This document shows, piece after piece, positions 1 to 64,000 of a stretch of DNA of 64,000 nucleotides. The position numbers were made by a program, and so were the translations under genes. Location: contig PBJZ01000018.1 of the NCBI GenBank assembly GCA_002721275.1, positions 3,729 through 67,728 of the forward strand. The letters are read 5' to 3'. Within the stretch, counting starts at the first letter, position 1; every line of letters starts with the position of its first letter. Source of the stretch: Flavobacteriaceae bacterium (GTDB lineage Bacteria; Bacteroidota; Bacteroidia; Flavobacteriales; Flavobacteriaceae). A model generated the notes under the pieces. That model saw nothing but the letters and a program-made list of their open reading frames with translations. It made no database searches and was not told where the DNA came from.

Positions 1-3000
1 GGTTGTAGAATTTGGTGTTATATCAGTACTTGTAACTGTTCCCGTTGTGGTAGCTAATTCTAGATTGTATGTTCCCCCTGGTGTTTCCGCTTTTAAATAT
101 ATAGCATTGTTAGTTAGATCAGGAATCGCAAATATTGACGAGTTAGAATCTAATCTTGGAACCAAGTCATTGATTATTTGAGTAATACTTGTTTGTCCAG
201 CCTGAACAGGATGATCATAATTTAATTCGTCAATTGTAACAGTTACTTTATCTCCAGCAGAAAAAGTTCCAGATATTGTAATTTTATCTTGTTGAGCAAA
301 ATCAGCGGATTCTAAAACAAAGTTTTTAGCTCCATTACTAATTTCGTAGGTGATATCAATAATATCGTTATCATTACAAACTTCCTGATTATCTGTTCCA
401 GCATCTGATGTAAGCGCAATCTTAGAATTAGGAAGAATACTAATAGCCACAGTTTGTTTTCCCGCCGGACTGCAACTTGTTCCTACAGTAGTAACATCAA
501 AAGTATAGGTCCTTGTACTACTCACTGAATCTGACGGTGATCCAGTTATGGTTACATAATTTTTATTTGTTATATCTCCTGTAACTGTGTCATCTAAAGC
601 AATTGTAGTTGTTGAGGTTAATGATTCAAAACTAAATGCCTTGCCTGGTTGGTCTGCAGTCAATATTATATTAGTACCTGAAGTTGAAGCAGTAATTGGA
701 CTAAGTCTGGTCCCTATTGAATTATTTATTTCATCTACTAATTCTTGTGCAGCTGTCTCACTTGTTATTGATGCATTTGCTATAGTATATTGATAAGAAA
801 TCCCATTAATTTTTATTGTAAATACCTGACCTGCTGGGAGGGTAGTCCCAGAAACATTTGTAGTTTGAACTTGTGCAGTAGTATAAGGTGTCAATGTTAC
901 ACCGGGAGGAAGCCCATTGAGACCTACCAAAGGAGCAACAGTAACAGCTGTAGCGGACCCTTCTACCTCAAGGCGAATTCCATCTATTTTTCCACCCTCA
1001 CATACCGCTTGAACTAATTCACCATTTGTTGTAGTTGATACTGTCTCACCAACAAACAATGTAGTTGTTATTGTTGCAGAATGATTTAATTGCTCTGCCG
1101 GAATTACAGTAATAGTGGCAGACTGAGTGGTTGAGGAAACAGAGCAGCTGGAATTTATATTTCCCATAGTTTCAACTACATATGTGTAGGTCAATGGAGC
1201 ATTAGCAGAAGGGCTTAGTCCTGATAAATCAGGAGAACCTGTAAGTGTTAATAACCCAGTTCCAGAAATATTTTCTCTTGACAAAGTATAACTAGATGTA
1301 CCATTTGAAATAAAAGGAGTCAAAGAGTATCCTTGAATGGGTCCTGCTGCCTTGGCCTCTAGAACAAGTTTCGAACCACTAGATGAAGTGGCTGACACAC
1401 TTGATGATAAATCGTTATTTATTGTTTGTACTAATCTATCAATAAAAGTAATTATAGTCTCTCCAATGACTGTTGATACAGTATAAGTCTTATCATTAAT
1501 CTGTACTCCAAATGTTTCAGAAATAGTTGCAGTAGCAGGTCCAGACCATGTTATCTCGTCAGATTGTTTTGAATCACTATAAGTTTGTGAAAGTCCAGGT
1601 GGAATCTGATCAAAATTACCATTAGTTTGAGTTGTTAAAGAAACTGCCCCACCATATACTTTAAATGAAATTGGAACAATATTAGCATTTTCACATACCT
1701 CTTGAGATGCGGTTGCTGGAGCTGTACCAAGCTCAATAACTGGTGGGCCAAGCAATGTAATTGTTCCTGTTACTGTTGCATGTGGGGTGCATGATGTACC
1801 AGTAGTCTCAATTGTATAATAATATGTTGTAGCAGTCGTAACTGCATCAGGGTCACCTGTGAGCGTAACATAATTATCATTTTCAATATCTCCCGCTACT
1901 GAGCTATCCAGTGAAGATGAATTTGTAGCAGAATTGGCATTAGTAGAAGTAGCCGTATATGAAAATGATACTCCAGGAATATCCGCTGTTAAAACAACTG
2001 TTGTACCTGATACGCCAGCAGTAACTGGACTTGTTCTATTTCCAGTTGCGGTATTAATCTGAGTTAATATACCGAGTGCAACCTCTGAATATGTTTTTGT
2101 AACAGTTGTGGAATAAGTATAATCAACACCATTAATATTTATAACAAACGAATCCCCTTGTGACATGGTTCCGGTTACCTGAACAGTCCTTACCTGAGCC
2201 TTTGAATTTGGGGTTAATGCTATCCCCGGAGGTAGTCCTGAAAAAAGATTGAGTGAAGCAGAGCTAGCGCTAACAGAGGATCCTGAAAGATCTAACCTAA
2301 TTCCAACTAATTCCTCACCCTCACATACTACCTGGTTAAGTAACCCATTAACAGTTGCACTGGTAGTTGCAAATGTAGATGAAACAATTGTTGTAGGGTG
2401 ATTAATCCTTTCTGGTGGTTTTAATTTAAATGAGCCAGTAAAAGTATCCTCATTACAAGAGTAAATATTACCGGTTGAGTTAATTGTAAAATTATAAATA
2501 TTGGTATTGTTCAATGTTACTGAAGGTGTTCCAGAAATAGTTATTATTCCAGTTCCTCTAACTGGGTTAACAGTCATATCAATGGTAGGGTCAGCTGCAA
2601 TAATTACACTTTGTGGTACTCCTATATTTGATCCTGTTACCCTTATTGTACCGCTTGCTGTAATTGTAGCTGAAATACTAGAAGTTAAATCAAGAGTAAC
2701 TGGAACTCCAACTGAACCTGTTCCCGATACCGATGAAGTTATGTTATCTATTGAAGTGCCTATTACTTTTCCAAATAACTTAAATGATCCATTACCAATA
2801 TCCATGGCTTCAACTACATCTTGAATACCAGCTGTATTATTTATTGAACTTGCAATTCCAGTTGCTATTTCAATATTAGTTGTAATAGTTGTAACAGCAG
2901 TAAATATGGCTGAACGAGCAGTATCAGTGGTTAAAGTAACAGTATAGGAATTATTAATTGCTGTTCCTTGACCAGTGATGGTAATTAACTTTACATACTG

Positions 3001-3960
3001 ATTTATTGCACTTGCTACGCCTGTTCTGAGAGTTGATGATGAGGTATTTGGTGATGCAGTATATGTAACCGTATGAGAACCACCTCCGTTAACACTTAAT
3101 GATATACTATAAGTTTCTGTTGAAGAACCAGAATTAGCACCCGAAAAACTTATTTCATCTATTTGATTTAAAGGTGCGAAATTTTGTTGCAATCCAGGAG
3201 GGATTCCTGTTAATCCAGCTAATGGTGGCACGCTGGCACCTGTAGCTCCATTAAAGACCTCAACAGTTAAATCCACAATATCCTCGCCAACACACAATTC
3301 CTGAGCTTCAGTACCTGACGCAGAAGTCTGAGTTAATAAAGACTCTGGCTCAACTATTATATATCCCGATGCTGTTCCTGGTGTACATGAACTTCCGGTT
3401 GTTTGTATAGTAAAATCATATCTTGTTGGTGTAAGAACCGGGGCAGTTGGAGTGCCATCTATTATAAATGAACCCACTCCTTGAATAGGATCTTTGGGAG
3501 TAGACATTGATAAATTTGTGGAATTTTCAAGCAAATTTATACTAAAATAAGATGCCGGATTAATTGCTGTTAATCTAATTGTACCGCTCGTTGTATCTGC
3601 ATCAGCATTAATAATTCTTAATCCATCAGCATTAATTAGGTTTGCAATAGCTTTAGCTACAGCATCTTTATCAGGTGTTCCTGTGACCACATAGTCGTAT
3701 CTCTTTCCAGAGATAAATATTTTAAAGCTTTCTGAGGCTGCTGCATTTCCTCCACCAGACACAGAAACATCATAGACCATATTTGTTGGACTGAATGTTC
3801 CTGTAACTCCGACTGGTAAACCAGTTGTTCCAGAAAGAGCTGGTACGTAGGCTCCAGTAGCTCCCCCAGTAACATTAAATGTAATTGAAACAGGTAAGGA
3901 AGTGTTTACACAAACCTCTTGAACCTCACTTCCTGCAGCTGATGTTTTAGTTAGAGTTTG
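1..3960 (-). repeat. Array of six consecutive [Ig-like + inserted module] units (~195-300 aa each). The sixth is cut by the window edge.
   Basis: The motif Q-[EAV]-[VL]-C opens each unit at residues 2938, 3144, 3467, 3677, 3908 and 4116. Each is followed by G-[LI]-P-x-G, then the inserted module, then x-I-x-G-[TS/D]-P ... Y-x-[FY]-x-[IV]-x-T-x-G-x-x-C. Confidence 0.75.
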
Positions 3961-6900
3961 ATTTGGAGGAACATTGAAAGGAATAGTAACTAATGGGGCT
4001 CCACATCCAGTTGATGTTGCAGTAACATTAACAGTACCTGAAAAATCCGAATTCCATGTTAAAACTCCAGTATCACAATTAATTACCCCAGCGGAGTTAT
4101 TATCAATGGACCATGTAATACTGTTTCCAGATCCTGGATCTGAATAAAATTGAGTTGAAGCAACAGAGCCTGGGCAACTTGGGAGGAAACTACCACCTTG
4201 TACTATTATATCAGTTGGTGTGACTGCCCTACTTGCAATGACTATGCTTTTCGTTGAAACTGGCGATGTTGTGACACCATCACAACCAATTGCAGTAGCA
4301 TTTAAATTAAAGCTTCCATGAAAACCAGAAGTCCAATCCAAGATACCCTGCTGGGTAAAAGTAGTATTTGCCTCATTATCAATAACAGTAAGGGGGCTAC
4401 CAGTTCCTGGACTAACCGAAGATAATGACCAAGTAATGTATTGATAGTCCTCAGATTGAGCAAAAAACTGAGTAGAGGGTGTAGAGTTTGTAATCTCACA
4501 ATTTGGCTGAGCTCCAGTTCTTCTGTTCCAATTTGTTCCACAAACATATGTTGAGTTTGCTACTATCAGTCCTTCATTCAAATTATAAGCAGGAGAAAAG
4601 GCGTTGTTTGGAACAGGAATCCTCTCAAATTCAACAACAAAATTTGTTCCATAATCACTGTATCCAAGATAATCTGCTGTTACATCAAGTCTAGCAGAGG
4701 TTGATCCAGCAGATATACTCGAAGCTGTAACTCCAGCGGAGCCTCTAAAAGTATGTGTAGCACCATTAATTTGATTTAAGAAACTTGTTTTAATATCATT
4801 TGCTGTCGCACTTGCAGTGGATGTGTATTCGTAACATCGTCCATTTATAGTCATTCTGTATACCTCACCAGCAGGTACATTTACTGTACCACCAGAATTA
4901 TTATCAATATATATCCTTGTTTTTTGAAATTGTTCTAAAACACCAGGTTCTGATGGAGTTGATGGAGTTTGCAACGTTGAACTCGCAGAATTTATAGTTA
5001 CTGAATTTAATGTCGCAGCAGTTGAAGAAATAGATGCAGAAATTTTAAAATTTGTAACTGATGAAATACTAGAAGTTACTTTTACGTGAGTATTTCCAAC
5101 ATTAGTTGCTGTTAAACTAAATGGAAAGCTTCCAAAGTTGGAATTAATTAATGTTGTTATTGATTCAACTGTTGCAGCTACGGTAAGAGGAGCTCCTGCA
5201 ACAGTGTATCCCGCAGTAGTTCCATTAACAGTTACAGAAACAACATCTGTAGCAACAACTGGGGCTGAAACAAAAATATGCTCCTGAATTGGATCTGCAG
5301 CAAATACTTCTATATTTTGCGTTTTGGTTCCGGATGGACCATTACACCCAAGTGTTTGAACAGATATGGTAGCAATTCCAATAAAATCAGGATCCCAAGT
5401 CACTTCTCCTGTACTAATATTAATTGTACCAGCACCCGCTGTTAAAGACCATTGTAAACCAGCTGCATTGGATTGTCCACATGCATCAAAATCAGTAATT
5501 TCTGGAGTTCCACAACTTGCTCCATTATAAATTCTAACTCCACCATCATTAATCATTGTTTCATTAGTCAATTGCATATTTCCTGAGACTCCGTCATATG
5601 ATGGGTAATTAGCTATAATATAGTTTGGAGCACCTACTGGTTGATTAACATCAATAACACCACTGATCGATGGGTCAGAACATCCTGCACACCAAATTGG
5701 TGTGATACTCATATTAGAGCCTACTGAAGTTGTTGCTGATTGGGTACTTGTGGTTGAAAATGAAACTTGAGGAGTGTCACCAGAAGAGTATGTTTCTATA
5801 GATAGAACAATACCTCTTTTTTCAGCTTCAATCGTAATTGTTGAACCTGCAACTGTTGAGGATACTAAATCAGTTGCATCCATGAACCCACTTAATTCAG
5901 TAGCAATAGCTGCTGCTCCAACTCCATTTCCTGGAGAACTAACATATGGTACTCCATTTACTACTATAGTATAAACTTCCCCTGTAGTATTTGTTGTTCC
6001 CGTTAAAGCAATTGTCGAAATATCCTGAGCCAAACTATTTTTAAATCCAATAGTATAGGGTGTGTCTTCTTTATGAGCAACTACTGTTATCGTGCCGGCT
6101 GCTGTATCGCCTGTTGCAGCAACACCTGTTGTAGCATTATTTACTCTTGCGTCATTATTTATTGCATTTGTTAGCAAGGTTACCAAACTTGCTACAGTAG
6201 CAGTAGTAGCAGTGACTGTTATGGAAAATGAATTAATTACTACTGTATATAATTCGCCTACATTGGGAGCACCAACTATATTAATTCGATCTTTTTGGTA
6301 TGATTCTGTTTTAACAGTATAAGCTAGTTGACTAGTCGGATTACCAGAAAATCTATAAAGTGTTCCTCCAATTCTACTTACCGTTATACCATTTACTGAA
6401 GCTGTAGCGTCAGCATAAGGTGGCTCTGTTGTGGCCTCATCATTAGATTTACCATTGTCAGATGGATCAATAGAAAATGGAGTAATGACAAGATCAGCAG
6501 TCCCACCAGCTATTTCGAAATCAATAGCTTGTATTGGATCTCCTCTACAAACAGTCTGATCCTTTAATCCACCACTTTGAGTAATTGTTTCAATTGGACT
6601 CACAATTACTGTTGCTGACTCAGAATCTTTAAAACAGGTTGAAGAAGTGGTTTTAATAATTGCAGGTGCTGAAATAGTTGCATTAGCGCCGCCTCCTAAG
6701 GTTCTGGTAATTGTAATTGCAGTTCCAGCTACTTTCCCTCTAATATCAATAGTACCATTTTGATAATCGTATGCTTCGACTACGTCCCTAATACCCGTTG
6801 TGGTATTGATTGCATTTGCAATACCTTCAGTAATTTTGGAATTTAATGTTACTGTTGTTAATGTTGTAAAAGTTGCCGAAGTAGTTCCTCCCGCAGCAAC

Positions 6901-9900
6901 ACTAATTTTATAGGTTTCTCCAATTGCAGCTCCGTTCCCTGAAACAGAAATCCTTTGAACGGGGTAAATATTATAGGTGTTAGTTGATCTTATTCTAAAA
7001 TATGATGTTTGAGTAAGAGGTGTTGCAGGATCAAGAGTTGTTGTATTTACATTGTTATATCCACCTGCTAGAATTGAAAAATTTTCATTATCTGTTGATC
7101 CATACCACTGATTAGTAATTGTTCCGAAATTTGGAGAATTTGATACACCCGTAGCAGATATATCAATTGGCGTCGAACCTGAGCAAATCGTTTGATTTGC
7201 AACAGTGTTTGCCTTATTAATATCATCGATTACTGAAATTAACACAGAACTTGTAGTCGCACTACATATGTTTGGAGTTGAATCAATTGCTGTCATGGAT
7301 GCGGTACCACCAGTGCCATTGGAATCTGCATACGTATAAGTGGTTCCTGAAACTTTTGGAGTTAATGTTATTACTCCATTTACATTTGCAGCGCTAACAG
7401 GTAAAGATGTATCCGCTGTAATTGATGCAACAAGGGCAGCAGCTTTTGTAGTAGTAGTTGTACCTGTTGTAACAGTCACTGCTGTTCCATTTATTATCAT
7501 TGAAAAAGCCTTTCCAGTTCCAACATCTCCAGTAATTGTTATTTGATCTATGTTATCGACAACAGAGGAAATAGCTTGTCTTCTATAATAAAGTGATGAG
7601 ATTAATGCACCAGGTGGTTGATAGGAAGCCGAAGTAGCATTTTGAATATTGGTCCAATTAATATTATTGGTTGATACCTGCCACTGATAAGTAACTGCAC
7701 CATTAACAGATGTAGCATCTTTGACACTTAATAATTGATTTGGAATAGTATTGTAACATATAAACTCAGGCATGGCAATCTGTCCAACGTCGAAAGCATT
7801 TACGGTTACTTTATGTACTTCAGAAGGAACCTCACAATTAATTACTCCTCCTGAAACTCTTTGTGTCATTCTTCTGTAGTATGAAGTTTGAGTTACAACA
7901 CCAACACTAAAGCTTACACCTGTAGCCCCAGGAATATCTTCCCAGTTACTATTATCAATTGAAATCTCCCACTGATATTCAATACCACTGGCAGGTGCGG
8001 TTGATCCTGTGACTGATAAAGCAGTTGGGACGGCTGATGGATTTGAGGGGTCATAACAAAAAACTTGGTTGTTACCACTATTTATTATTCCACCTTGTAA
8101 AGGGTCTACAGTAATAGTCCCACTAATTTGAGCTTCACTACAACCATTAAAATTAGATAAAGTTCTAACTGTATAGGTATATATTGTTGTTATTATATCC
8201 GTTGTACTTGGTGTGCCTGATATCCTGAAAATGCCACCCCCGACATAATTTCCAACCACTCCATTAGGAAGACCATCTACAACTAAAGCTGTAGGAGGGT
8301 TTACTGTTGCACTGACTGATCCTATTATATTATAAGTTATGGTTGTGATAGCAGAATTATTACAAACAGTTTGCGTACTTGTTCCTGCTGCAGATGTTAA
8401 AGTAATTGTTGAAGCAGCACTGACAGCAATCGTTCCACTTAAAGAGTCATTGACTGAACACTCATTAGCTCCTGTGGTAGAAATTGTATAGCTAAATACT
8501 TGGGAAGCTACACCAGAATTTATTGTCCCACTAATAATAATTTGATTTGTATTGGAAGTTGTTATAGAGTTAGTCATTCTAGAATTTCCTGCTGTACCTC
8601 CAAGGTTAACTCCAAACGGTACACCTAGACTCTTTGAAGTAAGCCTAATAGCATGATCCCCAATTTTAGTAACAGTAACACTTGCAGATGCACTCCCATC
8701 AATTGCAGTAAACAAACCATCTCTAATCGTTTCTGATGTGTTTCCAGTTATCGCAGCAAAAGAATACATAGTTCCATTAACCCCTATTATATACGATCCA
8801 CTAACAGCACCGGTAACTGTAACTGTATTAGATTGAGCTAATTTATTTGAATTTGCACTAACACCTGGGGGAAGAGTAAGGGGTATAGTAGGGCTTATTT
8901 GAGTGGCGCTTCCTTTTAATTCATAAGTGATAGATTCAATAGCACTTCCAGCACAAACTATTTGAGTAGTATAAGAAGCTGCTGAGGAAAGCTCGATAAC
9001 TTCTGCTGGCTCGACGGTAATAATTCCTGTTCTAACAACTTCAGGACACCCGGAAGAACCAGAACTACTAACACTATAGTTAAATATTGTAGTATATGGA
9101 ATAGTCACACTTGGAGTTCCTGTAATTATAAATTTCTTTGTAGTGCTTGAATACTGCCCTGTAACCCCAGTTGGTAATCCATCAATGACCATAGTTGGGT
9201 CAGTAACTTGAGCTCCAGTCCCTCCTCCTCCAAGAGTGTAGGTTATAGAAGATATGGCAGAGTTATTACAAACTGTCTGAGAATCAGAATTTGCAACTCC
9301 CGTATTAGTTAATACCAAAGTAGAAGATTCTTTAAGTGTTATTGTTCCTGTTAAGGAACTTGTGACTGTGCAGGTAGGACTACCTCCTGCATAAGTTGTT
9401 ATGGAATAAGTATACGTTGCAGCAGTTACACTCGAATCAAGTGTACCTTGAATACGATACCTATTTGTATTTGAAGTAACTGAAGTATTAGTCATATTAA
9501 CTGATCCAGCCCATGCATCGTAGTCATCACCAATATTAACCTTGAAAGGAGTTCCTGCAACTTTAGCAGTCAAATCAAAAGCAGTAGATCCGTTATTAGA
9601 AACATTGACAGGAACTGTTCCACTACCACTAATAGCTGCAACTAATCCATTTCTAATTTGATTTGCTGTACTTGTATTACTATCTCCAAAACTGAAAACC
9701 TCTCCATTAATAGCAAGTCTGTGTGTTCCAGTTGCAGCCCCAGAAATATTAATTGTGTTTACCTGCGCAACCTTAAGGTGATTAGCAGTAATTCCAGCAG
9801 GAAGACCCATAGTTGATGCTAGGGTTGGACTAATTGTAATTGCACTGCCAGTTAAATCATAAACTATATCGGTTATTGCTACTGATGGATCACACACATC

Positions 9901-12732
9901 TTGTGCAGCAATAGAAGGCGAAGAAACTAAAGTGATAACTTGCTCAGGAGCTACACTGATTGTTCCATTGACTGTCGCTTCTGTGCAACCACCGGAATTT
10001 CCGCTGGTTGTAATTGTATAAGTAAACTCTGTATCAGTAAGTAATGTGAGTGAAGGAGTTCCTGATATAGTCAAAATACCACCTGAAAAAGCACTTGTAA
10101 CTCCTGGAGGAAGACCATCAACAACTAAAGCAGTGGGCGAAGAAACCGTAGCACCTGTGGCACCTAAAATATCGTAAGTTATAGAGGTAATTGCGGAGTT
10201 AACACACACAGATTGACTGTTAGTAGATCCACCTGATGTTAATGAAACAGTTGATGTAGGTTTTACAGTAATAGTTCCTACAGTAGATGAATTTGTTGAA
10301 CAAATACTTGCTCCTGTAGTTGAGATTGTATATGAATAAACACCTGGAGTTTCACTCAAACTGACAGTTCCAAATACCTCAATTTTATTTAAATTAGGAG
10401 TGATATTTGAAGTGCTCATATTTGCGGACTGAGTTCCACCCAGGGTTACTGCTGAAAAAGATAATCCTGGTGTATCTGCAGTTAGATTAATTCCTGTCGT
10501 TCCGCTTGTGGATGCGCTAACTAAAGATATTCCATCATTTTGAATTAATGTAAGTAATCCGTTTCTTATATCTTGTGCAGAGCTTGAACCTGTTGCATTA
10601 AAAACATAAGCTCTACTATTAATAAATAATTTATATGAGCCTTGAGCTGCAGAAGTAATTTTTATTGTATTTACTTGAGCTTGGGTTGTTTGTAGAACTT
10701 GAAGTCCATCTGGAAGTCCAATTTCTGATACAACTGTAGGGCTTATTGTGGTTGCAGAAACACTTCCTCCACTAAGATTATAAGTAATTGTTGCAATTGA
10801 TGATCCTACACAAATATTCTGTGCTGTAGGTCCAGAATCATATGTAATAGATTCTGGAGATTCAACAATTATGAAAACCGGATCTGTATACTTTTCACAC
10901 TCATGACCCTTGTAAGTTGAAATTGCTGCTCTTCGATAATAACTGCTCTCAAATAGATTTGGTGGCTGATAATTTTGGGTGTAAACCCCGACATTACTGT
11001 AATTATCTCCATCAGTAGATTTTTCCCATCTGTATGTTAATGAAGCCGTTAATCCTAAACTAGGACTCGTACCAGTAATATTTGATGGCGCATTACCATA
11101 ACATATCGTTTGATTGGATGATAACGTTCCAGCATCTGATATATTATTTAAATCAACTGAAATATAAATCTCAGAAGAACATCCAGTCCCACTGGAACCC
11201 GTAAAGCCTGTAACTTTTATCACATTACCATTTTGAAAAGAACTAAATGTTGTAGTACTTGCGGTTGTCGTTGATCCTCCAAGAACTTGAAAGGTGTAGG
11301 ATGTTGCACCTGATGCCTGAATAACTTGTGTCGAACCCTCACATATTACAATACCCTGACTACCCTTTAATCTTTCGACTCCAATTAGAGCTCCACTGTT
11401 TGCATCAGAGGATGATGTGATTACAGAAAAAGCTGACCCGGCAGAGGGATTTGTTATAGTTAAAAATGCAGAAGATCCATCTCCTCCTCCATCAACGATA
11501 GTATAACCACTACCTGCTAAATTTGTAACCAAGGCATCGATTGCAAGATTTGCAGCAGTAATAGTATTTGAAGACGTATAAGTAGTTCCAGTTGTTGTAA
11601 TTGAAAATGTATCGCCCGCATCAATACTTCCTGAAATAGTAATTTTATATGATTCATTGTCATTAAATAAAGTAAATCCTGTTCCAGATACAGTTATGGA
11701 TGAACCAGAATCTTCAGGTGTCAAGTTAACATCGACTGATATTGGATAAGTCTGTCTTTCACATCCATTAGAATCGGTCAACTTTGCATAAATTACATAA
11801 TCTGTTTTACTATTTCTAGTAAAGTTTTGATTTGAAGTTGATCCAGTTGCACTACCATTATTAACATAAAAATTATATGAAACCCCTCCACTTGTATTAA
11901 AGTCTATCGATTCATCACTACAAATCTCCACAAATTGTGAACCAGCAATAACATTTGGAGAATCAAAATTAAGTGTTCCAGATGAGGATGCAGAGTAATT
12001 AAAAGATGTACCGGAGTTAACCCCGGTAATTCTAATTATCCTTTTGGTAGCAGCACCAGATGGTGCTCCAGCATTATTAGCATCATAAGCTGCGTCTGCA
12101 TTTATTAAAGAGGCCAATGCAGTAGCAATATTTTCAGCAGATCTTGAGGTTGATGCTGTGACTGTATGAGTATAAGTAGTACCACTTAAAGTAATAGAAT
12201 AACTCTCCTCTGAAGAGCCAGTTGTTGATGTACCTATGAGTATTTCAACTATTTGTTGTCTTGGAGTTTGACTTAAACCTGGAGTATTTAGTGGAGATGC
12301 TGTTCCTCTTGTTACAGTAATTTCCGCAACTTTAGAATCTATTATAGTTCCAGGAGAATCATCAAAATAAACCTCTGCTGTAACAGTATTCGGTCCAGGA
12401 TTGATCATTGATATAGTTTGCGTAACAGTAAATGAAGTTTGAGACTGAACATCAGAAGCAGGCATATCTTTATAATATGTTGCTGAGTTAGTTCCTATTA
12501 CTGTGATTTTTAGTGTCGCAGAAGATGTTGTTAGTGTAACTGCTGAGGTATTTGTAAAAACAGTACCAAAATCATAATTTATTGTAGGGCAAGCATCAGG
12601 AATCGTTGGAGAGGGAACTGCAACTCCTTGGAAAGAATCTATTCTAATGTCTTGTGCAAAAAGACATATCGGAGATAATAATATTATACCAATACATAAT
12701 ATGTGTTTAATAAAACTTTTCAAAATTCTCAC
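1..12732 (-). CDS. Giant secreted cell-surface repeat protein, N-terminal 4,244 codons only (the 3' end lies beyond position 1). It is a mosaic of Ig-like (He_PIG-like / PKD-like) modules and a recurrent uncharacterised ~85-95 aa module.
   Basis: I translated the minus strand manually, line by line, in the frame aligned to position 1. None of the 4,244 plus-strand triplets is tta, cta or tca, so the minus strand has no stop codon. An upstream in-frame TAG at 12744-12742 bounds the 5' end. The start is GTG 12732-12730 (alternative TTG 12741-12739), and there is no in-frame ATG before codon 90. The N-terminus reads [34 protein letters not shown], a signal peptide. The last codons in the window read ...[20 protein letters not shown]. 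The ORF is missing from the supplied track, probably because it has no stop codon inside the window. Confidence 0.9.
   Translation of the reverse strand, partial: [4244 protein letters not shown]
3973..5697 (-). other. Central Cys-rich region with three modules carrying an [IL]-[TQ]-W-S-[LI] ... G-x-[LV]-[TD]-W-x-x-x-F-x-G ... G-C-x-G signature (5308-5697, 4228-4560, 3973-4200). They are interleaved with two copies of the uncharacterised module.
   Basis: Translations: [137 protein letters not shown]. Confidence 0.6.
7555..8100 (-). repeat. Two tandem PKD-like/Ig-like modules with the Bacteroidota-typical I-C-x-G/Y ... Y-[QR]-W ... W ... Y-Y-R-R signature. Further copies lie at 10861-11127 and 6973-7221.
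   Basis: Translations: ...[10 protein letters not shown]...[42 protein letters not shown]...; ...[11 protein letters not shown]...[42 protein letters not shown]...; also ...[10 protein letters not shown]...[18 protein letters not shown]...SSYYRRAAI (residues 536-624) and ...[10 protein letters not shown]...[14 protein letters not shown]...TSYFRIRS (residues 1838-1920). Confidence 0.7.
8101..10860 (-). repeat. Three tandem protein-level super-repeats (~305 aa, ~920 nt each). Each is [Ig-like module carrying an inserted ~95 aa module] + [plain Ig-like module].
   Basis: The Q-x-[IV]-C-x-x-S-[AI]-I-x-x-I-x-Y motif recurs at residues 640/944/1257 (inserted type) and 841/1152/1454 (plain type). 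The Cys pairs are 641-811, 947-1121 and 1260-1425 in the inserted type, and 843-916, 1155-1229 and 1457-1531 in the plain type. Copies are diverged, roughly 35-45% identical by eye, and are not near-identical at DNA level. Confidence 0.8.
12655..12732 (-). other. Predicted Sec signal peptide of the giant protein (residues 1-26, cleavage after LFA)
   Basis: The N-terminus is basic (R2, K5, K9), followed by the hydrophobic core [15 protein letters not shown] and then A/QD. The call is by eye; no predictor was run. Confidence 0.6.
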
Positions 12733-12886
12733 CTGATACAACTACTCTTTTACAACCAACAATTAATAACAATTATTATTTAAAAGAGTAATTTATTCAT
12801 ATATAGTAAAGTTATGTAAATTATGTTAACAATAATCTAATTTGTTAAATCAATTATTTTATAAAATTTTACACTAATTTAATTAG

Positions 12887-13363
12887 GTGAAAAAAATTAA
12901 ACTATTATTAATTATAACTTTTTTAATTGGATGTTCAAGGACACAAGACTCTATAAATGATTTTGAAATTCTGAAAAAACTATATGAGAATACATTGAGA
13001 AACGAATATTTAATTGATTCAATTATTACATACAAAGGGCCTTCAAATTTTAAGAATATTTCTATTGATTTTGATGTTTATCAAGTTATTTATAAACAAA
13101 AAAATGGAAACAAGGGAAGTAAATTCTATACATTAACTAAAAATGAAATTTTTAGACTTGGTAAAGGCCTTAATTGTGTAATAATTAGTAATGAAAAAAG
13201 ATGGAAAAAAACAGGTGAAAGAATTACTTCATTAAAATCATGGATTATTAATAATCAAGAAGAAAATTTTATAGATAAACCAATAAATAATTTAAAATCA
13301 TTGTCACATAATTCTGATAAGGATGATCTACCTGAAAATTTAAAAAAAGTAATTTGTAACTAA
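12887..13363 (+). CDS. Small lipoprotein of unknown function
   Basis: Track ORF of 158 aa with a GTG start. The N-terminus MKKIKLLLIITFLIGC has a lipobox Cys. I recognise no family. Confidence 0.6.
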   Translation: MKKIKLLLIITFLIGCSRTQDSINDFEILKKLYENTLRNEYLIDSIITYKGPSNFKNISIDFDVYQVIYKQKNGNKGSKFYTLTKNEIFRLGKGLNCVIISNEKRWKKTGERITSLKSWIINNQEENFIDKPINNLKSLSHNSDKDDLPENLKKVICN

Positions 13364-14337
13364 ATAAATTTCATTTTTTTCATCCAATCGTCATTATAAA
13401 TTTTTCCAATATAACGACTTCCCGAGTCATGAAGTAATACAACGACAACATCATCCGGCTTTAACTTATTTTTTAATTGTATAATCCCCTTGATTGCAGC
13501 ACCGCAGGAGTTACCTGCAAATATACCCTCTTCCCTTGCAAGTTTTCTGGTATATAATGCAGCATCCTTATCTGTAACTTTTTCAAACAAATCAATTAGA
13601 TTAAAATTCACATTTTTAGGTAAAATGTCTTCTCCTATTCCCTCTGTTGTATATGGATATATTTCTTTTTCATCAAAAATTCCTGTCTCATGATATTTTT
13701 TAAATACTGAACCATAAGTATCGATACCCCAAATTTTAATATTCTTATTTTTTTCTTTTAAATATCTAGAAACGCCTGAGATTGTTCCTCCTGTTCCAAC
13801 TCCTACAACAAAATGTGTAATCTTACCCATAGTTTGCTTCCATATTTCGGGACCAGTTTGCTCATAATGTGCAACTGAATTAGAGGGGTTGTCATATTGA
13901 TTTACATACCATGAATTTGGTATTTCTTCTCCTAATTTTTTTGAAACACTATAATATGATTTAGGATCTGAAGCAGGGACATTAGTAGGACAAACAATAA
14001 CTTTGGCTCCCATGGCCTTCAACACATCAAACTTTTCCTTAGATTGTTTATCGGTTGAAACACAAATTAATTTGTACCCTTTCACTATCGCAGCCAGAGC
14101 CAACCCCATTCCAGTATTTCCGGATGTTCCTTCAACAATTGTTCCACCTGGTTTCAAAAGACCACTTTTTTCCGCATCCTCGACCATCTTCAATGCCATT
14201 CTATCCTTAACTGATGCACCAGGATTAAAAAACTCTAATTTTGCGTAAACCTTAGCCCTAATTTCACTGGTTATTTTATTTAATTTAACCATTGGTGTGT
14301 TACCTATAGTCTCTAATATATTATTTGATATTTTCAT
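13360..14337 (-). CDS. PLP-dependent cysteine synthase / cystathionine beta-synthase family enzyme (no CBS-pair domains)
   Basis: 325 aa. It has the PLP-lysine motif NPGASVKDR, plus GNTGMGLA and GVGTGGTISG glycine loops typical of the fold-type II Trp-synthase-beta-like family. Confidence 0.8.
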   Translation of the reverse strand: MKISNNILETIGNTPMVKLNKITSEIRAKVYAKLEFFNPGASVKDRMALKMVEDAEKSGLLKPGGTIVEGTSGNTGMGLALAAIVKGYKLICVSTDKQSKEKFDVLKAMGAKVIVCPTNVPASDPKSYYSVSKKLGEEIPNSWYVNQYDNPSNSVAHYEQTGPEIWKQTMGKITHFVVGVGTGGTISGVSRYLKEKNKNIKIWGIDTYGSVFKKYHETGIFDEKEIYPYTTEGIGEDILPKNVNFNLIDLFEKVTDKDAALYTRKLAREEGIFAGNSCGAAIKGIIQLKNKLKPDDVVVVLLHDSGSRYIGKIYNDDWMKKMKFI

Positions 14338-14340
14338 AAG

Positions 14341-15576
14341 TTAATATCTGATATTTTCACTTGGTGAAAATCTGTTTATTATTTTTGTTGGGAACCACAA
14401 CAAAAATAAACAAATAAAAGCCATAAATAAATTAACAAAAATCCAATCAAAAAAATCCAATTTTACAGGGGCGTAATTAATGTAGTAGGTAATTGGGTCC
14501 AGCTTGATCCACTTAAAGTATTTTTGAGAAAAATAAAATCCAAGACCAAGTATATTTCCATAAATAAGTCCTTTGGTGATTATCTGGAATCCGTTCCACA
14601 AAAATACTTTTTGAATTAAGAAATCAGTTGCACCAATTGTTTTTAAAATACCTATCATTTGTGTTTTCTCAAAAATTAGAATCATTAAAGCTGTCGCAAC
14701 GTTAACTACACCAACTAAAGTCATTATAACTAAAATTATATATATATTAAAATCGAAAAGTGAAATCCATTGAAATATATTCTCATATTTTGACCTGATA
14801 GTTATCACATCAAGGTTAGATGGTAATAAATCGTACAACTTCTTTGCTAAAAAATTATCTTTTTTCTTATCATTAATATAGACCTCAACTCCTCCAACTT
14901 GATCCTTTGACCATGAATTTATGGACTGAACCTGAGATATATCTCCAAAAATATAAATATCATCGAAATCAAAAAATCCTGAATCGTAAATTCCAACTAT
15001 TATAAATTTTCTCTGACTTGGTATTGCTTGATAATTATTTTTTTTAAAGTATATAACCACCTTTTCGTCAATGCTCACATCGAGTTTTCTGGATAATGTT
15101 TTAGAAATTAATATTTCTTTTTTTTTTTTTGTTGAAGTGTTGATAAATCTACCCTCAACAATAAAATCATTAAAATTTGAATTGATGTATGTTTTAGGAT
15201 CAACACCTTTAAAAATAATTCCCTCAAAATTAGCTTTATTCCTTATCAATCCCCCTTTGTATGCGATTCTTTGAAAACTTGATACATCGTTTAGATTTTT
15301 TAATACAGATTCTTCTTTATTTTCAAATTCAAATGGATTAGATGAAAATTGAGAATTATTATTATCAAAAGTTGAAATAATCAAATTACCATTGAAAGCG
15401 TATACTTTTTTTCCAATTTCCTCTTGGAGCCCCTTACCAGCGACTACAGATATAATTATTGCAGTAACACTCAATGTTAGAGCTAATATTGCTACTTTTA
15501 TTATTCGTGAGGAAATATTACTGTTTAAAGAATTATTATTTTTTAATGTGTTACCTAAAAAGTAAATTAAATTCAA
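14341..15576 (-). CDS. FtsX/LolC/LolE-family ABC transporter permease
   Basis: 411 aa. It has an N-terminal TM segment, a large periplasmic loop and a C-terminal 3-TM FtsX-like region (ILKTIGATDFLIQKVF...). Confidence 0.75.
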   Translation of the reverse strand: MNLIYFLGNTLKNNNSLNSNISSRIIKVAILALTLSVTAIIISVVAGKGLQEEIGKKVYAFNGNLIISTFDNNNSQFSSNPFEFENKEESVLKNLNDVSSFQRIAYKGGLIRNKANFEGIIFKGVDPKTYINSNFNDFIVEGRFINTSTKKKKEILISKTLSRKLDVSIDEKVVIYFKKNNYQAIPSQRKFIIVGIYDSGFFDFDDIYIFGDISQVQSINSWSKDQVGGVEVYINDKKKDNFLAKKLYDLLPSNLDVITIRSKYENIFQWISLFDFNIYIILVIMTLVGVVNVATALMILIFEKTQMIGILKTIGATDFLIQKVFLWNGFQIITKGLIYGNILGLGFYFSQKYFKWIKLDPITYYINYAPVKLDFFDWIFVNLFMAFICLFLLWFPTKIINRFSPSENIRY

Positions 15577-15587
15577 ATCTTCGGTTT

Positions 15588-16763
15588 ATGAAATTAAATA
15601 TTAAAAATACGCTTTTATTATTTGTATTTATTTTTTTCCATTATGATTGTTTAGCCCAGCAAGATATTGAGTCCGGATCAGAACAATTAAATAAATACAT
15701 ACCACTACTGAAAAATAAAAATATTGGCTTAGTTGCTCATAATGCAAGTAGATTGTATTCCAATTACAATAAACATTTAATTGATATTTTAATTGAAAAT
15801 AATATCAATGTGAGATTAATTTTTGCTCCAGAACACGGTTTCTATTCCAACTCACCCAACGGAGATTTGATCGAAGATACCAGAGATGCCATAACAAGAA
15901 TTAAAATTATTTCTTTGTATGGAAAAAATAAAAAACCTTTGCCTGAACATCTCGAGGGTTTGGATTTAATTTTATTTGATATACAAGATGTTGGAGTACG
16001 TTTTTATACTTATATATCAACTCTACATAATGTAATGGAAGCTTGTGCAGAACAAAATGTTCCAATTATTCTCTTAGACAGACCGAACCCCAACGGTCAT
16101 TATGTCGATGGACCAGTATTGGACAACAAATACAAATCTTTTGTTGGAATGCACCCAATTCCAATTGTTCATGGGATGACAATGGGCGAATACGCTAAAA
16201 TGATAAATGGTGAAGGCTGGTTGAATAATAAAATAGAATGTAATCTAGTGGTTATACCTAACAAAAATTATAATCATAAATCAAAATATATTTTACCTGT
16301 GAGACCTTCACCCAACCTGCCAAATAACCAGGCAATATATCTCTATCCTAGTTTATGTTTATTAGAGCCAACTTCTGTAAGTATTGGAAGGGGCACAGAA
16401 AAACAATTTCAAATATATGGCCATCCAGACTTTCCAAAATCAGATTTTAAATTCATCCCTAAACCAAATTTTGGTTCCAAAAACCCAAAGTGGGAGAATA
16501 TGGTTTGTTATGGGATATCGTTAGAAAAAATTAAAGTTTCTAATAAAATTTATTTGTCATATTTGATTGACTCTTACAAGAAAATTCCAAACAAAGAAAC
16601 TTTTTTCAAGGACAGCTTTGAGAGAATTGCTGGAAATGAGAGACTAAGAAAACAACTAATAAATAAAGTTTCTGAAATTGAAATAAAAAAGAGCTGGGAA
16701 TCTAAATTAAAAAAGTTTAAGAAAATTAGAAAAAAGTATTTAATCTATGAAGATTTTTATTGA
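15588..16763 (+). CDS. DUF1343 / NamZ-like exo-beta-N-acetylmuramidase family protein, secreted
   Basis: The track ORF starts at 15474 and overlaps the lolE-like start. An internal ATG at 15588 gives MKLNIKNTLLLFVFIFFHYDCLAQQ, a signal peptide. The motifs FAPEHGF, LFDIQDVGVRFYTYISTL and LDRPNP are typical of DUF1343. Confidence 0.7.
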   Translation: MKLNIKNTLLLFVFIFFHYDCLAQQDIESGSEQLNKYIPLLKNKNIGLVAHNASRLYSNYNKHLIDILIENNINVRLIFAPEHGFYSNSPNGDLIEDTRDAITRIKIISLYGKNKKPLPEHLEGLDLILFDIQDVGVRFYTYISTLHNVMEACAEQNVPIILLDRPNPNGHYVDGPVLDNKYKSFVGMHPIPIVHGMTMGEYAKMINGEGWLNNKIECNLVVIPNKNYNHKSKYILPVRPSPNLPNNQAIYLYPSLCLLEPTSVSIGRGTEKQFQIYGHPDFPKSDFKFIPKPNFGSKNPKWENMVCYGISLEKIKVSNKIYLSYLIDSYKKIPNKETFFKDSFERIAGNERLRKQLINKVSEIEIKKSWESKLKKFKKIRKKYLIYEDFY

Positions 16764-16779
16764 TCATAATAAAAATACA

Positions 16780-17412
16780 CTAAGGAATTTTAAGATACTT
16801 GTGTGTTTGTAAAGAAACCTTCCACCTTGGATTTTTCATAACATAATCAACTATTAAGGGTATTATTACATCTCTCTTACTCCACTCGGGCTGAAGAAAA
16901 AGCTTACAATTCTTATTAACATTTTCAGACTGCTCCTCTGCAAATTTAAAATCATGTTTATTGTAAATAATAACTTTTAGCTCATCAGCTATTTCATAAG
17001 ACTTTCTTTTAGGTCTTTTCTTTTTTTTTGGAGATAAGCAGAACCAATCCCAAGTCCCAGTGACGTCATAGGCACCAGAAGTTTCTAGATGAATTTTTAT
17101 TTTTTTTTCTTTGAGTATGTTTGTTAATGGATTCATATTCCACATTAATGGCTCTCCTCCAGTTATGACAATTGTATCTGAAAATTTTCTTGCACTATCT
17201 GCGATTTCATTAATATCAGTAGGAGGATGTAACTTAAAATCCCAACTTTCTTTTACATCACACCAATGACATCCAACATCACACCCGCCAATTCTTACAA
17301 AATATGCAGCACTACCTTTATGATAACCCTCACCCTGAATAGTATAAAATGCCTCCATTAATGGAAGTACCAAACCTGAACTAATCATGTTTTCTAGATC
17401 ATTAATTACCAT
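16780..17412 (-). CDS. queE: 7-carboxy-7-deazaguanine synthase (radical SAM)
   Basis: 210 aa. It has the QGEG motif and the CDVGCHWCD CxxxCxxC radical-SAM cluster motif, and its size is typical of QueE. Confidence 0.8.
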   Translation of the reverse strand: MVINDLENMISSGLVLPLMEAFYTIQGEGYHKGSAAYFVRIGGCDVGCHWCDVKESWDFKLHPPTDINEIADSARKFSDTIVITGGEPLMWNMNPLTNILKEKKIKIHLETSGAYDVTGTWDWFCLSPKKKKRPKRKSYEIADELKVIIYNKHDFKFAEEQSENVNKNCKLFLQPEWSKRDVIIPLIVDYVMKNPRWKVSLQTHKYLKIP

Positions 17413-17417
17413 GTTTA

Positions 17418-17425
17418 CAAAGATA
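17418..17425 (-). promoter_or_regulatory. Bacteroidota -7 promoter box (TATCTTTG) 5 nt upstream of the queE ATG, implying a leaderless or near-leaderless mRNA
   Basis: The plus strand reads caaagata, which is TATCTTTG on the minus strand and matches TAnnTTTG. The ATG is at 17412-17410. Confidence 0.45.
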
Positions 17426-17470
17426 ATCTATTCGAATTGACCAAATCAAAAAAAAATATAACTTTAGAGT

Positions 17471-17896
17471 ATGAAAAAAATCTCTCCATTTCACCTCGCA
17501 ATTCCCGTAAATGACCTTTTTATTGCTATTAATTTTTACGAAAATATTCTTGGCTGCACTCCAGGGCGTAAAAGTGAGCACTGGGCCGATTACGATTTCT
17601 TTGGACATCAATTGGTTGTCCATTTAGATCCAAATCATCAGGCAAAAAACCATCATAATGATGTTGATGGTAAATCTGTTCCAGTCCCACATTTTGGGGT
17701 TGTCCTCCCTTGGGAAGAATTTGATACCTTTTCAGATAAACTTAAACTTAGTGATCAAATTGAATTTATAATAGAACCGTATTTAAGATTTGAAGGAAGG
17801 CCAGGAGAACAAAAAACTTTATTTTTCTATGATCCTGCTGGTAATGCATTAGAATTTAAAAGTTTTAAAAATATGGATCAACTTTTTAAAAAATAA
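17471..17896 (+). CDS. VOC (glyoxalase/bleomycin-resistance/dioxygenase) family protein
   Basis: 141 aa. The FHLAIPVNDL...FY...LG N-terminal beta-alpha-beta-beta-beta motif is typical of the VOC fold. Confidence 0.65.
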   Translation: MKKISPFHLAIPVNDLFIAINFYENILGCTPGRKSEHWADYDFFGHQLVVHLDPNHQAKNHHNDVDGKSVPVPHFGVVLPWEEFDTFSDKLKLSDQIEFIIEPYLRFEGRPGEQKTLFFYDPAGNALEFKSFKNMDQLFKK

Positions 17897-17898
17897 TT

Positions 17899-18780
17899 AT
17901 GGCTTGGTTAAAATTTCTTGATAATTCGTTTGATAATATTTTTTCTGATAAAAGGAGATCTATAATAGAAAGGTATACTTTATTTACATCAATTTTAGGT
18001 TTTATAATTCATCTAATTTTAATTTATTTGAATAACTATAATATGCTAAATATTAGCTTTTCAGGAAGCCTCTTAGATGATCCAATTTCTGCGATTTACA
18101 CTCCATTTTCAATTATACTATTTTACGAGACATATCTGCTGATATACTATCTTCCTGGATCTTTTACTACAGCAATCTCAAAACAGTTCGAAATAATCTC
18201 TTTGATTGTAATAAGAAAAATATTTAGTGATATTCCCAAGATAAATCTCAATGCAAACTGGCTTGAAAACAGTCCAAATTTGCAGCTAATATATGACCTT
18301 TTAGGAATACTAATTTTATTTTTTTTAATCTATCTGTTCAACCTAAGAAAAGAAAAAAATCCGGTTAAACCCATAACTGACTCAATCAAAAGATTTATTT
18401 CGACAAAAAAGGGTGTTAGCATCATTTTGTTGCCATTGTTAATCATAATGTCAATTTATAGTGTAAGTAATTGGATTTACGAAATATATTTAGTGAATGA
18501 AAATGTAAAATCAATAAACGTCTCCAATATAAATTCAGTTTTTTATAATGAGTTTTTTACAATTCTTATTTTAGCTGATGTTTTCATTTTATTACTCTCA
18601 TTCCAATATACCGAGAAGTATAGCCAACTTATAAGAAATACTGGCTTTGTGATTTGTACAATACTAATAAGACTTTCTTTTGCTGCCAAGGGCATAACAA
18701 ATATTTTATTAATTGTATCTAGTGTACTTTTTGGTCTAATTATTCTTAGAATTTATCAAGCTTTTGAAAAAAATATTTAA
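17899..18780 (+). CDS. Polytopic membrane protein, unknown function
   Basis: 293 aa with about 6 hydrophobic segments. The start lies 3 nt after the VOC stop. I recognise no family. Confidence 0.55.
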   Translation: MAWLKFLDNSFDNIFSDKRRSIIERYTLFTSILGFIIHLILIYLNNYNMLNISFSGSLLDDPISAIYTPFSIILFYETYLLIYYLPGSFTTAISKQFEIISLIVIRKIFSDIPKINLNANWLENSPNLQLIYDLLGILILFFLIYLFNLRKEKNPVKPITDSIKRFISTKKGVSIILLPLLIIMSIYSVSNWIYEIYLVNENVKSINVSNINSVFYNEFFTILILADVFILLLSFQYTEKYSQLIRNTGFVICTILIRLSFAAKGITNILLIVSSVLFGLIILRIYQAFEKNI

Positions 18781-19652
18781 TCTTTTCTTTTACATGCTAA
18801 TAAAGTATTTTGAAGTAACATAGCAATCGTCATAGGTCCAACTCCGCCTGGTACTGGTGTTATGTAACTAGCTTTTTTTGAAACATTAACATAATCTACA
18901 TCTCCCTTTATAATATAACCTTTGGAATTATTTTTATCTGATACTCGAGTTATACCTACATCAATAACCACAACTTTTTCTTTTACCATATCTACCTTTA
19001 AAAACTCAGGAATTCCAAGTGCAGATATTATAATATCTGATTTGAGTGTTAACTCTTTGAGATTTTTTGTCCTGCTGTGAGCAAGTGTTACTGTAGCATT
19101 TCCGTATGACACTTTTTGACTCATAAGAATACTTATAGGTCTGCCTACAATATTGCTTCTACCAATAACTAAGCAATTCTTTCCTGATGTTTCTATTTTA
19201 TATCTTTTAATAATTTCAATTATACCGAATGGAGTAGCTGGAATAAATGATGGCAATTCAAGAACCATTCTACCAAAATTAGTTGGATGAAACCCATCTA
19301 CATCTTTTCTGGGATCAACAGCAAGTAAAACTCTCTCTTCATTAATATGGTTCGGTAGAGGTAGTTGAACTATATACCCATCTATACTTGGGTTTTGATT
19401 TAATTTATCAAGCTCTGAAATAAGTTTTTTTTCAGTTATATCAGATTTTAAATGAATTAAAGTTGATAAAAAACCAATTTGTTTGCAAGATCTAACTTTA
19501 CTTCCAACATACGTTAAACTTGCACCATCATTACCTACAAGAACAGCAGCTAAATGTGGAATCTTCTTTTTTTTAGAAGACCTTTTACTAACTTCTTTTT
19601 TAATTTCTTCTTTTATTATGTTTGAAAGTTTCCTTCCATCTAAAATTTTCAT
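18777..19652 (-). CDS. folD: Bifunctional methylenetetrahydrofolate dehydrogenase / methenyl-THF cyclohydrolase
   Basis: 291 aa. ILDGR...LAAVLVGNDGASLTYVGSK, QLPLP, GRSNIVGRP and PVPGGVGPMT are all FolD hallmarks. Confidence 0.95.
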   Translation of the reverse strand: MKILDGRKLSNIIKEEIKKEVSKRSSKKKKIPHLAAVLVGNDGASLTYVGSKVRSCKQIGFLSTLIHLKSDITEKKLISELDKLNQNPSIDGYIVQLPLPNHINEERVLLAVDPRKDVDGFHPTNFGRMVLELPSFIPATPFGIIEIIKRYKIETSGKNCLVIGRSNIVGRPISILMSQKVSYGNATVTLAHSRTKNLKELTLKSDIIISALGIPEFLKVDMVKEKVVVIDVGITRVSDKNNSKGYIIKGDVDYVNVSKKASYITPVPGGVGPMTIAMLLQNTLLACKRKD

Positions 19653-19663
19653 TTTTTTATCTG

Positions 19664-20986
19664 TTATTTTTGAAACATTTGCATTAATTGACTAGCCTTT
19701 CCGCCCTGCATCATTTTCATCATTTTACTCATTTGATTAAACTGTTTAATTAACTGATTCACTTCAGATATATCCCTTCCAGATCCCTTAGCAATTCTTT
19801 TTCTCCTACCCTGGTCAATAATCTCTGGTTTAGCTCTTTCTTTGGGAGTCATTGAACTAATTATAACCTCAACAAATTTGAATGCACTATCATCTATCTC
19901 CTGATCCCCAATCATTTTCTTGGCCCCTGGTATCATTCCAACAAGATCATTCATACTCCCCATTTTTTGAACTTGCTTAATTTGTTTCAAAAAATCATCA
20001 AATCCAAATTTATTTTTTGCAATTTTTTTATTTATTTTTCTTGCTTGTTCTAAATCAAATTGATCTTGAGCTCTTTCAACCAATGATATAACATCTCCCA
20101 TTCCCAAGATCCTATCTGCCATTCTATCAGGATGAAATACATCTATGGCATCTATCTTCTCACCTGTACTAATAAACTTTATTGGCTTATCGACAACATA
20201 TTTGACTGAAAGAGCAGCACCCCCTCTCGTGTCACCATCCAATTTGGTCAGTACTACACCTTCAAAATTTAGGATATCATTAAAAGATTTAGCAGTATTT
20301 ACAGCATCCTGGCCAGTCATTGAGTCAACAACAAATAATGTTTCATTTGGTTTGACAGCCTTATGAATTTTTGATATCTCTTCCATCATTAACTCATCGA
20401 CTGCAAGTCTTCCAGCTGTGTCAATTATTACTGTATCATTTTTATTTTTTTTGGCGAAATCTACTGCTTGTTTTGCAATTATTACTGGATTCTTTTCATC
20501 TAAATTTTTATAAACTGGAATATCAATTTGTTTTGCAAGGACCTCAAGTTGTTCAATAGCTGCAGGTCTATATACGTCACATGCAACAAGTAAGGGTTTT
20601 TTTGATTTTTTTGACCTTAAAAAATTTCCAAGTTTTACAGAAAATGTTGTCTTTCCTGAGCCCTGGAGACCTGACATCAAGATTACTGAAGGTGTATTTG
20701 TAAGGTCTAATCCAGAAGTTTTTGAACCCATTAATAATGTAAGCTCATCTTTTACAATCTTAACCATTAATTGCCCAGGCTGTAAGCTTTTCAATACATT
20801 TTGGCCGAGTGCATTATTTTTTACTTTATCAGTAAATTCTTTTGCAATCTTATAATTTACATCAGCAGTTAGTAATGCCCTTCTTACTTCTTTAAGGGTT
20901 TTAGCAACATTAATTTCTGTAATTTTTCCGTGCCCTTTTAAAAGTTGGAAAGCTTTTTCAAGTTTATCACTTAAATTATTAAACAT
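19664..20986 (-). CDS. ffh: Signal recognition particle protein
   Basis: 440 aa. It has the GLQGSGKTT P-loop, DTAGR and TKLDGD motifs, and a Met-rich C-terminal M domain. Confidence 0.95.
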   Translation of the reverse strand: MFNNLSDKLEKAFQLLKGHGKITEINVAKTLKEVRRALLTADVNYKIAKEFTDKVKNNALGQNVLKSLQPGQLMVKIVKDELTLLMGSKTSGLDLTNTPSVILMSGLQGSGKTTFSVKLGNFLRSKKSKKPLLVACDVYRPAAIEQLEVLAKQIDIPVYKNLDEKNPVIIAKQAVDFAKKNKNDTVIIDTAGRLAVDELMMEEISKIHKAVKPNETLFVVDSMTGQDAVNTAKSFNDILNFEGVVLTKLDGDTRGGAALSVKYVVDKPIKFISTGEKIDAIDVFHPDRMADRILGMGDVISLVERAQDQFDLEQARKINKKIAKNKFGFDDFLKQIKQVQKMGSMNDLVGMIPGAKKMIGDQEIDDSAFKFVEVIISSMTPKERAKPEIIDQGRRKRIAKGSGRDISEVNQLIKQFNQMSKMMKMMQGGKASQLMQMFQK

Positions 20987-21060
20987 ATATAAAAATAATT
21001 TTAAAGTTAATATATTATTGATTTTTCAAGCGAATAAACTTTAAAATAATTAAATTGATT

Positions 21061-22827
21061 TTACATTCTTTCTGGGACATCGACTCCAAGCAAAAGACAA
21101 GAATTACATATAATTTCTCCCACCTTTTTGGATAGTACTAACCTAAAACTTTTTCGATTGTTATCTTTTTCACCCAAAATATTAATATTTTGATAAAATG
21201 AGTTAAAAAGCTTCACCAAATCGTAAACATAATTTGCAATTAATGATGGACTGTACATTTTACCAGCGTCTATGATGACCTCTGGGTAAATTATGATTTG
21301 TTTTAAAATCTCTTTTTCTTTTTTTTGAATATTTTTTGTACTGCTTGAATTCCATTCAATATTTTCGTTATTTCTCAATATAGATTGAATTCTTGCGTAA
21401 GCATACTGAATGAAAGGTCCTGTATTTCCATTAAAGTCAAAAGATGATTCTGGATTAAATAAAATTCTTTTTTTTGGGTCTACTTTTAAAATAAAATACT
21501 TTAATGCTCCTAGACCAACAGTTTTGTATAATTTTTTATCGTCACCAACTTCTTTTATCTTTCCATGATCATTTGATATTTGCTCAGCAGATCTAATCAT
21601 ACTATCAACTAACTCATCAGCATCTACAACTGTTCCTTCTCTGCTTTTCATTTTACCAGAGGGTAGATCAACCATGCCGTAACTTAGATGAAAGAGGTTT
21701 TTTGACCAGCTATAACCTAACTTTTTTAGAATTAAAAATAAAACCTTGAAATGATAATCTTGCTCATTACCTACTGTATAAACCATCCCACTAATTTCAG
21801 GATTATCCTGAATTCTTTGAAAAGCTGTACCTAGATCTTGAGTAATATAAACAGACGTTCCATCAGACCTTATTAATAATTTTTCATCCAATCCATCTGA
21901 ACTAAGATCAACCCAAATAGAACCATCTTTTTTATAATAAAAAACATTTTTATTAATTCCTTCTTGAATAATTTTTTTTCCTAATAAATATGTGTCGCTT
22001 TCATAGTAAATATTATCAAAATCAACACCAAGCTTTTCATATGTTATTTCAAATCCATCATATACCCATTGATTCATTTCTGACCAGAGTTTTTTTACAT
22101 CAGCATCATTTTGCTCCCACCTCATCAATAAATCCTTTGCTTTTAAATAAATTGGTGCATTATTTTTGGCTTCAGTTTCAGAAAATCCTTTTTTCATTAA
22201 TTCAGATACTTCATTTTTATAATGATCATTATAAAGAACATAGAATTTTCCAACAAATTGATCACCTTTAATTTTTAAATCATTGGGTCTTTTTCCTTTT
22301 CCAAATAATTTCCATGCCACCATTGACTTACATATATGTATTCCACGATCATTGATTATTTGTGTTTTAATTATATTATTTCCATTTGCCTCAAGAATTT
22401 TAGACATTGAAAAACCAAGTAAATTATTCCTAATATGACCTAAATGCAAAGGCTTATTTGTGTTGGGGGATGAGTACTCAATCATTATGGTTTTTGAGTT
22501 TTTATTAGGTTTTTTATGTCCAAAATTTTTAATATCTCTGATATCTTCTAGAAATGAAATATAAAAAGAGTCTGAAATTGTTAGATTTAGAAATCCTTTT
22601 ACAATACTAAATTTTTCAACAATTTTTGATTTTTCTTTCAAATCAAACCCAATTGATTTTCCCAAACTTTCTGTATCTGTCTTTATTTGATTTAATAATG
22701 GGAAAAGTAAAAGAGTAAGATCACCATCGAATTCTTTTCTGGTCGATTGAAATACCAGATTATTAATTAAAATACCATATCTCTTCTTAATTAATTTTTT
22801 TACAATATTTTTTAATTGATTTTCCAT
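21061..22827 (-). CDS. argS: Arginine--tRNA ligase
   Basis: 588 aa. It has the class-I HIGH-like motif (PLHLGHIRN) and a C-terminal DALR-type anticodon-binding region ending ...GVDVPERM. Confidence 0.9.
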   Translation of the reverse strand: MENQLKNIVKKLIKKRYGILINNLVFQSTRKEFDGDLTLLLFPLLNQIKTDTESLGKSIGFDLKEKSKIVEKFSIVKGFLNLTISDSFYISFLEDIRDIKNFGHKKPNKNSKTIMIEYSSPNTNKPLHLGHIRNNLLGFSMSKILEANGNNIIKTQIINDRGIHICKSMVAWKLFGKGKRPNDLKIKGDQFVGKFYVLYNDHYKNEVSELMKKGFSETEAKNNAPIYLKAKDLLMRWEQNDADVKKLWSEMNQWVYDGFEITYEKLGVDFDNIYYESDTYLLGKKIIQEGINKNVFYYKKDGSIWVDLSSDGLDEKLLIRSDGTSVYITQDLGTAFQRIQDNPEISGMVYTVGNEQDYHFKVLFLILKKLGYSWSKNLFHLSYGMVDLPSGKMKSREGTVVDADELVDSMIRSAEQISNDHGKIKEVGDDKKLYKTVGLGALKYFILKVDPKKRILFNPESSFDFNGNTGPFIQYAYARIQSILRNNENIEWNSSSTKNIQKKEKEILKQIIIYPEVIIDAGKMYSPSLIANYVYDLVKLFNSFYQNINILGEKDNNRKSFRLVLSKKVGEIICNSCLLLGVDVPERM

Positions 22828-22906
22828 CCTTTTTTATATCGAGTAAAGATAAATAAACTGACTTTATTGCTAGCAATAACTAACATTAAGTATTAATTTT
22901 ATAAGT

Positions 22907-23326
22907 ATGTTAATTAATATTTCTTATAATAATAAAGTAATTGATAGAAAAATAAATTCTCTAGTTGGTACTCCATATTCTCTAGCTGATAGACTTAAGA
23001 AAAAAGGTGTTGGATCACCTAGATTAAGAATAAATAAATCATCTGAAAAAATAAATAATTTACTTATTCTGGATAAAAATGTTAATTATTGTAATATTGA
23101 ATTAAGACCAAAAGGAATAATAGTAAGATTCAGAAGTATTTTGGAAACATATGGACTAATCATACCGTTTTTCAAATTAAATATTCACAAAGAGACTTCA
23201 AATCAGTATTCTATTTTTTCAGAAAACAACTATCTTAAAATAAATGTTCTAAAGAATGATGAGTACTCTTTTTTCAAAAAATTATTAGATGAAAAAGTGT
23301 CGTCTACTCCAAAGAATCCTTTTTAA
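22907..23326 (+). CDS. Hypothetical protein
   Basis: 139-aa ORF that fills the gap between argS and gltA. It has no recognisable motifs or signal peptide. Confidence 0.4.
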   Translation: MLINISYNNKVIDRKINSLVGTPYSLADRLKKKGVGSPRLRINKSSEKINNLLILDKNVNYCNIELRPKGIIVRFRSILETYGLIIPFFKLNIHKETSNQYSIFSENNYLKINVLKNDEYSFFKKLLDEKVSSTPKNPF

Positions 23327-23327
23327 T

Positions 23328-24593
23328 TTATATTTTTCTTCGTTTACTCCCCTTATATATTTGCCTAGGTCGTCCAATTGGTTCATGATTAAACTTCATC
23401 TCTTTCCACTGAGCTATCCAACCTGGAAGTCTCCCAAGAGCGAACATAACCGTGAACATTTGAGTTGGAATACCTAGAGCTCGGTAGATAATCCCTGAAT
23501 AAAAATCTACATTGGGATATAATTTTCTGTCAATAAAATATTTGTCATTCAAGGCTTCTTTCTCAAGACCCTTAGCAATTTCCAAAACTGGATCATTGAT
23601 ACCTAAATCCGACAATACATCGTCTGCAGCTTTTTTTATTATTTTAGCACGAGGATCAAAATTTTTGTAAACTCTATGGCCAAAACCCATTAATCTGAAA
23701 GGATGATTTTTGTCTTTTGCCTTAGACATAAATTTTTTGGTATCCCCGCCATCTCTTTTTATTAGTTCTAACATTTCAATTACAGCCTGATTAGCACCGC
23801 CATGGAGCCTTCCCCATAACGCAGAAATACCCGCAGATATTGAAGCAAAAAGTCCAGCCTCTGACGAACCAACAATTCTGACGGTTGATGTTGAACAGTT
23901 TTGTTCATGATCTGCATGTAATATTAAAAGTTTATTCAAGGCCGAAGTGATTGCGTCATGATTAGTGTAATTTTTATTAGGCTTCATAAACATCATCTTA
24001 GATAAGTTTTCAACGTATGAAATTGAAATATCAGGATAGTTTAATGGAAGTCCCTGGTGTTTCCTGTGAACCCAAGCGGTGAGTATAGAGAATTTTGCCA
24101 TTAACTGAACTATGGCACTATACATTTTTTCCTCTGATCTTACATCAACAGATCCTGGATTAAATGATATTAACGCAGAAGTAAGAGATGCAAGAATTCC
24201 CATTGGGTGCGCTCCAGTTGGAAAACTTTTAAGAATAGTCTTTATATCTTCATGAACTAATAACTCTTCTTTTATGTCATTTTCAAATTCCTCGCATTTT
24301 GATTTTGATGGTAACTCTCCAAAAATTAACAAATAGGATACCTCAATGAAACTTGAATTATTCGCTAAATCAGCTATATCGTAACCCCTGTATCTTAGAA
24401 CTCCATTTTCGCCATCAAGGTAAGTGATATCACTTATACATGAACCTGTATTTTTGTACCCTGGATCTAGGGTAATAAGGCCTGTATTTTGCCTTAGTGT
24501 TTTTATATCAATTGCTAACTCATCCTCAGACCCCTTAATGATTGGAAATTCGTATTCATTTCCGTTATAAAGCAATTTAATTGTATCGTCCAT
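23328..24593 (-). CDS. gltA: Citrate synthase
   Basis: 421 aa. The motifs HADHEQN, GFGHRVYK and DFYSG are diagnostic. Confidence 0.95.
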   Translation of the reverse strand: MDDTIKLLYNGNEYEFPIIKGSEDELAIDIKTLRQNTGLITLDPGYKNTGSCISDITYLDGENGVLRYRGYDIADLANNSSFIEVSYLLIFGELPSKSKCEEFENDIKEELLVHEDIKTILKSFPTGAHPMGILASLTSALISFNPGSVDVRSEEKMYSAIVQLMAKFSILTAWVHRKHQGLPLNYPDISISYVENLSKMMFMKPNKNYTNHDAITSALNKLLILHADHEQNCSTSTVRIVGSSEAGLFASISAGISALWGRLHGGANQAVIEMLELIKRDGGDTKKFMSKAKDKNHPFRLMGFGHRVYKNFDPRAKIIKKAADDVLSDLGINDPVLEIAKGLEKEALNDKYFIDRKLYPNVDFYSGIIYRALGIPTQMFTVMFALGRLPGWIAQWKEMKFNHEPIGRPRQIYKGSKRRKI

Positions 24594-24617
24594 AATTCTT
24601 TGTTATCACAAATTTAG

Positions 24618-25904
24618 TCAAAATTTAAATGCCCTCATCCTAGGATAATTGGCAAGATTTCCTAATTCCTCTTCAATCCGCAATAATTGATTATACTTTG
24701 ACATTCTATCACTTCTTGAAGCCGAACCAGTTTTAATTTGACCTGTGTTAAGAGCTACTGATAAATCAGCAATAATGGAATCTTCTGTTTCACCTGACCT
24801 GTGAGACATAACCGAGGTAAAACCTGCCTTGTTAGCCATTTCAACTGCAGCAATTGTTTCAGTTAGAGTTCCTATCTGATTAACCTTAATTAAAATAGAG
24901 TTTGCATAATTACCTTTAATTCCTTTTGAAAGTCTCTTTACATTTGTTACAAACAGGTCATCTCCAACTAATTGAAGTTTTTTTCCTCCAATTTTATTAA
25001 GATATTTCCAACCATCCCAATCATTTTCATCCATTCCATCTTCGATAGATATTATTGGGTATTTTGTAGCAAGTTCAATTAGGTATTCGGCTTGTTGTTT
25101 TGAACTTCTTATTTTACCATTATTACCTTCGAAGATGGTATAATCGTATTTATTATTTTTAAAAAACTCTGATGAAGCACAATCCAAAGCAATATTTATA
25201 TCATTTCCAGGTTTATATCCAGCATTATTTATAGCCAATAATATGGTGTCTAATGCATCCTCAGTACCTTTAAGTTTTGGCGCAAAACCACCCTCATCAC
25301 CTACTGACGTGGACAACTTCTTACTTACCAAAACTTTCTTTAGATTATGAAAAATCTCTGTACCCATTTTAATTGCATGAGAAAAGGTTTTAGCCCCACT
25401 GGGAATGATCATGAACTCTTGAAATGCAATAGGCGCATCTGAATGAGAGCCTCCATTAATAATATTCATCATTGGAACTGGCAAAGTGTTCGAATTTAAA
25501 TCTCCTATATACCGATAAAGTGGCAAACCAATCTCTTTAGCAGCAGCCTTGGCAAGAGATAAAGAAACACCTAGAATGGAATTTGCACCAAGATTTGATT
25601 TATTATCTGTTCCGTCTAATTTAATCATTAACTCATCAATACCTTTTTGATCAAAAACAGATAATCCTATTAGTTTCTTTGAAATGACATCATTAACAAT
25701 TTTTACTGCATTTTTAACGCCTTTTCCCATATAATCCAACCCTCCGTCTCTCATTTCTACTGCCTCATGTTCCCCTGTTGATGCTCCGGAGGGAACTGAT
25801 GCTCTCCCTAAAATTCCATTTTCAGTAATCAAGTCAACTTCAATTGTTGGATTACCCCTTGAGTCGAATATCTGTCTAGCGTGAATACTGGCTATTTTGC
25901 TCAT
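24618..25904 (-). CDS. eno: Enolase
   Basis: 428 aa. [27 protein letters not shown] and [11 protein letters not shown] are all present. Confidence 0.97.
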
Positions 25905-25906
25905 TA

Positions 25907-27013
25907 TTATTTTGTTTTTTTAATAAACTGAATAAACTTATCGAATAAATAATTTGAATCATTTGGTCCTGGCGCTGCTTCTGGATGATATTGCACAGAA
26001 AAACATTTTTTATTTTTTATTTGGATTCCAGCAATAGTTTTGTCATTTAGATGAGTATGGGTTATTATTATATCTTTATTTAATTCGGCACTATCCTTAT
26101 TGATTGCAAAACCGTGATTTTGAGATGTTATCTCTCCTTTACCTAATTGATGATTAAAAACAGGGTGATTAATTCCTCTATGACCATTAAACATTTTATA
26201 TGTCGGTATATTATTTGCAAGGGCTATGATTTGATGTCCCAAACAAATACCAAAAAGGGGTAAATTATTTTTAATAATCTTTTTTGCTAATAATTGAGCA
26301 CTCTTTAGGGGTTCAGGATCGCCAGGACCATTTGAAATAAAATAACCATCTGGCTTCCATTCCGAAAGCTCCTCAAATGTAGAATCATAAGGAAAAACTT
26401 TTGTGTAGATATCCCTTTCCGAGAAATGATTCAAGATATTTTGTTTTATACCCAGGTCTAGAGCTGAAACTTTATATTTAGCATCAGGATTTCCAAAAAA
26501 ATATGGTTTTTTTGTTGACACTTTAGATGCCAACTCCAAGCCCTCCATGGAAGGAAGCTCTTTTAATTTATTTGTTATTTCATTTATTTTATCTAACTCG
26601 GTTGTAATAACAGCATTCATTGCACCGTTATCTCGAATATAACTCACCAATGCTCTGGTATCAACATCTGAAATAACAACCTTATTATGTTTCTTAAAAT
26701 ATGAAAATAGATCAACTTTAGAGGATGGTCTGGTTTGAACATAGCTAAAATTTTTACATATCAATCCTGATATTTTGATTCCAATTGACTGAGAATCGGT
26801 GTCTAGAGTACCATAATTGCCAATGTGCGTATTTGTGGTAACCATAATTTGGCCGAAATAAGATGGGTCTGTAAAGATTTCCTGGTATCCAGTCATCCCT
26901 GTATTAAAACATATTTCCCCAAAACTACTTCCCTCAATTCCTACGGATTTTCCATAAAATTTGGTGCCGTCGGCAAGAATAACAATACCTTTTTTTAGTG
27001 CTATGTACCTCAT
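25907..27013 (-). CDS. carA: Carbamoyl-phosphate synthase small (glutaminase) subunit
   Basis: 368 aa. It has the GICLGHQ catalytic Cys and the QYHPEA motif. Confidence 0.93.
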
Positions 27014-27033
27014 AAATATGTATTACAAATTAA

Positions 27034-27066
27034 CACAAAAAAAGGATAATCTAAAATGATTACCCT
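27034..27066 (-). terminator. Rho-independent terminator candidate downstream of rplQ
   Basis: The minus strand reads AAGGGTAATC-ATTTTA-GATTATCCTT, a 10-bp stem with one G.U pair, followed by TTTTTGTGTT. It lies about 52 nt after the rplQ stop. Confidence 0.6.
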
Positions 27067-27117
27067 TTACAATTTTGCTATTTAAAAATATCTCTTTTAT
27101 TTAAGATTCAGATTAAA

Positions 27118-27594
27118 CTACTCTATAGTATTATTATTTTCATCTGTTTTTTTAACATCAGTGGTATCACTGTCACTTTTTTTCGACCTGCGTCTTCTTG
27201 TAGATTTCTTCTTTTGTTTATCTACTGAATATACATCATTAAAATCAACAAATTCAATTAGAGCCATGTCAGCATTATCTCCAAGCCTATTTCCAAGCTT
27301 AATAATCCTACAATAACCACCAGGTCTATCACCAATTTTTTTTGATATTACATCAAAAAGCACTGATACATGCTCATTACTTCTTAAAGAGCTAAATACC
27401 AACCTCCTATTGTGAGTAGAATCACTTTTTGCCTTTGTAATTAATGGTTCTATATAAATCCTTAAAGCCTTAGCCTTTGTTAAAGTTGTGTTAATCGATT
27501 TATGTTCAATTAATGAACATGCCATGTTAGATAGCATAGAAATCCTATGAGCTTTTTTTCTTCCAAGATGCATTAATTTTTTACCGTGTCTCAT
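27118..27594 (-). CDS. rplQ: 50S ribosomal protein L17
   Basis: MRHGKK..LGRK.. N-terminus, operon position after rpoA, and a basic C-terminal tail. Confidence 0.95.
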
Positions 27595-27617
27595 AATAGT
27601 AAAATTAAAGTTTATAA

Positions 27618-28610
27618 TTAATCTCGATCTAATTTATATTTAGATAAATCCATTCCAAATGAAAGGCCTTTTAATATGACTAATTCTTCAAGTTCAGTTA
27701 AAGATTTTTTTCCAAAATTTCTAAACTTCATCAAGTCATTTTTATTATATGAAACAAGATCACCAAGTGTGTCTACTTCAGCAGCTTTTAGACAATTCAG
27801 AGCACGAACAGATAAATCCATATCAATTAGCTTGGTTTTTAACAATTGACGCATATGTAATGATTCCTCATCATATGTCTCAGTTTGAGCAATTTCATCA
27901 GCTTCGAGAGTGATTCTTTCGTCGGAAAATAAAAGAAAATGGTGGATTAAAGTTTTTGCTGCCTCAGTCAAAGCATCTTTAGGGTGAATAGAACCGTCAG
28001 TAATAATCTCAAATACCAACTTTTCATAGTCAGTTTTCTGTTCGACTCTGTAGTTTTCAATAGTATACTTTACATTTTTAACTGGAGTAAAAATAGAATC
28101 AATAGCAATTACTCCTAGTACAGAATCAATATTTTTATTTTCTTCAGCTGGAATGTAACCTCTACCTTTTTCAATTGTTAATTCAAAGTTGAATTGGACT
28201 GCTTTTTCTAAATTACAAACAACCTGTTCTGGATTTAATATTTGAAACCCGGAAATAAATTTTTGAAGGTCTGCTGCTTTAAGCTGGTTTTGTCCTGAAA
28301 TATTAATTTTTACTTTTTCATCTTCAACATCATCAATTTGTCGTTTAAATCTAATTTGTTTTAGATTGAGAACGATCTCAGTAACATCCTCAACAATACC
28401 AGGGATAGTAGAAAATTCGTGATCAATTCCTTCTATTTTTATAGAAGTTATTGCGAAACCTTCCAAAGATGACAAAAGTACTCTTCTGAGAGCATTACCG
28501 ATAGTTAATCCATATCCAGGTTCCAAAGGTCTAAATTCGAATTTTCCTTCAAAGTCTGAAGAATCAATCATAACTACTTTATCGGGTTTTTGAAAATTTA
28601 ATATTGCCAT
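27618..28610 (-). CDS. rpoA: DNA-directed RNA polymerase alpha subunit
   Basis: 330 aa. It has the [20 protein letters not shown] motif and a C-terminal helix-hairpin-helix (SVRALNCLK). Confidence 0.97.
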
Positions 28611-28617
28611 AATTTTA

Positions 28618-29223
28618 TTATTTTGAGTATAGTTCTACAATTAGTTGTTCTTTAATATTTTCTGGGATCTGAATACGTTGTGGGACTGAAACAAACGTCC
28701 CTTTAAGTGAGTCAATATCCCATGTAAGCCATTCATATGTACTTGTATTTTTTTCTATTGAATTCTTAATCACTTCAAGTGTTTTTGATTTTTCTCTTAC
28801 CCCAATTATATCACCGGGTTTTAATTGGTATGAAGGAATATTAACTACACTATCGTTAACAGTAATATGTCGATGTGAAACCAACTGTCTTGAACCTCTT
28901 CTTGAAGAAGATAACCCTAATCTGAAAACAGTATTATCAAGACGAGACTCACAAAGTTGCAATAATACTTCTCCAGTTACGCCTTTTGATCTATTCGCTT
29001 TTTCAAAAAGATTTTTGAACTGTCGTTCTAAAATACCATATGAATATTTTGCTTTCTGCTTTTCCATAAGTTGGATTGCATATTCAGATTTCTTTCCTCG
29101 TCTACGGTTATTTCCATGCTGTCCAGGAGGATAGTTTCTTTTCTCAAAGGACTTATCTTCACCAAAAATAGGCTCTCCGAACTTTCTAGCAATTTTTGTT
29201 TTGGGACCTGTGTATCTTGCCAT
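28618..29223 (-). CDS. rpsD: 30S ribosomal protein S4
   Basis: MARYTGPK... N-terminus, 201 aa, correct operon context. Confidence 0.97.
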
Positions 29224-29243
29224 TATTATATTTTATTTTAAAA

Positions 29244-29627
29244 TTAAACACGTCTTCTTTTTGGTGGACGACAACCATTGTGAGGTTGAGGAGTTACATC
29301 AACAATTTCAGTAACTTCGATACCATTATTATGTAAAGTTCGTATAGCAGACTCTCTGCCATTACCAGGGCCCTTTACATATACTTTTACTTTCCTAAGC
29401 CCTGCTTCTTGTGCCTGTTTGGCACAATCTTCGGCAGCAGTTTGTGCAGCGTATGGTGTATTTTTTTTTGAACCTCTAAAACCCATTTTCCCTGCTGATG
29501 ACCAGGAAATGACCTCACCCTTCATATTTGTTAATGATATTATAATATTATTAAAAGAAGCATTAATATGAGCTTGCCCTGATGCCTCAACTAAAACCCT
29601 TCTTTTTTTAGAAACTGATTTTGCCAT
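29244..29627 (-). CDS. rpsK: 30S ribosomal protein S11
   Basis: 127 aa with the ...[13 protein letters not shown]-terminus. Confidence 0.97.
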
Positions 29628-29639
29628 AATAAATTAAGT

Positions 29640-30014
29640 TTATTTAGTTACTTTCTTTTTGTTAGCTACTGTTTTCCTTTTTCCTTTTCTTGTCCTCGAA
29701 TTGTTTTTGGTTCTCTGTCCACGAAGAGGAAGTCCTATTCTGTGACGAATACCACGGTAACAACCAATGTCCATTAATCTTTTAATATTAATTTGGTTTT
29801 CAGACCTTAATTCTCCCTCAATTTTAAAACCACCGACGACATCTCTAATTCGACCTGTTTCTTCATCAGTCCATTCTGCAACTTTAATTTCTTGACTAAC
29901 CTTAGCTTTATTTAAAATTGAAGAAGCCCTGCTTTTCCCAATACCAAATATGTATGTTAATGCAATAACTCCTCTTTTCTGTTTGGGTATATCAACCCCT
30001 GATATTCTTGCCAT
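29640..30014 (-). CDS. rpsM: 30S ribosomal protein S13
   Basis: [10 protein letters not shown]... N-terminus, 124 aa. Confidence 0.97.
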
Positions 30015-30017
30015 AAT

Positions 30018-30134
30018 TTAACCTTGTCTTTGTTTGAATCGAGGATTCTTTTTGTTAATAACGTACAAAGTACCTTTTCGTCTTACAATTTTGCAATCGG
30101 CACTCCTTTTTTTTACTGATGTTCTTGTTTTCAT
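30018..30134 (-). CDS. rpmJ: 50S ribosomal protein L36 (38 aa; not in the ORF track because it is too short)
   Basis: Manual translation of the minus strand gives [38 protein letters not shown]. It occupies the canonical infA-rpmJ-rpsM slot. Confidence 0.9.
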
Positions 30135-30154
30135 TTAATTTTTTTTCTTTAATA

Positions 30155-30370
30155 TCAAAATCTGTAAGTGATCCTAGCCTTTGATAAATCATACGGACTC
30201 ATTTCTAATTTTACCTTATCTCCAGGTAATAACTTTATGTAATGCAATCTCATTTTTCCAGAGATATGCGCTGTAACCACATGACCATTTTCAAGCTCAA
30301 CCCTAAACATAGCGTTTGATAATGCCTCAATTATTTTACCTTCTTGTTCTATTGCTTCTTGTTTGGCCAT
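30155..30370 (-). CDS. infA: Translation initiation factor IF-1
   Basis: 71 aa with ...[18 protein letters not shown]...I..GD.V..E.SPYDL.K.RI.YR. Confidence 0.97.
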
Positions 30371-30374
30371 GTAT

Positions 30375-31739
30375 TTATATTGTTGGTGTTATTGTCCTAC
30401 GACTTTTTCCTGTTTTCATTAGTCCATCGTAATGTCTGTTTAATAAATATGAATTTACTTGCTGTATGGTATCAATCGCAACTCCTACCATAATTAAGAG
30501 TGACGTACCCCCATAAAACAATGCCCAACCTTGTTGCATTCCCATAAATTTAACCACAATAGCCGGGAAAACTGCAATAGCAGCTAAATAAAGAGATCCT
30601 GGAAAAGTAATATTTGTCATTATGTTGTCAAGATAATTAGATGTATCATTTCCAGGTCTAATGCCAGGGATAAATCCGCCACTTCTTTTTAAATCATCTG
30701 ACATTTTATTAGTGGGAACAGTCATGGCAGTGTAGAAAAAAGTAAAAATTATGATTAGTAAACCGAATAAAATATTATACCAAAATCCAAAAATATCAGA
30801 AAACTCAGATTGCATCCATTGTCCAAAACTCGAATTTTCAAATAAACTACCAATATATACTGGAGCAAACATTAATGCCTGTGCAAATATAATGGGCATT
30901 ACTCCTGATGCATTTAATTTTAAAGGAATATATTGTCTACTTCCAGCCAAGTTATTATTTTGTGTTGAATTTGCGCTTGCGGTTCTTCTTGCATATTGAA
31001 CGGGAATTTGTCTTACTGCCATTACAAGCAAAATTGATAACAAAATTATTACTATCCACAGTACTAACTCAATCAAGATAAGCATCAGACCCCCGTTATT
31101 TTCGGAAACCCTTGAAATAAACTCTTGTGTGAATGATAGCGGTAAATTTGCAATTATTCCAACCATAATAAGTAAGGATATTCCGTTGCCTATACCCTTG
31201 TCAGTTATTTTTTCACCCAACCACATGGCAAAGATAGTACCAGTGACCAAAATTGTTACTGATGAAAATAAAAATAATGGGCCTCTGCCTAGAATAAAAG
31301 CACTATCAGGAACCCCAAGTGCTGATAATCCAAAAAGATATGCGGGAGCCTGAACTATACATATTGCAATAGTTAACCATCTTGTAATCTGGTTGATTGT
31401 TTTCCGACCACTCTCACCTTCCTTTTGAAGTTTTTGAAGGTAAGGGATCGCTATCCCCATTAATTGGACAACAATTGAAGCAGAAATATAAGGCATAATA
31501 CCTAAAGCAAATACCGATGCATTTGTAAAAGCACCACCGGTAAATGCATTTAATATGCCTAACAAGCCACCACCATCCGCTCTTTCAGATAGTGAAGCGA
31601 GTTGTACAGAATCAATTCCTGGAATAACTATTTGAGCACCTAAACGATAAACTAATAATAAAAGTAACGTAACCCCAATCCTCTGACGGAGTTCATCGAT
31701 ATTATAAATATTTATAATTGTTTCTAAGAATTTTTTCAT
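30375..31739 (-). CDS. secY: Preprotein translocase subunit SecY
   Basis: 454 aa, 10-TM pattern, with [10 protein letters not shown] and [10 protein letters not shown] motifs. Confidence 0.97.
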
Positions 31740-31744
31740 CTATA

Positions 31745-32197
31745 TTATATAATAATTGCCTCTCCACCTGCGTTTTCAATTGCTTTTTTTGCAGATGATG
31801 TAAACTTATGGGCAGAAATTTTCAATGAAATATCTATTTTTCCTCTTCCCAGAATCTTAACAAGATCACTTTTACGGGCTAATCGGTATTGAATAAATTC
31901 TTCAAAGGAAATTTTCTTCTTAATTTTTTTTGATTCAACAAGCTTTTGAATTGTATCAATATTAATAACCTTATATTCTTTTCGATTTATATTTTTGAAT
32001 CCAAACTTTGGTACACGTCTTTGGAGTGGCATTTGACCACCTTCAAAACCTAATTTCTTTGAGTATCCGGACCTTGATTTGGCCCCTTTATGTCCTCTTG
32101 AAGCCGTTCCGCCTTTTCCTGATCCTTCACCTCTACCTAATCTCTTATTGTTTTTTTTAACAGAGCCTTCAGCAGGCTTTAAATTATCTAAACTCAT
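31745..32197 (-). CDS. rplO: 50S ribosomal protein L15
   Basis: 150 aa with the Gly/Arg/Lys-rich N-terminus LKPAEGS.K..KR.GRG.GSG.GGT. Confidence 0.95.
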   Translation of the reverse strand: MSLDNLKPAEGSVKKNNKRLGRGEGSGKGGTASRGHKGAKSRSGYSKKLGFEGGQMPLQRRVPKFGFKNINRKEYKVINIDTIQKLVESKKIKKKISFEEFIQYRLARKSDLVKILGRGKIDISLKISAHKFTSSAKKAIENAGGEAIII

Positions 32198-32207
32198 AAA
32201 CTTTTAT

Positions 32208-32387
32208 TTAAACCTTAATTACAGAAACTAAATGTTCAACTTTTTTTATCATACCCAAAATACTTGGAGATGACTTATGAACTACTTCATTTCCAATTCC
32301 TTTGAGTCCCAAAGCCTCTAGTGTTCTTTTCTGGGATTTTAGTCTTTTTATTCCACTTTTAATTTGAATAACTTTAATACTTTCCAT
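32208..32387 (-). CDS. rpmD: 50S ribosomal protein L30
   Basis: The track ORF (to 32408) overlaps rpsE. The internal ATG at 32387 gives MESIKVIQIKSGI...TLEALGL, 59 aa, the normal L30 length. Confidence 0.9.
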   Translation of the reverse strand: MESIKVIQIKSGIKRLKSQKRTLEALGLKGIGNEVVHKSSPSILGMIKKVEHLVSVIKV

Positions 32388-32400
32388 TATAAATAATAAT

Positions 32401-32925
32401 TTAACCATTAAAAACTTTCTCTATTGATATACCTCTTTCCTTAGCGATTTGCTCTGGACTTCTTAACTTCAATAAAGCATCAAAAGTAGCTTTCACAACA
32501 TTATGAGGGTTTGATGAACCTTGTGATTTTGAAAGTACATTTTGAACCCCAACAGACTCCAGTACAGCACGCACAGCACCGCCAGCAATAACACCAGTAC
32601 CCTCGGAGGCAGGCTTAATAAAAACTTTAGCCCCTCCATATTTACCCTTTTGCTCATGTGGTATTGTTCCGTTTTTTACAGGAATTCTAACTAAATTCTT
32701 TTTAGCATCTTCAATTGCTTTAGATATTGCTTCGGAAACCTCCTTAGATTTTCCTAGACCCTGACCTAAAACACCATTTTCATCTCCAACCACAACGATT
32801 GCAGAAAAACCAAAGGCTCTTCCACCCTTAGTTACCTTAGTTACACGTTGAACTCCAACCAACCGATCTTTTAGATCTAGTCCTGCCGGTTTTACATACT
32901 CTATGTTGCTATAATTTTGATACAT
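32401..32925 (-). CDS. rpsE: 30S ribosomal protein S5
   Basis: 174 aa with the V.RV.KV.KGGR.F.F.A.VVVGD motif. Confidence 0.96.
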
Positions 32926-32932
32926 AATATAA

Positions 32933-33283
32933 TTAAAGTTTTAATCCACCCTCACGGGCTCCTTCAGCTAATGATTTAACTCTTCCATGATACAAATATC
33001 CGCTTCTATCGAATTTAACTGCACTTATACCTAGTTTGATAGATCTTTTAGCAATTAATTTTCCTACATTCAAAGACTTTTCTAGTTTTGAAGACCCATT
33101 AACATCATTCTCACGGGAAGATGCGGTAGCAATTGTTTTACCAGCTTTATCATCAATCAATTGAGCATATATTTCATTATTACTTCTGAAAACTGAAAGT
33201 CTTGGAAAAGAAGCATTACCACTTATAGTTTTACGAATTCTACTTCGTATTCTTTTTCTTCGTTCTATTTTAGTTAGTCTCAT
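32933..33283 (-). CDS. rplR: 50S ribosomal protein L18
   Basis: 116 aa with [15 protein letters not shown] and ...YHGRVK.LA...RE.GL. Confidence 0.96.
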
Positions 33284-33295
33284 ATTAAATATAAA

Positions 33296-33838
33296 TTATG
33301 CTGATTTACCTGCTTTTCTTCTAATTTGTTCACCAACAAATCGAATACCTTTACCTTTATATGGCTCAGGTTTTCTGAATGATCTTATCTTGGCAGCAAC
33401 GAAACCGATTAATTGTTTATCGTGCGAAGTTAATTTAATTATTGGGTTTTTACCTTTCTCAGTAATTGTTTCAACTTTTACCTCAGGGGCAACTTCAAGT
33501 AGAATATTATGAGAGAAACCCAAAGCTAAATCTAAAGTTTGATTTTGATTAGAAGCACGATAACCAACACCCACTAACTCCAATTCTTTGGTATATCCAG
33601 TACTTACTCCGAAAACCATATTGTAAATTAGTGATCTGTATAAACCATGCTTTGACCTCGAAGTTTTAGATTCAGACAAATTTTTGACATTAATGATATT
33701 TTCATTGATATCTATCACAACATCCAAGAAAGTCTGACTTAATTGACCAAGTTTACCCTTAACTGTAATTAAGTTTTTCGAAAGTTCAACTTGAACACCT
33801 TCGGGTATTTCTATAGGGTTATTTCCAATTCTTGACAT
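33296..33838 (-). CDS. rplF: 50S ribosomal protein L6
   Basis: MSRIG..PI.IP.GV.V N-terminus, 180 aa. Confidence 0.96.
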   Translation of the reverse strand: MSRIGNNPIEIPEGVQVELSKNLITVKGKLGQLSQTFLDVVIDINENIINVKNLSESKTSRSKHGLYRSLIYNMVFGVSTGYTKELELVGVGYRASNQNQTLDLALGFSHNILLEVAPEVKVETITEKGKNPIIKLTSHDKQLIGFVAAKIRSFRKPEPYKGKGIRFVGEQIRRKAGKSA

Positions 33839-33855
33839 ATCAAATTATGATTTTA

Positions 33856-34257
33856 TTAATAAACATAACATATTACTTCTCCTCCAATATTCTGTTTTTT
33901 TGCTTCTTTTCCAGTCATTACTCCTTTAGATGTTGATATTATGGAAATTCCTAAACCATTTAACACTCTCGGTAGATCCTGACTTGAATTGTACTGACGT
34001 AAACCAGGGGTACTGATTCTTTGTATTTTTTTTATGACAGGGTCTTTGGTATGTAAATCATATTTTAAAGCAATTTTAATGCTTCCTTGATTATTGATTT
34101 TTTCCTCAAATTTATAACTCAATATATATCCCTGATCAAAAAGAATTTTGGTTATTTCTTTTTTTAAATTAGATGCAGGTATTGAAACTACACGGTGCCC
34201 TGCACTATTCGCATTTCTCAGTCTAGTTAAATAATCTGCTATTGGATCTGTGTTCAT
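33856..34257 (-). CDS. rpsH: 30S ribosomal protein S8
   Basis: DPIAD.LTR.RNA motif, 133 aa. Confidence 0.96.
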   Translation of the reverse strand: MNTDPIADYLTRLRNANSAGHRVVSIPASNLKKEITKILFDQGYILSYKFEEKINNQGSIKIALKYDLHTKDPVIKKIQRISTPGLRQYNSSQDLPRVLNGLGISIISTSKGVMTGKEAKKQNIGGEVICYVY

Positions 34258-34267
34258 ATTATTTATT

Positions 34268-34537
34268 TTACCAGCTGGCTTTTGTTACACCAGGGATTAA
34301 ACCTTTATTTGCCATTTCTCTGAAAGTTACCCTTGAAATACCAAAATGTCTCATATATCCTTTCGGTCGACCAGTCAACTTACATCTATTGTGCAATCGG
34401 ACAGGAGAGGCGTTTCTTGGTAACTTCTGTAAACCCTCGTAATCTCCAGCTTCCTTAAGTGCTTTTCGCTTTGCAGAGTATTTTGCAACTATTTTTGCTC
34501 GCTTTACTTCACGTGCTTTCATTGATTCTTTTGCCAT
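34268..34537 (-). CDS. rpsN: 30S ribosomal protein S14 (long, non-zinc form)
   Basis: 89 aa with the ...RNRC..TGRP.GY.R.FG.SR..FRE.A..G.IPGV.KASW C-terminus. Confidence 0.95.
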
Positions 34538-34538
34538 A

Positions 34539-35090
34539 TTATTTTTTTTTAAATGGAACTCCCATTTCGTTTAATAGTGATTTTGCCTCTTTATCAGTTT
34601 TTGCAGTAGTTACAAATGAAATATCCATACCACCTATTTTATTTACCTTATCAATATCAATTTCAGGAAAAATTATCTGTTCAGTTATACCCAGATTGTA
34701 ATTACCTCTTCCATCAAAACCTGAAGATTTAACTCCCTGAAAATCTCTTACTCTTGGTAATGCAAAAGTAACAAGCCTATCAAGAAACTCAAACATTCTC
34801 TCTCCTCTTAAAGTTACTTTAGCCCCTATTGGCATTCCTTTTCTTAGTTTGAAGGAAGCAACATCTTTTTTTGAGAGGGTGGCAATAGCTTTTTGTCCTG
34901 TGATTTGAGTCAATTCATCAATAGCATAATCTATTTGTTTTTTATCTGATACAGCCGAACCAACCCCTCGACTGACTACAATCTTAGTTAGTTTTGGGAC
35001 TTGCATCACATTACTGTAATTAAACTCTTTTTTTAGGGAGTTAATTATGGTCTCGTTGTATTCTTTTTTGAGTCTAGGCTTATAATTCAT
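34539..35090 (-). CDS. rplE: 50S ribosomal protein L5
   Basis: 183 aa, at the correct spc-operon position. Confidence 0.96.
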
Positions 35091-35092
35091 AG

Positions 35093-35404
35093 TTATATGA
35101 CTTCATTTGTTTTTTTTGAATATCTAATTTTCTCGTTTCCCTCAAATTTATATCCAACTCTTGTTACCTTGCCATCAGGTAAAAAAAGTGAAATGTTTGA
35201 AATATGAATAGCGGCTTCCTTTTCTTTTATTCCTCCTTTGGGATCTTGTGAATTAGGCTTAGTGTGTTTTTTAACAATATTAACACCTTCAACTATGACT
35301 TTGTTTGAGATATCAACGAACTTTAAAACTTTTCCTTCTTTACCTTTGTGAGCTCCTGATATAACTCTTACTAAATCTCCTTTTCTTATCTTTGTTTTAT
35401 TCAT
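35093..35404 (-). CDS. rplX: 50S ribosomal protein L24
   Basis: 103 aa with the KGD.V.VI.G..KGK.G.V KOW motif. Confidence 0.95.
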
Positions 35405-35419
35405 AATTCTTATATGTTT

Positions 35420-35788
35420 TTAAAGAACTTCAGGTGCCAATGAGACAATTTTCATAAACTGCTTTTCTCTTAATTCTCTGGCCACTGGCCCAAAAACTCT
35501 TGTTCCTCTCATCTCTCCTGTTTCGTTTAACAAGACGCAAGCATTGTCATCAAATCTGATATATGATCCGTCTGGTCTTCTGACCTCTTTTGTTGTTCTG
35601 ACAATAACTGCTGTAGAAACCTGACCTTTTTTTACTGTACCTGCAGGAGTAGCATTCTTGACGGTTACTACTATTTTATCACCTAATGATGCATATCTTC
35701 TCTTTGTACCGCCCAAAACCCTTATAGTAAGCACTTCCTTAGCGCCAGTATTATCTGCAACTTTAAGCCTTGATTCTTGTTGTACCAT
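35420..35788 (-). CDS. rplN: 50S ribosomal protein L14
   Basis: [18 protein letters not shown]-terminus, 122 aa. Confidence 0.97.
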
Positions 35789-35789
35789 A

Positions 35790-36050
35790 TTACTTTGCTC
35801 TTTCTATTATTTCGACTAATCTCCAATTTTTTGTTTTACTCAATGGTCTTGTCTCCATTATCTTTACAGTATCACCTATGTTGCATTCGTTTTGTTCATC
35901 ATGAGCAGTATATTTTTTTGTTTTTAAAACATACTTTCCATACATAGGGTGCTTAGTTCTTTTAACTTCAGAAATAATAATTGATTTCATCATTTTATTA
36001 CTTGTAACTATGCCAATCCTTTCCTTTCTTAAATTTCTATCTGTATTCAT
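35790..36050 (-). CDS. rpsQ: 30S ribosomal protein S17
   Basis: 86 aa with the ..HP.Y.K......K..AHD..N....GD.V.I.E.RPLSK.K.W.L motif. Confidence 0.95.
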
Positions 36051-36061
36051 TTGGAACTATA

Positions 36062-36259
36062 TTATTTGTTTTGTTTTTTATTTGTTGCCATCCTCGTTAA
36101 AATACGTGAAATAATTCTTCTGGTCTTTCTTATTTGTAGTGGATTTTCAATTGGAGAAACTGCATGAGTTAGTTTAAGATCAGCTAGCTTTTTTCTAAAA
36201 TCGGTTAATTTGTCAACTAAATCCTCAGGTGAAAGTATGTCTATCTCTTTTTGTTTCAT
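36062..36259 (-). CDS. rpmC: 50S ribosomal protein L29
   Basis: 65 aa, located between rplP and rpsQ. Confidence 0.9.
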   Translation of the reverse strand: MKQKEIDILSPEDLVDKLTDFRKKLADLKLTHAVSPIENPLQIRKTRRIISRILTRMATNKKQNK

Positions 36260-36264
36260 AGATT

Positions 36265-36684
36265 TTAAATTTGATAATCTCTAGCAATTATAAATTTTGT
36301 TTTAACAGGAAGCTTTTGCGCTGCAAGCCTCAATGCCTCTTTGGCAATTTCTATTGGGACACCTGCTATTTCAAATAAAATTCTACCAGGTTTTACAACT
36401 GCTACGAAATATTCTGGGGCACCCTTTCCTTTTCCCATTCTGACCTCTAGTGGTTTTTTTGTAATTGGTTTATCAGGAAATATTTTAATCCATAATTGAC
36501 CCTCTCTTTTCATGTATCGTGTAGCTGCAATTCTAGCTGCTTCAATTTGTCTTGATGTTATGAATTGAGAATCAAGAGTTTTAATTCCAAACATTCCATT
36601 GGATAACAAATTTCCTCTTTGGGATAAACCCTTCATTCTTCCTTTTTGTGCTTTTCGAAATTTTGTTTTTTTTGGTTGTAACAT
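36265..36684 (-). CDS. rplP: 50S ribosomal protein L16
   Basis: [16 protein letters not shown]-terminus, 139 aa. Confidence 0.97.
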
Positions 36685-36702
36685 TTGTATAAAAATTTCA
36701 AT

Positions 36703-37428
36703 TTATCTTCTCAATCTTCTAGACTGTCGATTATTTTGCTTACTATTTTTTGAATTGCCTGATGTTTTACTTTGCATTCCAACCAAAGGAGACAATTCTC
36801 TTTTTCCATAAACCTCTCCTTTCATAATCCAAACTTTAACTCCTAATCTACCATAAGTTGTGTGGGCCTCTACTAATGAGTAGTCAATATCAGCTCTAAA
36901 CGTAGACAATGGAATTCTTCCTTGTTTGTATGATTCACTTCTTGCCATTTCTGCACCATTAAGTCTGCCTGAAATCTGAACTTTTATCCCTTCGGCATTC
37001 ATTCTCATTGAGGCTGCTATTGACATCTTAATAGCCCTTCTGTACGATATTCTATTTTCAATTTGTCTTGCTATACTTGATGCAACCAGTTTTGCATCTA
37101 ACTCAGGTCTCTTAATTTCATGGATATTAATCTGTATGTCCTTCTTAGTAATTTTTTTTAGCTCCTCTTTTAGCTTGTCGACTTCTTGTCCAGCTTTTCC
37201 TATGATAATTCCTGGTCTTGCTGTTGTTATGGTAACAGTAATTAATTTTAATGTTCTTTCAATTATAACATTTGAAACACTGGCTTTTTGAAGCCTTACA
37301 AAAATATATTTTCGAATTTTATCATCCTCTGCTAAATTATTTCCATAGTCGCTGCCACCATACCAGTTTGAATCCCAGCCTCTGATAATTCCTAAACGAT
37401 TTCCAATTGGATTTGTCTTTTGTCCCAT
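36703..37428 (-). CDS. rpsC: 30S ribosomal protein S3
   Basis: [13 protein letters not shown]-terminus, 241 aa with a basic C-terminal extension. Confidence 0.97.
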
Positions 37429-37433
37429 ATGTG

Positions 37434-37838
37434 TTAGTTTTGAATATTATTAGCTCCCAGTATCATAGTAACATGGTTTGATCGTTTTCTAATCCTGTGA
37501 GCACGACCCTGTGGAGCAGTTCTAAGCCTCTTCAACATACTTCCACTGTCAACTCTAATCTCCTTTATGAATAATGATGCCTTTTCAAAATCTGAGTTTT
37601 CATTTTTTGACTGCCAATTATTAATGGCAGTCAATAATAGTTTTTCAAGGCGTCTTGATGCCTCTTTGGGGCTAAATTTTAAAATTGAAAGGGCGCTGTC
37701 AATACCAAGTCCTCTAACCTGATCAGCTACGAGCCTCATCTTACGAGGTGATGTTGGACAGTTATTTAATTTAGCAAAGAAAATATTTTTTTTATTTTCC
37801 TTAAATTTTTCCGCGCTTTGTCTCTTTCTATTTCCCAT
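37434..37838 (-). CDS. rplV: 50S ribosomal protein L22
   Basis: 134 aa with the SPRK.RLVAD.VRG motif. Confidence 0.95.
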
Positions 37839-37844
37839 TAAAAT

Positions 37845-38123
37845 TTATTTTTTTCCCTTATTTTTTGCTCCAGCATGTCCTCTAAAAGATCTTGTAGGTG
37901 AAAATTCACCTAACTTGTGTCCAACCATATTTTCAGTTATGTAAACCGGTATATGTGTTTTTCCATTGTGAACACCAATAGTTTGGCCGACAAAATCTGG
38001 AGTTATTAGAGATGATCTAGACCAAGTCTTAATAACGACTTTTTTATTACTTTCAATATTCTTATTTATTTTCAAAATAAGACTGCTGCTTACAAAAGGG
38101 CCTTTTTTTAACGAACGTGCCAT
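37845..38123 (-). CDS. rpsS: 30S ribosomal protein S19
   Basis: [11 protein letters not shown]-terminus, 92 aa. Confidence 0.97.
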
Positions 38124-38126
38124 ATA

Positions 38127-38951
38127 TTATTTTTTTCTTCTTTCTATTATAAACTTACTGCTTGCTTTTGTTTTCGATCTTGTTCTGAAACCCTTAGCAG
38201 GAACACCATTTCTTGATCTTGGGTGCCCACCAGAAGCCCTACCTTCTCCTCCTCCCATTGGATGGTCAACAGGATTCATAGCCACTGGTCTAGTTCTTGG
38301 TCTTCGACCTAACCATCTTGATCTACCCGCCTTGCCAGAAACCAACAATTGGTGGTCAGAATTTGATACTGCTCCAATAGCTGCATAACAATCGACCTGA
38401 ATCAATCTTGTCTCACCAGAAGGCATTTTTATTGTTGCAAATTTACCTTCCCTTGCCATGAGTTGTGCAAATGAACCTGCACTTCTTGATATTACGGCTC
38501 CGGCACCAGGCCTCAGCTCAATGCATGAGATAATTGTACCAAGTGGAATCTTTGACAGTGGTAGTGCATTGCCAAGTTCGGGAGGAGCAGAAACTCCTGA
38601 GGTTATCTTTTGTCCAATCTTAAGTCCTGATTGAGCAATGATGTATCTTTTATCACCATTTTTGTACTCAACTAAAGAAATGAATGATGTTCGGTTAGGA
38701 TCATATTCGACTGATTTAACCTCGCCAACAACATCGAAATTATCACGCTTAAAATCAATTAATCTGTAACGCTTTTTATGTCCTCCACCGCGGTAGCGTA
38801 TAGTCATCCTACCTTTGTTATTCCTTCCACCACTCCTTTTTTTTGGTTCGAGCAATGTCTTTTCTGGGGTACTGGAAGTAATCGATTCAAATCCATTAAC
38901 TACTCTAAAGCGCTGTGCAGGTGTTACTGGTTTTAATTTTCTTACAGGCAT
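38127..38951 (-). CDS. rplB: 50S ribosomal protein L2
   Basis: 274 aa with the GRNN.GR.T.R.RGGGHK and [13 protein letters not shown] motifs. Confidence 0.97.
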
Positions 38952-38965
38952 TTTTCTCTTTATTT

Positions 38966-39256
38966 TTATAAATTAGAATAAAAATCAATTTGACTACCCT
39001 CATCAAGATGGACTATAGCCTTTTTTATTGAATTTGACTTTCCTTTTTGAATACCATTCTTTGTAAATTTTGTTTTTCTGACAGGCCCATAATTCATGGT
39101 TCTGACCTTTAAAACACTGACCTGATAATATTCTTCTATAGCCTTCTTGATTTCAACTTTATTTGATTTACTATCCACCAAAAAGGTGTAATTGTTACTA
39201 AGCTCACTATCTGATGTAGCTTTTTCGGTTATGATTGGTTTTAAAATAATACTCAT
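38966..39256 (-). CDS. rplW: 50S ribosomal protein L23
   Basis: 96 aa, at the correct S10-operon position. Confidence 0.93.
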
Positions 39257-39267
39257 ACAGCTTAGAC

Positions 39268-39894
39268 TTAACTTAAAATACCCTCTATATCTGAAATCGA
39301 ATTTTCTACAAGAATTAAACTTACAGCATTTAATATTTTGTAAGTATTTAATTCAGAGGTTGTTATAACTTCAGAATTTTTTAAATTACGAGAGGACAAA
39401 TATACATTTTTATTTGGCTCTCCCAATACTAACAGAGATTTTTTAGACTCAATTTTTAATGCTTTTAAAATATTGATATAACTAGAAGTTTTAACCTCAG
39501 GTAATTCAAAATTCTCTAATACAATAATTTCTTTTTGTTTGGCTTTCATCGATAAAGCAGATTTTCTGGCTAAACGTTTAACTTTTTTATTTACCTTTTG
39601 TGAGTAATCCCTTGGTTTTGGACCAAAAACTCTTCCACCTCCTCTAAATAATGGATTTTTTATGTTCCCTGCTCTGGCTGTTCCTGTACCTTTTTGCTTT
39701 TTAATTTTTCTCGTAGACCCAACGATTTCTGACCTTTCTTTTGATTTGTGTGTCCCTTGTCGTTTATTAGCAAGATGTTGTTTGACATCTAAGTAAACCG
39801 CATGATCACTTGGATCTATTGCAAAAACCAACGGGTTTAACTTTACTTTTTTTCCGGTATCTTTTCCTTTTGTATTTAAAACTTTAATTTCCAT
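39268..39894 (-). CDS. rplD: 50S ribosomal protein L4
   Basis: 208 aa with the ...KQKGTG.AR.G....P.FRGGG..FGPKPR motif. Confidence 0.96.
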   Translation of the reverse strand: MEIKVLNTKGKDTGKKVKLNPLVFAIDPSDHAVYLDVKQHLANKRQGTHKSKERSEIVGSTRKIKKQKGTGTARAGNIKNPLFRGGGRVFGPKPRDYSQKVNKKVKRLARKSALSMKAKQKEIIVLENFELPEVKTSSYINILKALKIESKKSLLVLGEPNKNVYLSSRNLKNSEVITTSELNTYKILNAVSLILVENSISDIEGILS

Positions 39895-40511
39895 TACTTA
39901 GTTATTGAAATATATGAATTCTTATGTCCGGGCACACAACCTTTTAGTATAATTATATTTTTATCCAAAACAACTTTTAGTACACGAAGATTTTGAATTG
40001 TATTTTTTTTGTTTCCAGTTTGACCAGCCATTCGCATACCCTTAAAAACCCTCGCAGGGTATGAAGCAGCTCCAATTGAACCTGGTGCTCTTAAACGATT
40101 GTGTTGACCATGAGTAGATTGACCCACACCAGCAAAACCGTGACGCTTAACAACGCCTTGGAACCCCTTTCCTTTTGAAATACCTGAAACATCGACAAAC
40201 TCCCCTTCATTAAAATGATCAACTCTAATCTCATCTCCCAACTTAAAATTGTATTCAAAATTCTTGAATTCTTGTACCTTTTTTTTGACTAAAGCTTTAG
40301 CTTTTTTAAAATGGTTTAATTTAGACTTAACAATATTTTTTTCTGAAACATCATCATAACCTAGCTGAATCGAATTGTAACCATCATTTTGTTTTGTTTT
40401 TACTTGAGTCACAACACATGGTCCTGCTTCGATAATAGTGCATGGTATGTTTTTTCCTTCATTATCAAAGATCGAAGTCATTCCAATTTTTTTTCCAATT
40501 ATTCCAGACAT
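39894..40511 (-). CDS. rplC: 50S ribosomal protein L3
   Basis: 205 aa with GIIGKK.GMT and KG.GFQG..KRH.F motifs. Confidence 0.96.
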
Positions 40512-40526
40512 TTGTATCGTTGTTAA

Positions 40527-40832
40527 TTAAACTTTAATTTCTACCTCAACTCCACTTGGAAGTTCTAATTTCATGAGCGCATCAATGGTTTTTGATGAAG
40601 AGCTATATATATCTAAGAGCCTTTTATAGTATGATAATTTAAATTGTTCCCGTGATTTTTTATTAACATGAGGTGAACGCAAGACTGTAAAAATCTTTTT
40701 ATTTGTTGGTAGAGGAATTGGTCCAGTAACAACCGCACCTGTTGTTTTGACTGTTTTGACAATTTTGTCAGCAGATTTATCAACTAGATTGTGGTCGTAT
40801 GATTTCAGTTTTATTCTAATTTTTTGGCTCAT
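40527..40832 (-). CDS. rpsJ: 30S ribosomal protein S10
   Basis: The track ORF (to 40862) overlaps the fusA 3' end. The internal ATG at 40832 gives [14 protein letters not shown]..., 101 aa, the canonical S10 N-terminus and length. Confidence 0.93.
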
Positions 40833-40839
40833 TAATTTA

Positions 40840-42966
40840 CTAATTATTATTTCCTTTGACATCTGCGATTACAGATTCAGATATATTTGTTGGTGTTTCA
40901 GAATAGTGAGAAAACTCCATAGTTGAAGTTGCTCTTCCAGAGGATAGCGTTCTGAGGGAAGTCACATATCCAAACATTTCAGATAAGGGAACCTCAGCTT
41001 TTACAACTTTTGAACCTGCTCTATCATCCATTGAATTTACTTGACCCCTTCTCCTATTGAGATCCCCAACAATATCACCCATGTTTTCTTCTGGAGTTAG
41101 TACCTCTAATTTCATGATTGGTTCCATTATAACTGCTTTTGCTGCTTTTGCTGCCTGTTTAAATCCAAGTTTTGCAGCTAATTCAAAAGACAGTGAATCA
41201 GAATCTACGGCATGAAAAGAACCGTCTTTTAATGTGATTTTCATTGCATCAACTTCAAAACCTGCTAAGGGTCCATTATTCATTGACATTTTAAACCCTT
41301 TTTCTACAGATGGAATATATTCTTTTGGGATGTTACCACCCTTGATTAAGTTTATAAATTCAAGACCAGACTTTCCTTCATCAGCTGGTTCGATCTCAAA
41401 AACTATATCTGCAAACTTACCTCTACCACCAGATTGTTTTTTATAAACCTCACGGTGTTCGGCTTTAGAGGTTAGAGCTTCTTTATATTCTACTTGTGGT
41501 TGGCCTTGATTTACCTCAACTTTAAACTCTCTTCGAAGTCTATCAATTATAATATCAAGGTGAAGCTCCCCCATTCCTGAGATTATTGTTTGACCAGAAG
41601 CTTCATCTGTTTTTACTTGAAAAGTAGGATCTTCTTCGGCTAATTTCGATAAAGACATCCCTAACTTATCAACGTCAGCTTTGGTCTTAGGCTCAACAGC
41701 AATTCCAATAACTGGGTCAGGGAAATTCATACTCTCCAAAATAATAGGTGACTTTTCATCTGATAATGTATCTCCTGTTTTGATATCTTTAAATCCAACT
41801 GCAGCACCTATATCACCAGCTTCTATGTATTCGACAGAATTTTGCTTGTTTGAGTGCATTTGATATATCCTTGAAATTCTCTCTTTGTTTCCTGAACGAT
41901 TATTTAAAACGTATGAGCCGGCTTCAAGACGTCCAGAATATGCACGAAAAAAGGCTAAACGTCCAACGAATGGATCAGTAGCAATTTTGAACGCTAAAGC
42001 TGAAAATGGTTCATCTACAGATGGTTTTCTTGAAATGTCTATATCAGATTTCGGATCTAATCCGACAATAGCATCTTTATCCTCTGGTGAAGGTAAATAT
42101 CTGCATACTGCGTCCAACAAAAACTGCACTCCTTTGTTTTTAAAGGAAGATCCACAAATCATTGGAATTATGCTAATATCTTGCGTGGCAGCCCTGAGTG
42201 CACTATGTACTTCATCCTCAGTAATACTGTCAGGATCATCAAAAAACTTCTCTAATAAAACTTCATCGTACTCTGCAACAGCTTCAATTAGGTTATTTCT
42301 TAACTTATTTGCTTCATCTTTTAAATCCTCAGGTATATCAACTATATCGAAGGTTGAACCATAATTTTCATCATGCCATACAATAGCACGGTTTTTAACT
42401 AAATCAACAATACCCTTAAAGTTATCTTCATCTCCAATATTCAGTACAATTGGAACGGCATTTGATTTTAACATATCTTTTACTTGGTTACATACACCAA
42501 TAAAATTTGCACCTTGTCGATCCATTTTATTTACAAAGCCTATTCGAGGTACCTTATAGTTATCAGCAAGTCTCCAATTAGTCTCTGACTGAGGCTCAAC
42601 ACCGTCTACTGCTGAAAACAGAAACACAAGACCATCAAGAACTCTTAAGGATCTATTAACCTCAACTGTAAAGTCAACATGACCAGGGGTATCAATTATG
42701 TTAAATTTGAAGTCTTTGGAGCTTTCTATTAATTTTCCTTGTTCTGTTGGAAAGGACCAATTGCAGGTGGTTGCTGCAGATGTGATTGTTATTCCTCTTT
42801 CTTGTTCCTGTTCCATCCAATCCATCGTAGCTGCTCCGTCATGTACTTCCCCGATTTTGTGGCTAACACCAGTGTAAAATAAAATCCTTTCAGTTGTAGT
42901 TGTTTTTCCAGCATCGATATGAGCTGCTATTCCAATGTTTCGAGTATATTTTAAATTACGTGACAT
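40840..42966 (-). CDS. fusA: Elongation factor G
   Basis: 708 aa with [23 protein letters not shown] and NKMD GTPase motifs. Confidence 0.97.
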
Positions 42967-42977
42967 ATTTTTTGCAG

Positions 42978-43454
42978 TTAAAATCTAAAATGAGAAAATG
43001 CTTTATTTGCTTCAGCCATTTTGTGAGTATCAACTCTTTTTTTCACTGCAGCTCCTTCTTCTTTTGCAGCTGCAATACATTCATTTGCTAGCTTTAGCGC
43101 CATGGATTTTTCGTTTCGTTTCCTGGAGTAACTTATCAGCCATTTCATTGCAAGAGACACCTTGCGATCAGGGCGAATTTGCATTGGGATTTGAAAAGTG
43201 GCGCCTCCTACTCTTCTGCTTCTTACTTCTACATGAGGCATTACATTAGACAATGCATCTTTCCATATTTCAATTGCAGATTTTCCGTCGTTGTCTTTTC
43301 TTTCATTTATTATTTCGATCGCATCATAAAAAACCCTGAATGCAGTAGATTTTTTCCCATCCCACATTAAATTGTTAACAAACCTTGAGACAAGTTGATC
43401 ATTAAACTTTGGGTCTGGTAATAATGGTCTTTTTTTAGCTTGTCTTTTTCTCAT
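42978..43454 (-). CDS. rpsG: 30S ribosomal protein S7
   Basis: 158 aa with the ...LPDPKF......FVN..M.DGKKS.A motif. Confidence 0.97.
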
Positions 43455-43466
43455 TTTGGTCTATTT

Positions 43467-43841
43467 TTATTTTTTAGGGCGTTTGGCTCCATATTTAGAT
43501 CTTCTTTGAAGCCTTCCTTCTACTCCTGCGGTATCTAGCGCTCCTCTTACGATATGATATCGAACACCTGGTAAATCTTTGACACGACCACCTCTGACTA
43601 AAACAATGGAGTGTTCCTGTAAATTATGGCCCTCTCCTGGTATGTATGCATTTACTTCTTTCGCGTTGGTTAATCTAACCCTAGCGACTTTTCGCATTGC
43701 AGAATTTGGTTTTTTTGGGGTTGTAGTGTAAACTCTTGTGCAAACTCCTCTTTTTTGAGGGCAAGATTCCAAAGCAGCTGATTTGCTTTTCTTAATATTG
43801 GAAACTCTTCCTTTTCTAACTAATTGTGCAATAGTTGGCAT
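43467..43841 (-). CDS. rpsL: 30S ribosomal protein S12
   Basis: MPTI.QL.RKGR N-terminus with PKKPNSA.RKV.RVRL, 124 aa. Confidence 0.97.
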
Positions 43842-43884
43842 GATTAATTTTAATTTTTTTGTTCTAAACCCTTATTTGAGCGTG

Positions 43885-43892
43885 CAAATTTA
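43885..43892 (-). promoter_or_regulatory. Candidate Bacteroidota -7 box (TAAATTTG) for the rpsL-to-rplQ cluster
   Basis: The plus strand reads caaattta, which is TAAATTTG on the minus strand. A TTG (plus-strand caa) lies 18 nt upstream at 43911-43913. The box ends 43 nt before the rpsL ATG. Confidence 0.4.
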
Positions 43893-44066
43893 TGATATTT
43901 TTTTGTCTTTCAACTTTTTAATACTTGTTTTTTTAGCAAAAAAATAAGATTTGAAAGAAAAAATGAAAAATGAAAAATGATAAAAATCGATACCTAAATA
44001 CTTAAGTATTTCATTTTTAATAACTTATATGTTTTCAACAATCTCAACTGATAAAAATATAAACAG

Positions 44067-44074
44067 TAAATTTG
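44067..44074 (+). promoter_or_regulatory. Candidate -7 box (TAAATTTG) 4 nt upstream of the rlmB-like ATG (leaderless arrangement)
   Basis: Exact TAnnTTTG match, followed by agat and then ATG at 44079. Confidence 0.4.
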
Positions 44075-44078
44075 AGAT

Positions 44079-44816
44079 ATGGAAAATTCATTTGAAATTT
44101 ATGGTATTCACTCAATAATCGAGGCCATAGAGTCTGGAGTTAATATTGAAAAAGTATGGCTTAAAAAAGGTAAAAAAGGATATTTATTTCAGCGTCTTGA
44201 AAAATCAATTAGAGATAATAAAATTTCTTTCTCATATGTTCCTGAGGAAAAACTCAATAAATTAAAAACCAAAAATCATCAGGGAGCAGTCGCTTTGATA
44301 TCAAAAATTGCTTTTTTTCCGATTGAAAAAATAATTGAAGAGGCTTTTCAAGTTAATTTAAATCCCACTTTTGTTTTGCTAGACCGAGTCACAGACTCAA
44401 GAAACTTGGGAGCTATCTTAAGGTCATGCGCCGCAGCATCAGTTAATGGTGTAATTATTCCGCAAACAGGTAGTGCATTAATTAATGACTTATCAATAAA
44501 AACCTCATCTGGTGGAATATTCAAAGTTCCTATTACGAAAGTGAAACACTTAAAAGATGCAATATATATTTTGAAATCATATGATGTAGAAATTATCGCT
44601 GTAAGTGAAAAGTCAAATAATCATCTATTTAATTCAAAATTAAATCACAGTAGTGCATTTTTATTGGGCTCGGAAGATAAAGGTATTGATAAAGGCTTAA
44701 TTAAATTATGCGATAAGACTATAAAAATACCTATGTATAATTTAATTGATTCTTTAAATGTATCAGTTACAACTGGTATTGTTTTATATGAAAAAATTCG
44801 ACAGAATTTATTTTAA
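44079..44816 (+). CDS. SpoU/TrmH-family RNA 2'-O-methyltransferase, RlmB-like
   Basis: 245 aa. It has an N-terminal L30e-like substrate-binding region (YGIHSIIEAI) and SpoU motifs (D.V.D.RNLGAI.RS, LGSE..GI). Confidence 0.8.
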   Translation: MENSFEIYGIHSIIEAIESGVNIEKVWLKKGKKGYLFQRLEKSIRDNKISFSYVPEEKLNKLKTKNHQGAVALISKIAFFPIEKIIEEAFQVNLNPTFVLLDRVTDSRNLGAILRSCAAASVNGVIIPQTGSALINDLSIKTSSGGIFKVPITKVKHLKDAIYILKSYDVEIIAVSEKSNNHLFNSKLNHSSAFLLGSEDKGIDKGLIKLCDKTIKIPMYNLIDSLNVSVTTGIVLYEKIRQNLF

Positions 44817-44819
44817 ATA

Positions 44820-46316
44820 TCACCTATTTTTCCAAAAATAAGGAGTGAAAATTACTAGTACAGTAAACAACTCAAGTCTACCAAAAATCATAAGCAGAGA
44901 AGCAATATATTTACCAATATTAGGTAGTGATGAATATGTAAATGATGGGCCATAGTCTCCAATCGCTGGTCCAACATTACCTAGGCTTGCTGCTGATACC
45001 CCAAGAGCAGATTCAAAATCTAAGCCAAGTAAAGTAAAAGAAAATGATCCAAACACAAACAGCAAAATATATAAAATAAAGAAGGTGTATATGTTATGTA
45101 TAATATTTTGCTCTAATATCGATTTATTATATCTTGGTTTTATTATTGCACTTGGGTGCAAAGATCTTTTCAGTTCAAGAAATCCACTTTTAATCATCAA
45201 TAGGTGTCTAACAATTTTCACTCCTCCAGATGTTGAACCAGAGGAACCTCCAATAAACATTAGACAAAAGAAAAAAATAGTCAAAAAAGGTGTCCAAGTT
45301 GAAAAATCCCCCGTAACAAGTCCAGTTGTTGTAATAACCGCGATCACCTGAAAAAGTGCATGTCTTATTGAGCTTTCTAACTTTCCATAGACCTGCGGAT
45401 GCTCAAAACTCGATTTTGACAAATCAACGTTAAAGTACAAAACAAAAGCAGCAATGATAAATGAAAAAAAGACAACTAAAAAATAAACCTTAAACTCCTC
45501 ATCTTTCAAAAACTTATATATATTTCCCTTTAATGCAAAATAACTCAAAACAAAATTTGCACCTGAAACAAACATGAAAAACATAATAATGTATTGAATC
45601 ATGGGATTGTTGTTCCAAAAAGCAATACTTTCATTTTTTGTTGAGAATCCTCCAGTTGCTATTGTACTCATAGAGTTGTTTATTGCATCAAAAAAACCCA
45701 TTCCTGCAATATTTAGTAAGAAAGTTTCAACAAAAGTTAATCCAACGTAAATATACCAGAGCCTTTTAGCCGTATCTGTTATTCGTGGGTGTAATTTACT
45801 TCCATTTGGCCCAGGTGCTTCCGCTGAAAAAAGTTGCATACCACCAACTCCAAGTAATGGAAGAATTGCAATCGCTAAAACAATTATACCCATTCCTCCT
45901 ATCCAATGAGTAATACTTCTCCAAAATAGTATGCTTTTTGGAAGGCCTTCAATATTATCTATAATGGTAGCACCAGTTGCAGTATAACCTGAAGAGGTCT
46001 CAAAAAACGCATATGATATATCACTAATTGAATTAGTATAAATAAAAGGGATCATCCCAGAGCATATCATCAAAAGCCATCCCAATGACACAATTATAAA
46101 AACTTCTTTCTTTTGAATTTGCTTGTCATGATTTTTAGTGATAATAAAAAGTATCAATCCAGTTAAAAAAACTATTGTACCGGAACTAAAAAATTCAGAA
46201 GTTACACCATCATTATAATATAGACTCACTAACGTGGACAGAAACATAAATGCACCATTGCATAAAAGTAATACTCCAAACAAATTAATAATTATTTTAT
46301 GATTGATTCTTATCAT
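44820..46316 (-). CDS. trkH: Trk/Ktr-type K+ uptake membrane subunit TrkH
   Basis: The track ORF (to 46370) overlaps trkA. The ATG at 46316 (MIRINHKII...) sits 1 nt after the trkA stop. The protein is polytopic with repeated pore-loop-like T(T)GF / GGS.GSTSGG motifs. Confidence 0.88.
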   Translation of the reverse strand: MIRINHKIIINLFGVLLLCNGAFMFLSTLVSLYYNDGVTSEFFSSGTIVFLTGLILFIITKNHDKQIQKKEVFIIVSLGWLLMICSGMIPFIYTNSISDISYAFFETSSGYTATGATIIDNIEGLPKSILFWRSITHWIGGMGIIVLAIAILPLLGVGGMQLFSAEAPGPNGSKLHPRITDTAKRLWYIYVGLTFVETFLLNIAGMGFFDAINNSMSTIATGGFSTKNESIAFWNNNPMIQYIIMFFMFVSGANFVLSYFALKGNIYKFLKDEEFKVYFLVVFFSFIIAAFVLYFNVDLSKSSFEHPQVYGKLESSIRHALFQVIAVITTTGLVTGDFSTWTPFLTIFFFCLMFIGGSSGSTSGGVKIVRHLLMIKSGFLELKRSLHPSAIIKPRYNKSILEQNIIHNIYTFFILYILLFVFGSFSFTLLGLDFESALGVSAASLGNVGPAIGDYGPSFTYSSLPNIGKYIASLLMIFGRLELFTVLVIFTPYFWKNR

Positions 46317-46317
46317 C

Positions 46318-47667
46318 TTATGAGAAAAAACCCTCCACCTTGTCAACAACCTCTGTAAGACAACAAACAAGTACCCTATCCTCCGATTTAATTATATAAT
46401 CTCCAAGTGCAATAATTCCTCTGCCATTTTTAATGACTCCGCCTATTATGGCAGATCTTGGAAAATTCAAATCTTTAATTTTTTTATCACAAACTATTGA
46501 TTTTTGATTTACAATAAACTCCAAAATCTCGACATCTAAATTATTTAACATGGTCATTTCAACAACATCTCCTCTTCTAATATACCTGAAGATTGTATTT
46601 GCAGTTAAAAGTTTTTTGTTTATCAAATTGTCTATCCCAATAGAATGTGAAAGTTTAAAATAGTCCATATTTTCAACCAATGCAACTGTCTTAGAAACAT
46701 TATTGGAATTAGCCATTAAACAAGAAATTATATTTGTCTCCGAGTTACCAGTAATGGAAATGAATGCATCCATCAAATTTAAATTTTCTTCTTCCAATAA
46801 TTCTAAATTAGTACCATCTCCATTAATTACAACAGCATCCGGAAGCTTATCAGCTAAATCAATTGCTTTGGAATTATTTTGCTCGATTAAAGTGACATTT
46901 ATTTTTTTTTGTAAAAGTTTTTTAGTCGTATGCAATGCAATCTTTCCACCACCTAAAACCATAACATTTTTGACTGGCTTTTTTACTTTACCTGCAAGCT
47001 TATATATTTCATTAACACCCTCCTTCAATGTAATAAAGTATGCAATATCGCTTTCATAAAAAATTGTATTACCCCTTGGAATTATTGAATTTTTTGCTTC
47101 TTTTCTTTGAATAGCTACTGGCATAAAGTGAATATCATTATAAACCGAAGCTGCTTCCATAACCGTCTTACCAACAAAAGGAGCTTCCTTTTCCAACGAG
47201 GTTCCAACTAATGTCAGAGCTCCTTCATCAAATTTGTGGTTATTAAAAAAAGCAGATTGATCTAATAACTCCTGTATCTCACTAGCAGCAAGATCTTCGG
47301 GAGAAATTAATTCATCAACACCAATATTCTTAAGATTTACAAAATTATCTTGTTTTAAAAACTCAATAGTTGAAATTCTTGCAATAGTCTTTTTACAACC
47401 AAGTTGTTTTGATAGTGATGCTACTGTGATATTTGTAGTTTCATGAGATGTTACAGCAATTAATAGATCTGCATTTCCAATATCTGCTTCATTTAAAATT
47501 GATATTGACACACAATTACCTCTAATTGTTCTGATATCCAAGTGACTTTCAGCATATGCTAATGAATCTTTATTGATATCAATAAGTGTAATTTCCAATG
47601 ATTCTAATGATAATAATTTTGCTAAGTGAAAACCAACCTCACCCGCACCAGCTATAACAATTTTCAT
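46318..47667 (-). CDS. trkA: Trk system NAD-binding subunit TrkA (tandem RCK/KTN domains)
   Basis: 449 aa with two Rossmann motifs, MKIVIAGAGEVG and VMVLGGGKIA. Confidence 0.9.
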   Translation of the reverse strand: MKIVIAGAGEVGFHLAKLLSLESLEITLIDINKDSLAYAESHLDIRTIRGNCVSISILNEADIGNADLLIAVTSHETTNITVASLSKQLGCKKTIARISTIEFLKQDNFVNLKNIGVDELISPEDLAASEIQELLDQSAFFNNHKFDEGALTLVGTSLEKEAPFVGKTVMEAASVYNDIHFMPVAIQRKEAKNSIIPRGNTIFYESDIAYFITLKEGVNEIYKLAGKVKKPVKNVMVLGGGKIALHTTKKLLQKKINVTLIEQNNSKAIDLADKLPDAVVINGDGTNLELLEEENLNLMDAFISITGNSETNIISCLMANSNNVSKTVALVENMDYFKLSHSIGIDNLINKKLLTANTIFRYIRRGDVVEMTMLNNLDVEILEFIVNQKSIVCDKKIKDLNFPRSAIIGGVIKNGRGIIALGDYIIKSEDRVLVCCLTEVVDKVEGFFS

Positions 47668-47690
47668 ATAATATTTGGAAAAATTTAAAT

Positions 47691-47698
47691 CAAATATA
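47691..47698 (-). promoter_or_regulatory. Candidate -7 box (TATATTTG) for trkA-trkH
   Basis: The plus strand reads caaatata. It lies 23 nt upstream of the trkA ATG at 47667. Confidence 0.35.
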
Positions 47699-47756
47699 CA
47701 AATTCAATGAAAAGAATCAGATAAGTTTAATCTAAACATTGGGTGCCGAAATTATA

Positions 47757-47764
47757 TATCTTTG
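47757..47764 (+). promoter_or_regulatory. Candidate -7 box (TATCTTTG) 7 nt upstream of the ubiE/menG ATG
   Basis: Exact TAnnTTTG match. The ATG is at 47772. Confidence 0.4.
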
Positions 47765-47771
47765 ATGAGAA

Positions 47772-48500
47772 ATGATCAAAAAGGTAAAACCATACAACAC
47801 TCACGAATCAAAAAAATTACAAATATCAAAAATGTTTGATAAAATTTCTATCAAATATGATATTACCAACAAACTAATTTCATTAGGCCTAGATACTATT
47901 TGGAGAAGAAAATTAGTAAAGATAATTTCATTAATTAAACCAAAAAAAACACTTGATGTCGCCACAGGAACTGCAGATGTTGCAATTGAATTAACAAAAA
48001 TTGAAAATAATAAAGTTTTTGGGATAGATATATCAAACAATATGATTGAGTTGGGGGAAAAAAAAATCATTAGACTAAAACTCGACAATAAAATAAAGTT
48101 AATTAATCAGGATGTAGAAAAAATGAAATTCAACAGCAACTCTTTTGATGCAGTCACAATAGCCTTTGGAGTGAGAAATTTTGAAAATATAAATAAAGCT
48201 TTAAAGGAAATTTTTCGCGTACTTAAAAGTAATGGTATTCTTGTTATATTAGAGACTTCGATTCCGGAAAATTTGATCTTGAAAAATATTCATAAATTAT
48301 ACTTAAGAATAATTATGCCAATAATTGGATTGATAACTTCATCTGATATTAATGCATATAAATATTTAGCACTCTCAACAATGAATTTTCCCAATAAATC
48401 CGTTTTCAACAATATTTTGTTAAAAAATGGGTTTATTAAAGTAAATGTAAAAAAACATTCATTTGGAATAGTCTCGATATACAGTGCAAGCAAACCTTAA
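47772..48500 (+). CDS. ubiE: Demethylmenaquinone / ubiquinone C-methyltransferase
   Basis: 242 aa with MFD.IS..YD..N...SLG.D..WRR and the SAM motif LDVATGTADVA. Confidence 0.9.
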   Translation: MIKKVKPYNTHESKKLQISKMFDKISIKYDITNKLISLGLDTIWRRKLVKIISLIKPKKTLDVATGTADVAIELTKIENNKVFGIDISNNMIELGEKKIIRLKLDNKIKLINQDVEKMKFNSNSFDAVTIAFGVRNFENINKALKEIFRVLKSNGILVILETSIPENLILKNIHKLYLRIIMPIIGLITSSDINAYKYLALSTMNFPNKSVFNNILLKNGFIKVNVKKHSFGIVSIYSASKP

Positions 48501-49218
48501 AAAATATTTTTACTTTTCATTTCTTCTTTTGGCTATCGGCCTGAAAGGTCAATATTCTTCAGTTAGAGAACGGATAACTAACCTTCCAAATTTTGATGAA
48601 AAAATTTTACACTATGGGTATTATGTAGGGACCAACTCGTATGACTTTAAGTTTGAATACATTGATAACTATTATAGACTTAATAATTATAATGACATTC
48701 AAGTTAATTCTTCATCAGGATTTAATGTAGGTTTAATAGGTGATTTAAGAATTAATAAATATTTTAACTTAAGGTTAGAACCCGGACTTTTATACACCCA
48801 AAGAGATCTTGTCTACCCATCATTACCAATATTTGACTCAGAAAATGATTTAATTAGAGAAGTTAAATCAACTTACATACATATTCCATTACTAATAAAA
48901 ATTAGTGCAAAAAGAATAAATAATTTTAAACCATATATTACATTTGGTATTTCAACTGATTACAATCTATCCAGCAACTCCAGGAACACTGATGATAATT
49001 CAAGTAATGTCTTTAGAACAAATTCAAAATCCTTCAACTACGAATTAGGATTTGGTTTTGATTTTTATCTCTATTATTTTAAATTTTCACCATCTATTAG
49101 AGGAATATTTTCATTGAACAATGAACTGATATCAGATTATGATTTAAATAGTCCATGGACCAGCAATATAAAAAATATGTATTCAAGAGGTTTAGTAATA
49201 AATTTCACTTTCGAATAG
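48484..49218 (+). CDS. Outer-membrane beta-barrel protein, PorT/SprT-like (type IX secretion-associated); family assignment tentative
   Basis: 244 aa with a GTG start, a signal-like N-terminus, and an alternating beta-strand pattern ending in an aromatic residue (...LVINFTFE). The N-terminal ..NLPNFDEKILHYGYYVG.NSYDFKF.. motif and the position next to ubiE match my recollection of flavobacterial porT. This is not verified. Confidence 0.5.
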   Translation: MQANLKKYFYFSFLLLAIGLKGQYSSVRERITNLPNFDEKILHYGYYVGTNSYDFKFEYIDNYYRLNNYNDIQVNSSSGFNVGLIGDLRINKYFNLRLEPGLLYTQRDLVYPSLPIFDSENDLIREVKSTYIHIPLLIKISAKRINNFKPYITFGISTDYNLSSNSRNTDDNSSNVFRTNSKSFNYELGFGFDFYLYYFKFSPSIRGIFSLNNELISDYDLNSPWTSNIKNMYSRGLVINFTFE

Positions 49219-49939
49219 CTTTTTTATTCTGTCTAAAATTTTCAGCAAGTAATATTGAAACCGATGACGCAATATTTAAGCTATTAACTACTTTATTTTT
49301 TTTTGGAATTGATATTTGCTCATCTGTAATGTTAATTACCTTGTTAGAAATACCATTAGATTCATTTCCAAAAACAAAAACCGACTTTTTCTTAAAAGAA
49401 GTGTCATAAATAGATCTAGAATTCAAATCAGTTCCATAAATCATATGGTTAATTTTTTTTAAATAATCAGGTAAATCCATATAATAACAAAAAACTCTTG
49501 AAATTGAACCCATTGATGCTTGAACAACTTTTGAATTGAAACAATCTACAGAGTTTCTACTGCAAATAATATGCTTAACACCATACCAATCGCATGTTCT
49601 AATAATTGTCCCTAGATTTCCTGGATCAGAAATATGATCTAAGGCAACAATTGTTTCACTCTCATTTAAAATTTTATAATCATAAATTGGCTTGATAAAA
49701 ACTCCTAAATAATTACTTGAATTTTTGAAATGTGTTATTTTTTTCATTTGATCATTCGAAATTATAACACTATCAATATCAAAATTTTCAATTGTCGAAA
49801 AAATATAATGAAAACCAAAATTTGCCTGAAGCAGCTCTAAAACAACCTTTTCTCCCTCAGCAACAAACAAGCCAGTTTTTTCTCTAAATTTCTTAAATTT
49901 TAATTGTTTTATTTGTTTAATCTGACTTTTTGTAACCAT
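49205..49939 (-). CDS. TrmH/SpoU-family RNA methyltransferase
   Basis: 244 aa with SpoU motifs (D.ISDPGNLGTIIRT, VFGNESNGIS, LN.A.S..I). Confidence 0.8.
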   Translation of the reverse strand: MVTKSQIKQIKQLKFKKFREKTGLFVAEGEKVVLELLQANFGFHYIFSTIENFDIDSVIISNDQMKKITHFKNSSNYLGVFIKPIYDYKILNESETIVALDHISDPGNLGTIIRTCDWYGVKHIICSRNSVDCFNSKVVQASMGSISRVFCYYMDLPDYLKKINHMIYGTDLNSRSIYDTSFKKKSVFVFGNESNGISNKVINITDEQISIPKKNKVVNSLNIASSVSILLAENFRQNKKAIRK

Positions 49940-49976
49940 TCAAAAAATGTACTTTTACTATTAATTAATCTTCAAA

Positions 49977-52511
49977 TTGAAATATTTAGGACCTAAATTA
50001 CGCAATCTACTTTTTATTTCAATACTATTAAGTAATTGTAGTACTGATAGGTTCTTAAAAGAAGGAGAAACTATTTTATCTGAAAACAAATTAATTATTG
50101 ATGGTCAAGAAAAAAAAAGGGATTTTTCGAACCAATTACTTTTTCCAAAAAAAGACAACAAAAACTTTTTATCCTTAATTAAATACCAACTTAATAATTG
50201 GTCAAAAGAAAATCCAGATAAAAACTTTGATAATTGGATCAATAAAAAACCTAAAAGAGAGAAAAGATTAAACAATTTATTGTCAGCAAAACAAGTTAAT
50301 CAGCTAAAAAAATATTATATAAAATACAATAATTGGTTATTGAAAAATGGAAGCACTCCCAATTTAGTTGACAACTCTGAAATTTCAAAAAATATCAAAA
50401 GACTAATACAATACTACAAAAACCGAGGTTATTTTGATGTGATTTTAAATAGTAAAAAAATTAAGATAACAGATAATCAAGAAGAAGTATTATACAACGT
50501 TAATCTAAATGAGAGGTATACTATTGACAATGTAATTGAAGAAATTGAAAATGAGGATTTAAAAGAGATTTATACAAAAAATATGAAAAGTAGTTTTTTA
50601 AGACCCGGCAATCCATTTATAATTGAAAGTCTAGAAAATGAAAGAAACAGATTATTAAAGTTATACAGAAATAATGGGGTATACAATTTTCGAGAAAGCA
50701 GTTTAAAGTTCATTGCAAAAATTGATAGTAGTGGAATTGATAAAAAAATATCAATTGTTCTTAAAATAAATCCTATAACCAGCAGAAATAAGGATTCTCT
50801 ATTTAAAATTCCTTACAAAAAATTCAAAGTAAATGAGGTTAAATTATTTATTGAATCGCAAAATGCAGATTACATTGGGTACGATTTCAATTATAATTAT
50901 GAAAATTTTAAGATTTTTTCAAAAACAAAACTTAATTACAAAGAAAAAGCTGTTACTGACCCAATATTTATAAAAATAAATGACTGGTACAGTGACAAAG
51001 ATAGGGCGTTAACGTATCGTTATTATAATTCTTTGAGAAACTTTAATTATCCTAGTATTATTTATAAAAAAAACTCAGATAGTACACTTACATCATCCAT
51101 TTATTTGACACCAAAAGAAAGATTTTCACTTGGTTTAGATGCGGATATATCTCACTCTAATATTCAAAATTTTGGTATGGGATTTGGACTATCAACAGGT
51201 GTAAGAAATATTTTCAAGGGGACAGAGATTTTGGATTTTGGAATTAAAAATACTCTTGGTGCGTCAAGAAATTCTGCAGACAGAAACGATAGGTTTTTCA
51301 ATATATTTGAATTAGGAGGTGATATAAAAATTAGCTTTCCTAGGATTATATCACCTTTTTCATTAGAGAAAATAATTGCTAGAGATATGGATCCAAATAC
51401 ACAATTAACCTTTGGAACCACATTGCAAAAAAATATTGGATTAGATAAACAATACTTTGGTACAACATTCGAATACAAATGGAGACCATCTGACAAAAAA
51501 AGATTTAATTTCAAGCTAATTGACCTGGAGTTCGTAAATAATAAAAATATTGAAAATTATTTCAATGTGTACAGAAACTCTTATGACAGATTAAACACAA
51601 TTGCCAATAAATATAGGCTTTCGGATAACTATTATGATGAAAATGATAATTTAATAATACCTTTTGGCACAAATTTATTCATTGAAAATTTTGAAAATAG
51701 CCTGATTTCAACTTTGACCCAGGAAGAACAAGCAGCATTAAGAAGTATAAGTGAGCGTAGAAATAGGTTAACTGTAAATAATTTAATTCTTGGATCTTCT
51801 TTAAGCCTAAATTATAACAATCAAGAGAATCTGTTGGATGAGGATTTTTACCAACTAAGATGGAAGATTGAATGGGTAGGTAATCTACTTAATAGTTTTT
51901 TAAAGACAACATCTGAGAAAAATATTTATGGAAATTATGAAATAAATGGGGTCACTCCGTCTCAGTATATAAAAACTGATATTGATCTGATTAAACATGT
52001 ATCAGTAGGAAGGGATAGAATTTTTGCTTTTAGATTTTTCAGCGGTTTAGCCTTACCAGTCGGAAACTCTAGAAATATTCCATTTTCTAGATCTTATTTT
52101 GCAGGAGGAGCAAATGATAATAGAGCATGGAAAGCATATAAACTTGGGCCTGGAACAAGTGATAACTATAATGAGTTTAACGAGGCTAATTTAAAAATTT
52201 CAATGAATATGGAATATCGTTTTCCATTGTCAGGCCCATTAAAAGGAGCTGTCTTTATTGATTCTGGTAATATTTGGAACTTTCAGGATAATGTAATTGA
52301 TCCAAAAGCAAGTTTCGACAGTATATCTGACCTGAGCGAGATTGCAATAGGATCAGGAATTGGATTAAGATATGATTTTGATTTTTTTGTTTTTAGATTT
52401 GACACTGGTTTTAAAACCTTTAATCCATCTCTTGAAAAGAATAAAAGGTGGCTTTCAGAGTTTTCATTGAAACAAGCTGTATTTAATATTGGAATCAACT
52501 ACCCTTTTTAA
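49977..52511 (+). CDS. Omp85 (BamA/TamA) family outer-membrane protein
   Basis: 844 aa with a TTG start and a lipoprotein-like N-terminus (LLSNCS). The C-terminal surface-antigen (D15) barrel has the motif F.AGG.N..R.W......GPG and ends in an aromatic residue (...INYPF). Confidence 0.75.
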   Translation: MKYLGPKLRNLLFISILLSNCSTDRFLKEGETILSENKLIIDGQEKKRDFSNQLLFPKKDNKNFLSLIKYQLNNWSKENPDKNFDNWINKKPKREKRLNNLLSAKQVNQLKKYYIKYNNWLLKNGSTPNLVDNSEISKNIKRLIQYYKNRGYFDVILNSKKIKITDNQEEVLYNVNLNERYTIDNVIEEIENEDLKEIYTKNMKSSFLRPGNPFIIESLENERNRLLKLYRNNGVYNFRESSLKFIAKIDSSGIDKKISIVLKINPITSRNKDSLFKIPYKKFKVNEVKLFIESQNADYIGYDFNYNYENFKIFSKTKLNYKEKAVTDPIFIKINDWYSDKDRALTYRYYNSLRNFNYPSIIYKKNSDSTLTSSIYLTPKERFSLGLDADISHSNIQNFGMGFGLSTGVRNIFKGTEILDFGIKNTLGASRNSADRNDRFFNIFELGGDIKISFPRIISPFSLEKIIARDMDPNTQLTFGTTLQKNIGLDKQYFGTTFEYKWRPSDKKRFNFKLIDLEFVNNKNIENYFNVYRNSYDRLNTIANKYRLSDNYYDENDNLIIPFGTNLFIENFENSLISTLTQEEQAALRSISERRNRLTVNNLILGSSLSLNYNNQENLLDEDFYQLRWKIEWVGNLLNSFLKTTSEKNIYGNYEINGVTPSQYIKTDIDLIKHVSVGRDRIFAFRFFSGLALPVGNSRNIPFSRSYFAGGANDNRAWKAYKLGPGTSDNYNEFNEANLKISMNMEYRFPLSGPLKGAVFIDSGNIWNFQDNVIDPKASFDSISDLSEIAIGSGIGLRYDFDFFVFRFDTGFKTFNPSLEKNKRWLSEFSLKQAVFNIGINYPF

Positions 52512-52545
52512 TAATTATTCTTAATATTGCCAAAAAAGATTTGTT

Positions 52546-53616
52546 ATGAGTTTATCCTTTGGGCCTGGTGTTGTAACTGGAGAAAATGTTCAAGAAATTT
52601 TTGAATTAGCTAAAGAAAAAAAGTTTGCATTACCAGCAGTCAACGTCATTGGCTCCAATTCAATCAATGCTGTTTTGGAAACCGCCTCACTTTTAAACAG
52701 TCCAGTTATTATTCAATTTTCAAATGGTGGATCTCAATTTAACGCAGGTAAAGGTTTGTCAAATGAAAATCAGAAATCAGCAATTTACGGGGCAATTTCT
52801 GGAGCTAAACATATTCATGAGTTAGCCAAACATTACGGAGCATATGTTATTATACATACTGATCACTGTGCTAAAAATTTATTACCATGGCTAGATGGAC
52901 TAATAGATGCTAATGAAAAATTTTTTAAAGAAAATGGTACATCATTATTTAGCTCTCACATGATTGATCTTTCTGAGGAACCTCTGCATGAAAATATTGG
53001 GATTTGCAAAAATTACCTCAAAAGAATGTCTAAAATGAAAATGACACTAGAAATTGAATTAGGAGTGACTGGGGGGGAAGAAGACGGGGTTGATAACAGT
53101 GATATAGATATATCAAAATTATACACTCAGCCCGATGAAGTATTGTATGCATACAAGAAACTAAAAGAAGTAAGTTCTCAATTTACTATCGCAGCTGCCT
53201 TTGGCAATGTTCATGGTGTTTATAAACCTGGAAATGTTAAACTTACTCCAAAAATTTTAAAAAATTCCCAAGAACATATATCAAAAACACTTGGTTTACC
53301 GCACAATACAGTTAATTTTGTATTCCATGGCGGTTCAGGTTCATCAAAAGCTGAAATTAAAGAGGCTATTGGATATGGAGTAGTCAAAATGAATATTGAT
53401 ACTGATTTGCAATATGCTTTTAATGAGGGTGTTAGGGATTACATCAAAAATAATTTTGATTATTTAAACTCACAGGTAGGAAATCCCAGAGGGTCTGATT
53501 TTCCAAACAAAAAATATTATGACCCAAGAAAATGGTTAAGATTAGGGGAAGAAACACTTATAAAACGTTTAAAAAAAGCTTTTGAGGATTTAAATAATGT
53601 TAATACATTAGACTAA
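52546..53616 (+). CDS. fba: Class II fructose-bisphosphate aldolase
   Basis: 356 aa with HTDHC, ELG.TGG.EDGVDN and FVFHGGSGS motifs. Confidence 0.95.
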
Positions 53617-53627
53617 ATTTTACAACT

Positions 53628-54485
53628 ATGAGTTGGTTCAAAAGGAGTAAAAAGGGAATTTTAACAAAAACAGAGGAAAAAAAAAATATTCCTGAAGGCC
53701 TTTGGTACAAAACTCCCTCTGGTAAAGTTGTTGAAACTAAAGAATTAGCTGAAAATTTTTATGTAAGTCCTGAAGATGACTACCATGTTCATATTGGAAG
53801 CAAGGAATATTTTGAAATAATTTTTGATGAAAATGATTTTCAAGAGCTAAATAAAGGTCTTAAGCCAAAAGACTTTTTAAAATTTGTTGATAACAAAAAA
53901 TACAAAGACAGAATAAAAGAAGCTCAAAAGAAAACAAATTTAAACGATGCATTAAGAACAGCAGTTGGTAAATCTAAAGGCAAAGATTTGGTCGTTTGTT
54001 GTATGGATTTCGCTTTCATCGGTGGTTCTATGGGATCTGTTGTTGGAGAAAAAATTTCTAGAGCAACAGATTTTTGCATAAAAAACTCATTACCACTATT
54101 AGTCATATCCAAATCCGGTGGAGCAAGAATGATGGAATCTGCAACCTCATTAATGCAAATGGCAAAAACATCAGCTAAACTTGCTCATTTAGCTGAAGCA
54201 AGGCTTCCATACATTTCATTATGCACAGATCCAACAACGGGGGGAACCACAGCATCATTCGCAATGTTAGGTGATATAAATATTGCAGAGCCAAATGCGC
54301 TGATTGCTTTTGCAGGCCCAAGGGTTGTGAAAGACACAACTGGAAAAGACCTTCCAGCAGGATTTCAAAAAAGTGAATTTTTGAAAGAAAAAGGTTTTTT
54401 AGATTTTATTGTTCACAGAAGTAAATTAAAAGATAAAGTCAATGAATACATTGACTTAATTCTTAACAGGCCACTTAGGAAATAA
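53628..54485 (+). CDS. accD: Acetyl-CoA carboxylase carboxyltransferase beta subunit
   Basis: 285 aa with the MSWF.R...... N-terminus, and [22 protein letters not shown] and LTDPTTGG motifs. Confidence 0.93.
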
Positions 54486-54511
54486 TAAAAGATTTAATTA
54501 TCAAAATTGTA

Positions 54512-54519
54512 TATATTTG
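54512..54519 (+). promoter_or_regulatory. Candidate -7 box (TATATTTG) for rpsO(-pnp)
   Basis: Exact TAnnTTTG match, 43 nt upstream of the rpsO ATG at 54563. Confidence 0.35.
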
Positions 54520-54562
54520 CACTCGAAATTAATCTTACAAAAAATTTTTTAAAAAAAAAATA

Positions 54563-54832
54563 ATGCATATTAACAAAAAAGTTAAAGAAGATCTTTTTAA
54601 AAAATACGGAAAATCTATAACAAATACAGGTTCAACTGAGGGACAAATTGCTCTTTTTTCGAAAAGAATAAATCATTTATCTGACCACCTAAAGAAGAAT
54701 AACAAAGACTTTAATACTGAACGTGCTTTAGTTAGTATGGTTGGTAAAAGAAGAAACCTTCTTGATTACTTAAAATCTAAAGATATTGGAAAGTACCGTT
54801 CAATAATTAAAGAACTAAAAATAAGAAAATAG
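54563..54832 (+). CDS. rpsO: 30S ribosomal protein S15
   Basis: 89 aa with TGS.E.QIA.....I..L..HLK....D....R.L...V..RR.LL.YL. Confidence 0.95.
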   Translation: MHINKKVKEDLFKKYGKSITNTGSTEGQIALFSKRINHLSDHLKKNNKDFNTERALVSMVGKRRNLLDYLKSKDIGKYRSIIKELKIRK

Positions 54833-54893
54833 TTCTAACTTTTATATTTTTCATTGGTTGCTAAACACACAACAATAACTTAAACCTTGAAAA

Positions 54894-57020
54894 ATGAAAC
54901 CAAAAACATATAAAGAATCAATTAAATTACCTGATGGTAGGGTTATTACAATAGAGACGGGAAAATTAGCCAAACAGGCCCACGGCTCAGTTGTTGTTCA
55001 AATGGGAAATGCCATGTTGCTATGTACGGTAGTCTCAAATTATGAATCAAGTAATTTAGACTTCCTTCCCTTGACAGTTGATTACAGAGAAAAATTTGCT
55101 GCTGCTGGAAGATATCCTGGGGGGTTTTTTAAAAGAGAGGCAAGACCAAGTGATGGGGAAATATTGACGATGAGAATTGTAGATAGGGTTTTGAGGCCTC
55201 TTTTCCCAAAAGATTATCATGCTGAAACTCAGGTGATGATACAATTAATGTCTCATGATGAAAATGTCATGCCTGATTCTTTAGCAGGTCTTGCTGCATC
55301 TGCTGCAATTCAATTAAGTGATCTTCCATTTGAATGTCCAATTTCAGAAGTTAGAGTAGCAAGAATTAAAGATGACTTTATTATTAATCCAAGTCGATCA
55401 CAACTTCTTGAATCTGATATCGACATGGTAGTCGGTGCGTCTAAAGATTCAGTTATGATGGTTGAGGGTGAGATGAAAGAGGTTTCAGAAGAAGAGATGG
55501 CTAGTGCAATAAAATTTGCTCATGAAGCAATTAAAGTTCAAATTGAGGCACAAGAAAAATTAGCAAAAGCATACGGAAAAAAAGAAATACGAGACTATGA
55601 AACTTCTGACATCAATGAAGAACTAGAAAAAAAAATATACGATTTAACCTATGAAAAATGTTACAAGATCGCAAAAAAAGGAACCTCAAAAAAAGAAAGA
55701 GGCTCAGCATTTGCCGAACTAAAAGAAGAACTTAAATCAAATTTTACAGAAGAAGAGCTTGAGGAATTTGGGGAAATGATTAATGAATATTATAGAAAAG
55801 CTGAGAAAAATGCAATTCGAGAACTTACATTAAGCGAAGGAATAAGGCTCGATGGCAGAAAAACATCTGAAATAAGACCAATATGGTGTGAGGTTGATTA
55901 CTTACCCTCCACACACGGATCCTCAATTTTTTCTAGAGGTGAAACACAAGCACTTGCGACTGTTACTTTAGGAACGTCCAGAGAAGCTAATAAAATTGAC
56001 ATGCCATCGTTTGAAGGAGAAGAAAAATTTTATCTTCATTATAACTTTCCACCCTTCTGTACAGGCGAGGCTAGACCTCTGAGGGGTACATCAAGGAGAG
56101 AAATTGGACATGGAAACTTAGCGCAAAGAGGACTGAAGGGTGTTATTCCGGAAAGCTGCCCATATACTGTTCGGTTAGTATCTGAAGTTTTAGAATCAAA
56201 TGGATCGTCATCAATGGCTACAGTTTGTGCTGGAACTATGGCCCTAATGGATGCTGGGGTTCAGATATCAAGTCCAGTATCAGGCATAGCAATGGGTTTA
56301 ATATCAGACGGTAAAAGATACGCTGTTTTGAGCGATATATTAGGTGACGAAGATCATTTAGGCGATATGGATTTTAAAGTAACTGGAACTTACAAAGGGA
56401 TAACAGCATGTCAAATGGATATCAAAATAAAAGGTCTCTCATATGAAATACTAGTTAAAGCATTAAAACAGGCCAAGGATGGTAGATTACATATTTTAGA
56501 TAAATTAACTGAAACTATAGAAAAACCAAATTCAGAGGTTAAACCACACTCACCGAAAATGATAACCAGAAGGATTCCTAACGAATTTATAGGTCCATTC
56601 ATTGGTCCCGGAGGAAAGGTAATTCAGGAATTACAAAAAGAAACAGGTTGTACAATTGTAATAAATGAAGACTCTGAAACAGAAGAAGGTATTGTCGAGA
56701 TTCTTGGAACAGATCAAGATGGAATTGAAAGAGTTCTCACCAAGATAGACTCATTGTTATTCAAACCGGAGAAAGGTAACTCTTATAAGGTTAAAGTAAT
56801 TAAAATTTTAGATTTTGGTGCTGTAGTAGAGTATGTTGATGCGCCTGGAAATGAGGTTCTACTTCATATTAGTGAAATTGCCTGGGAAAGAACAGAAGAT
56901 GTCAACAAAGTATTTAAAATTGGAGATTTATTGGATGTAAAATATTTTGGAATTGATCCAAGGACAAGAAAAGAAAAGGTATCCAGAAAAGCACTTTTAA
57001 AAAAACCTGAGAGAAACTAA
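54894..57020 (+). CDS. pnp: Polyribonucleotide nucleotidyltransferase (PNPase)
   Basis: 708 aa with two RNase PH domains (..DGR...E.R....), a KH domain (IGPGGK.I) and a C-terminal S1 domain. Confidence 0.96.
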
Positions 57021-57087
57021 ATAATTTTTATTGTTTTTGTAACCTTTTTAAATATAATACGTATAAGTCTATAGAAAGAAATCTTAC

Positions 57088-57951
57088 ATGAGACAATTAA
57101 AAATTACAAAACAAGTAACAAACAGAGAAACTGCTTCCTTAGACAAATATCTTCAGGAGATTGGAAAAGTTGACTTAATTACAGCTGAAGAAGAAGTAGA
57201 ATTAGCACAAAGAATTAAAGCTGGAGACCAAGTCGCTCTAGAGAAACTTACAAAGGCTAATTTAAGATTCGTAGTGTCGGTTGCTAAGCAGTATCAAAAT
57301 CAAGGCCTAACTCTTCCTGACCTTATCAATGAGGGTAACTTAGGTTTGATTAAGGCCGCTCAAAGATTCGATGAAACAAGAGGATTTAAGTTTATTTCAT
57401 ATGCTGTTTGGTGGATACGACAATCTATTCTTCAAGCCTTGGCAGAACAGTCCAGAATTGTAAGACTTCCACTGAATAAAATTGGTTCCATAAACAAAAT
57501 AAATAAAACATATGCTTTTTTGGAACAAGCTCATGAACGTCAACCTTCTGCAGAAGAAATTGCAAAAGAATTAGACATGACTATTAATGACGTTAAAGAA
57601 TCTCTGAAAAATTCTGGCAGGCATGTCTCCATGGACGCTCCGTTAGTTGAAGGTGAAGACTCGAATCTTTATGATGTTTTAAATATTGGAGAATCTCCCA
57701 ATCCAGACCGATCCCTACTACATGAATCATTAAGGACTGAAATAGAAAGGGCTCTTGAAACATTGACCCCCAGAGAAGCTGATGTTGTAAGATTATATTT
57801 TGGTCTTGGCAATCAACACGCTATGACACTCGAAGAAATTGGTGAAACTTTTGATTTAACTAGAGAGAGAGTAAGACAAATAAAAGAAAAGGCAATAAGG
57901 CGTCTAAAACATACCTCTAGAAGTAAAATTTTAAAAACATACCTTGGCTAA
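57088..57951 (+). CDS. rpoD: Primary sigma-70 family factor (short Bacteroidota sigma-A type, lacks region 1.1)
   Basis: 287 aa with region 2 ([29 protein letters not shown]), region 3, and region 4.2 ([16 protein letters not shown]). Confidence 0.9.
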
Positions 57952-57961
57952 AAATTAAATC

Positions 57962-58612
57962 ATGCACAATCTAATTGCTCCTTCAATTCTCTCTGCTGAT
58001 TTTGGAAATTTAGAGCGAGATTGTGAGATGATTAATCAAAGTAAAGCAGATTGGTTTCATATTGACATAATGGATGGTGTTTTTGTGCCGAATATATCAT
58101 TTGGAATGCCTGTTTTAAAATCAATAAATTCCTATGCTAAAAAACCACTTGATGTTCACCTAATGATTACTGATCCTGATCGATATATTAAAAACTTTGC
58201 TGATCTTAATGCGAAGATTTTAACAGTCCATTTTGAAGCATGCATTCATCTTCACAGGACTATTCAAGAAATTAAAATAAATGGTATGAAAGCAGGAGTT
58301 GCATTGAACCCTCACACACCAGTTAGTGTATTAGAACCGATTATAAGTGACATTAATTTAGTTTGTTTAATGAGTGTAAATCCTGGCTTTGGTGGTCAAA
58401 AATTTATAAAAAACACCTACAATAAAACTAAAGAATTAAAAAGACTAATTCAAACAAAAAAAAGCAATGCTTTGATTGAAATAGATGGTGGTGTATCAAA
58501 TAAAAATGCAAAAAAATTATTTGATCTAGGTGCTAACATTCTCGTAGCAGGAAATTTTGTTTTTAAATCAGAGGATCCCAAATCAGCCATTTCAAATTTG
58601 AAATCGATCTAA
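57962..58612 (+). CDS. rpe: Ribulose-phosphate 3-epimerase
   Basis: 216 aa with APSILSADF, H.D.MDG.FVPN, DVHLM and VNPGFGGQKF motifs. Confidence 0.95.
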   Translation: MHNLIAPSILSADFGNLERDCEMINQSKADWFHIDIMDGVFVPNISFGMPVLKSINSYAKKPLDVHLMITDPDRYIKNFADLNAKILTVHFEACIHLHRTIQEIKINGMKAGVALNPHTPVSVLEPIISDINLVCLMSVNPGFGGQKFIKNTYNKTKELKRLIQTKKSNALIEIDGGVSNKNAKKLFDLGANILVAGNFVFKSEDPKSAISNLKSI

Positions 58613-58656
58613 AATCTAAAAGCATATAAACTTAATGTTTTTATTATATTTATTAA

Positions 58657-59361
58657 ATGAGCGTATATACCATTGATTTTATGTCTGATGAGTGGATAAG
58701 AAACACAATGATTACTGGTTTTTTTATTTGTTTTTTTTTATTGATGGGAAAAATTTTATCTGTTAATCAAAACATAAAAATTGCAAAATCATTAAGCTGT
58801 ATTTTGCTAATTTCCACTCTATTCTCTCATATTGGAAATATAATTTCAGATCAATGGACAATTAGAGAACACTTACCCCTGCATTTATGTAGTATAAACA
58901 GCCTAATCTGTATTTCAGTATTGTTCTTAAAAAATAACCAGAGCTTATTTGAATTCAGTTTTTTTGGAGGAATTATTGGAGGTATAGTTGCAATACTCAC
59001 ACCTCAAATAAACGATTATGATGGTAGCTTTCTTGAATATTTAGTTTATTATTTTAGTCATAGTCTAATAATATTAATACCATTGTATCTGTTTTTCTAT
59101 TTAAGCTTTGAACTAAAAAAATTTTCATGGTTAAAGACAATTTTACTTTTAAACATATTAATGATAATTATTATGCCATTAAATTATTTTATAAAATCCA
59201 ATTATATGTATTTAAACTATCCACCAAAAGTAGATAATCCCCTGATAATTGGAGAATGGCCTAATTATTTGATATATTTTGAATTATTTATTTTAATTTT
59301 ATTTTTATCAATTTATTGGATTTTCACAAGAATAAAAAAACTATATTCTTATAACAAATAA
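58657..59361 (+). CDS. Integral membrane protein, possibly TIGR02206/YwaF-like
   Basis: 234 aa with about 7 TM segments. It has an LPLHLCS motif that I associate with that family. This is a low-certainty recollection. Confidence 0.45.
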   Translation: MSVYTIDFMSDEWIRNTMITGFFICFFLLMGKILSVNQNIKIAKSLSCILLISTLFSHIGNIISDQWTIREHLPLHLCSINSLICISVLFLKNNQSLFEFSFFGGIIGGIVAILTPQINDYDGSFLEYLVYYFSHSLIILIPLYLFFYLSFELKKFSWLKTILLLNILMIIIMPLNYFIKSNYMYLNYPPKVDNPLIIGEWPNYLIYFELFILILFLSIYWIFTRIKKLYSYNK

Positions 59362-59397
59362 TCAAATAATATTAAATTTGAAATAATTATTAATATC

Positions 59398-59724
59398 ATG
59401 TTATACATTATTCAACTTTTTTTTATTTTTTCAATTCAAAATATCGATCCCTATGAATTTTTAAATGCAAAATGGTGCGAATCAAAGGATAAAGAATGTT
59501 TTATTATAACATATGAAAACGGTTTACTTATATATGAAATTCCAGATGGTGGCTTTCGTTCTGGTATAGAAATGATAAAATTTGATAAAAAACAAAAACA
59601 AATTTTTTGGAGAATAGTTGGTACAAGTAAGAAGACTCAATATTTTAAAATTCTTAACAGCACCACAGTTGAACACTTTGACGGGGTTGAAACAAGAAAA
59701 ATTAAGAAATTCAAAATCAAGTAA
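59398..59724 (+). CDS. Small hypothetical protein with a hydrophobic N-terminus
   Basis: 108-aa ORF. A TAAATTTG box at 59373-59380 lies 17 nt upstream. Confidence 0.45.
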   Translation: MLYIIQLFFIFSIQNIDPYEFLNAKWCESKDKECFIITYENGLLIYEIPDGGFRSGIEMIKFDKKQKQIFWRIVGTSKKTQYFKILNSTTVEHFDGVETRKIKKFKIK

Positions 59725-59750
59725 ACTTAAAATTATTTTAAAGTAATTAA

Positions 59751-61754
59751 ATGAAAAAAAATTTATTTAAAGCTATATTAATATTACTAATTCTAATAGG
59801 ATGCAAAAACGATTTGTCAGAAAGCAAATTTTCTTTTTTTGCAGAGCAATTTGCCGATACAAGAATTCTTAGATATAAAATCCCTGGATTCAATAAATTA
59901 ACCTTAGATCAAAAGAAATTAGTTTATTACCTAACGCAAGCAGGACTTGTTGGAAGAGATATTATGTACGATCAAAATTATAAACATAATCTTTCAATCA
60001 AAAGAGCCTTAGAAAATATTTACTTAAATTACCGTGGTGACCGCTCAACGAATGCATGGAATGAATATGAAATATATTTAAAAAGGATATGGTTTTCTAA
60101 TGGAATTCATCATCATTACTCTAATGACAAATTCATTCCTAAATTTTCAAAAAAGTATTTAAAAGACTTATTAGATGAATCAAATACTTCACTGAATTAT
60201 GATGCTTTTGATGCAATTTTCAACTCAAAAGACCTAAAAAAAGTTAACTTGGATCCTGAACTTGGTTTGATTAAAGGTTCGGCTGTTAATTTTTATGATG
60301 ATAATATTACTGAATCCGAAGTTAATGATTTTTATAAGCAAAAAATTATAGACGATCATAACAAACCTGTATCCCTTGGGTTAAATTCAAAGCTTATAAA
60401 AGTTGATGGTGCTATTGAAGAAAAGGTCTGGAAATTAAATGGTATGTACTCAGATGCAATAGAGAAAATTATCTTTTGGCTAAGGAAAGCCGCAACAGTT
60501 TCAGAAAACGATCAACAAAAAAAAACATTTGAACTATTAATAAAATACTACGAAACAGGAGATCTAAAAATTTGGGATGACTACAACATAAAATGGGTTA
60601 ACACCAAAGAAGGTGATATTGATTATATAAACGGTTTTATTGAAGTTTATAATGACCCTCTGGCCTATAAAGCATCATTTGAATCAGTAGTTCAAATAAA
60701 AGACTTTGAAATGAGTAAGAAAATGAATGCAGTCTCTAAGTATGCACAGTGGTTTGAAGATAATTCTACTATTTCTGATAACCACAAAAGAAAAAATGTT
60801 GTTGGTATTTCATATAATACAGTTAATGTGGCATCAGAAGCCGGAGCCACATCGCCTTCTTCTCCAATTGGTATTAATCTACCTAATGCTAATTGGATAA
60901 GGGCTAATCATGGATCCAAGTCTGTTTCCTTAGGTAATATTTTGTTTTCCTATGCTAATGCTGGAAGTAGTGGAAGAATAAATGAATTTGCATTAAATAA
61001 AGAACACATTAATATTGAAAAAAAATATGGTAATGAAGCTGATGATCTTCACACTGCACTGCACGAGGTAATTGGTCATGCAAGCGGAAAAATTATCGAT
61101 GGAGTTGGAACACCTAAAGAAACTCTGAAAAGTTATAGTTCTACATTAGAAGAAGCTAGAGCTGATCTTGTTGGGTTATATTTTATTTCAGATAAAAAAA
61201 TGGAGGAAATTGGCATTACAAAACATTTAAAAGAATACACAATAGCTCAGTATAATAGTTATATTAGAAATGGTCTTATGACCCAATTAATTAGGATTAA
61301 ACCGGGAAATGACATTGAGGAATCTCACATGAGAAATCGTCAAATGATATCAAAGTGGGTATATGAGAAGGGTAAAAAAGATAACGTAATTGAAAAGATT
61401 ATAATTGAGAATAAAACATATTTCATAATTAATGACTACGAAAAATTAAGAGGTCTTTTTGGAGTTCTTCTTAAAGAAATTCAAAGAATAAAATCTGAAG
61501 GAGACTATGAAGCGGGAAAAAACTTAGTTGAAAATTATGGTGTTAAAATAGACATTGATTTACATAAAGAGATTTTAATGAGAAATGAGAAGTTTACATC
61601 TGCACCTTATAGTGGTTTTATGAATCCAAATTTGATCCCGATTAAAAATTCATCAAATGATATAATTGACATCAAGATAGAGCAATCAAAGAGTTTTTCT
61701 GATCAAATGCTTATGTACAAGAAAAAATACTCGACTTTACCAAATTACAACTAA
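59751..61754 (+). CDS. M49-family dipeptidyl-peptidase III-like zinc metallopeptidase, lipoprotein
   Basis: 667 aa with a lipobox (LILIGC). It has HEVIGH (HExxGH) and, 46 residues downstream, EEARAD (EExRA[ED]). That pair is diagnostic for M49. Confidence 0.8.
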   Translation: MKKNLFKAILILLILIGCKNDLSESKFSFFAEQFADTRILRYKIPGFNKLTLDQKKLVYYLTQAGLVGRDIMYDQNYKHNLSIKRALENIYLNYRGDRSTNAWNEYEIYLKRIWFSNGIHHHYSNDKFIPKFSKKYLKDLLDESNTSLNYDAFDAIFNSKDLKKVNLDPELGLIKGSAVNFYDDNITESEVNDFYKQKIIDDHNKPVSLGLNSKLIKVDGAIEEKVWKLNGMYSDAIEKIIFWLRKAATVSENDQQKKTFELLIKYYETGDLKIWDDYNIKWVNTKEGDIDYINGFIEVYNDPLAYKASFESVVQIKDFEMSKKMNAVSKYAQWFEDNSTISDNHKRKNVVGISYNTVNVASEAGATSPSSPIGINLPNANWIRANHGSKSVSLGNILFSYANAGSSGRINEFALNKEHINIEKKYGNEADDLHTALHEVIGHASGKIIDGVGTPKETLKSYSSTLEEARADLVGLYFISDKKMEEIGITKHLKEYTIAQYNSYIRNGLMTQLIRIKPGNDIEESHMRNRQMISKWVYEKGKKDNVIEKIIIENKTYFIINDYEKLRGLFGVLLKEIQRIKSEGDYEAGKNLVENYGVKIDIDLHKEILMRNEKFTSAPYSGFMNPNLIPIKNSSNDIIDIKIEQSKSFSDQMLMYKKKYSTLPNYN

Positions 61755-61761
61755 CTCAAAT

Positions 61762-61838
61762 TGGTGACCCAGGGAGGATTCGAACCCCCAACCATCAGAG
61801 CCGAAATCTGACATTCTATCCAGTTGAACTACTGGGCC
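61762..61838 (-). tRNA. tRNA-Arg (anticodon UCG), CCA encoded
   Basis: I folded the cloverleaf manually from the minus strand, GGCCCAGTAGTTCAACTGGATAGAATGTCAGATTTCGGCTCTGATGGTTGGGGGTTCGAATCCTCCCTGGGTCACCA. The acceptor stem is 7 bp. The anticodon stem is TCAGA/TCTGA and the loop is TT-TCG-GC. The T-loop is TTCGAAT. Confidence 0.9.
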
Positions 61839-61850
61839 TACTATTACTAC

Positions 61851-62303
61851 TTATTTTTTCATTAATTTCTCTCTTACTATATTGGATATAGTTTTGCCAT
61901 CTGCCTTACCTGCAAGTTTAATGGAAGCCTTAGACATTATCACTCCCATATCTTTCATATCCGTTGCCCCAATTTCATCAATGAGAGAATCAATTATTTT
62001 TTCTAATTCCTCTTCTGAAATTGGTTTAGGTAGAAATTCAGAAATAATTTTTGCTTGAGCCTCTTCTTGATCAGCTAAATCAGATCTATTTTGATCTTTA
62101 TAAATAATTGCGCTCTCTTTTCTTTGCTTTACTAATTTTTGTAGTAATTGTACTTCTTCGGTCTCAGATATAGAAGTGTTTCTATTTTTTGTTTTTAAAA
62201 GTAGTAAAGATGATTTTATAGATCTTAAAGATTCTAAACGCACAGCATCTCTCAACTTCATTGATACAATTATTGATTTTGTTATTTTTTTCTCTAAGTT
62301 CAT
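61851..62303 (-). CDS. GatB/YqeY domain-containing protein
   Basis: 150 aa with ...KD.VRL..LR..KS.......EE...L.K..KQR.ES...Y....R.DLA..E..E...I..FLP typical of YqeY. Confidence 0.8.
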   Translation of the reverse strand: MNLEKKITKSIIVSMKLRDAVRLESLRSIKSSLLLLKTKNRNTSISETEEVQLLQKLVKQRKESAIIYKDQNRSDLADQEEAQAKIISEFLPKPISEEELEKIIDSLIDEIGATDMKDMGVIMSKASIKLAGKADGKTISNIVREKLMKK

Positions 62304-62315
62304 TTATTATATATT

Positions 62316-64000
62316 TTAATCTGCATTATCATGAAGGTATGAATTATTGGATTTTATATTTAGATTTTCATTATCATCTGTTTGAATAATAATATCTGAC
62401 GCTTTTTCTTTATTGATTGTTTCATTTTCAATGTTAAGACCACTTCTCTCATATGCAGGTTGTTTCTCTAAATCATCAATCTTATTTATGGTTTTTTTGA
62501 ATGAATAATTAAATTCTTTTAAATGAATCATTCTACTCTTATTTTCATCAACGTCTGCTTGATCAATTGACTTTTCAAATGGATTTTTTTCATCAATTTG
62601 TGAAGATATAATTTCAGGATTCACTACTTCAATATTTTTGATATTAGTATCAGTAGGTTCCTTAACTCTATCATCTGAATCGATCTCAAATTGATTACTA
62701 AAAGAGCTATTATGTTCATCAAGAGTCTCAATTTGCTGATTTATATTTGAAGTTTCTTCAATATAATCATCATTATTAACATCTTTTTTTAAATCAAATT
62801 TAATATCAAAATCCTCAATATTTTTTGCTTTATTTAAAGAAATATCGAAATCAAAAGTGGTTTGATTTTTTGGGTCTGATTCTATTAACTCTTCATCTAT
62901 TATTTTTAATTGCTCAATATCTTCACTTATATTATTTATTATAAAATTTTCAGTTTTGTGATTTTGTTCACTAGAATTATCCGATTCAGAATAATTATTC
63001 AAATCTTCTTTATTTTTTTTAGATAGAATTTCATCATATTGTACATCAATATCCAAAACTTCATCGGTCAATAAAATATTATAGTTTGATTCGTTATTTT
63101 CAATTAAATCAGAATTTTTGGAATTTTCATTTAGGAATTCTAAACTATTTTTTTCGTTGTTTTTTGTCACAAGAAATTGCTCCATTTTCTGATCATCTTC
63201 AAGAGTATGAATTATTTTTTTTGGTTCGGTATTAACTATATCGTTTTGTTGATCAATATCAAAACCAGTTGCAATAATAGTCACTGATATAGAGTCTTGG
63301 AGTTTTTCATCTTCTCCAACTCCCATAATAATATTTGTATTATTACCCGCCTCAGATTGAATATAATCATTTATTTCTCCTATTTCATCTATGGTTATCT
63401 CTTCAGTACCAGAAACAATTAATAATAGAACATTTTTACTCCCCGTTATTTTATTATCATTCAATAAAGGGGAATCTAATGCTTTAATAATAGCTTCTTG
63501 CGCCCTATTGCTTCCACTAGATGTTCCAGAACCCATGATTGCAGAACCACTATTTTTAAGAACTGTTTTTGCATCCCTAAGATCAATATTTTGAGTGTAA
63601 TGATGAGTAATTACCTCTGCTATTCCCCGAGCAGCTTTTGATAAAACTTCATCTGCTTTTGCAAACCCAGATTTAAAACCAAGGTTTCCATATACCTCTC
63701 TAAGTTTGTTGTTATTGATTACAACCAAGGAGTCAACTTCTTTTTTAATATTTTCTAATCCGACTTGAGCTTGATCTAATCTTAATTTTCCCTCAAACTG
63801 AAATGGCATTGTTACGATGCCAACAGTTAAAATATCTAGCTCTCTTGCCATTTTTGCAATAATTGGTGCAGCACCTGTCCCAGTTCCTCCACCCATTCCT
63901 GCTGTGATAAAAACCATTTTAGTTTGTGTATTTAATAAATTTTTTAAGTCGTCATAACTTTCTTCTGCAGCATTTGCTCCAACTTTAGGATTTGCTCCTG
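62316..64000 (-). CDS. ftsZ: Cell division protein FtsZ, 3' part (the N-terminus lies beyond the right edge)
   Basis: The frame stays open upstream of the track's internal Met. Codons 63918-63998 translate to GANPKVGANAAEESYDDLKNLLNTQTK, followed by MVFITAGMGGGTGTGAAP, the tubulin signature. The protein has a long acidic linker and ends with the conserved ...QPAYERSG... and ...NSYLHDNAD tail. Confidence 0.93.
   Translation of the reverse strand, partial: GANPKVGANAAEESYDDLKNLLNTQTKMVFITAGMGGGTGTGAAPIIAKMARELDILTVGIVTMPFQFEGKLRLDQAQVGLENIKKEVDSLVVINNNKLREVYGNLGFKSGFAKADEVLSKAARGIAEVITHHYTQNIDLRDAKTVLKNSGSAIMGSGTSSGSNRAQEAIIKALDSPLLNDNKITGSKNVLLLIVSGTEEITIDEIGEINDYIQSEAGNNTNIIMGVGEDEKLQDSISVTIIATGFDIDQQNDIVNTEPKKIIHTLEDDQKMEQFLVTKNNEKNSLEFLNENSKNSDLIENNESNYNILLTDEVLDIDVQYDEILSKKNKEDLNNYSESDNSSEQNHKTENFIINNISEDIEQLKIIDEELIESDPKNQTTFDFDISLNKAKNIEDFDIKFDLKKDVNNDDYIEETSNINQQIETLDEHNSSFSNQFEIDSDDRVKEPTDTNIKNIEVVNPEIISSQIDEKNPFEKSIDQADVDENKSRMIHLKEFNYSFKKTINKIDDLEKQPAYERSGLNIENETINKEKASDIIIQTDDNENLNIKSNNSYLHDNAD

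What the first reader, a model, noticed from the sequence alone, without database searches (positions are those of the whole stretch)
1..12732. Giant (>4,244 aa) secreted repeat protein hidden from the ORF track
The track lists only 60-107 aa plus-strand ORFs across the first 12.7 kb. Reading the minus strand in the frame aligned to position 1 gives 4,244 consecutive sense codons.

- The frame is bounded upstream by TAG at 12744-12742.
- It begins at a non-ATG start, GTG 12732 (or TTG 12741).
- It opens with a classical signal peptide, VRILKSFIKHILCIGIILLSPICLFA/QD.
- The stop codon lies beyond the left edge of the window.

The sequence is dominated by T, S, G, I, N, A and V, with few charged residues. 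Cysteines occur mostly in module-bracketing pairs, as expected for an extracellular, disulfide-stapled fibre or adhesin. One gene occupying 20% of a 64-kb window in an otherwise tightly streamlined housekeeping region is a large investment.

The module content (see the separate findings) is only partly explicable by families I know.
Basis: partly seen in the sequence, partly recalled or inferred. Interest (0 to 1): 0.85.

Follow-up and report, generated by a model that had tools for sequence, protein, structure and literature searches.

The report
Giant surface fibre with flagellin-type modules
The first 12.7 kb of the window is the front two-thirds of a real 6,499-codon gene for a giant secreted cell-surface fibre of a marine flavobacterium: it belongs to the known SprB-like class, but this part matches no protein-family model and is built largely from a domain otherwise found on the outside of flagella and phage tails.

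Summary
The minus-strand frame is open for 4,247 codons from TAG 12744-12742 to the window edge (chance about 1e-130). It is conserved under strong purifying selection (dN/dS 0.08). It is intact in independent assemblies. On a near-identical TARA Oceans scaffold the gene is called at 6,499 aa.

In an 87-89% identical relative the gene continues about 2,160 aa past the point where the window ends. That extension holds SprB repeats, a PKD-like stretch and a type-B T9SS sorting domain. A PorP/SprF-family gene follows 3 nt after the stop.

The in-window 4,244 aa have no Pfam or NCBIfam match at all. I resolved them into four module types. The dominant one, module B, is about 80 aa with 18 copies covering 32% of residues. 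It is a remote, full-domain relative of the "Flagellin hook IN" motif. Module B also occurs in hook proteins, flagellins, FlgL and FliD, and it resembles the outer domain of phage tail sheaths. Nine copies sit at one fixed loop of a disulfide-bracketed all-beta module.

The partner protein lacks the Cys-x-Cys tail that SprF needs for gliding, so a static adhesive fibre is somewhat more likely than a gliding adhesin. Verdict: a real gene, and a new variant of a known kind.

The parts
1..12741 (-). In-window part of the giant gene, cut by the window edge. Open frame from the stop at 12744-12742. Start codon is TTG 12741, GTG 12732 or TTG 12723. About 2,258 further codons lie beyond position 1.
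12655..12732 (-). Putative Sec signal peptide, aa 1-26: (V/M)RILKSFIKHILCIGIILLSPICLFA|QD.
   Evidence: Read directly from the sequence. No predictor was run.
12253..12654 (-). N-terminal (cell-distal) region, aa 27-160. Beta-rich, not assigned to any module.
11995..12237 (-). Module B copy 1 (aa 166-246), Flagellin_IN-like domain
11422..11646 (-). Module B copy 2 (aa 363-437)
10450..10668 (-). Module B copy 3 (aa 689-761), nested in a split module A
9538..9756 (-). Module B copy 4 (aa 993-1065), nested
8608..8826 (-). Module B copy 5 (aa 1303-1375), nested
7330..7545 (-). Module B copy 6 (aa 1730-1801)
6709..6954 (-). Module B copy 7 (aa 1927-2008)
6049..6288 (-). Module B copy 8 (aa 2149-2228)
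5797..6015 (-). Module B copy 9 (aa 2240-2312)
5041..5280 (-). Module B copy 10 (aa 2485-2564)
4681..4899 (-). Module B copy 11 (aa 2612-2684)
3538..3771 (-). Module B copy 12 (aa 2988-3065), nested
2992..3156 (-). Module B copy 13, partial (aa 3193-3247)
   Evidence: 19 bits only
2743..2988 (-). Module B copy 14 (aa 3249-3330)
1957..2187 (-). Module B copy 15 (aa 3516-3592), nested
1333..1557 (-). Module B copy 16 (aa 3726-3800), nested
628..864 (-). Module B copy 17 (aa 3957-4035), nested
61..285 (-). Module B copy 18 (aa 4150-4224), nested. The C-half of its host module lies beyond the window edge.
9940..10257 (-). Module A, uninterrupted copy (aa 826-931). All-beta, about 105 aa, with a Cys pair.
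9001..9321 (-). Module A, uninterrupted copy (aa 1138-1244)
8095..8415 (-). Module A, uninterrupted copy (aa 1440-1546)
10255..10839 (-). Split unit A-N | B | A-C (aa 632-826). This is the unit modelled with AlphaFold2.
9322..9939 (-). Split unit A(B)A (aa 932-1137)
8416..9003 (-). Split unit A(B)A (aa 1244-1439)
3343..3960 (-). Split unit A(B)A (aa 2925-3130). The cleanest split: HMM positions 2-63 | B | 60-106.
2416..3342 (-). Split unit carrying one partial and one full B (aa 3131-3439)
1753..2364 (-). Split unit A(B)A (aa 3457-3660)
1093..1740 (-). Split unit A(B)A (aa 3665-3880)
433..1038 (-). Split unit A(B)A (aa 3899-4100)
1..426 (-). Split unit A(B)A cut by the window edge (aa 4103-4244). 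Its C-half is seen in the relative L001.
10885..11112 (-). Module C copy 1 (aa 541-616), 'C...Y.W..S.D..W..I...YYRR'
7831..8067 (-). Module C copy 2 (aa 1556-1634)
7525..7767 (-). Module C copy 3 (aa 1656-1736)
6934..7194 (-). Module C copy 4 (aa 1847-1933)
5308..5484 (-). Module D copy 1 (aa 2417-2475), '...W..D..G...V.A...CG'
4246..4428 (-). Module D copy 2 (aa 2769-2829)
3973..4155 (-). Module D copy 3 (aa 2860-2920)

Best explanation
The region encodes the N-terminal 4,241-4,247 residues of a roughly 6,500-aa cell-surface fibre of an uncultured marine Flavobacteriaceae bacterium.

Proposed route:
1. A Sec signal peptide takes the protein to the periplasm.
2. [quoted passage not shown]
3. 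After translocation the C-terminus stays bound to a cognate PorP/SprF-family outer-membrane barrel encoded immediately downstream. The in-window part therefore projects away from the cell.

The in-window part is a string of beta-rich modules. Its main building block is an all-beta module of about 105 aa closed by a conserved Cys pair. In nine of its twelve copies found in the window, this module carries an ~80-aa beta4-alpha-beta2 domain (module B) at one fixed loop, so B domains stick out sideways from the rod like a bottle-brush.

Module B is homologous to the surface-exposed variable domains of flagellar hook, filament, junction and cap proteins (the Flagellin_IN type). It has the fold of the outer domain of contractile phage tail sheaths. 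I infer that the array of 18 B domains in the window (23 on the composite protein) gives a multivalent, low-charge, Thr/Ser-rich binding surface for particles, polymers or other cells.

What is shown: the gene is real and under selection; its modular anatomy; the homology of module B; and, in a close relative, the type-B CTD and the SprF-like partner. What is inferred: export, anchoring, orientation, the disulfides, and adhesion as the function.
For: - Gene reality: open frame with P about 1e-130; dN/dS 0.081 over 2,907 codons; the same gene called at 6,499 aa on a near-identical TARA scaffold, with SprB as its only precomputed Pfam hit.
- C-terminus in the relative L001: SprB repeat 38.7 bits (cut-off 28); CHU_C 27.5 bits (cut-off 27); PKD_4 20 bits, below its cut-off of 27. 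Of 24 C-terminal homologues, 23 carry precomputed PKD and/or CHU_C hits.
- Partner gene: a PorP_SprF ORF (67.2 bits, cut-off 22.3) starts 3 nt after the stop. [quoted passage not shown]
- Modules: 18 B copies, 3 intact A copies, 4 C and 3 D.
- Nesting: an HMM built from the intact A copies matches as two halves flanking B at a fixed position. There is an invariant Cys pair.
- Model: AlphaFold2 of one A(B)A unit gave pLDDT 81.6 and pTM 0.71, with B as beta4-alpha-beta2.
- Module B homology: the profile finds 1,823 proteins at E<=1e-3 among 1.84 billion. Of the top 150, about 43 are FlgE, flagellin, FlgL or FliD (the families confirmed by Pfam on sampled members). An HMM built only from flagellar segments recovers 14 window copies, E 3.8e-98 at Z=1.84e9.
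- Fold: Foldseek top hits are phage tail sheaths. 8kee_C scores E 1.6e-5 with rmsd 2.2 A over 96 columns. Flagellins and FliD D2-D3 also appear. BFVD again returns tail sheaths.
Against: - The CTD and the SprF-like gene were seen only in an 87-89% identical relative, not in the window's own genome. CHU_C there is barely above its cut-off, and NCBIfam gave no hit.
- No signal-peptide predictor was run.
- The model of an isolated module A was poor (pLDDT 54.6), so its 'Ig-like' fold and the geometry of the insertion rest on sequence splitting and one model.
- Pfam's own Flagellin_IN model detects none of the window's copies.
- There is no expression or binding evidence. Adhesion is argued by analogy only.
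Confidence: 0.75

Rival explanations
1. It is the true orthologue of the gliding adhesin SprB. The fibre would be dragged along the cell surface by the GldJKN track through its SprF partner and would power gliding motility.
For: - Size: 6,499 aa, close to the 669-kDa, highly repetitive SprB (PMC9143113).
- Shared parts: SprB repeats, a type-B CTD, and a PorP/SprF gene directly downstream.
- No porE-like gene next to the SprF-like gene; the next gene is a gamma-glutamyltranspeptidase. PMC9143113 proposes that this layout marks mobile type-B adhesins.
Against: - The SprF-like partner has no cysteine at all. The Cys-x-Cys tail of SprF is invariant in close homologues and is required for the disulfide to GldK and for gliding (PMC12635249).
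- No sprC/sprD-like genes lie upstream. The neighbours are a divergently oriented 158-aa ORF with no family match and a PLP-dependent enzyme gene, followed by other housekeeping genes.
- No gld or spr genes occur anywhere in the 64-kb window.
- The N-terminal two-thirds show no SprB repeats.
- The host is a low-GC planktonic lineage recovered from open-ocean metagenomes.
Confidence: 0.2
2. It is a non-adhesive surface coat or spacer. A dense layer of long, low-charge fibres would act as a physical shield against phages, grazers or fouling, or would alter drag and sinking, with no specific ligand.
For: - Low charge (K+R 3.5%, D+E 7.1%) and a Thr/Ser/Gly-rich surface.
- No recognisable lectin, CBM or enzyme domain anywhere in the protein.
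- In flagella and phage sheaths the homologous domains are outer decorations.
Against: Nothing excludes it. Strong purifying selection across all modules fits either role. Known giant type-B CTD proteins with a studied function are adhesins (PMC9143113, PMC12635249).
Confidence: 0.15
3. It is an artefact: a chimeric assembly across repeats, or a decaying pseudogene whose long frame is not expressed.
For: Repetitive genes are prone to misassembly. The MAG relative L001 carries 46 ambiguous bases, all inside this gene.
Against: - The repeats are diverged (21-57% identity), which is too low to cause assembly collapse.
- Three independent assemblies agree base for base over 7-10 kb.
- A relative with dS about 1 keeps the frame open over 15.7 kb, with dN/dS 0.08.
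Confidence: 0.02

Closest known systems
SprB, the gliding motility adhesin of Flavobacterium johnsoniae (a type-B CTD T9SS substrate anchored by SprF)
   Same: [quoted passage not shown]
- SprB repeats (PF13573) in the C-terminal third, a type-B CTD, and a PorP/SprF-family gene directly downstream.
- No adjacent porE-like gene.
   Different: - The N-terminal 4,244 aa have no SprB repeats or any Pfam match.
- The partner lacks the Cys-x-Cys tail (PMC12635249).
- There is no sprC/sprD-like upstream context.
- A direct sequence comparison with Fjoh SprB could not be made, because the sequence was not retrievable with these tools.
Flagellin hook IN motif domain (Pfam PF07196), e.g. the beta-domain of Sphingomonas A1 flagellin p5 (PDB 2ZBI)
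   Same: - Module B is profile-homologous to the variable outer domains of FlgE, flagellins, FlgL and FliD.
- It has Ile at the key helix-end position in 14 of 17 copies and the Ile-Asn pair in 9-10 of 17. That pair defines the motif (PMC9751261).
- PF07196 is the commonest Pfam match among module-B segments from other proteins, and it lies inside a module-B match in P0012.
- 2ZBI appears among the fold hits (rank 47).
   Different: - PF07196 recognises only 6 of 58 family segments and none of the window's copies.
- Module B is a whole domain of about 80 aa rather than a 55-aa motif.
- Here it sits in a T9SS adhesin of a phylum that generally lacks flagella (general knowledge). It is present in 18-23 copies rather than 1-5 and is nested in another module.
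Outer (surface) domain of contractile phage tail sheath proteins (cyanophage A-1(L) 8KEE; Milano 8FOY; Mu 9KHY; 7-7-1 9RKU)
   Same: These are the best structural matches to the modelled unit. 8kee_C scores E 1.6e-5 with rmsd 2.2 A over 96 columns. A BFVD sheath protein aligns at rmsd 2.2 A over 106 columns. There is a weak sequence-profile hit to the Mu sheath, E 0.007.
   Different: No sheath core domains are present. The similarity is limited to a single decoration domain, and sequence identity is only 15-22%.
Other type-B CTD proteins anchored by PorP-like proteins (e.g. P. gingivalis PG1035; 11 further F. johnsoniae proteins)
   Same: The same export and anchoring logic: a CTD-B plus an adjacent cognate PorP-like barrel (PMC9143113).
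   Different: Those described as non-mobile have a porE-like gene next to the porP-like gene. Here there is none.

Membership tests
T9SS type-B CTD substrate (SprB class) | N-terminal Sec signal peptide | tested here: met
   Read directly from the sequence: K-containing n-region, hydrophobic core ILCIGIILLSPICLF, LFA|QD. By inspection only; no SignalP run.
T9SS type-B CTD substrate (SprB class) | C-terminal type-B sorting domain (Pfam CHU_C PF13585 / TIGR04131) | tested here: met
   Not in the window, because the gene is cut. In the 87-89% identical relative L001, CHU_C scores 27.5 bits against a cut-off of 27. In the family member P0130 it scores 34.3 bits. Most of the 24 C-terminal homologues carry precomputed PF13585. 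NCBIfam gave no hit at E<=0.01, so the match is marginal.
T9SS type-B CTD substrate (SprB class) | Cognate PorP/SprF-family outer-membrane protein gene adjacent | tested here: met
   L001 15767-16783 starts 3 nt after the stop and scores 67.2 bits on PF11751 against a cut-off of 22.3. Seen in the relative only.
T9SS type-B CTD substrate (SprB class) | SprB repeats (PF13573) | tested here: met
   L001 C-terminal third scores 38.7 bits. It is the only precomputed Pfam hit of the 6,499-aa product on the near-identical scaffold. There are none in the in-window 4,244 aa.
SprB orthologue (track-driven gliding adhesin) | SprF partner with a periplasmic Cys-x-Cys tail that disulfide-links to GldK (PMC12635249) | tested here: not met
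   The SprF-like protein of L001 has 0 cysteines in 338 aa.
SprB orthologue (track-driven gliding adhesin) | sprC-sprD-sprB-sprF operon context (from my knowledge of F. johnsoniae) | tested here: not met
   Upstream of the start lie a divergent 158-aa ORF with no family, then a PLP-dependent enzyme and an FtsX/MacB permease.
SprB orthologue (track-driven gliding adhesin) | No porE-like gene beside the porP-like gene (proposed mark of mobile adhesins, PMC9143113) | tested here: met
   The next gene in L001 is a gamma-glutamyltranspeptidase.
SprB orthologue (track-driven gliding adhesin) | Sequence similarity to Fjoh SprB along the whole length | not tested
   The F. johnsoniae SprB sequence could not be retrieved. 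The CTD-region search returned only unnamed marine fragments.
SprB orthologue (track-driven gliding adhesin) | Gliding machinery (gldJ/K/L/M/N) in the genome | not testable with these tools
   None in the 64-kb window. The rest of the genome is not available.
Flagellin_IN domain (PF07196) | Match to the Pfam model at its gathering score | tested here: not met
   There were 0 hits on the whole protein, on 500-aa tiles at E<=10, and on 5 isolated copies at E<=1. Among 53 homologous segments from other proteins, 6 match, best E 9.6e-5.
Flagellin_IN domain (PF07196) | Central Ile-Asn pair (PMC9751261) | tested here: met
   Ile in 14 of 17 copies and Ile-Asn in 9-10 of 17 at the end of the single helix.
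Flagellin_IN domain (PF07196) | Homology to the variable regions of flagellar axial proteins | tested here: met
   A window-only profile hits FlgE proteins at E down to 1e-37 and flagellins, library-wide. The reciprocal flagellar-only HMM scores E 3.8e-98, with the caveat that its segments were chosen using the window profile.
Flagellin_IN domain (PF07196) | Fold of the reference structure 2ZBI beta-domain | tested here: inconclusive
   2zbi_A is hit at rank 47, E 0.021, probability 0.93, TM 0.31. The better matches are phage sheath outer domains.
Phage tail sheath protein | Sheath core domains (e.g. Phage_sheath_1 / 1C) | tested here: not met
   No Pfam hits. The similarity is confined to the outer decoration domain.

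The most novel reading that the evidence does not exclude
Module B defines a largely unannotated, promiscuous 'filament-surface' domain superfamily that has been exchanged between three unrelated extracellular machines: flagellar axial proteins, contractile phage tails, and T9SS fibres of a generally non-flagellated phylum. In this protein, nesting it at a fixed loop of a disulfide-stapled beta-module has produced a previously undescribed bottle-brush fibre. Its 23 side domains would carry a shared function, such as glycan binding or lateral self-association, that also explains why flagella and phage sheaths carry the domain.
Probability: 0.3. Interest if true: 0.6.

Novelty: new variant of a known kind. 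Interest (0 to 1): 0.45.

Why it matters
Giant T9SS surface proteins are among the largest investments that marine Bacteroidota make. This one takes up about 19.5 kb in a streamlined, low-GC genome, next to the ribosomal protein operons. Yet their extracellular parts are mostly blank in annotation.

This work shows that 4,244 residues with no family match resolve into four module types. It also ties the dominant module, by sequence profile and by fold, to the outer domains of flagella and phage tail sheaths. That gives three things:
- a usable domain definition for a family found in at least 1,823 protein clusters, of which Pfam's motif model detects only about a tenth in a 58-segment sample;
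- a concrete structural hypothesis for how such fibres are built (a rod with side domains);
- a testable criterion for separating gliding adhesins from static fibres in uncultured Flavobacteriaceae (whether the SprF tail has cysteines).

It does not change the picture of T9SS biology.

Tried and rejected
- The whole-protein search of the annotated protein database timed out.
- Word-indexed searches were nearly blind to this protein. One A(B)A unit found only a 146-aa fragment, and the module-B profile found nothing. The exhaustive HMMER search was needed.
- The CTD-region search meant to pull in a named SprB returned only unnamed marine fragments. I therefore could not test whether canonical SprB has modules A or B.
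- AlphaFold2 of an isolated, uninterrupted module A gave pLDDT 54.6. I did not fold-search it, and I do not claim an Ig fold as shown.
- The JGI names 'phage tail sheath gpL-like' for P0004 and P0006 are not backed by Pfam sheath domains. P0006 starts with a signal-peptide-like sequence. I treat those two as unclassified multi-B proteins, not as sheaths. The sheath link rests on Foldseek only.
- I expected the Thr/Ser-rich surface to be rich in the Bacteroidota O-glycosylation sequon. It is depleted instead, so I dropped glycosylation as a supporting argument.
- The weak Pfam hits on the tiles (WWE_4, DUF5587, FlgD_tudor and others, all far below their cut-offs) were dismissed as noise.
- The sequence search of PDB chains with the whole protein gave nothing.
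Full report
**1. The observation**

Residue numbers count from GTG 12732; residue i starts at window position 12732-3(i-1).

Translating the reverse complement of 1-12750 in the frame aligned to position 1 gives one stop (TAG, 12744-12742). After it come 4,247 uninterrupted sense codons to the window edge. The other five frames over the same span contain 177-444 stops each, and none is open for more than 108 codons. From the base composition of the strand a stop is expected at 0.068 per codon, so an open run of this length has a chance probability of about 10^-130.

Candidate starts are TTG 12741, GTG 12732 and TTG 12723. There is no in-frame ATG near the 5' end.

The gene is 37.3% GC in a 32.4% GC window.

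The gene is missing from ORF listings only because ORFs that run off the end of the source are not listed (and the tool's description).

**2. Is it a real gene, and how long is it?**

The adjacent 158-aa gene led to a 140,553-bp TARA Oceans scaffold, L002. It differs from the window at 8 of 20,477 positions. The gene caller there gives the giant gene a product of 6,499 residues starting at the TTG that corresponds to window 12723. About 2,258 codons therefore lie beyond the window.

A second independent assembly, L003 (GCA_001757525.1), has 42 mismatches in 10,356 nt. It keeps the frame open to its contig end.

A more distant relative is L001, a MAG labelled Flavobacteriaceae bacterium SAT168. 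It is 89% identical on the query segment and 87% overall. It keeps one frame open for 15.7 kb. Over 2,907 aligned codons dS is about 1.0, dN is 0.081 and dN/dS is 0.081.

This is a functional coding gene under strong purifying selection. It is not a shadow frame, a pseudogene or an assembly chimera. The internal repeats are only 21-57% identical, too diverged to collapse an assembly.

**3. The missing C-terminus and the neighbours**

In L001 the protein continues about 2,160 residues past the point where the window ends. That part contains:
- SprB repeats (PF13573, 38.7 bits against a cut-off of 28);
- a PKD-like stretch (PKD_4, 20 bits, below its cut-off of 27);
- a CHU_C type-B T9SS sorting domain at the C-terminal end (27.5 bits against a cut-off of 27).

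NCBIfam gave no hit, so the CTD match is marginal in L001. It is clearer in family members. P0130 scores 34.3 bits, and most of the 24 closest C-terminal homologues, all marine metagenome fragments, carry precomputed PF13585 and PKD hits.

Three nucleotides after the stop begins a 338-aa ORF with a signal peptide. It is a clear PorP/SprF family member (67.2 bits against a cut-off of 22.3). Type-B CTD proteins are secreted by the T9SS and held on the surface by their cognate PorP-like barrel, as shown for SprB-SprF and PG1035-PorP (PMC9143113).

Upstream of the start the window holds only unrelated genes: a divergent 158-aa ORF, a PLP-dependent enzyme, an FtsX/MacB permease, NamZ and a radical-SAM protein. 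The rest of the window holds the ribosomal protein operons, SecY, EF-G, enolase, citrate synthase, BamA, PNPase, sigma-70 and FtsZ. No gliding or T9SS genes are present in the 64 kb.

**4. Anatomy of the in-window 4,244 residues**

Pfam and NCBIfam return nothing for the whole protein. Pfam also returns nothing meaningful for ten overlapping 500-aa tiles at E<=10. The PDB sequence search is likewise empty.

Self-comparison and iterated HMMs built from the protein itself resolve 73% of the residues into four module types.
- **Module B**, about 75-82 aa, has 18 copies and covers 32% of the residues. Its consensus is 'vdtItIsGtv.aGe.YtItINGttYtYtvt...taetIatgLvtaINnd.....vsAs..ggtItLTAkvaGtsFs'.
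- **Module A**, about 105 aa, is all-beta. Its pattern is 'Q.VC...aI..ItY.l.G.tGa.v....GLP.Gv......l.IsGTP......YtytitT.G..C....GtItV.P'.
- **Module C** has 4 copies with the pattern 'C...Y.W..S.D..W..I...YYRR'.
- **Module D** has 3 copies.

Only three A copies are uninterrupted. An HMM built from those three alone matches the other copies as two separate halves on either side of a B module, always at the same place. An example is aa 2925-2986 (HMM 2-63) | B 2986-3068 | aa 3086-3130 (HMM 60-106). Module B is therefore a domain inserted into one fixed loop of module A, after the GLPxG segment. This holds in eight complete units and in a ninth that is cut by the window edge.

A Cys near the start of A and another near its end are invariant in every aligned unit. 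That fits a disulfide closing the host module around the insert, but the disulfide is inferred.

AlphaFold2 on one A(B)A unit, with the seven in-window units as the alignment, gave pLDDT 81.6 and pTM 0.71. In that model B is four strands, one helix and two strands, and A is all-beta. A model of an isolated A copy was poor (pLDDT 54.6), so 'Ig-like' remains an inference.

On a composite of the window plus the L001 extension there are 23 B matches, including one in the SprB-repeat region.

**5. What module B is**

A profile of 17 in-window copies was searched exhaustively against 1.84 billion representative proteins. It found 1,823 proteins at E<=1e-3, 318 at E<=1e-10 and 23 at E<=1e-30, many with multiple copies.

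Among the best 150 hits (sampled members checked against Pfam):
- about 28 are flagellar hook proteins (FlgE);
- about 10 are flagellins;
- 4 are FlgL-like;
- 1 is a FliD cap protein.

In these proteins the module forms the variable, surface-exposed middle.

A further 8 of the top 150 belong to an NHL-repeat family. Only 2 end in a type-B CTD (P0060 and P0130), and these also have SprB repeats. Seven contain module A.

An HMM built only from 124 segments of the flagellar proteins recovers 14 of the window's copies at 23-44 bits each. The full-sequence E-value is 3.8e-98 when scaled to the whole library. The caveat is that those segments were originally picked with the window profile.

Pfam's 'Flagellin hook IN motif' (PF07196) is the commonest Pfam match among module-B segments, but it detects only 6 of 58 and none of the window's copies. 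In P0012 it lies inside a module-B match. The motif's hallmark is a central Ile-Asn pair (PMC9751261). In the window's copies it is present in 9-10 of 17, with Ile in 14 of 17.

By fold, the best PDB matches of the modelled unit are the outer domains of contractile phage tail sheaths. Cyanophage A-1(L) 8kee_C scores E 1.6e-5 with rmsd 2.2 A over 96 columns. The Milano, Mu and 7-7-1 sheaths follow, then flagellins (H. pylori FlaA, 2ZBI, FliC D2/D3) and FliD D2-D3. The viral predicted-structure library again returns tail sheaths. The A2 sequence profile weakly hits the Mu sheath (E 0.007).

Module B is therefore a remote, whole-domain relative of the Flagellin_IN type of filament-surface decoration domain. 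Here it is used 18-23 times in a T9SS fibre.

**6. How it most likely works**

*Shown:* the gene, its selection, its modules, the homology and fold of B, and (in a close relative) the CTD-B and the SprF-like neighbour.

*Inferred:*
- Sec export through the N-terminal signal peptide.
- T9SS translocation through the CTD.
- Retention on the PorP/SprF-like barrel, with the N-terminal two-thirds (the window part) pointing outward.
- A rod of beta-modules with B domains projecting sideways.
- Multivalent adhesion to particles, polymers or cells.

*Mobile or static?* The evidence is mixed. There is no porE-like gene beside the porP-like gene, which PMC9143113 proposes as the mark of mobile adhesins. 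Against that, the SprF-like protein has no cysteine at all. The Cys-x-Cys tail of SprF is invariant in its close homologues and is required for the disulfide to GldK and for gliding (PMC12635249). There is also no sprC/sprD context.

I favour a statically anchored adhesive fibre at about 0.55 of the total probability. A track-driven gliding adhesin gets about 0.2 and a non-adhesive coat about 0.15.

**7. Comparison with what is known, and novelty**

By class this is a SprB-type, type-B-CTD T9SS giant surface protein, which is a known kind.

It differs in three ways. Its distal two-thirds lack SprB repeats and any other annotated family. They are built from a Flagellin_IN-like domain nested in a second module. 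Its partner lacks the gliding cysteines.

In the held literature 'Flagellin_IN' appears in only 11 papers, and none of the ten listed has a title or abstract dealing with T9SS. I could not retrieve F. johnsoniae SprB to test whether it shares modules A and B. That is the main gap.

I rate this a new variant of a known kind, of moderate interest. It is a solid piece of domain discovery and a useful annotation handle, not a new system.

Noticed in passing
window 1-12732 (minus strand protein): The Bacteroidota general O-glycosylation sequon D-[ST]-[AILVMT] is about three-fold depleted. There are 7 occurrences against 22.5 +/- 4.0 in 500 residue shuffles, although the protein is 28% Ser+Thr. This could reflect avoidance of periplasmic glycosylation before T9SS export, or simple neighbour-residue bias.
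   Followed up: partly
P0002 (QVL45097.1, Methylophilaceae MAG, 3,353 aa); P0003; P0004; P0006: Proteins outside Bacteroidota consist mostly of module B, with 10-28 copies covering 56-67% of their length. JGI labels two of them 'phage tail sheath gpL-like', but Pfam finds no sheath domain in the one scanned (P0006), which begins with a signal-peptide-like sequence. The label was probably transferred through this decoration domain.
   Followed up: partly
P0012, P0016, P0036, P0046, P0063, P0070, P0076, P0097: A separate family of secreted proteins shares a conserved C-terminal end ('...FGS.t.F.I.SN.V.F...') and 3-6 module-B copies. The one member scanned against Pfam (P0012) has NHL repeats. 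Function unknown.
   Followed up: no
L001 683-12641: The MAG relative has 46 ambiguous bases, all inside the giant gene, with the densest run at L001 9237-9374. This suggests strain-level polymorphism in this gene within the binned population.
   Followed up: no
window 6934-8067 and 10885-11112 (module C): Module C ('Y.W..S.D..W..I...YYRR') has no Pfam hit here. In the Bacteroidota relatives P0130 and P0060 the Y_Y_Y domain (PF07495) scores 27.4 and 21.7 bits. I did not check whether those matches fall on a module-C-like segment, so calling module C a divergent Y_Y_Y-type beta-sandwich is only a lead.
   Followed up: no
window 12887-13363 (+) and 17899-18780 (+): Two conserved ORFs next to the giant gene (158 aa and 293 aa) have no Pfam family. 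The 158-aa gene is divergently oriented from the giant gene and shares a 142-nt AT-rich intergenic region with it.
   Followed up: no
window 15474-15576: The mechanical ORF for NamZ (ATG 15474, 429 aa) overlaps the FtsX/MacB gene by about 100 nt. The assembly's gene caller uses a later start, giving 391 aa and no overlap. This is an ORF-listing artefact only.
   Followed up: yes
window 1-12741 versus the whole window: The giant gene is about 5 points richer in GC than the window (37.3% against 32.4%). That is expected from its Thr/Ser/Gly/Ala-rich codon usage and is not by itself evidence of foreign origin.
   Followed up: no

Follow-up and report, generated by a model that had tools for sequence, protein, structure and literature searches.

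The window analysed here, a stretch of 64,000 nucleotides from a Flavobacteriaceae bacterium, begins with part of a giant gene in which a module of about 85 residues is repeated. The initial annotation counted about 17 copies of this module and suggested that they represent a new domain family. The question raised by the locus is what the module is related to, and what it may do in so large a protein.

A repeated module in a giant open frame

On the minus strand, a single frame is open for 4247 codons between nt 12741 and nt 1, where it exits the window. Its translation (nt 1-12741, minus strand) provides the N-terminal 4247 residues of a giant, putatively secreted protein. Candidate start codons are TTG at 12741, GTG at 12732 and TTG at 12723. 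As read from the translation, the N-terminus is hydrophobic and signal-peptide-like (KSFIKHILCIGIILLSPICLFAQ), the stretch ending in ...CLFAQ. A scan of the whole protein against Pfam-A and NCBIfam gave no match. Ten inter-module segments gave almost no match to the same libraries, the sole near-match being Ig_7 (PF19081, which is CHU_C-associated) at aa 256-364, under the cut-off.

The repeated module of about 85 residues is real. All 17 segments listed in the initial annotation are in the minus-strand frame with translations that match the quoted sequences, and a profile HMM made from the modules recovers every copy. In a leave-one-out analysis each of the 17 was compared with a profile of the other 16 and scored 20.2-61.3 bits (E 3e-8 to 5e-21), while the block-shuffled giant protein (n=100, local composition kept) reached a maximum of 6.8 bits against the module profile. 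The true total in the window is however 18, since one copy that had been described as expanded consists of two modules. The copies are only about 25% identical to one another. No invariant or near-invariant column is found among the 17 window modules or among 73 modules of the wider family, and the conserved positions are those of the hydrophobic core and glycines only. The modules were also said to be almost free of cysteine, and this is correct: there is 1 Cys in 1565 module residues, compared with 50 in 2682 non-module residues.

The modules are numbered from the N-terminus of the protein, all coordinates are on the minus strand, and except where stated the limits come from the HMM and leave-one-out searches. 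Module 1 (aa 163-255, nt 11977-12255) and module 2 (aa 364-446, nt 11404-11652) match the HMM with 58.5 and 62.5 bits, and in the leave-one-out analysis with 38.6 and 32.5 bits, respectively. Further along, module 7 (aa 1927-2017, nt 6691-6963) is followed by a directly tandem pair, module 8 (aa 2149-2237, nt 6031-6297) and module 9 (aa 2240-2321, nt 5779-6024). Module 10 (aa 2486-2573, nt 5023-5286) had been regarded as degenerate. It does have the lowest leave-one-out score (20.2 bits), but it is complete after extension of its N-terminus to aa 2486 (nt 5286), and then matches the HMM with 41.1 bits over positions 4-83. Module 11 (aa 2613-2702, nt 4636-4905) has enlarged loops and contains the sole module cysteine, at aa 2636. 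Module 15 (aa 3516-3601, nt 1939-2196) and module 18 (aa 4150-4233, nt 43-294) lie towards the end of the frame, where it leaves the window.

Insertion into Ig-like domains and nesting

At least five of the modules interrupt an Ig-like β-sandwich at one fixed loop, after the sequence GLPxGV and before IsGTP. The cleanest insertion is that of module 12 (aa 2988-3074, nt 3520-3780), which is delimited by a split Ig HMM match. The N-terminal half of its host (aa 2929-2989, nt 3775-3957; QxVC ... GLPxGV) matches positions 3-63 of the Ig HMM, and the C-terminal half (aa 3089-3132, nt 3346-3477; IxGTP ... YxFTIxTxGxxC ... GxIxV) matches positions 60-105. When the module is removed, the host matches with 43.4 bits over HMM 2-105, compared with 31.5 bits when intact. 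Similar results were obtained for three further modules: when module 3 (aa 689-770, nt 10432-10677) is spliced out, the Ig match grows from HMM 6-68 to 6-105; without module 4 (aa 993-1073, nt 9523-9765) it covers HMM 3-103; and without module 5 (aa 1303-1384, nt 8590-8835) it covers HMM 3-104, the C-terminal Ig half being at aa 1396-1441. Module 16 (aa 3726-3810, nt 1312-1566) and module 17 (aa 3957-4045, nt 607-873) are also flanked by Ig halves. The host type of domain is found uninterrupted as well, at aa 830-932 (nt 9946-10254; Ig HMM 2-105, E 2e-50), and this uninterrupted domain has no Pfam match. The host Ig contains two cysteines, one in each half, which are invariant in 7 of the 7 aligned units. 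An AlphaFold2 (AF2) model of the Ig domain together with module 12 had a pLDDT of 82.9. With this model of both domains as query, Foldseek returned generic pilin and adhesin β-sandwiches with TM of about 0.2, and so gave no identification of the host Ig type.

The expanded copy at nt 2728-3165 had been read as one long module, and turns out to be a complete module nested in another. Module 14 (aa 3251-3337, nt 2731-2991; 54.0 bits over HMM 2-81) is inserted in the loop between the helix and strand 4 of module 13, such that the outer module is split into an N-terminal part (aa 3193-3248, nt 2998-3165; HMM 1-48) and a C-terminal part (aa 3351-3384, nt 2590-2691; HMM 49-80). The outer module reaches nt 2590, past its earlier limit of nt 2728. 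With module 14 in place there are two fragmentary matches (10.6 and 11.7 bits); once it is spliced out, there is a single full-length match with 31.8 bits over HMM 1-79. The nest in turn sits in an Ig-like domain: removal of aa 3193-3384 gives a host Ig match of 50.9 bits over HMM 2-105, compared with 27.4 bits for the intact sequence. The domain acts as an insertion cassette, and the nest is a clear example of a domain within a domain within a domain. Because the module occurs as a loop insertion in other domains, its N- and C-termini are probably close together.

Module 6 (aa 1730-1810, nt 7312-7554) comes after the ...YYRR strand of a second type of β-sandwich (YQW...YYRR). A two-sequence HMM of this sandwich matched only the part before the module for modules 6 and 7, and splicing brought no extension. 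By eye, module 6 gives the impression of being inserted in the YQW...YYRR sandwich.

Relationship to the phage tail sheath outward domain

The initial annotation proposed that the module is a mixed α/β unit, unlike the Ig modules around it. AF2 predictions agree with this, and show a compact unit whose fold is independent of the Ig domains: module 3 modelled on its own gave a pLDDT of 89.7 and a pTM of 0.80, with secondary structure elements in the order β3-α-β3. The proposed order of three strands, a helix and two strands is thus as predicted except that the model has one extra strand at the C-terminus. When the model was compared with the PDB using Foldseek, the top match was the tail sheath of cyanophage A-1(L) (8kee), with TM 0.87-0.88 and rmsd 1.4 Å over 82 columns at 23% identity. 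The next matches were a Bas63 baseplate entry (9ndy) and tail structures of Milano, Mu and PhiTE. Outer domains of flagellin and FliD come further down the list, with TM 0.4-0.67, compared with 0.7-0.88 for sheath proteins. Matches in BFVD were to sheath, baseplate J/gp47 and tail tubular B/knob proteins. In the AF2 model the module has the same fold as the solved sheath domain of 8kee.

Profile comparisons point in the same direction. We compared a profile of the window modules alone, and one of the wider family, with a set of 14 Mu gpL-type sheath domains, of which 11 are bona fide members of PF17481 (Phage_sheath_domII). For the window profile, hhalign gave a probability of 97.1% (E 7e-11) over 75 of the roughly 83 module columns, and for the wider family 97.7%. 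By comparison, Ig domains of the same protein gave 0.2-0.4%, and 40 column-shuffled controls gave at most 0.3%. The window profile matches Mu-like sheath domains with up to 39.6 bits. The wider profile matches tail proteins of phages with solved structures, several of which bear the name tail sheath protein, with E from 2e-7 to 1.6e-3, in every case at about residues 84-170. In Mu gpL, which itself scores 48.4 bits to PF17481, this region is PF17481. On the basis of profile-profile and predicted-structure comparison, the module is a remote relative of the Mu gpL-type sheath outward domain, and this concrete assignment replaces a false lead to a new fold.

The two have much in common. Besides the predicted β3-α-β3 fold, they share the sequence I-x-[IL]-x-G followed by G-x-x-x-x-Y-[IV]-x-G, a helix T-x-x-x-[IV]-A-x-x-L-x-x-x-I-N, and then V-[TS]-A and [IL]-x-L-T-[AS]-x-x-x-G. 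The equivalent domain in the Mu sheath (gp39), there called domain III, is structurally divergent and points outward (PMC11915804). Both are insertions that end up outside an elongated assembly, in the case of the module presumably so. There are also clear differences. The sheath domain has a C-terminal extension (the ...DVRxNYY segment) which is absent from the module. It occurs once per chain, embedded between Phage_sheath_1 and Phage_sheath_1C, while the module occurs in at least 18 copies per chain with Ig-like hosts, in a putatively secreted cellular adhesin; a Pfam scan of the 4247 residues found neither of these two core domains. A literature search on PF17481, on COG4386/gpL-like proteins and on a structural link from hook to sheath found nothing relevant in the papers covered.

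It could still be argued that no described domain is related to the module, and that both its family and its fold are truly new. Curated HMM libraries do leave it unassigned, as the initial annotation expected: there is no consistent Pfam-A or NCBIfam match for the 17 plus 73 isolated modules at E<=1-10, in addition to the lack of matches on the whole protein, and the PF17481 HMM itself has no match on the whole protein (E<=1), the 17 modules (E<=10) or the 73 family members (E<=1). A word-indexed search of 5.8 billion proteins with the module alignment returned only three fragments of the same gene. Against this are the hhalign probability to PF17481-type domains with its clean controls, which is above the 95% that the initial annotation had named as showing the module to be an already described domain, the TM of 0.87 to a solved sheath, the significant profile matches to one region of several solved phage tail proteins, sheaths included, and the existence of 1792 related clusters, with IMG already naming such arrays gpL-like. 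The claim of a new family is therefore dropped, and we regard novelty as extremely improbable. Assignment of the repeats to Flagellin_IN (PF07196), with the likeness to sheaths being secondary, is only slightly less improbable. Flagellin_IN is the Pfam family most often matched by isolated modules (1 of 17 with E 0.26, and 7 of 73 with E 0.0037 at best). Hook proteins and flagellins are also numerous among the relatives of the module, and flagellin and FliD outer domains do appear in the Foldseek list. All of the Flagellin_IN matches are however weak and limited to a minority of modules, and in structure the model fits flagellin and FliD clearly less well than it fits sheaths.

The relationship to the sheath domain extends to a much wider family. 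An exhaustive search with the module profile found 1792 protein clusters (50% identity) at E<=1e-3. Among 76 shorter members, Flg_bbr_C is present in 24 and FlgE D1 in 23, and there are 4 flagellins, 1 phage cement protein, 1 Baseplate_J and cadherin/Big proteins. The word-indexed search returned one fragment for the isolated Mu gpL domain and 11 unnamed metagenome fragments for the Ig plus module unit. The outer domains of hook protein FlgE and flagellins are matched strongly by the module profile (one FlgE-like protein, P0021, contains three modules, protein E 1e-33), although the module model agrees only moderately with solved outer domains of flagellin and FliD. In hook proteins and flagellins the modules lie centrally, in the part that remains exposed at the surface once the polymer has assembled. 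FlgE and flagellins have two or three modules and polymerise via conserved terminal helices, whereas the giant protein is a single chain with Ig-like hosts. Arrays of the same module make up giant proteobacterial repeat proteins, which are annotated as hypothetical or, in the case of two array proteins in IMG, as 'phage tail sheath gpL-like'. One example is QVL45097.1 from a Methylophilaceae MAG, with about 26 tandem modules, which scores 1152 bits against the window-derived profile. In the proteobacterial arrays the modules follow one another head-to-tail, with one copy about every 91 residues; many copies are identical, and there are cadherin/VCBS-like parts as well. The flavobacterial copies, by contrast, are old, with about 25% identity; each is conserved individually, and most interrupt other domains.

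The domain family is far larger than the Pfam model covers, and includes many hook proteins and flagellins as well as giant adhesins of several kinds. Thousands of regions that are at present blank would therefore gain an annotation if a family model were added or widened, or if a clan were set up together with PF17481. It is possible, and we suggest it tentatively, that the cellular branch of the superfamily is one large family, of at least 1792 clusters, which takes in hook proteins, flagellins and giant adhesins from several phyla and is unmodelled by curated libraries. It would form a dedicated insertable surface cassette that spreads, both inside a gene and from gene to gene, via loop insertion and not by tandem duplication. 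The nest of module within module within Ig domain would then be a snapshot of this spread, and the knob shared by phage sheaths, flagella and adhesins might be an outer-surface building block exchanged between viruses and the appendages of cells.

Context, selection and possible function

An ortholog of the giant protein is found in the MAG SAT168. It is colinear, 87% identical, and has about 2260 further residues, ending in a candidate CHU_C T9SS signal domain. The T9SS features are read in this ortholog only; the window cuts the gene before its C-terminus. The match to CHU_C (PF13585) is barely above the cut-off (28.0 bits, cut-off 27), and no NCBIfam model, including TIGR04131, matched the ortholog C-terminus. 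The C-terminal part of the ortholog also contains a SprB repeat (PF13573, 37.7 bits, cut-off 28), and the protein has a PKD-like domain. The next ORF at its locus (338 aa, 2 nt past the stop) matches PorP/SprF (TIGR03519), again barely above the cut-off, with 90.9 bits compared with 90.55. Type B substrates, whose known or predicted role is that of adhesins, typically have a PorP/SprF gene directly downstream (PMC12618676).

The resemblance to SprB of Flavobacterium johnsoniae and to other T9SS adhesins with type B CTDs is thus in giant size, a signal-peptide-like N-terminus and, in the ortholog, SprB repeats, a candidate type B (CHU_C) signal and a directly downstream PorP/SprF gene. It differs in that the 4247 residues in the window consist of Ig-like domains and sheath-like modules, with no SprB repeat (PF13573) found there by the Pfam scan, and in that the upstream genes are housekeeping genes, not sprC- or sprD-like. 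Judged from the three C-terminal and neighbouring features of the ortholog, the giant protein is most likely a SprB-like surface adhesin with lateral knobs. It would be a marine flavobacterial T9SS adhesin of about 6500 residues which is without curated annotation and largely built from the module.

The variability between copies had been taken to suggest a diversified binding surface. This idea finds no support in the one ortholog pair available, in which modules and scaffold are both 86.9% identical with dN/dS of 0.085 and 0.083 respectively. Between the orthologs, purifying selection thus acts with equal strength on modules and scaffold, and there is only one indel in about 3000 aligned residues. 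Equal dN/dS argues against a rapidly diversifying recognition surface, and fits a purely structural role equally well. An enzymatic or lectin role was considered and not adopted: no column is conserved beyond the core hydrophobics and glycines, and no such family was matched.

We consider it probable that the module belongs to the superfamily of sheath outward domains as a cellular and highly diverged member, forming adhesive or stiffening knobs in a SprB-like T9SS substrate of about 6500 residues. The giant protein would be exported by the T9SS, and its PorP/SprF partner would hold a long rod of Ig-like domains on the cell surface. The modules would jut out from the sides of the rod and form knobs without catalytic activity, much as on sheaths, hooks and flagellar filaments. 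Because the knob surfaces differ between copies and yet each is conserved between species, each knob may present its own fixed surface. With this surface it could adhere to substrata or to partner molecules, or else pack laterally and so make the filament stiffer. We infer the surface display, the rod-with-knobs geometry and the adhesive or stiffening role. Together they offer those who study gliding and adhesion a testable picture, in which a SprB-like filament is a rod that bears knobs along its sides.

The modules might instead be passive spacers or stiffeners only, acting through packing of knob on knob or knob on Ig domain with no ligand binding. We think this rather unlikely, although it accounts well for several observations, namely the conservation of core residues only among copies, the equal selection on modules and scaffold, the architecture fixed between species, and the position of the domain outside the polymer in sheaths, hooks and flagellins. 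An adhesive role for the knobs is favoured by the known or predicted adhesin function of type B T9SS substrates, as cited above. The data at hand do not separate the two. A possible analogy for adhesive knobs is provided by the baseplate wedge of A-1(L), where an insertion domain holds the long tail fibre (PMC10966104); baseplate wedge proteins of other phages (J/gp47-type) are among the fold matches of the module.

The repeat and its fold

On the minus strand, an open reading frame of 4247 codons runs from nt 12741 to 1 and out of the window. The encoded protein is rich in T, S, G, N and A, and the stretch at its start is hydrophobic and resembles a signal peptide. The 17 segments listed in the initial annotation as copies of one module all lie in frame in this ORF, and their translations match those quoted. 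A profile HMM built from them recovers every copy in the window protein, and in a leave-one-out analysis each module scored 20.2–61.3 bits against the profile of the other 16. When the whole protein was block-shuffled 100 times with its local composition preserved, no score was above 6.8 bits, so the repeat is real, and neither chance nor composition comes near to explaining it. Pairwise identity between copies is only 15–38%, and the module alignment of the window has no invariant column. The near-absence of Cys noted earlier is borne out, with 1 Cys in 1565 module residues versus 50 in 2682 residues outside the modules.

The structure of one module (aa 688–769) was predicted with AlphaFold2, using an alignment of the 17 internal copies only (pLDDT 89.7, pTM 0.80). 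The model consists of three strands, one 14-residue helix and three further strands. It is an independent α/β unit, as had been proposed, and does not continue a strand of an Ig domain. The first three strands and the helix are as anticipated from the hydrophobic pattern, while the expected C-terminal pair of strands is in the model a set of three. In a Foldseek search of the PDB, the top match was the tail sheath of cyanophage A-1(L) (8kee, TM 0.87–0.88, rmsd 1.4 Å over 82 columns, 23% identity), followed by the Bas63 baseplate entry 9ndy, by PhiTE, Milano and Mu tail or sheath structures, and then by the outer domains of flagellin and FliD (TM 0.4–0.67). Among predicted viral structures the same fold is found in sheath, baseplate J/gp47, tail tubular B/knob and other virion proteins.

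Homology to the outward domain of phage tail sheaths

The relationship is also found by sequence profiles. The profile from the window modules alone matches the Mu sheath at aa 106–164 in the PDB sequence set (E 0.013). When 1.84 billion cluster representatives were searched exhaustively with a profile, 1792 proteins passed E ≤ 1e-3, of which 290 also passed E ≤ 1e-10. With a family profile of 73 diverse members, matches to phage tail proteins of solved structure are significant and in every case fall near residues 84–170. The best match is gp76 of 9zdk (2e-7), which carries no name; the named matches are the Milano sheath (5.5e-7), the tail sheath protein of 9hz7 (6.8e-7) and Phi92 gp130 (8e-7), with weaker ones to Mu (1.5e-4), PhiTE (1.6e-3) and A-1(L) (0.012). 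The matched region of Mu gpL is Pfam PF17481 (Phage_sheath_domII, aa 99–203). According to the paper on the Mu structure, this domain “extends outward”, and it is the part in which the structures of sheath proteins diverge (PMC11915804).

Mu-like sheath genes were taken from IMG/VR and the domain was excised, giving 14 non-redundant sequences, 11 of which match PF17481. The window-only profile scores up to 39.6 bits against these domains. Using hhalign, the window-only alignment matches them with 97.1% probability (E 7e-11, 75 columns) and the family profile with 97.7%. In control comparisons, the giant protein's plain Ig domains gave 0.2–0.4%, and 40 column-shuffled sheath alignments never exceeded 0.3% or a score of 11.7, compared to 57.6 for the real alignment. 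The hhalign probability lies above the 95% that the initial annotation had itself named as grounds for rejecting novelty. The fold and superfamily of the module are already known, so the suggestion of a new domain family fails.

Searches of the whole giant protein with Pfam-A and NCBIfam gave no match, and searches of isolated modules gave nothing consistent; the commonest weak Pfam match of the latter was Flagellin_IN (1/17 window modules and 7/73 family members, best E 0.0037). By Pfam's own cut-off the modules are therefore not PF17481 members, and they are a remote branch of its superfamily.

The strongest matches in the profile search are giant repeat proteins. QVL45097.1 (P0004, from a Methylophilaceae MAG) has about 26 head-to-tail copies at aa 497–3203. 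Their period is 91 aa, many have identical sequences, and they are grouped in two blocks that are repeats of one another; the array is recently amplified, in contrast to the old and diverged copies in the window. Of the best 150 matches, 76 are shorter proteins, and a domain census of these found the flagellar rod/hook C-terminal domain in 24, FlgE D1 in 23, FlgE D2 in 16 and flagellin N and C domains in four, with phage cement, Baseplate_J, cadherin-like and Big domains as singletons. FlgE-like proteins carry two or three modules in mid-chain. Two giant repeat proteins are labelled “phage tail sheath gpL-like” in IMG, so the resemblance has already surfaced in automated annotation; no paper describing it was found in the literature that we searched. 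The novelty is one of degree: a large cellular branch of the sheath-domain superfamily missed by curated models, used by a probable flavobacterial T9SS adhesin 18 times within the window and about 23 times over its full length, and inserted in loops of Ig-like hosts, in one case as a three-level nest.

Insertion into Ig-like domains

An Ig HMM was made from three uninterrupted Ig-like domains of the giant protein (QxVC...GLPxGV...ISGTP...YxYTIxTxGxxC...GTIxV), and finds half-domains on both flanks of modules. For example, Ig HMM positions 3–63 match aa 2929–2989, the module occupies aa 2988–3074, and positions 60–105 match aa 3089–3132. In five cases the Ig match becomes full-length once the module is deleted in silico: for the modules at aa 689 (HMM 6–105), 993 (3–103), 1303 (3–104) and 2988 (2–105, 43.4 bits compared to 31.5 intact), and a nested pair at aa 3193–3384 (2–105, 50.9 bits compared to 27.4 intact). 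Recognisable Ig halves flank four further modules, at aa 3516, 3726, 3957 and 4150.

The nested pair (window 2590–3165, minus strand) had been described as a single expanded copy, which is wrong: it is two modules, one inside the other. The N-terminal part of the outer module (HMM positions 1–48) is at aa 3193–3247, the inner module is complete at aa 3251–3337, and the outer module resumes with positions 49–80 at aa 3351–3381. When the inner copy is spliced out, the two fragment matches of 10.6 and 11.7 bits become one full-length match of 31.8 bits (positions 1–79), a large rise, even allowing for the slight inflation that comes from optimising the splice point. The insertion site is the loop between the helix and strand 4, where the length of other copies also varies. 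There are therefore 18 modules in the window, and the locus at aa 3134–3442 is a three-level nest of module within module within Ig domain.

Seven Ig+module units can be aligned, with 13 invariant positions that include one Cys per Ig half (QxVC in the N-half and TxGxxC in the C-half, in 7/7 units; for example aa 2944 and 3119 in the unit at aa 2926–3133). This pair may form a disulfide clamping the split Ig halves across the insertion. AlphaFold2 predicted the same unit with pLDDT 82.9 and pTM 0.64, with confident strands on either side of the module.

Other domain types recur in the protein. A second β sandwich (window ~7555–8100 and 10860–11130, minus strand; aa 536–627 and 1548–1729) has the motif C...YQW/YRW..S.D...W..I.GAT...Y....YYRR....C...V.V and no Pfam match; nearby, aa 256–364 has a sub-threshold match to Ig_7 (PF19081, CHU_C-associated). 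By eye only, modules 6 and 7 appear to interrupt this type (YQW...YYRR ... C...V.I.V) before its last strand. Cys-rich inter-module segments (window ~3960–5020, minus strand; aa 2322–2487 and 2707–2935) repeat the motif W(S/T)L...G.I...TG.(V/L)TW...F.G...(I/V)...T.GC.G, have only a weak Big_2 match in Pfam, and are a further unassigned domain type.

Ortholog, selection and possible function

Scanning genomes turned up one relative, on contig PATA01000018.1 of the MAG Flavobacteriaceae bacterium SAT168. It is colinear with aa 1254–4247 of the window protein (2994 aligned residues, 86.9% identity, a single one-residue indel) and extends about 2260 residues past the window end (9273–15764 of ortholog locus L002), with five further modules there. 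Its C-terminal part contains a SprB repeat (37.7 bits, cut-off 28), a PKD-like domain and a marginal CHU_C T9SS signal domain (28.0 bits, cut-off 27), with no match to TIGR04131. A PorP/SprF-family gene, also marginal (TIGR03519, 90.9 bits, cut-off 90.55), starts 2 nt past the stop codon, followed by a gamma-glutamyltransferase gene. The C-terminus, T9SS signal and PorP/SprF gene are known from the ortholog alone, as the C-terminus of the window protein lies beyond the window. This gene order is typical of type B substrates of the T9SS, a group of established or predicted adhesins whose secretion and placement need the downstream shuttle (PMC12618676).

The two genes differ by dS ~1. In this one pair, identity is 86.9% for both the modules and the rest, and dN/dS is indistinguishable (0.085 compared to 0.083; 0.03–0.21 for single modules), which shows purifying selection on both. 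The copies are therefore old and individually conserved, with number and order fixed, and neither a rapidly changing recognition surface nor the earlier idea of a diversified binding surface is supported by this pair.

We suggest that the giant protein is exported by the T9SS and would be held by a PorP/SprF partner. Its Ig-like domains would form a long rod, from which the modules may project sideways, by analogy with the homologous domains on sheaths, hooks and flagellar filaments. They would be non-catalytic knobs, because neither the window copies nor the 73-member family has a conserved polar motif, and could provide many different yet stable adhesion surfaces, or pack laterally to stiffen the filament. 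We hold the identity and architecture in this account, taken together, with high confidence, while the chances that the knobs are adhesive are about even. The main rival is that the modules are purely structural spacers; the selection data are compatible with a fixed partner for each knob, and equally with a structural role.

Upstream of the giant gene (12742–13363) there are about 150 nt and then a divergent 158-aa ORF (12887–13363, plus strand) with no Pfam match. The same-strand genes beyond it (13360–15576) encode a PLP-dependent enzyme and an FtsX/MacB-type permease, and are housekeeping rather than sprC/sprD-like. Further along, about 25 short ORFs are closely packed on the minus strand (27000–43900), with a 708-aa ORF near one end (40840–42966), and this run looks like a ribosomal-protein/elongation-factor cluster; if so, the window is chromosomal. 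GC content is ~0.33–0.35 in this run, 0.36–0.38 in the giant gene and 0.26–0.31 in most of the rest.

Follow-up and report, generated by a model that had tools for sequence, protein, structure and literature searches.

Ig-like domains split by a recurrent module in a giant, probable surface-fiber protein of a Flavobacteriaceae bacterium

The window (i.e. the whole 64,000-nucleotide stretch of DNA that was analyzed, from a marine Flavobacteriaceae bacterium) contains a giant minus-strand open reading frame whose product features Ig-like domains that are split, at the level of sequence, by a small module recurring throughout the visible protein. The module is assigned, by profile and by predicted structure, to the fold adopted by the outer domains of phage tail sheaths, flagellar hooks and flagellins. 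Taken as a whole, the data are probably best explained by a SprB-like fiber having an Ig-like stalk and sideways knobs inserted in their host domains, with an insertion that preceded a triplication.

The frame begins at about position 12741 and is cut by the left window edge, beyond which it continues; 4247 codons were read without a stop, and the visible protein is therefore at least 4247 aa long. Residues were counted from the TTG at 12741, which adds 3 to the numbering of the preliminary description. The features are collected in Table 1.

Table 1. Features of the giant open reading frame. Parts are given in window positions.
Feature	Window positions	Strand	Residues	Parts	Cysteines	Basis or remark
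Giant ORF	1..12741	(-)				open frame of 4247 codons
Sec-type signal peptide, predicted	12652-12741	(-)	~1-30			read from sequence only
N-terminal module copies	12001-12225; 11428-11643	(-)				insert HMM
Split module 1	10252..10848	(-)	632-830	N-half 10702-10845; insert 10432-10680; C-half 10258-10359	Cys644, Cys814	half-HMMs, insert HMM, AF2
Plain module 1 (He_PIG/Ig_7-like)	9943..10251	(-)	831-933		Cys846, Cys919	
Split module 2	9322..9942	(-)	934-1140	N-half 9781-9936; insert 9523-9771; C-half 9334-9486	Cys950, Cys1124	insert HMM, plain profile, half-HMMs
Plain module 2	9004..9321	(-)	1141-1246		Cys1158, Cys1232	half-HMMs
Split module 3	8410..9003	(-)	1247-1444	N-half 8848-8997; insert 8590-8838; C-half 8422-8541	Cys1263, Cys1428	insert HMM, half-HMMs
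Plain module 3	8098..8409	(-)	1445-1548		Cys1460, Cys1534	half-HMMs
Second host type, 'YQW/YYRR' Ig-like domain	7216..7788	(-)	1652-1842	module 7336-7542	Cys1662, Cys1826	
Second YQW-type host	6592..7200	(-)	1848-2050	module 6718-6951	Cys1853, Cys2036	
Tandem module pair	5812-6285	(-)				between Cys2065 and Cys2351
Single module copies	5056-5271; 4657-4887	(-)				insert HMM
Split He_PIG-like module	3346..3957	(-)	2929-3132		Cys2944, Cys3119	
Three-level nest	2425..3333	(-)	3137-3439	outer module 2998-3132 + 2587-2691; inner module 2752-2985	Cys3150, Cys3429 (spacing 279)	inside Ig-like host
Four consecutive split modules	1..2346	(-)	3466-3662, 3670-3881, 3903-4093, 4108 onward		3473/3651, 3683/3866, 3914/4090	N-half, insert, C-half order, HMM; module from 4108 cut by window end

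A Flavobacteriaceae MAG encodes an orthologue with 87% identity, which extends 2258 aa past the window end. In that extension, a SprB repeat (PF13573) was detected at 36.2 bits v. a cut-off of 28; Pfam located none in the window part of the protein. The C-terminus of the orthologue, ...SPNVFTPNGDIFN... (NVFTPNGD...), gave a weak CHU_C match (17.4 bits, E 0.005, cut-off 27), and nothing was found by NCBIfam in its C-terminal part. The C-terminal RTX nonapeptide repeats, T1SS signal and N-terminal retention module typical of RTX adhesins did not show up: neither RTX nor any other Pfam family was detected in the 4247 aa, and the orthologue's C-terminal 2257 aa yielded just the SprB repeat and the weak CHU_C match. 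Homologues bearing CHU_C or Por_Secre_tail were also found. Because the orthologue extends by this length and has a weak type-B T9SS signal at its end, the product of the open reading frame is probably a SprB-like T9SS surface fiber of an estimated ~6500 aa. Judging from these sequence features, the protein would be exported by the T9SS.

Split and plain host domains

Residues 632-1548 comprise three super-repeats, each consisting of a split and a plain module, and the tandem alternation of plain with long modules put forward in the preliminary description was thus borne out. The insertion in the long modules was likewise upheld, although its size, given there as ~95 aa, was refined to 91-100 aa, made up of a 70-80-aa core plus linker strands. 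The arrangement had been placed at 8101-10860, which on the minus strand encodes residues ~628-1547, and was indeed found there; it is not confined to that region, as 18 copies of the module were located by the insert HMM across the visible protein.

The six modules could be aligned using MAFFT, and the Q, C, I, Y, G, LPxG, Y and G-I columns are invariant. The default MAFFT gap fell ~15 residues earlier than the break point initially proposed; the break point was settled using half-domain HMMs, and the alignment was not edited by hand. A profile of the three plain modules matched every split module as two segments, at profile positions ~1-64 and ~52-104. Profiles of the N-half and the C-half were built from 817 uninterrupted plain modules of other proteins, and they matched on opposite sides of the inserts; in the split module at residues 2929-3132, for example, the N-half matched 2929-2984 (E 2e-14), the C-half 3092-3132 (E 1e-9), and the insert HMM the segment between them (E 8e-21). 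For split module 1, the corresponding values were 2e-8 (residues 633-680), 4e-7 (795-828) and 2e-24, and in plain module 1 the N-half (E 2e-21) and C-half (E 7e-13) adjoin one another. The C-half of split module 2 was detected solely with the in-protein plain profile (E 0.0013). By the location of these HMM boundaries, the flanks match complementary halves of one domain profile and not two independent domains. When the insert was removed in silico, the split hosts aligned along the plain-domain profile and were 33-46% identical to the plain modules.

Structure prediction for residues 629-831 (203 aa) resulted in a compact AlphaFold2 model (pLDDT 82.6, pTM 0.74). Both host halves were mostly confident, the host part was all beta-strand, and the insert formed a separate beta-beta-beta-alpha-beta-beta-beta unit. 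Given this pTM, three independent, flexibly linked units are unlikely. With the whole split model as query, Foldseek matches came mainly from the insert, and no alignment to an Ig-like target extended across the gap. The sequence comparisons and the model support the nested reading of the split modules, and neither HMM boundaries nor structure prediction, named in the preliminary description as possible refutations, overturned it; homology and the pTM suggest that the two halves reassemble into one sandwich.

The host repeat is ~90 aa long and has the motif L-P-x-G ... G-T-P ... Y-x-Y-x-I-x-T and an all-beta secondary structure. The He_PIG-like signature originally suggested for it held at the level of the motif (in the consensus of the 817 homologous modules and in the alignments) and did not extend to a Pfam gathering score. 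The assignment of the host to this type is based on precomputed annotations of PF05345 (He_PIG) or PF19081 (Ig_7), which many homologues carry, and on the motifs. Against Pfam, the 4247-aa protein had 0 families at threshold, and neither Pfam nor NCBIfam reached a threshold with the window modules, whether they were submitted in the whole protein or singly. Plain module 3 was the sole window segment having a Pfam match (Ig_7, PF19081; 16.4 bits, E 0.012, cut-off 27.3).

The Cys-Cys spacings were the same as first reported, i.e. 170, 174 and 165 in the split modules and 73, 74 and 74 in the plain ones. Of the 817 plain modules of the homologues, 795 have two Cys and no more, always at the same pair of columns, and both Cys are invariant among 15 split modules. 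In the AlphaFold2 model, the loop with the second Cys had a pLDDT of ~59. The Cys pair of each host may form a disulfide that spans the insert; the fixed Cys columns and the predicted extracytoplasmic location of the protein are indirect evidence for it.

The inserted module and its further copies

The module had been taken to be new. In fact it belongs to a widespread family, with 2,696 cluster representatives at E <= 1e-3 in an exhaustive representative search using the module profile, although no curated or Pfam model covers it. A word-indexed protein search with an 80-position module profile returned merely three tiny fragments. The module profile was compared to PDB sequences using hmmsearch, and the A-1(L) sheath (8kee, E 2e-4) and Phi92 gp130 (E 7e-4) were matched. 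Foldseek placed the insert on 8kee (rmsd 2.1 Å over 96 columns at 21% identity, with E 1e-5 and probability 1.0), the Milano, Mu and 7-7-1 sheaths, and the flagellin outer domains 8erm, 9ygu and 2zbi; viral sheath models match the insert structure too. Among the 48 shortest top matches of the module profile, Flg_bbr_C was present in 19, the FlgE D1 domain in 17 and FlgE_D2 in 13. Other matches to the profile are a flagellin of 1392 aa and a protein described as 'phage tail sheath gpL-like'. Axial proteins (hook, flagellin, sheath) characteristically have their outer domains inserted into the inner ones.

Two other notions were rejected. Identity of the module with the Pfam Flagellin_IN motif (PF07196) was dismissed, as 1 of 29 copies matched (E 0.29). 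A role of the Thr/Ser-rich knobs in O-glycosylation was also discarded, because the Bacteroidota sequon D-[ST]-[AILVMT] is depleted (7 observed v. 22.9 ± 4.3 expected).

At least six more split He_PIG-like modules lie downstream of the super-repeats (window 1-3957), and the visible protein has at least nine split hosts of this type, spread along the rod. The module is also found in the YQW-type hosts. In the first of these, it enters just before the last, Cys-bearing strand: the YQW-domain HMM matched residues 1652-1726 and stopped at profile position 76 of 98 (E 1e-18), after which come the module and then ...NICSATTSSVLISV. In the second, the HMM ended at position 78 of 98 (E 5e-13), and the module is next. 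The copies at 4657..6285 and those near the N-terminus had insert-HMM E-values of 1e-13 to 6e-18.

In the three-level nest, the outer module is interrupted after its helix by the inner module. The pieces of the outer module separately matched profile positions 4-42 and 45-69, and a full-length match was regained (40.5 bits, profile 4-69) when residues 3249-3350 were removed in silico; the claim of a three-level nest is founded on this splice. In the AlphaFold2 prediction of the nest, the host and the inner module were modeled confidently, but the pLDDT was 31-45 over the outer module's second part, and the outer module was not confidently closed. Several MAFFT input designs were used, and none covered the outer and inner modules together.

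Proposed architecture, function and history

The stalk of the fiber would be a chain of Ig-like beta-sandwich domains (He_PIG/Ig_7 type, ~90 aa), each with exactly two Cys. In a split domain, the module and two linker strands would enter the hairpin that connects strand 'LPxG-V' to strand 'I-x-I-x-G-T-P'. The chain would thereby exit the sandwich, form a side knob, and come back to complete the sandwich; the host domain would continue the fiber axis, and the knob would project sideways. By analogy to the split domains of RTX adhesins, the knobs may present numerous variable surfaces, for binding or contact, sideways along the length of the fiber.

The nesting could also be accepted and the knobs be mechanical instead of adhesive, packing on neighboring domains or neighboring molecules to stiffen, bundle or shield the fiber. 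The outer domains of hooks and sheaths are generally thought to be structural, not ligand-binding, and the closest relatives of the module are such outer domains of helical assemblies (hook, flagellin, sheath). It is also rich in Thr, Ser, Gly and Ala, is devoid of obvious pocket-forming residues, and occurs in some proteins as long tandem arrays of the module alone (e.g. P0124, with at least 27 copies). On the other hand, the copies are highly divergent (15-49% identity), which fits diversified surfaces, and it is ligand-binding domains that bud from the split domains of RTX adhesins (PMC12077191). We regard a mechanical role as possible, though less likely than not.

A further proposal, which we deem improbable, is that the module 'buds' promiscuously into unrelated folds and that knobs interlocking with one another or with adjacent fibers, in the way supposed for hook and sheath outer domains, give rise to a self-bracing or laterally associating T9SS filament. 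Such a design is not known to have been described for gliding adhesins. The hosts that figure in that proposal are the two Ig-like types, the module's own helix-strand loop and, via its relatives, the cores of hook, flagellin and sheath proteins.

Regarding the history of the favored arrangement, one insertion would have come first, followed by tandem triplication of the two-domain unit to generate the alternation of split and plain modules at 8098-10848. The module would also have entered the second Ig-like domain type at another loop and, once, a copy of itself. Sequence identities are 43-51% among the split hosts of the super-repeats, 49-57% among the plain modules, and 33-41% between the two sets. 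A search for homologues with and without the insert, as had been recommended, was informative: the insert was present in just 4 of the 120 best homologues. Because of this distribution, and because the module is free-standing in unrelated proteins, insertion accounts for the history more economically than deletion does. The reverse course, in which the long form is ancestral and the plain modules arose by precise deletion of the module, draws on the excess of split over plain modules within this protein; we judge it very unlikely, since 817 plain modules were counted in the 120 homologous proteins (any insert being found in 4 of these proteins), the module is present independently in FlgE, flagellin, sheath proteins and tandem arrays, and it resides at different loops of different hosts as well as inside itself.

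A linear layout, in which the flanks are two small independent domains with a superficial likeness to the plain module, gains a little from the slightly different position of the default MAFFT gap and is hardly credible, given that each flank matches its own half of a single profile, complementary to the other and without overlap (significantly in most split modules), that each is merely ~40-55 aa long with one of the two conserved Cys, that the pTM over 203 aa argues against loosely linked units, and that the insert-excised hosts align along the plain-domain profile.

Comparison with known systems

That a split Ig-like domain can bud off another domain is already established as a principle for the RTX adhesins (PMC12077191). 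AhLap, FrhA and MpIBP contain units composed of a split domain plus a projected ligand-binding domain; the proteins are of megadalton size, and recursive budding occurs there (a beta-roll, then vWFA, then a further insert) (PMC12077191, PMC10865825, PMC5550230). As in those proteins, an Ig-like beta-sandwich of a fibrillar protein is here interrupted by a complete, side-budding domain with adjacent N- and C-termini. The RTX adhesins are from Proteobacteria, use type 1 secretion and have Ca2+-dependent extenders, whereas the current protein is SprB-like (T9SS-type) and from Flavobacteriaceae. Their split units number one to three and lie near the tip, compared to at least nine split hosts along the rod in the present case. 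The budded domain is a lectin, vWFA or RTX domain in the adhesins, but always the same small module here, and the hosts in this protein are Cys-pair domains without RTX repeats.

The split-domain rule reaches beyond RTX proteins secreted by the type 1 route to a probable Bacteroidota T9SS fiber. If functional sites are marked by budding domains here, as they are in RTX adhesins, a Cys-Cys spacing of ~170 instead of ~74 flags candidate sites in huge, unannotated proteins. A family of ~2,700 cluster representatives that has no Pfam model connects adhesins of non-flagellated bacteria with outer domains found in flagellar hooks, flagellins and phage sheaths; defining it helps with annotation and with following the exchange of domains. 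As a natural example, the recursive nest shows how well small beta-sandwich and alpha/beta modules tolerate the insertion of whole domains, and it may interest protein engineers.

The sheath protein of cyanophage A-1(L) (8kee) has the same fold as the insert, and the matched residues (97-166) are internal to its 506-aa chain. In sheath proteins, each subunit of the helical assembly has a single copy, hosted by the sheath core and not, as here, by an Ig-like domain. Many FlgE proteins with two to three copies, and a giant flagellin with eight, were found by the module profile, and the 'AQV-T' lead-in is common to them and to the module in this protein. Unlike in FlgE and flagellin, the module here is part of a gliding-type adhesin; to our knowledge, Flavobacteriia lack flagella.

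The protein resembles SprB of Flavobacterium johnsoniae and other giant T9SS adhesins with a type-B CTD in its estimated size, its predicted Sec signal peptide and its repetitive Ig-like content; its orthologue has a SprB repeat and a C-terminal end with a weak likeness to CHU_C. A literature search turned up no report of nested modules in SprB or in any other Bacteroidota adhesin, an absence that is no proof. Most He_PIG/CHU_C homologues, in contrast to this protein, are without the insert. The split design is a tidy variant of the split domains of RTX adhesins, not a new principle.

Open reading frame and split Ig-like domains

The minus-strand frame from 12741 to the left window edge is open (4247 codons, no stops), and residues were numbered with the TTG at 12741 as the start, so that each number is higher by 3 than in the preliminary description. 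The frame begins with a hydrophobic Sec-type leader (...ILLSPICLFAQD), and the protein contains 15% Thr, 12.5% Ser, and only 51 Cys residues. Scans of the window protein with Pfam and NCBIfam recognized no part of it, save for a sub-threshold Pfam match of Ig_7 to one uninterrupted ("plain") Ig-like module (E 0.012). Despite a combined Ser and Thr content of 28%, the Bacteroidota O-glycosylation sequon, D-[ST]-[AILVMT], was depleted across the ORF (1-12741, minus strand; 7 occurrences vs. 22.9 ± 4.3 expected from residue shuffles). The G+C content of the gene (0.36-0.38 at window positions 1-12000) was higher than that of most neighboring sequence (mostly 0.26-0.34), probably an effect of Thr/Ser/Gly/Ala-rich coding.

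The preliminary description held that, in three super-repeats, plain modules alternate with longer ones in which an insert interrupts a single Ig-like domain between its two cysteines. In an alignment of the six modules, the Q, C, I, Y, LPxG, Y, and G-I columns were invariant, and the described Cys-Cys spacings were recovered identically (170, 73, 174, 74, 165, and 74 along the protein). A profile built from the three plain modules matched each long module in two pieces, through complementary parts of its length; for example, residues 2929-2989 matched profile positions 1-61 (E 1.7e-10), and 3089-3133 matched 58-104 (E 2.5e-8). To avoid circularity, half-domain profiles were drawn from the modules of other proteins, using 817 distinct uninterrupted modules from the best 120 homologues, cut at the break originally proposed. 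The N-half (N) and C-half (C) profiles of this He_PIG/Ig_7-like host matched on either flank of the inserts (I), in the order I I [N-I-C][N-C][N-I-(C)][N-C][N-I-C][N-C] I×6 [N-I-C][N-I-C][N-I-C][N-I-C][N-I-C][N-I..., where parentheses mark the C-half of split module 2, which passed only with the in-protein plain-module profile. After in silico excision of the insert, the split hosts could be aligned over the plain-domain profile and shared 33-46% identity with the plain modules. The break falls directly after the LPxG-V strand and ahead of the I-x-I-x-G-T-P strand, as initially placed. The flanks thus match complementary halves of one domain profile, and a nested rather than linear arrangement is supported.

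An AlphaFold2 model of residues 629-831, calculated from an input alignment of 15 natural split modules, agreed with the nested reading (mean pLDDT 82.6, pTM 0.74). The host segments were modeled as β-strands, mostly confidently (75-93 in ten-residue blocks); blocks 31-40 (61) and 181-190 (59) were weaker, the loop bearing the second Cys being the weakest host part (ca. 59). The insert was predicted to be β-β-β-helix-β-β-β (pLDDT 90-94). Over 203 residues, this pTM would be hard to reach unless the three segments were mutually fixed, because a lone rigid unit of 85-95 residues would give about 0.45. Exactly two Cys residues occupied the same two columns in 795 of the 817 plain modules of homologues, and both were invariant across the 15 split modules. 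This conservation and the predicted extracytoplasmic location lend indirect support to a putative disulfide.

Coordinates of the repeats, cysteine pairs, and further nested units
Feature	Residues	Window positions	Strand	Remarks
Super-repeat 1 (split + plain)	632-933		-	three super-repeats span window 8098-10848
Super-repeat 2 (split + plain)	934-1246		-	
Super-repeat 3 (split + plain)	1247-1548		-	
Split-module Cys pairs	644/814, 950/1124, 1263/1428		-	spacings 170, 174, 165
Plain-module Cys pairs	846/919, 1158/1232, 1460/1534		-	spacings 73, 74, 74
YQW-type hosts with insert, two in tandem	1652-2050	6592-7788	-	profile of uninterrupted copies
Three-level nest	3137-3439	2425-3333	-	Cys spacing 279

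Other hosts and nesting sites

The insert also occurs in a second type of Ig-like host, characterized by a C...YQW...YYRR...C pattern, at a different loop ahead of the last Cys-bearing strand. The YQW profile matched 1652-1726 and 1848-1924, ending at position 76-78 of 98; the insert and then the last Cys-bearing strand followed. The second N-I-C unit after the run of six inserts appears to be nested to three levels: an Ig-like host holds an outer module whose chain is in turn interrupted, behind the helix, by another complete module. The pieces of the outer module separately matched profile positions 4-42 and 45-69, and deletion of residues 3249-3350 restored a full-length match (40.5 bits, profile 4-69). 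In an AlphaFold2 model of this segment (pTM 0.52), the host and the inner module were confident; the returning part of the outer module (pLDDT 31-45) had no alignment cover, and the three-level reading therefore rests on sequence only.

A tandem pair of inserts (residues 2153-2310; window 5812-6285, minus strand) lies between Cys2065 and Cys2351/2354, following the apparent bulk of a He_PIG-like host (N-half match 2052-2093), and may be a double insertion ahead of the last strand. Four more copies were located at residues 173-247 and 367-438 (window 11428-12225, minus strand) and at 2491-2562 and 2619-2695 (window 4657-5271, minus strand); their surroundings matched neither host profile.

Identity and history of the insert

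An iterated profile detected 18 copies of the insert in the visible protein, 15-49% identical to each other, with a consensus of approximately ITxTG...TYxIxINGxxY...(helix) L..xIN...VxA...G..IxLTA..xGxxF. It has no Pfam model; an identity as Flagellin_IN was discarded, as only 1 of 29 copies matched (E 0.29). Although introduced as a new module, it belongs to an old, common, uncurated family: a search of 1.84 billion cluster representatives with its profile retrieved 2,696 proteins at E ≤ 1e-3, of which 433 reached E ≤ 1e-10. Among PDB sequences, the cyanophage A-1(L) tail sheath (8kee, E 2e-4) and Phi92 gp130 (E 7e-4) were matched by the profile. The model's top Foldseek match was likewise 8kee (E 1e-5, probability 1.0, rmsd 2.1 Å over 96 columns), followed by the sheaths of phages Milano, Mu, and 7-7-1 and by flagellin outer domains (8erm, 9ygu, 2zbi); the predicted viral structures matched were sheath, baseplate, and tail proteins. 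The 48 top matches of ≤800 residues carried the FlgE/rod C-terminal domain (19/48), FlgE D1 (17/48), and FlgE_D2 (13/48). Relatives thus include outer domains of axial proteins, in which such domains are typically insertions within inner domains. Eight copies were present in a 1392-residue flagellin and ten in a 1275-residue "phage tail sheath gpL-like" protein. Because P0124 (QVL45097.1, Methylophilaceae MAG, 3353 residues) consists almost wholly of at least 27 tandem copies without Ig-like hosts, the module can also be strung linearly.

Of the region's 120 best homologues, only four contained the insert, among them the distant P0064, with two split modules amid many plain ones. The N-I-C order was found in 5 of the best 150 module-bearing representatives; a fragment 52% identical to the window protein (P0177) is a sixth case. 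The named N-I-C proteins come from Flavobacteriaceae MAGs, one being labelled Methylophagaceae. An assembly artefact was ruled out because an independent MAG, Flavobacteriaceae bacterium SAT168, holds an orthologue (PATA01000018.1, 3-15764; 87% identical over 2995 residues) with its parts in the same order. The homologue P0043 (1574 residues) shares the N-terminal layout of window residues 1-1640, with split, plain, split, split, YQW as its order, compared with split, plain, split, plain, split, plain, YQW in the window protein; relatives therefore differ in how many split units they have and in how these are arranged. Mutual identities were 43-51% among the three split hosts and 49-57% among the plain modules, exceeding the 33-41% between types; this makes triplication of one split-plus-plain unit the best reading of the regular alternation, in preference to three separate insertion events. 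The economical direction of change is insertion and not deletion, since plain modules are in excess elsewhere and the module exists independently.

Export, function, and comparison with RTX adhesins

The SAT168 orthologue continues 2258 residues beyond the window edge, implying a full length of about 6500, and has more split modules, including an N-I-I-C unit. It carries a SprB repeat (36.2 bits vs. a cut-off of 28) and a type-B-CTD-like C-terminal end (...SPNVFTPNGDIFN...) with a weak CHU_C match (E 0.005); CHU_C or Por_Secre_tail is common among homologues. The giant protein is therefore likely an SprB-like fiber exported by the type 9 system. No description of nested modules in SprB or other Bacteroidota adhesins was found in the literature searched.

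In the reading we adopt, the Ig-like hosts would carry the fiber axis and the inserts would be displayed laterally as knobs, offering many diversified adhesive surfaces. The leading alternative is a mechanical one, in which the knobs would brace or bundle the fiber, as is thought to hold for hooks and sheaths. Lateral display for adhesion can be compared with RTX adhesins, in which Ig-like "split domains" with a complete domain budding sideways are established, recursive budding is known, and split domains serve as a criterion for finding ligand-binding domains (PMC12077191). The splitting of an Ig-like domain and the budding of a complete one are shared with the window protein. Two further studies of RTX adhesins reportedly describe split domains as well. 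However, the window protein has neither RTX repeats nor a type 1 signal and belongs to another phylum and another secretion system; it bears one small module many times along a rod, whereas the tips of RTX adhesins bear a small number of different, lectin-like domains. Its nested design thus works like RTX split domains but belongs outside the RTX family.
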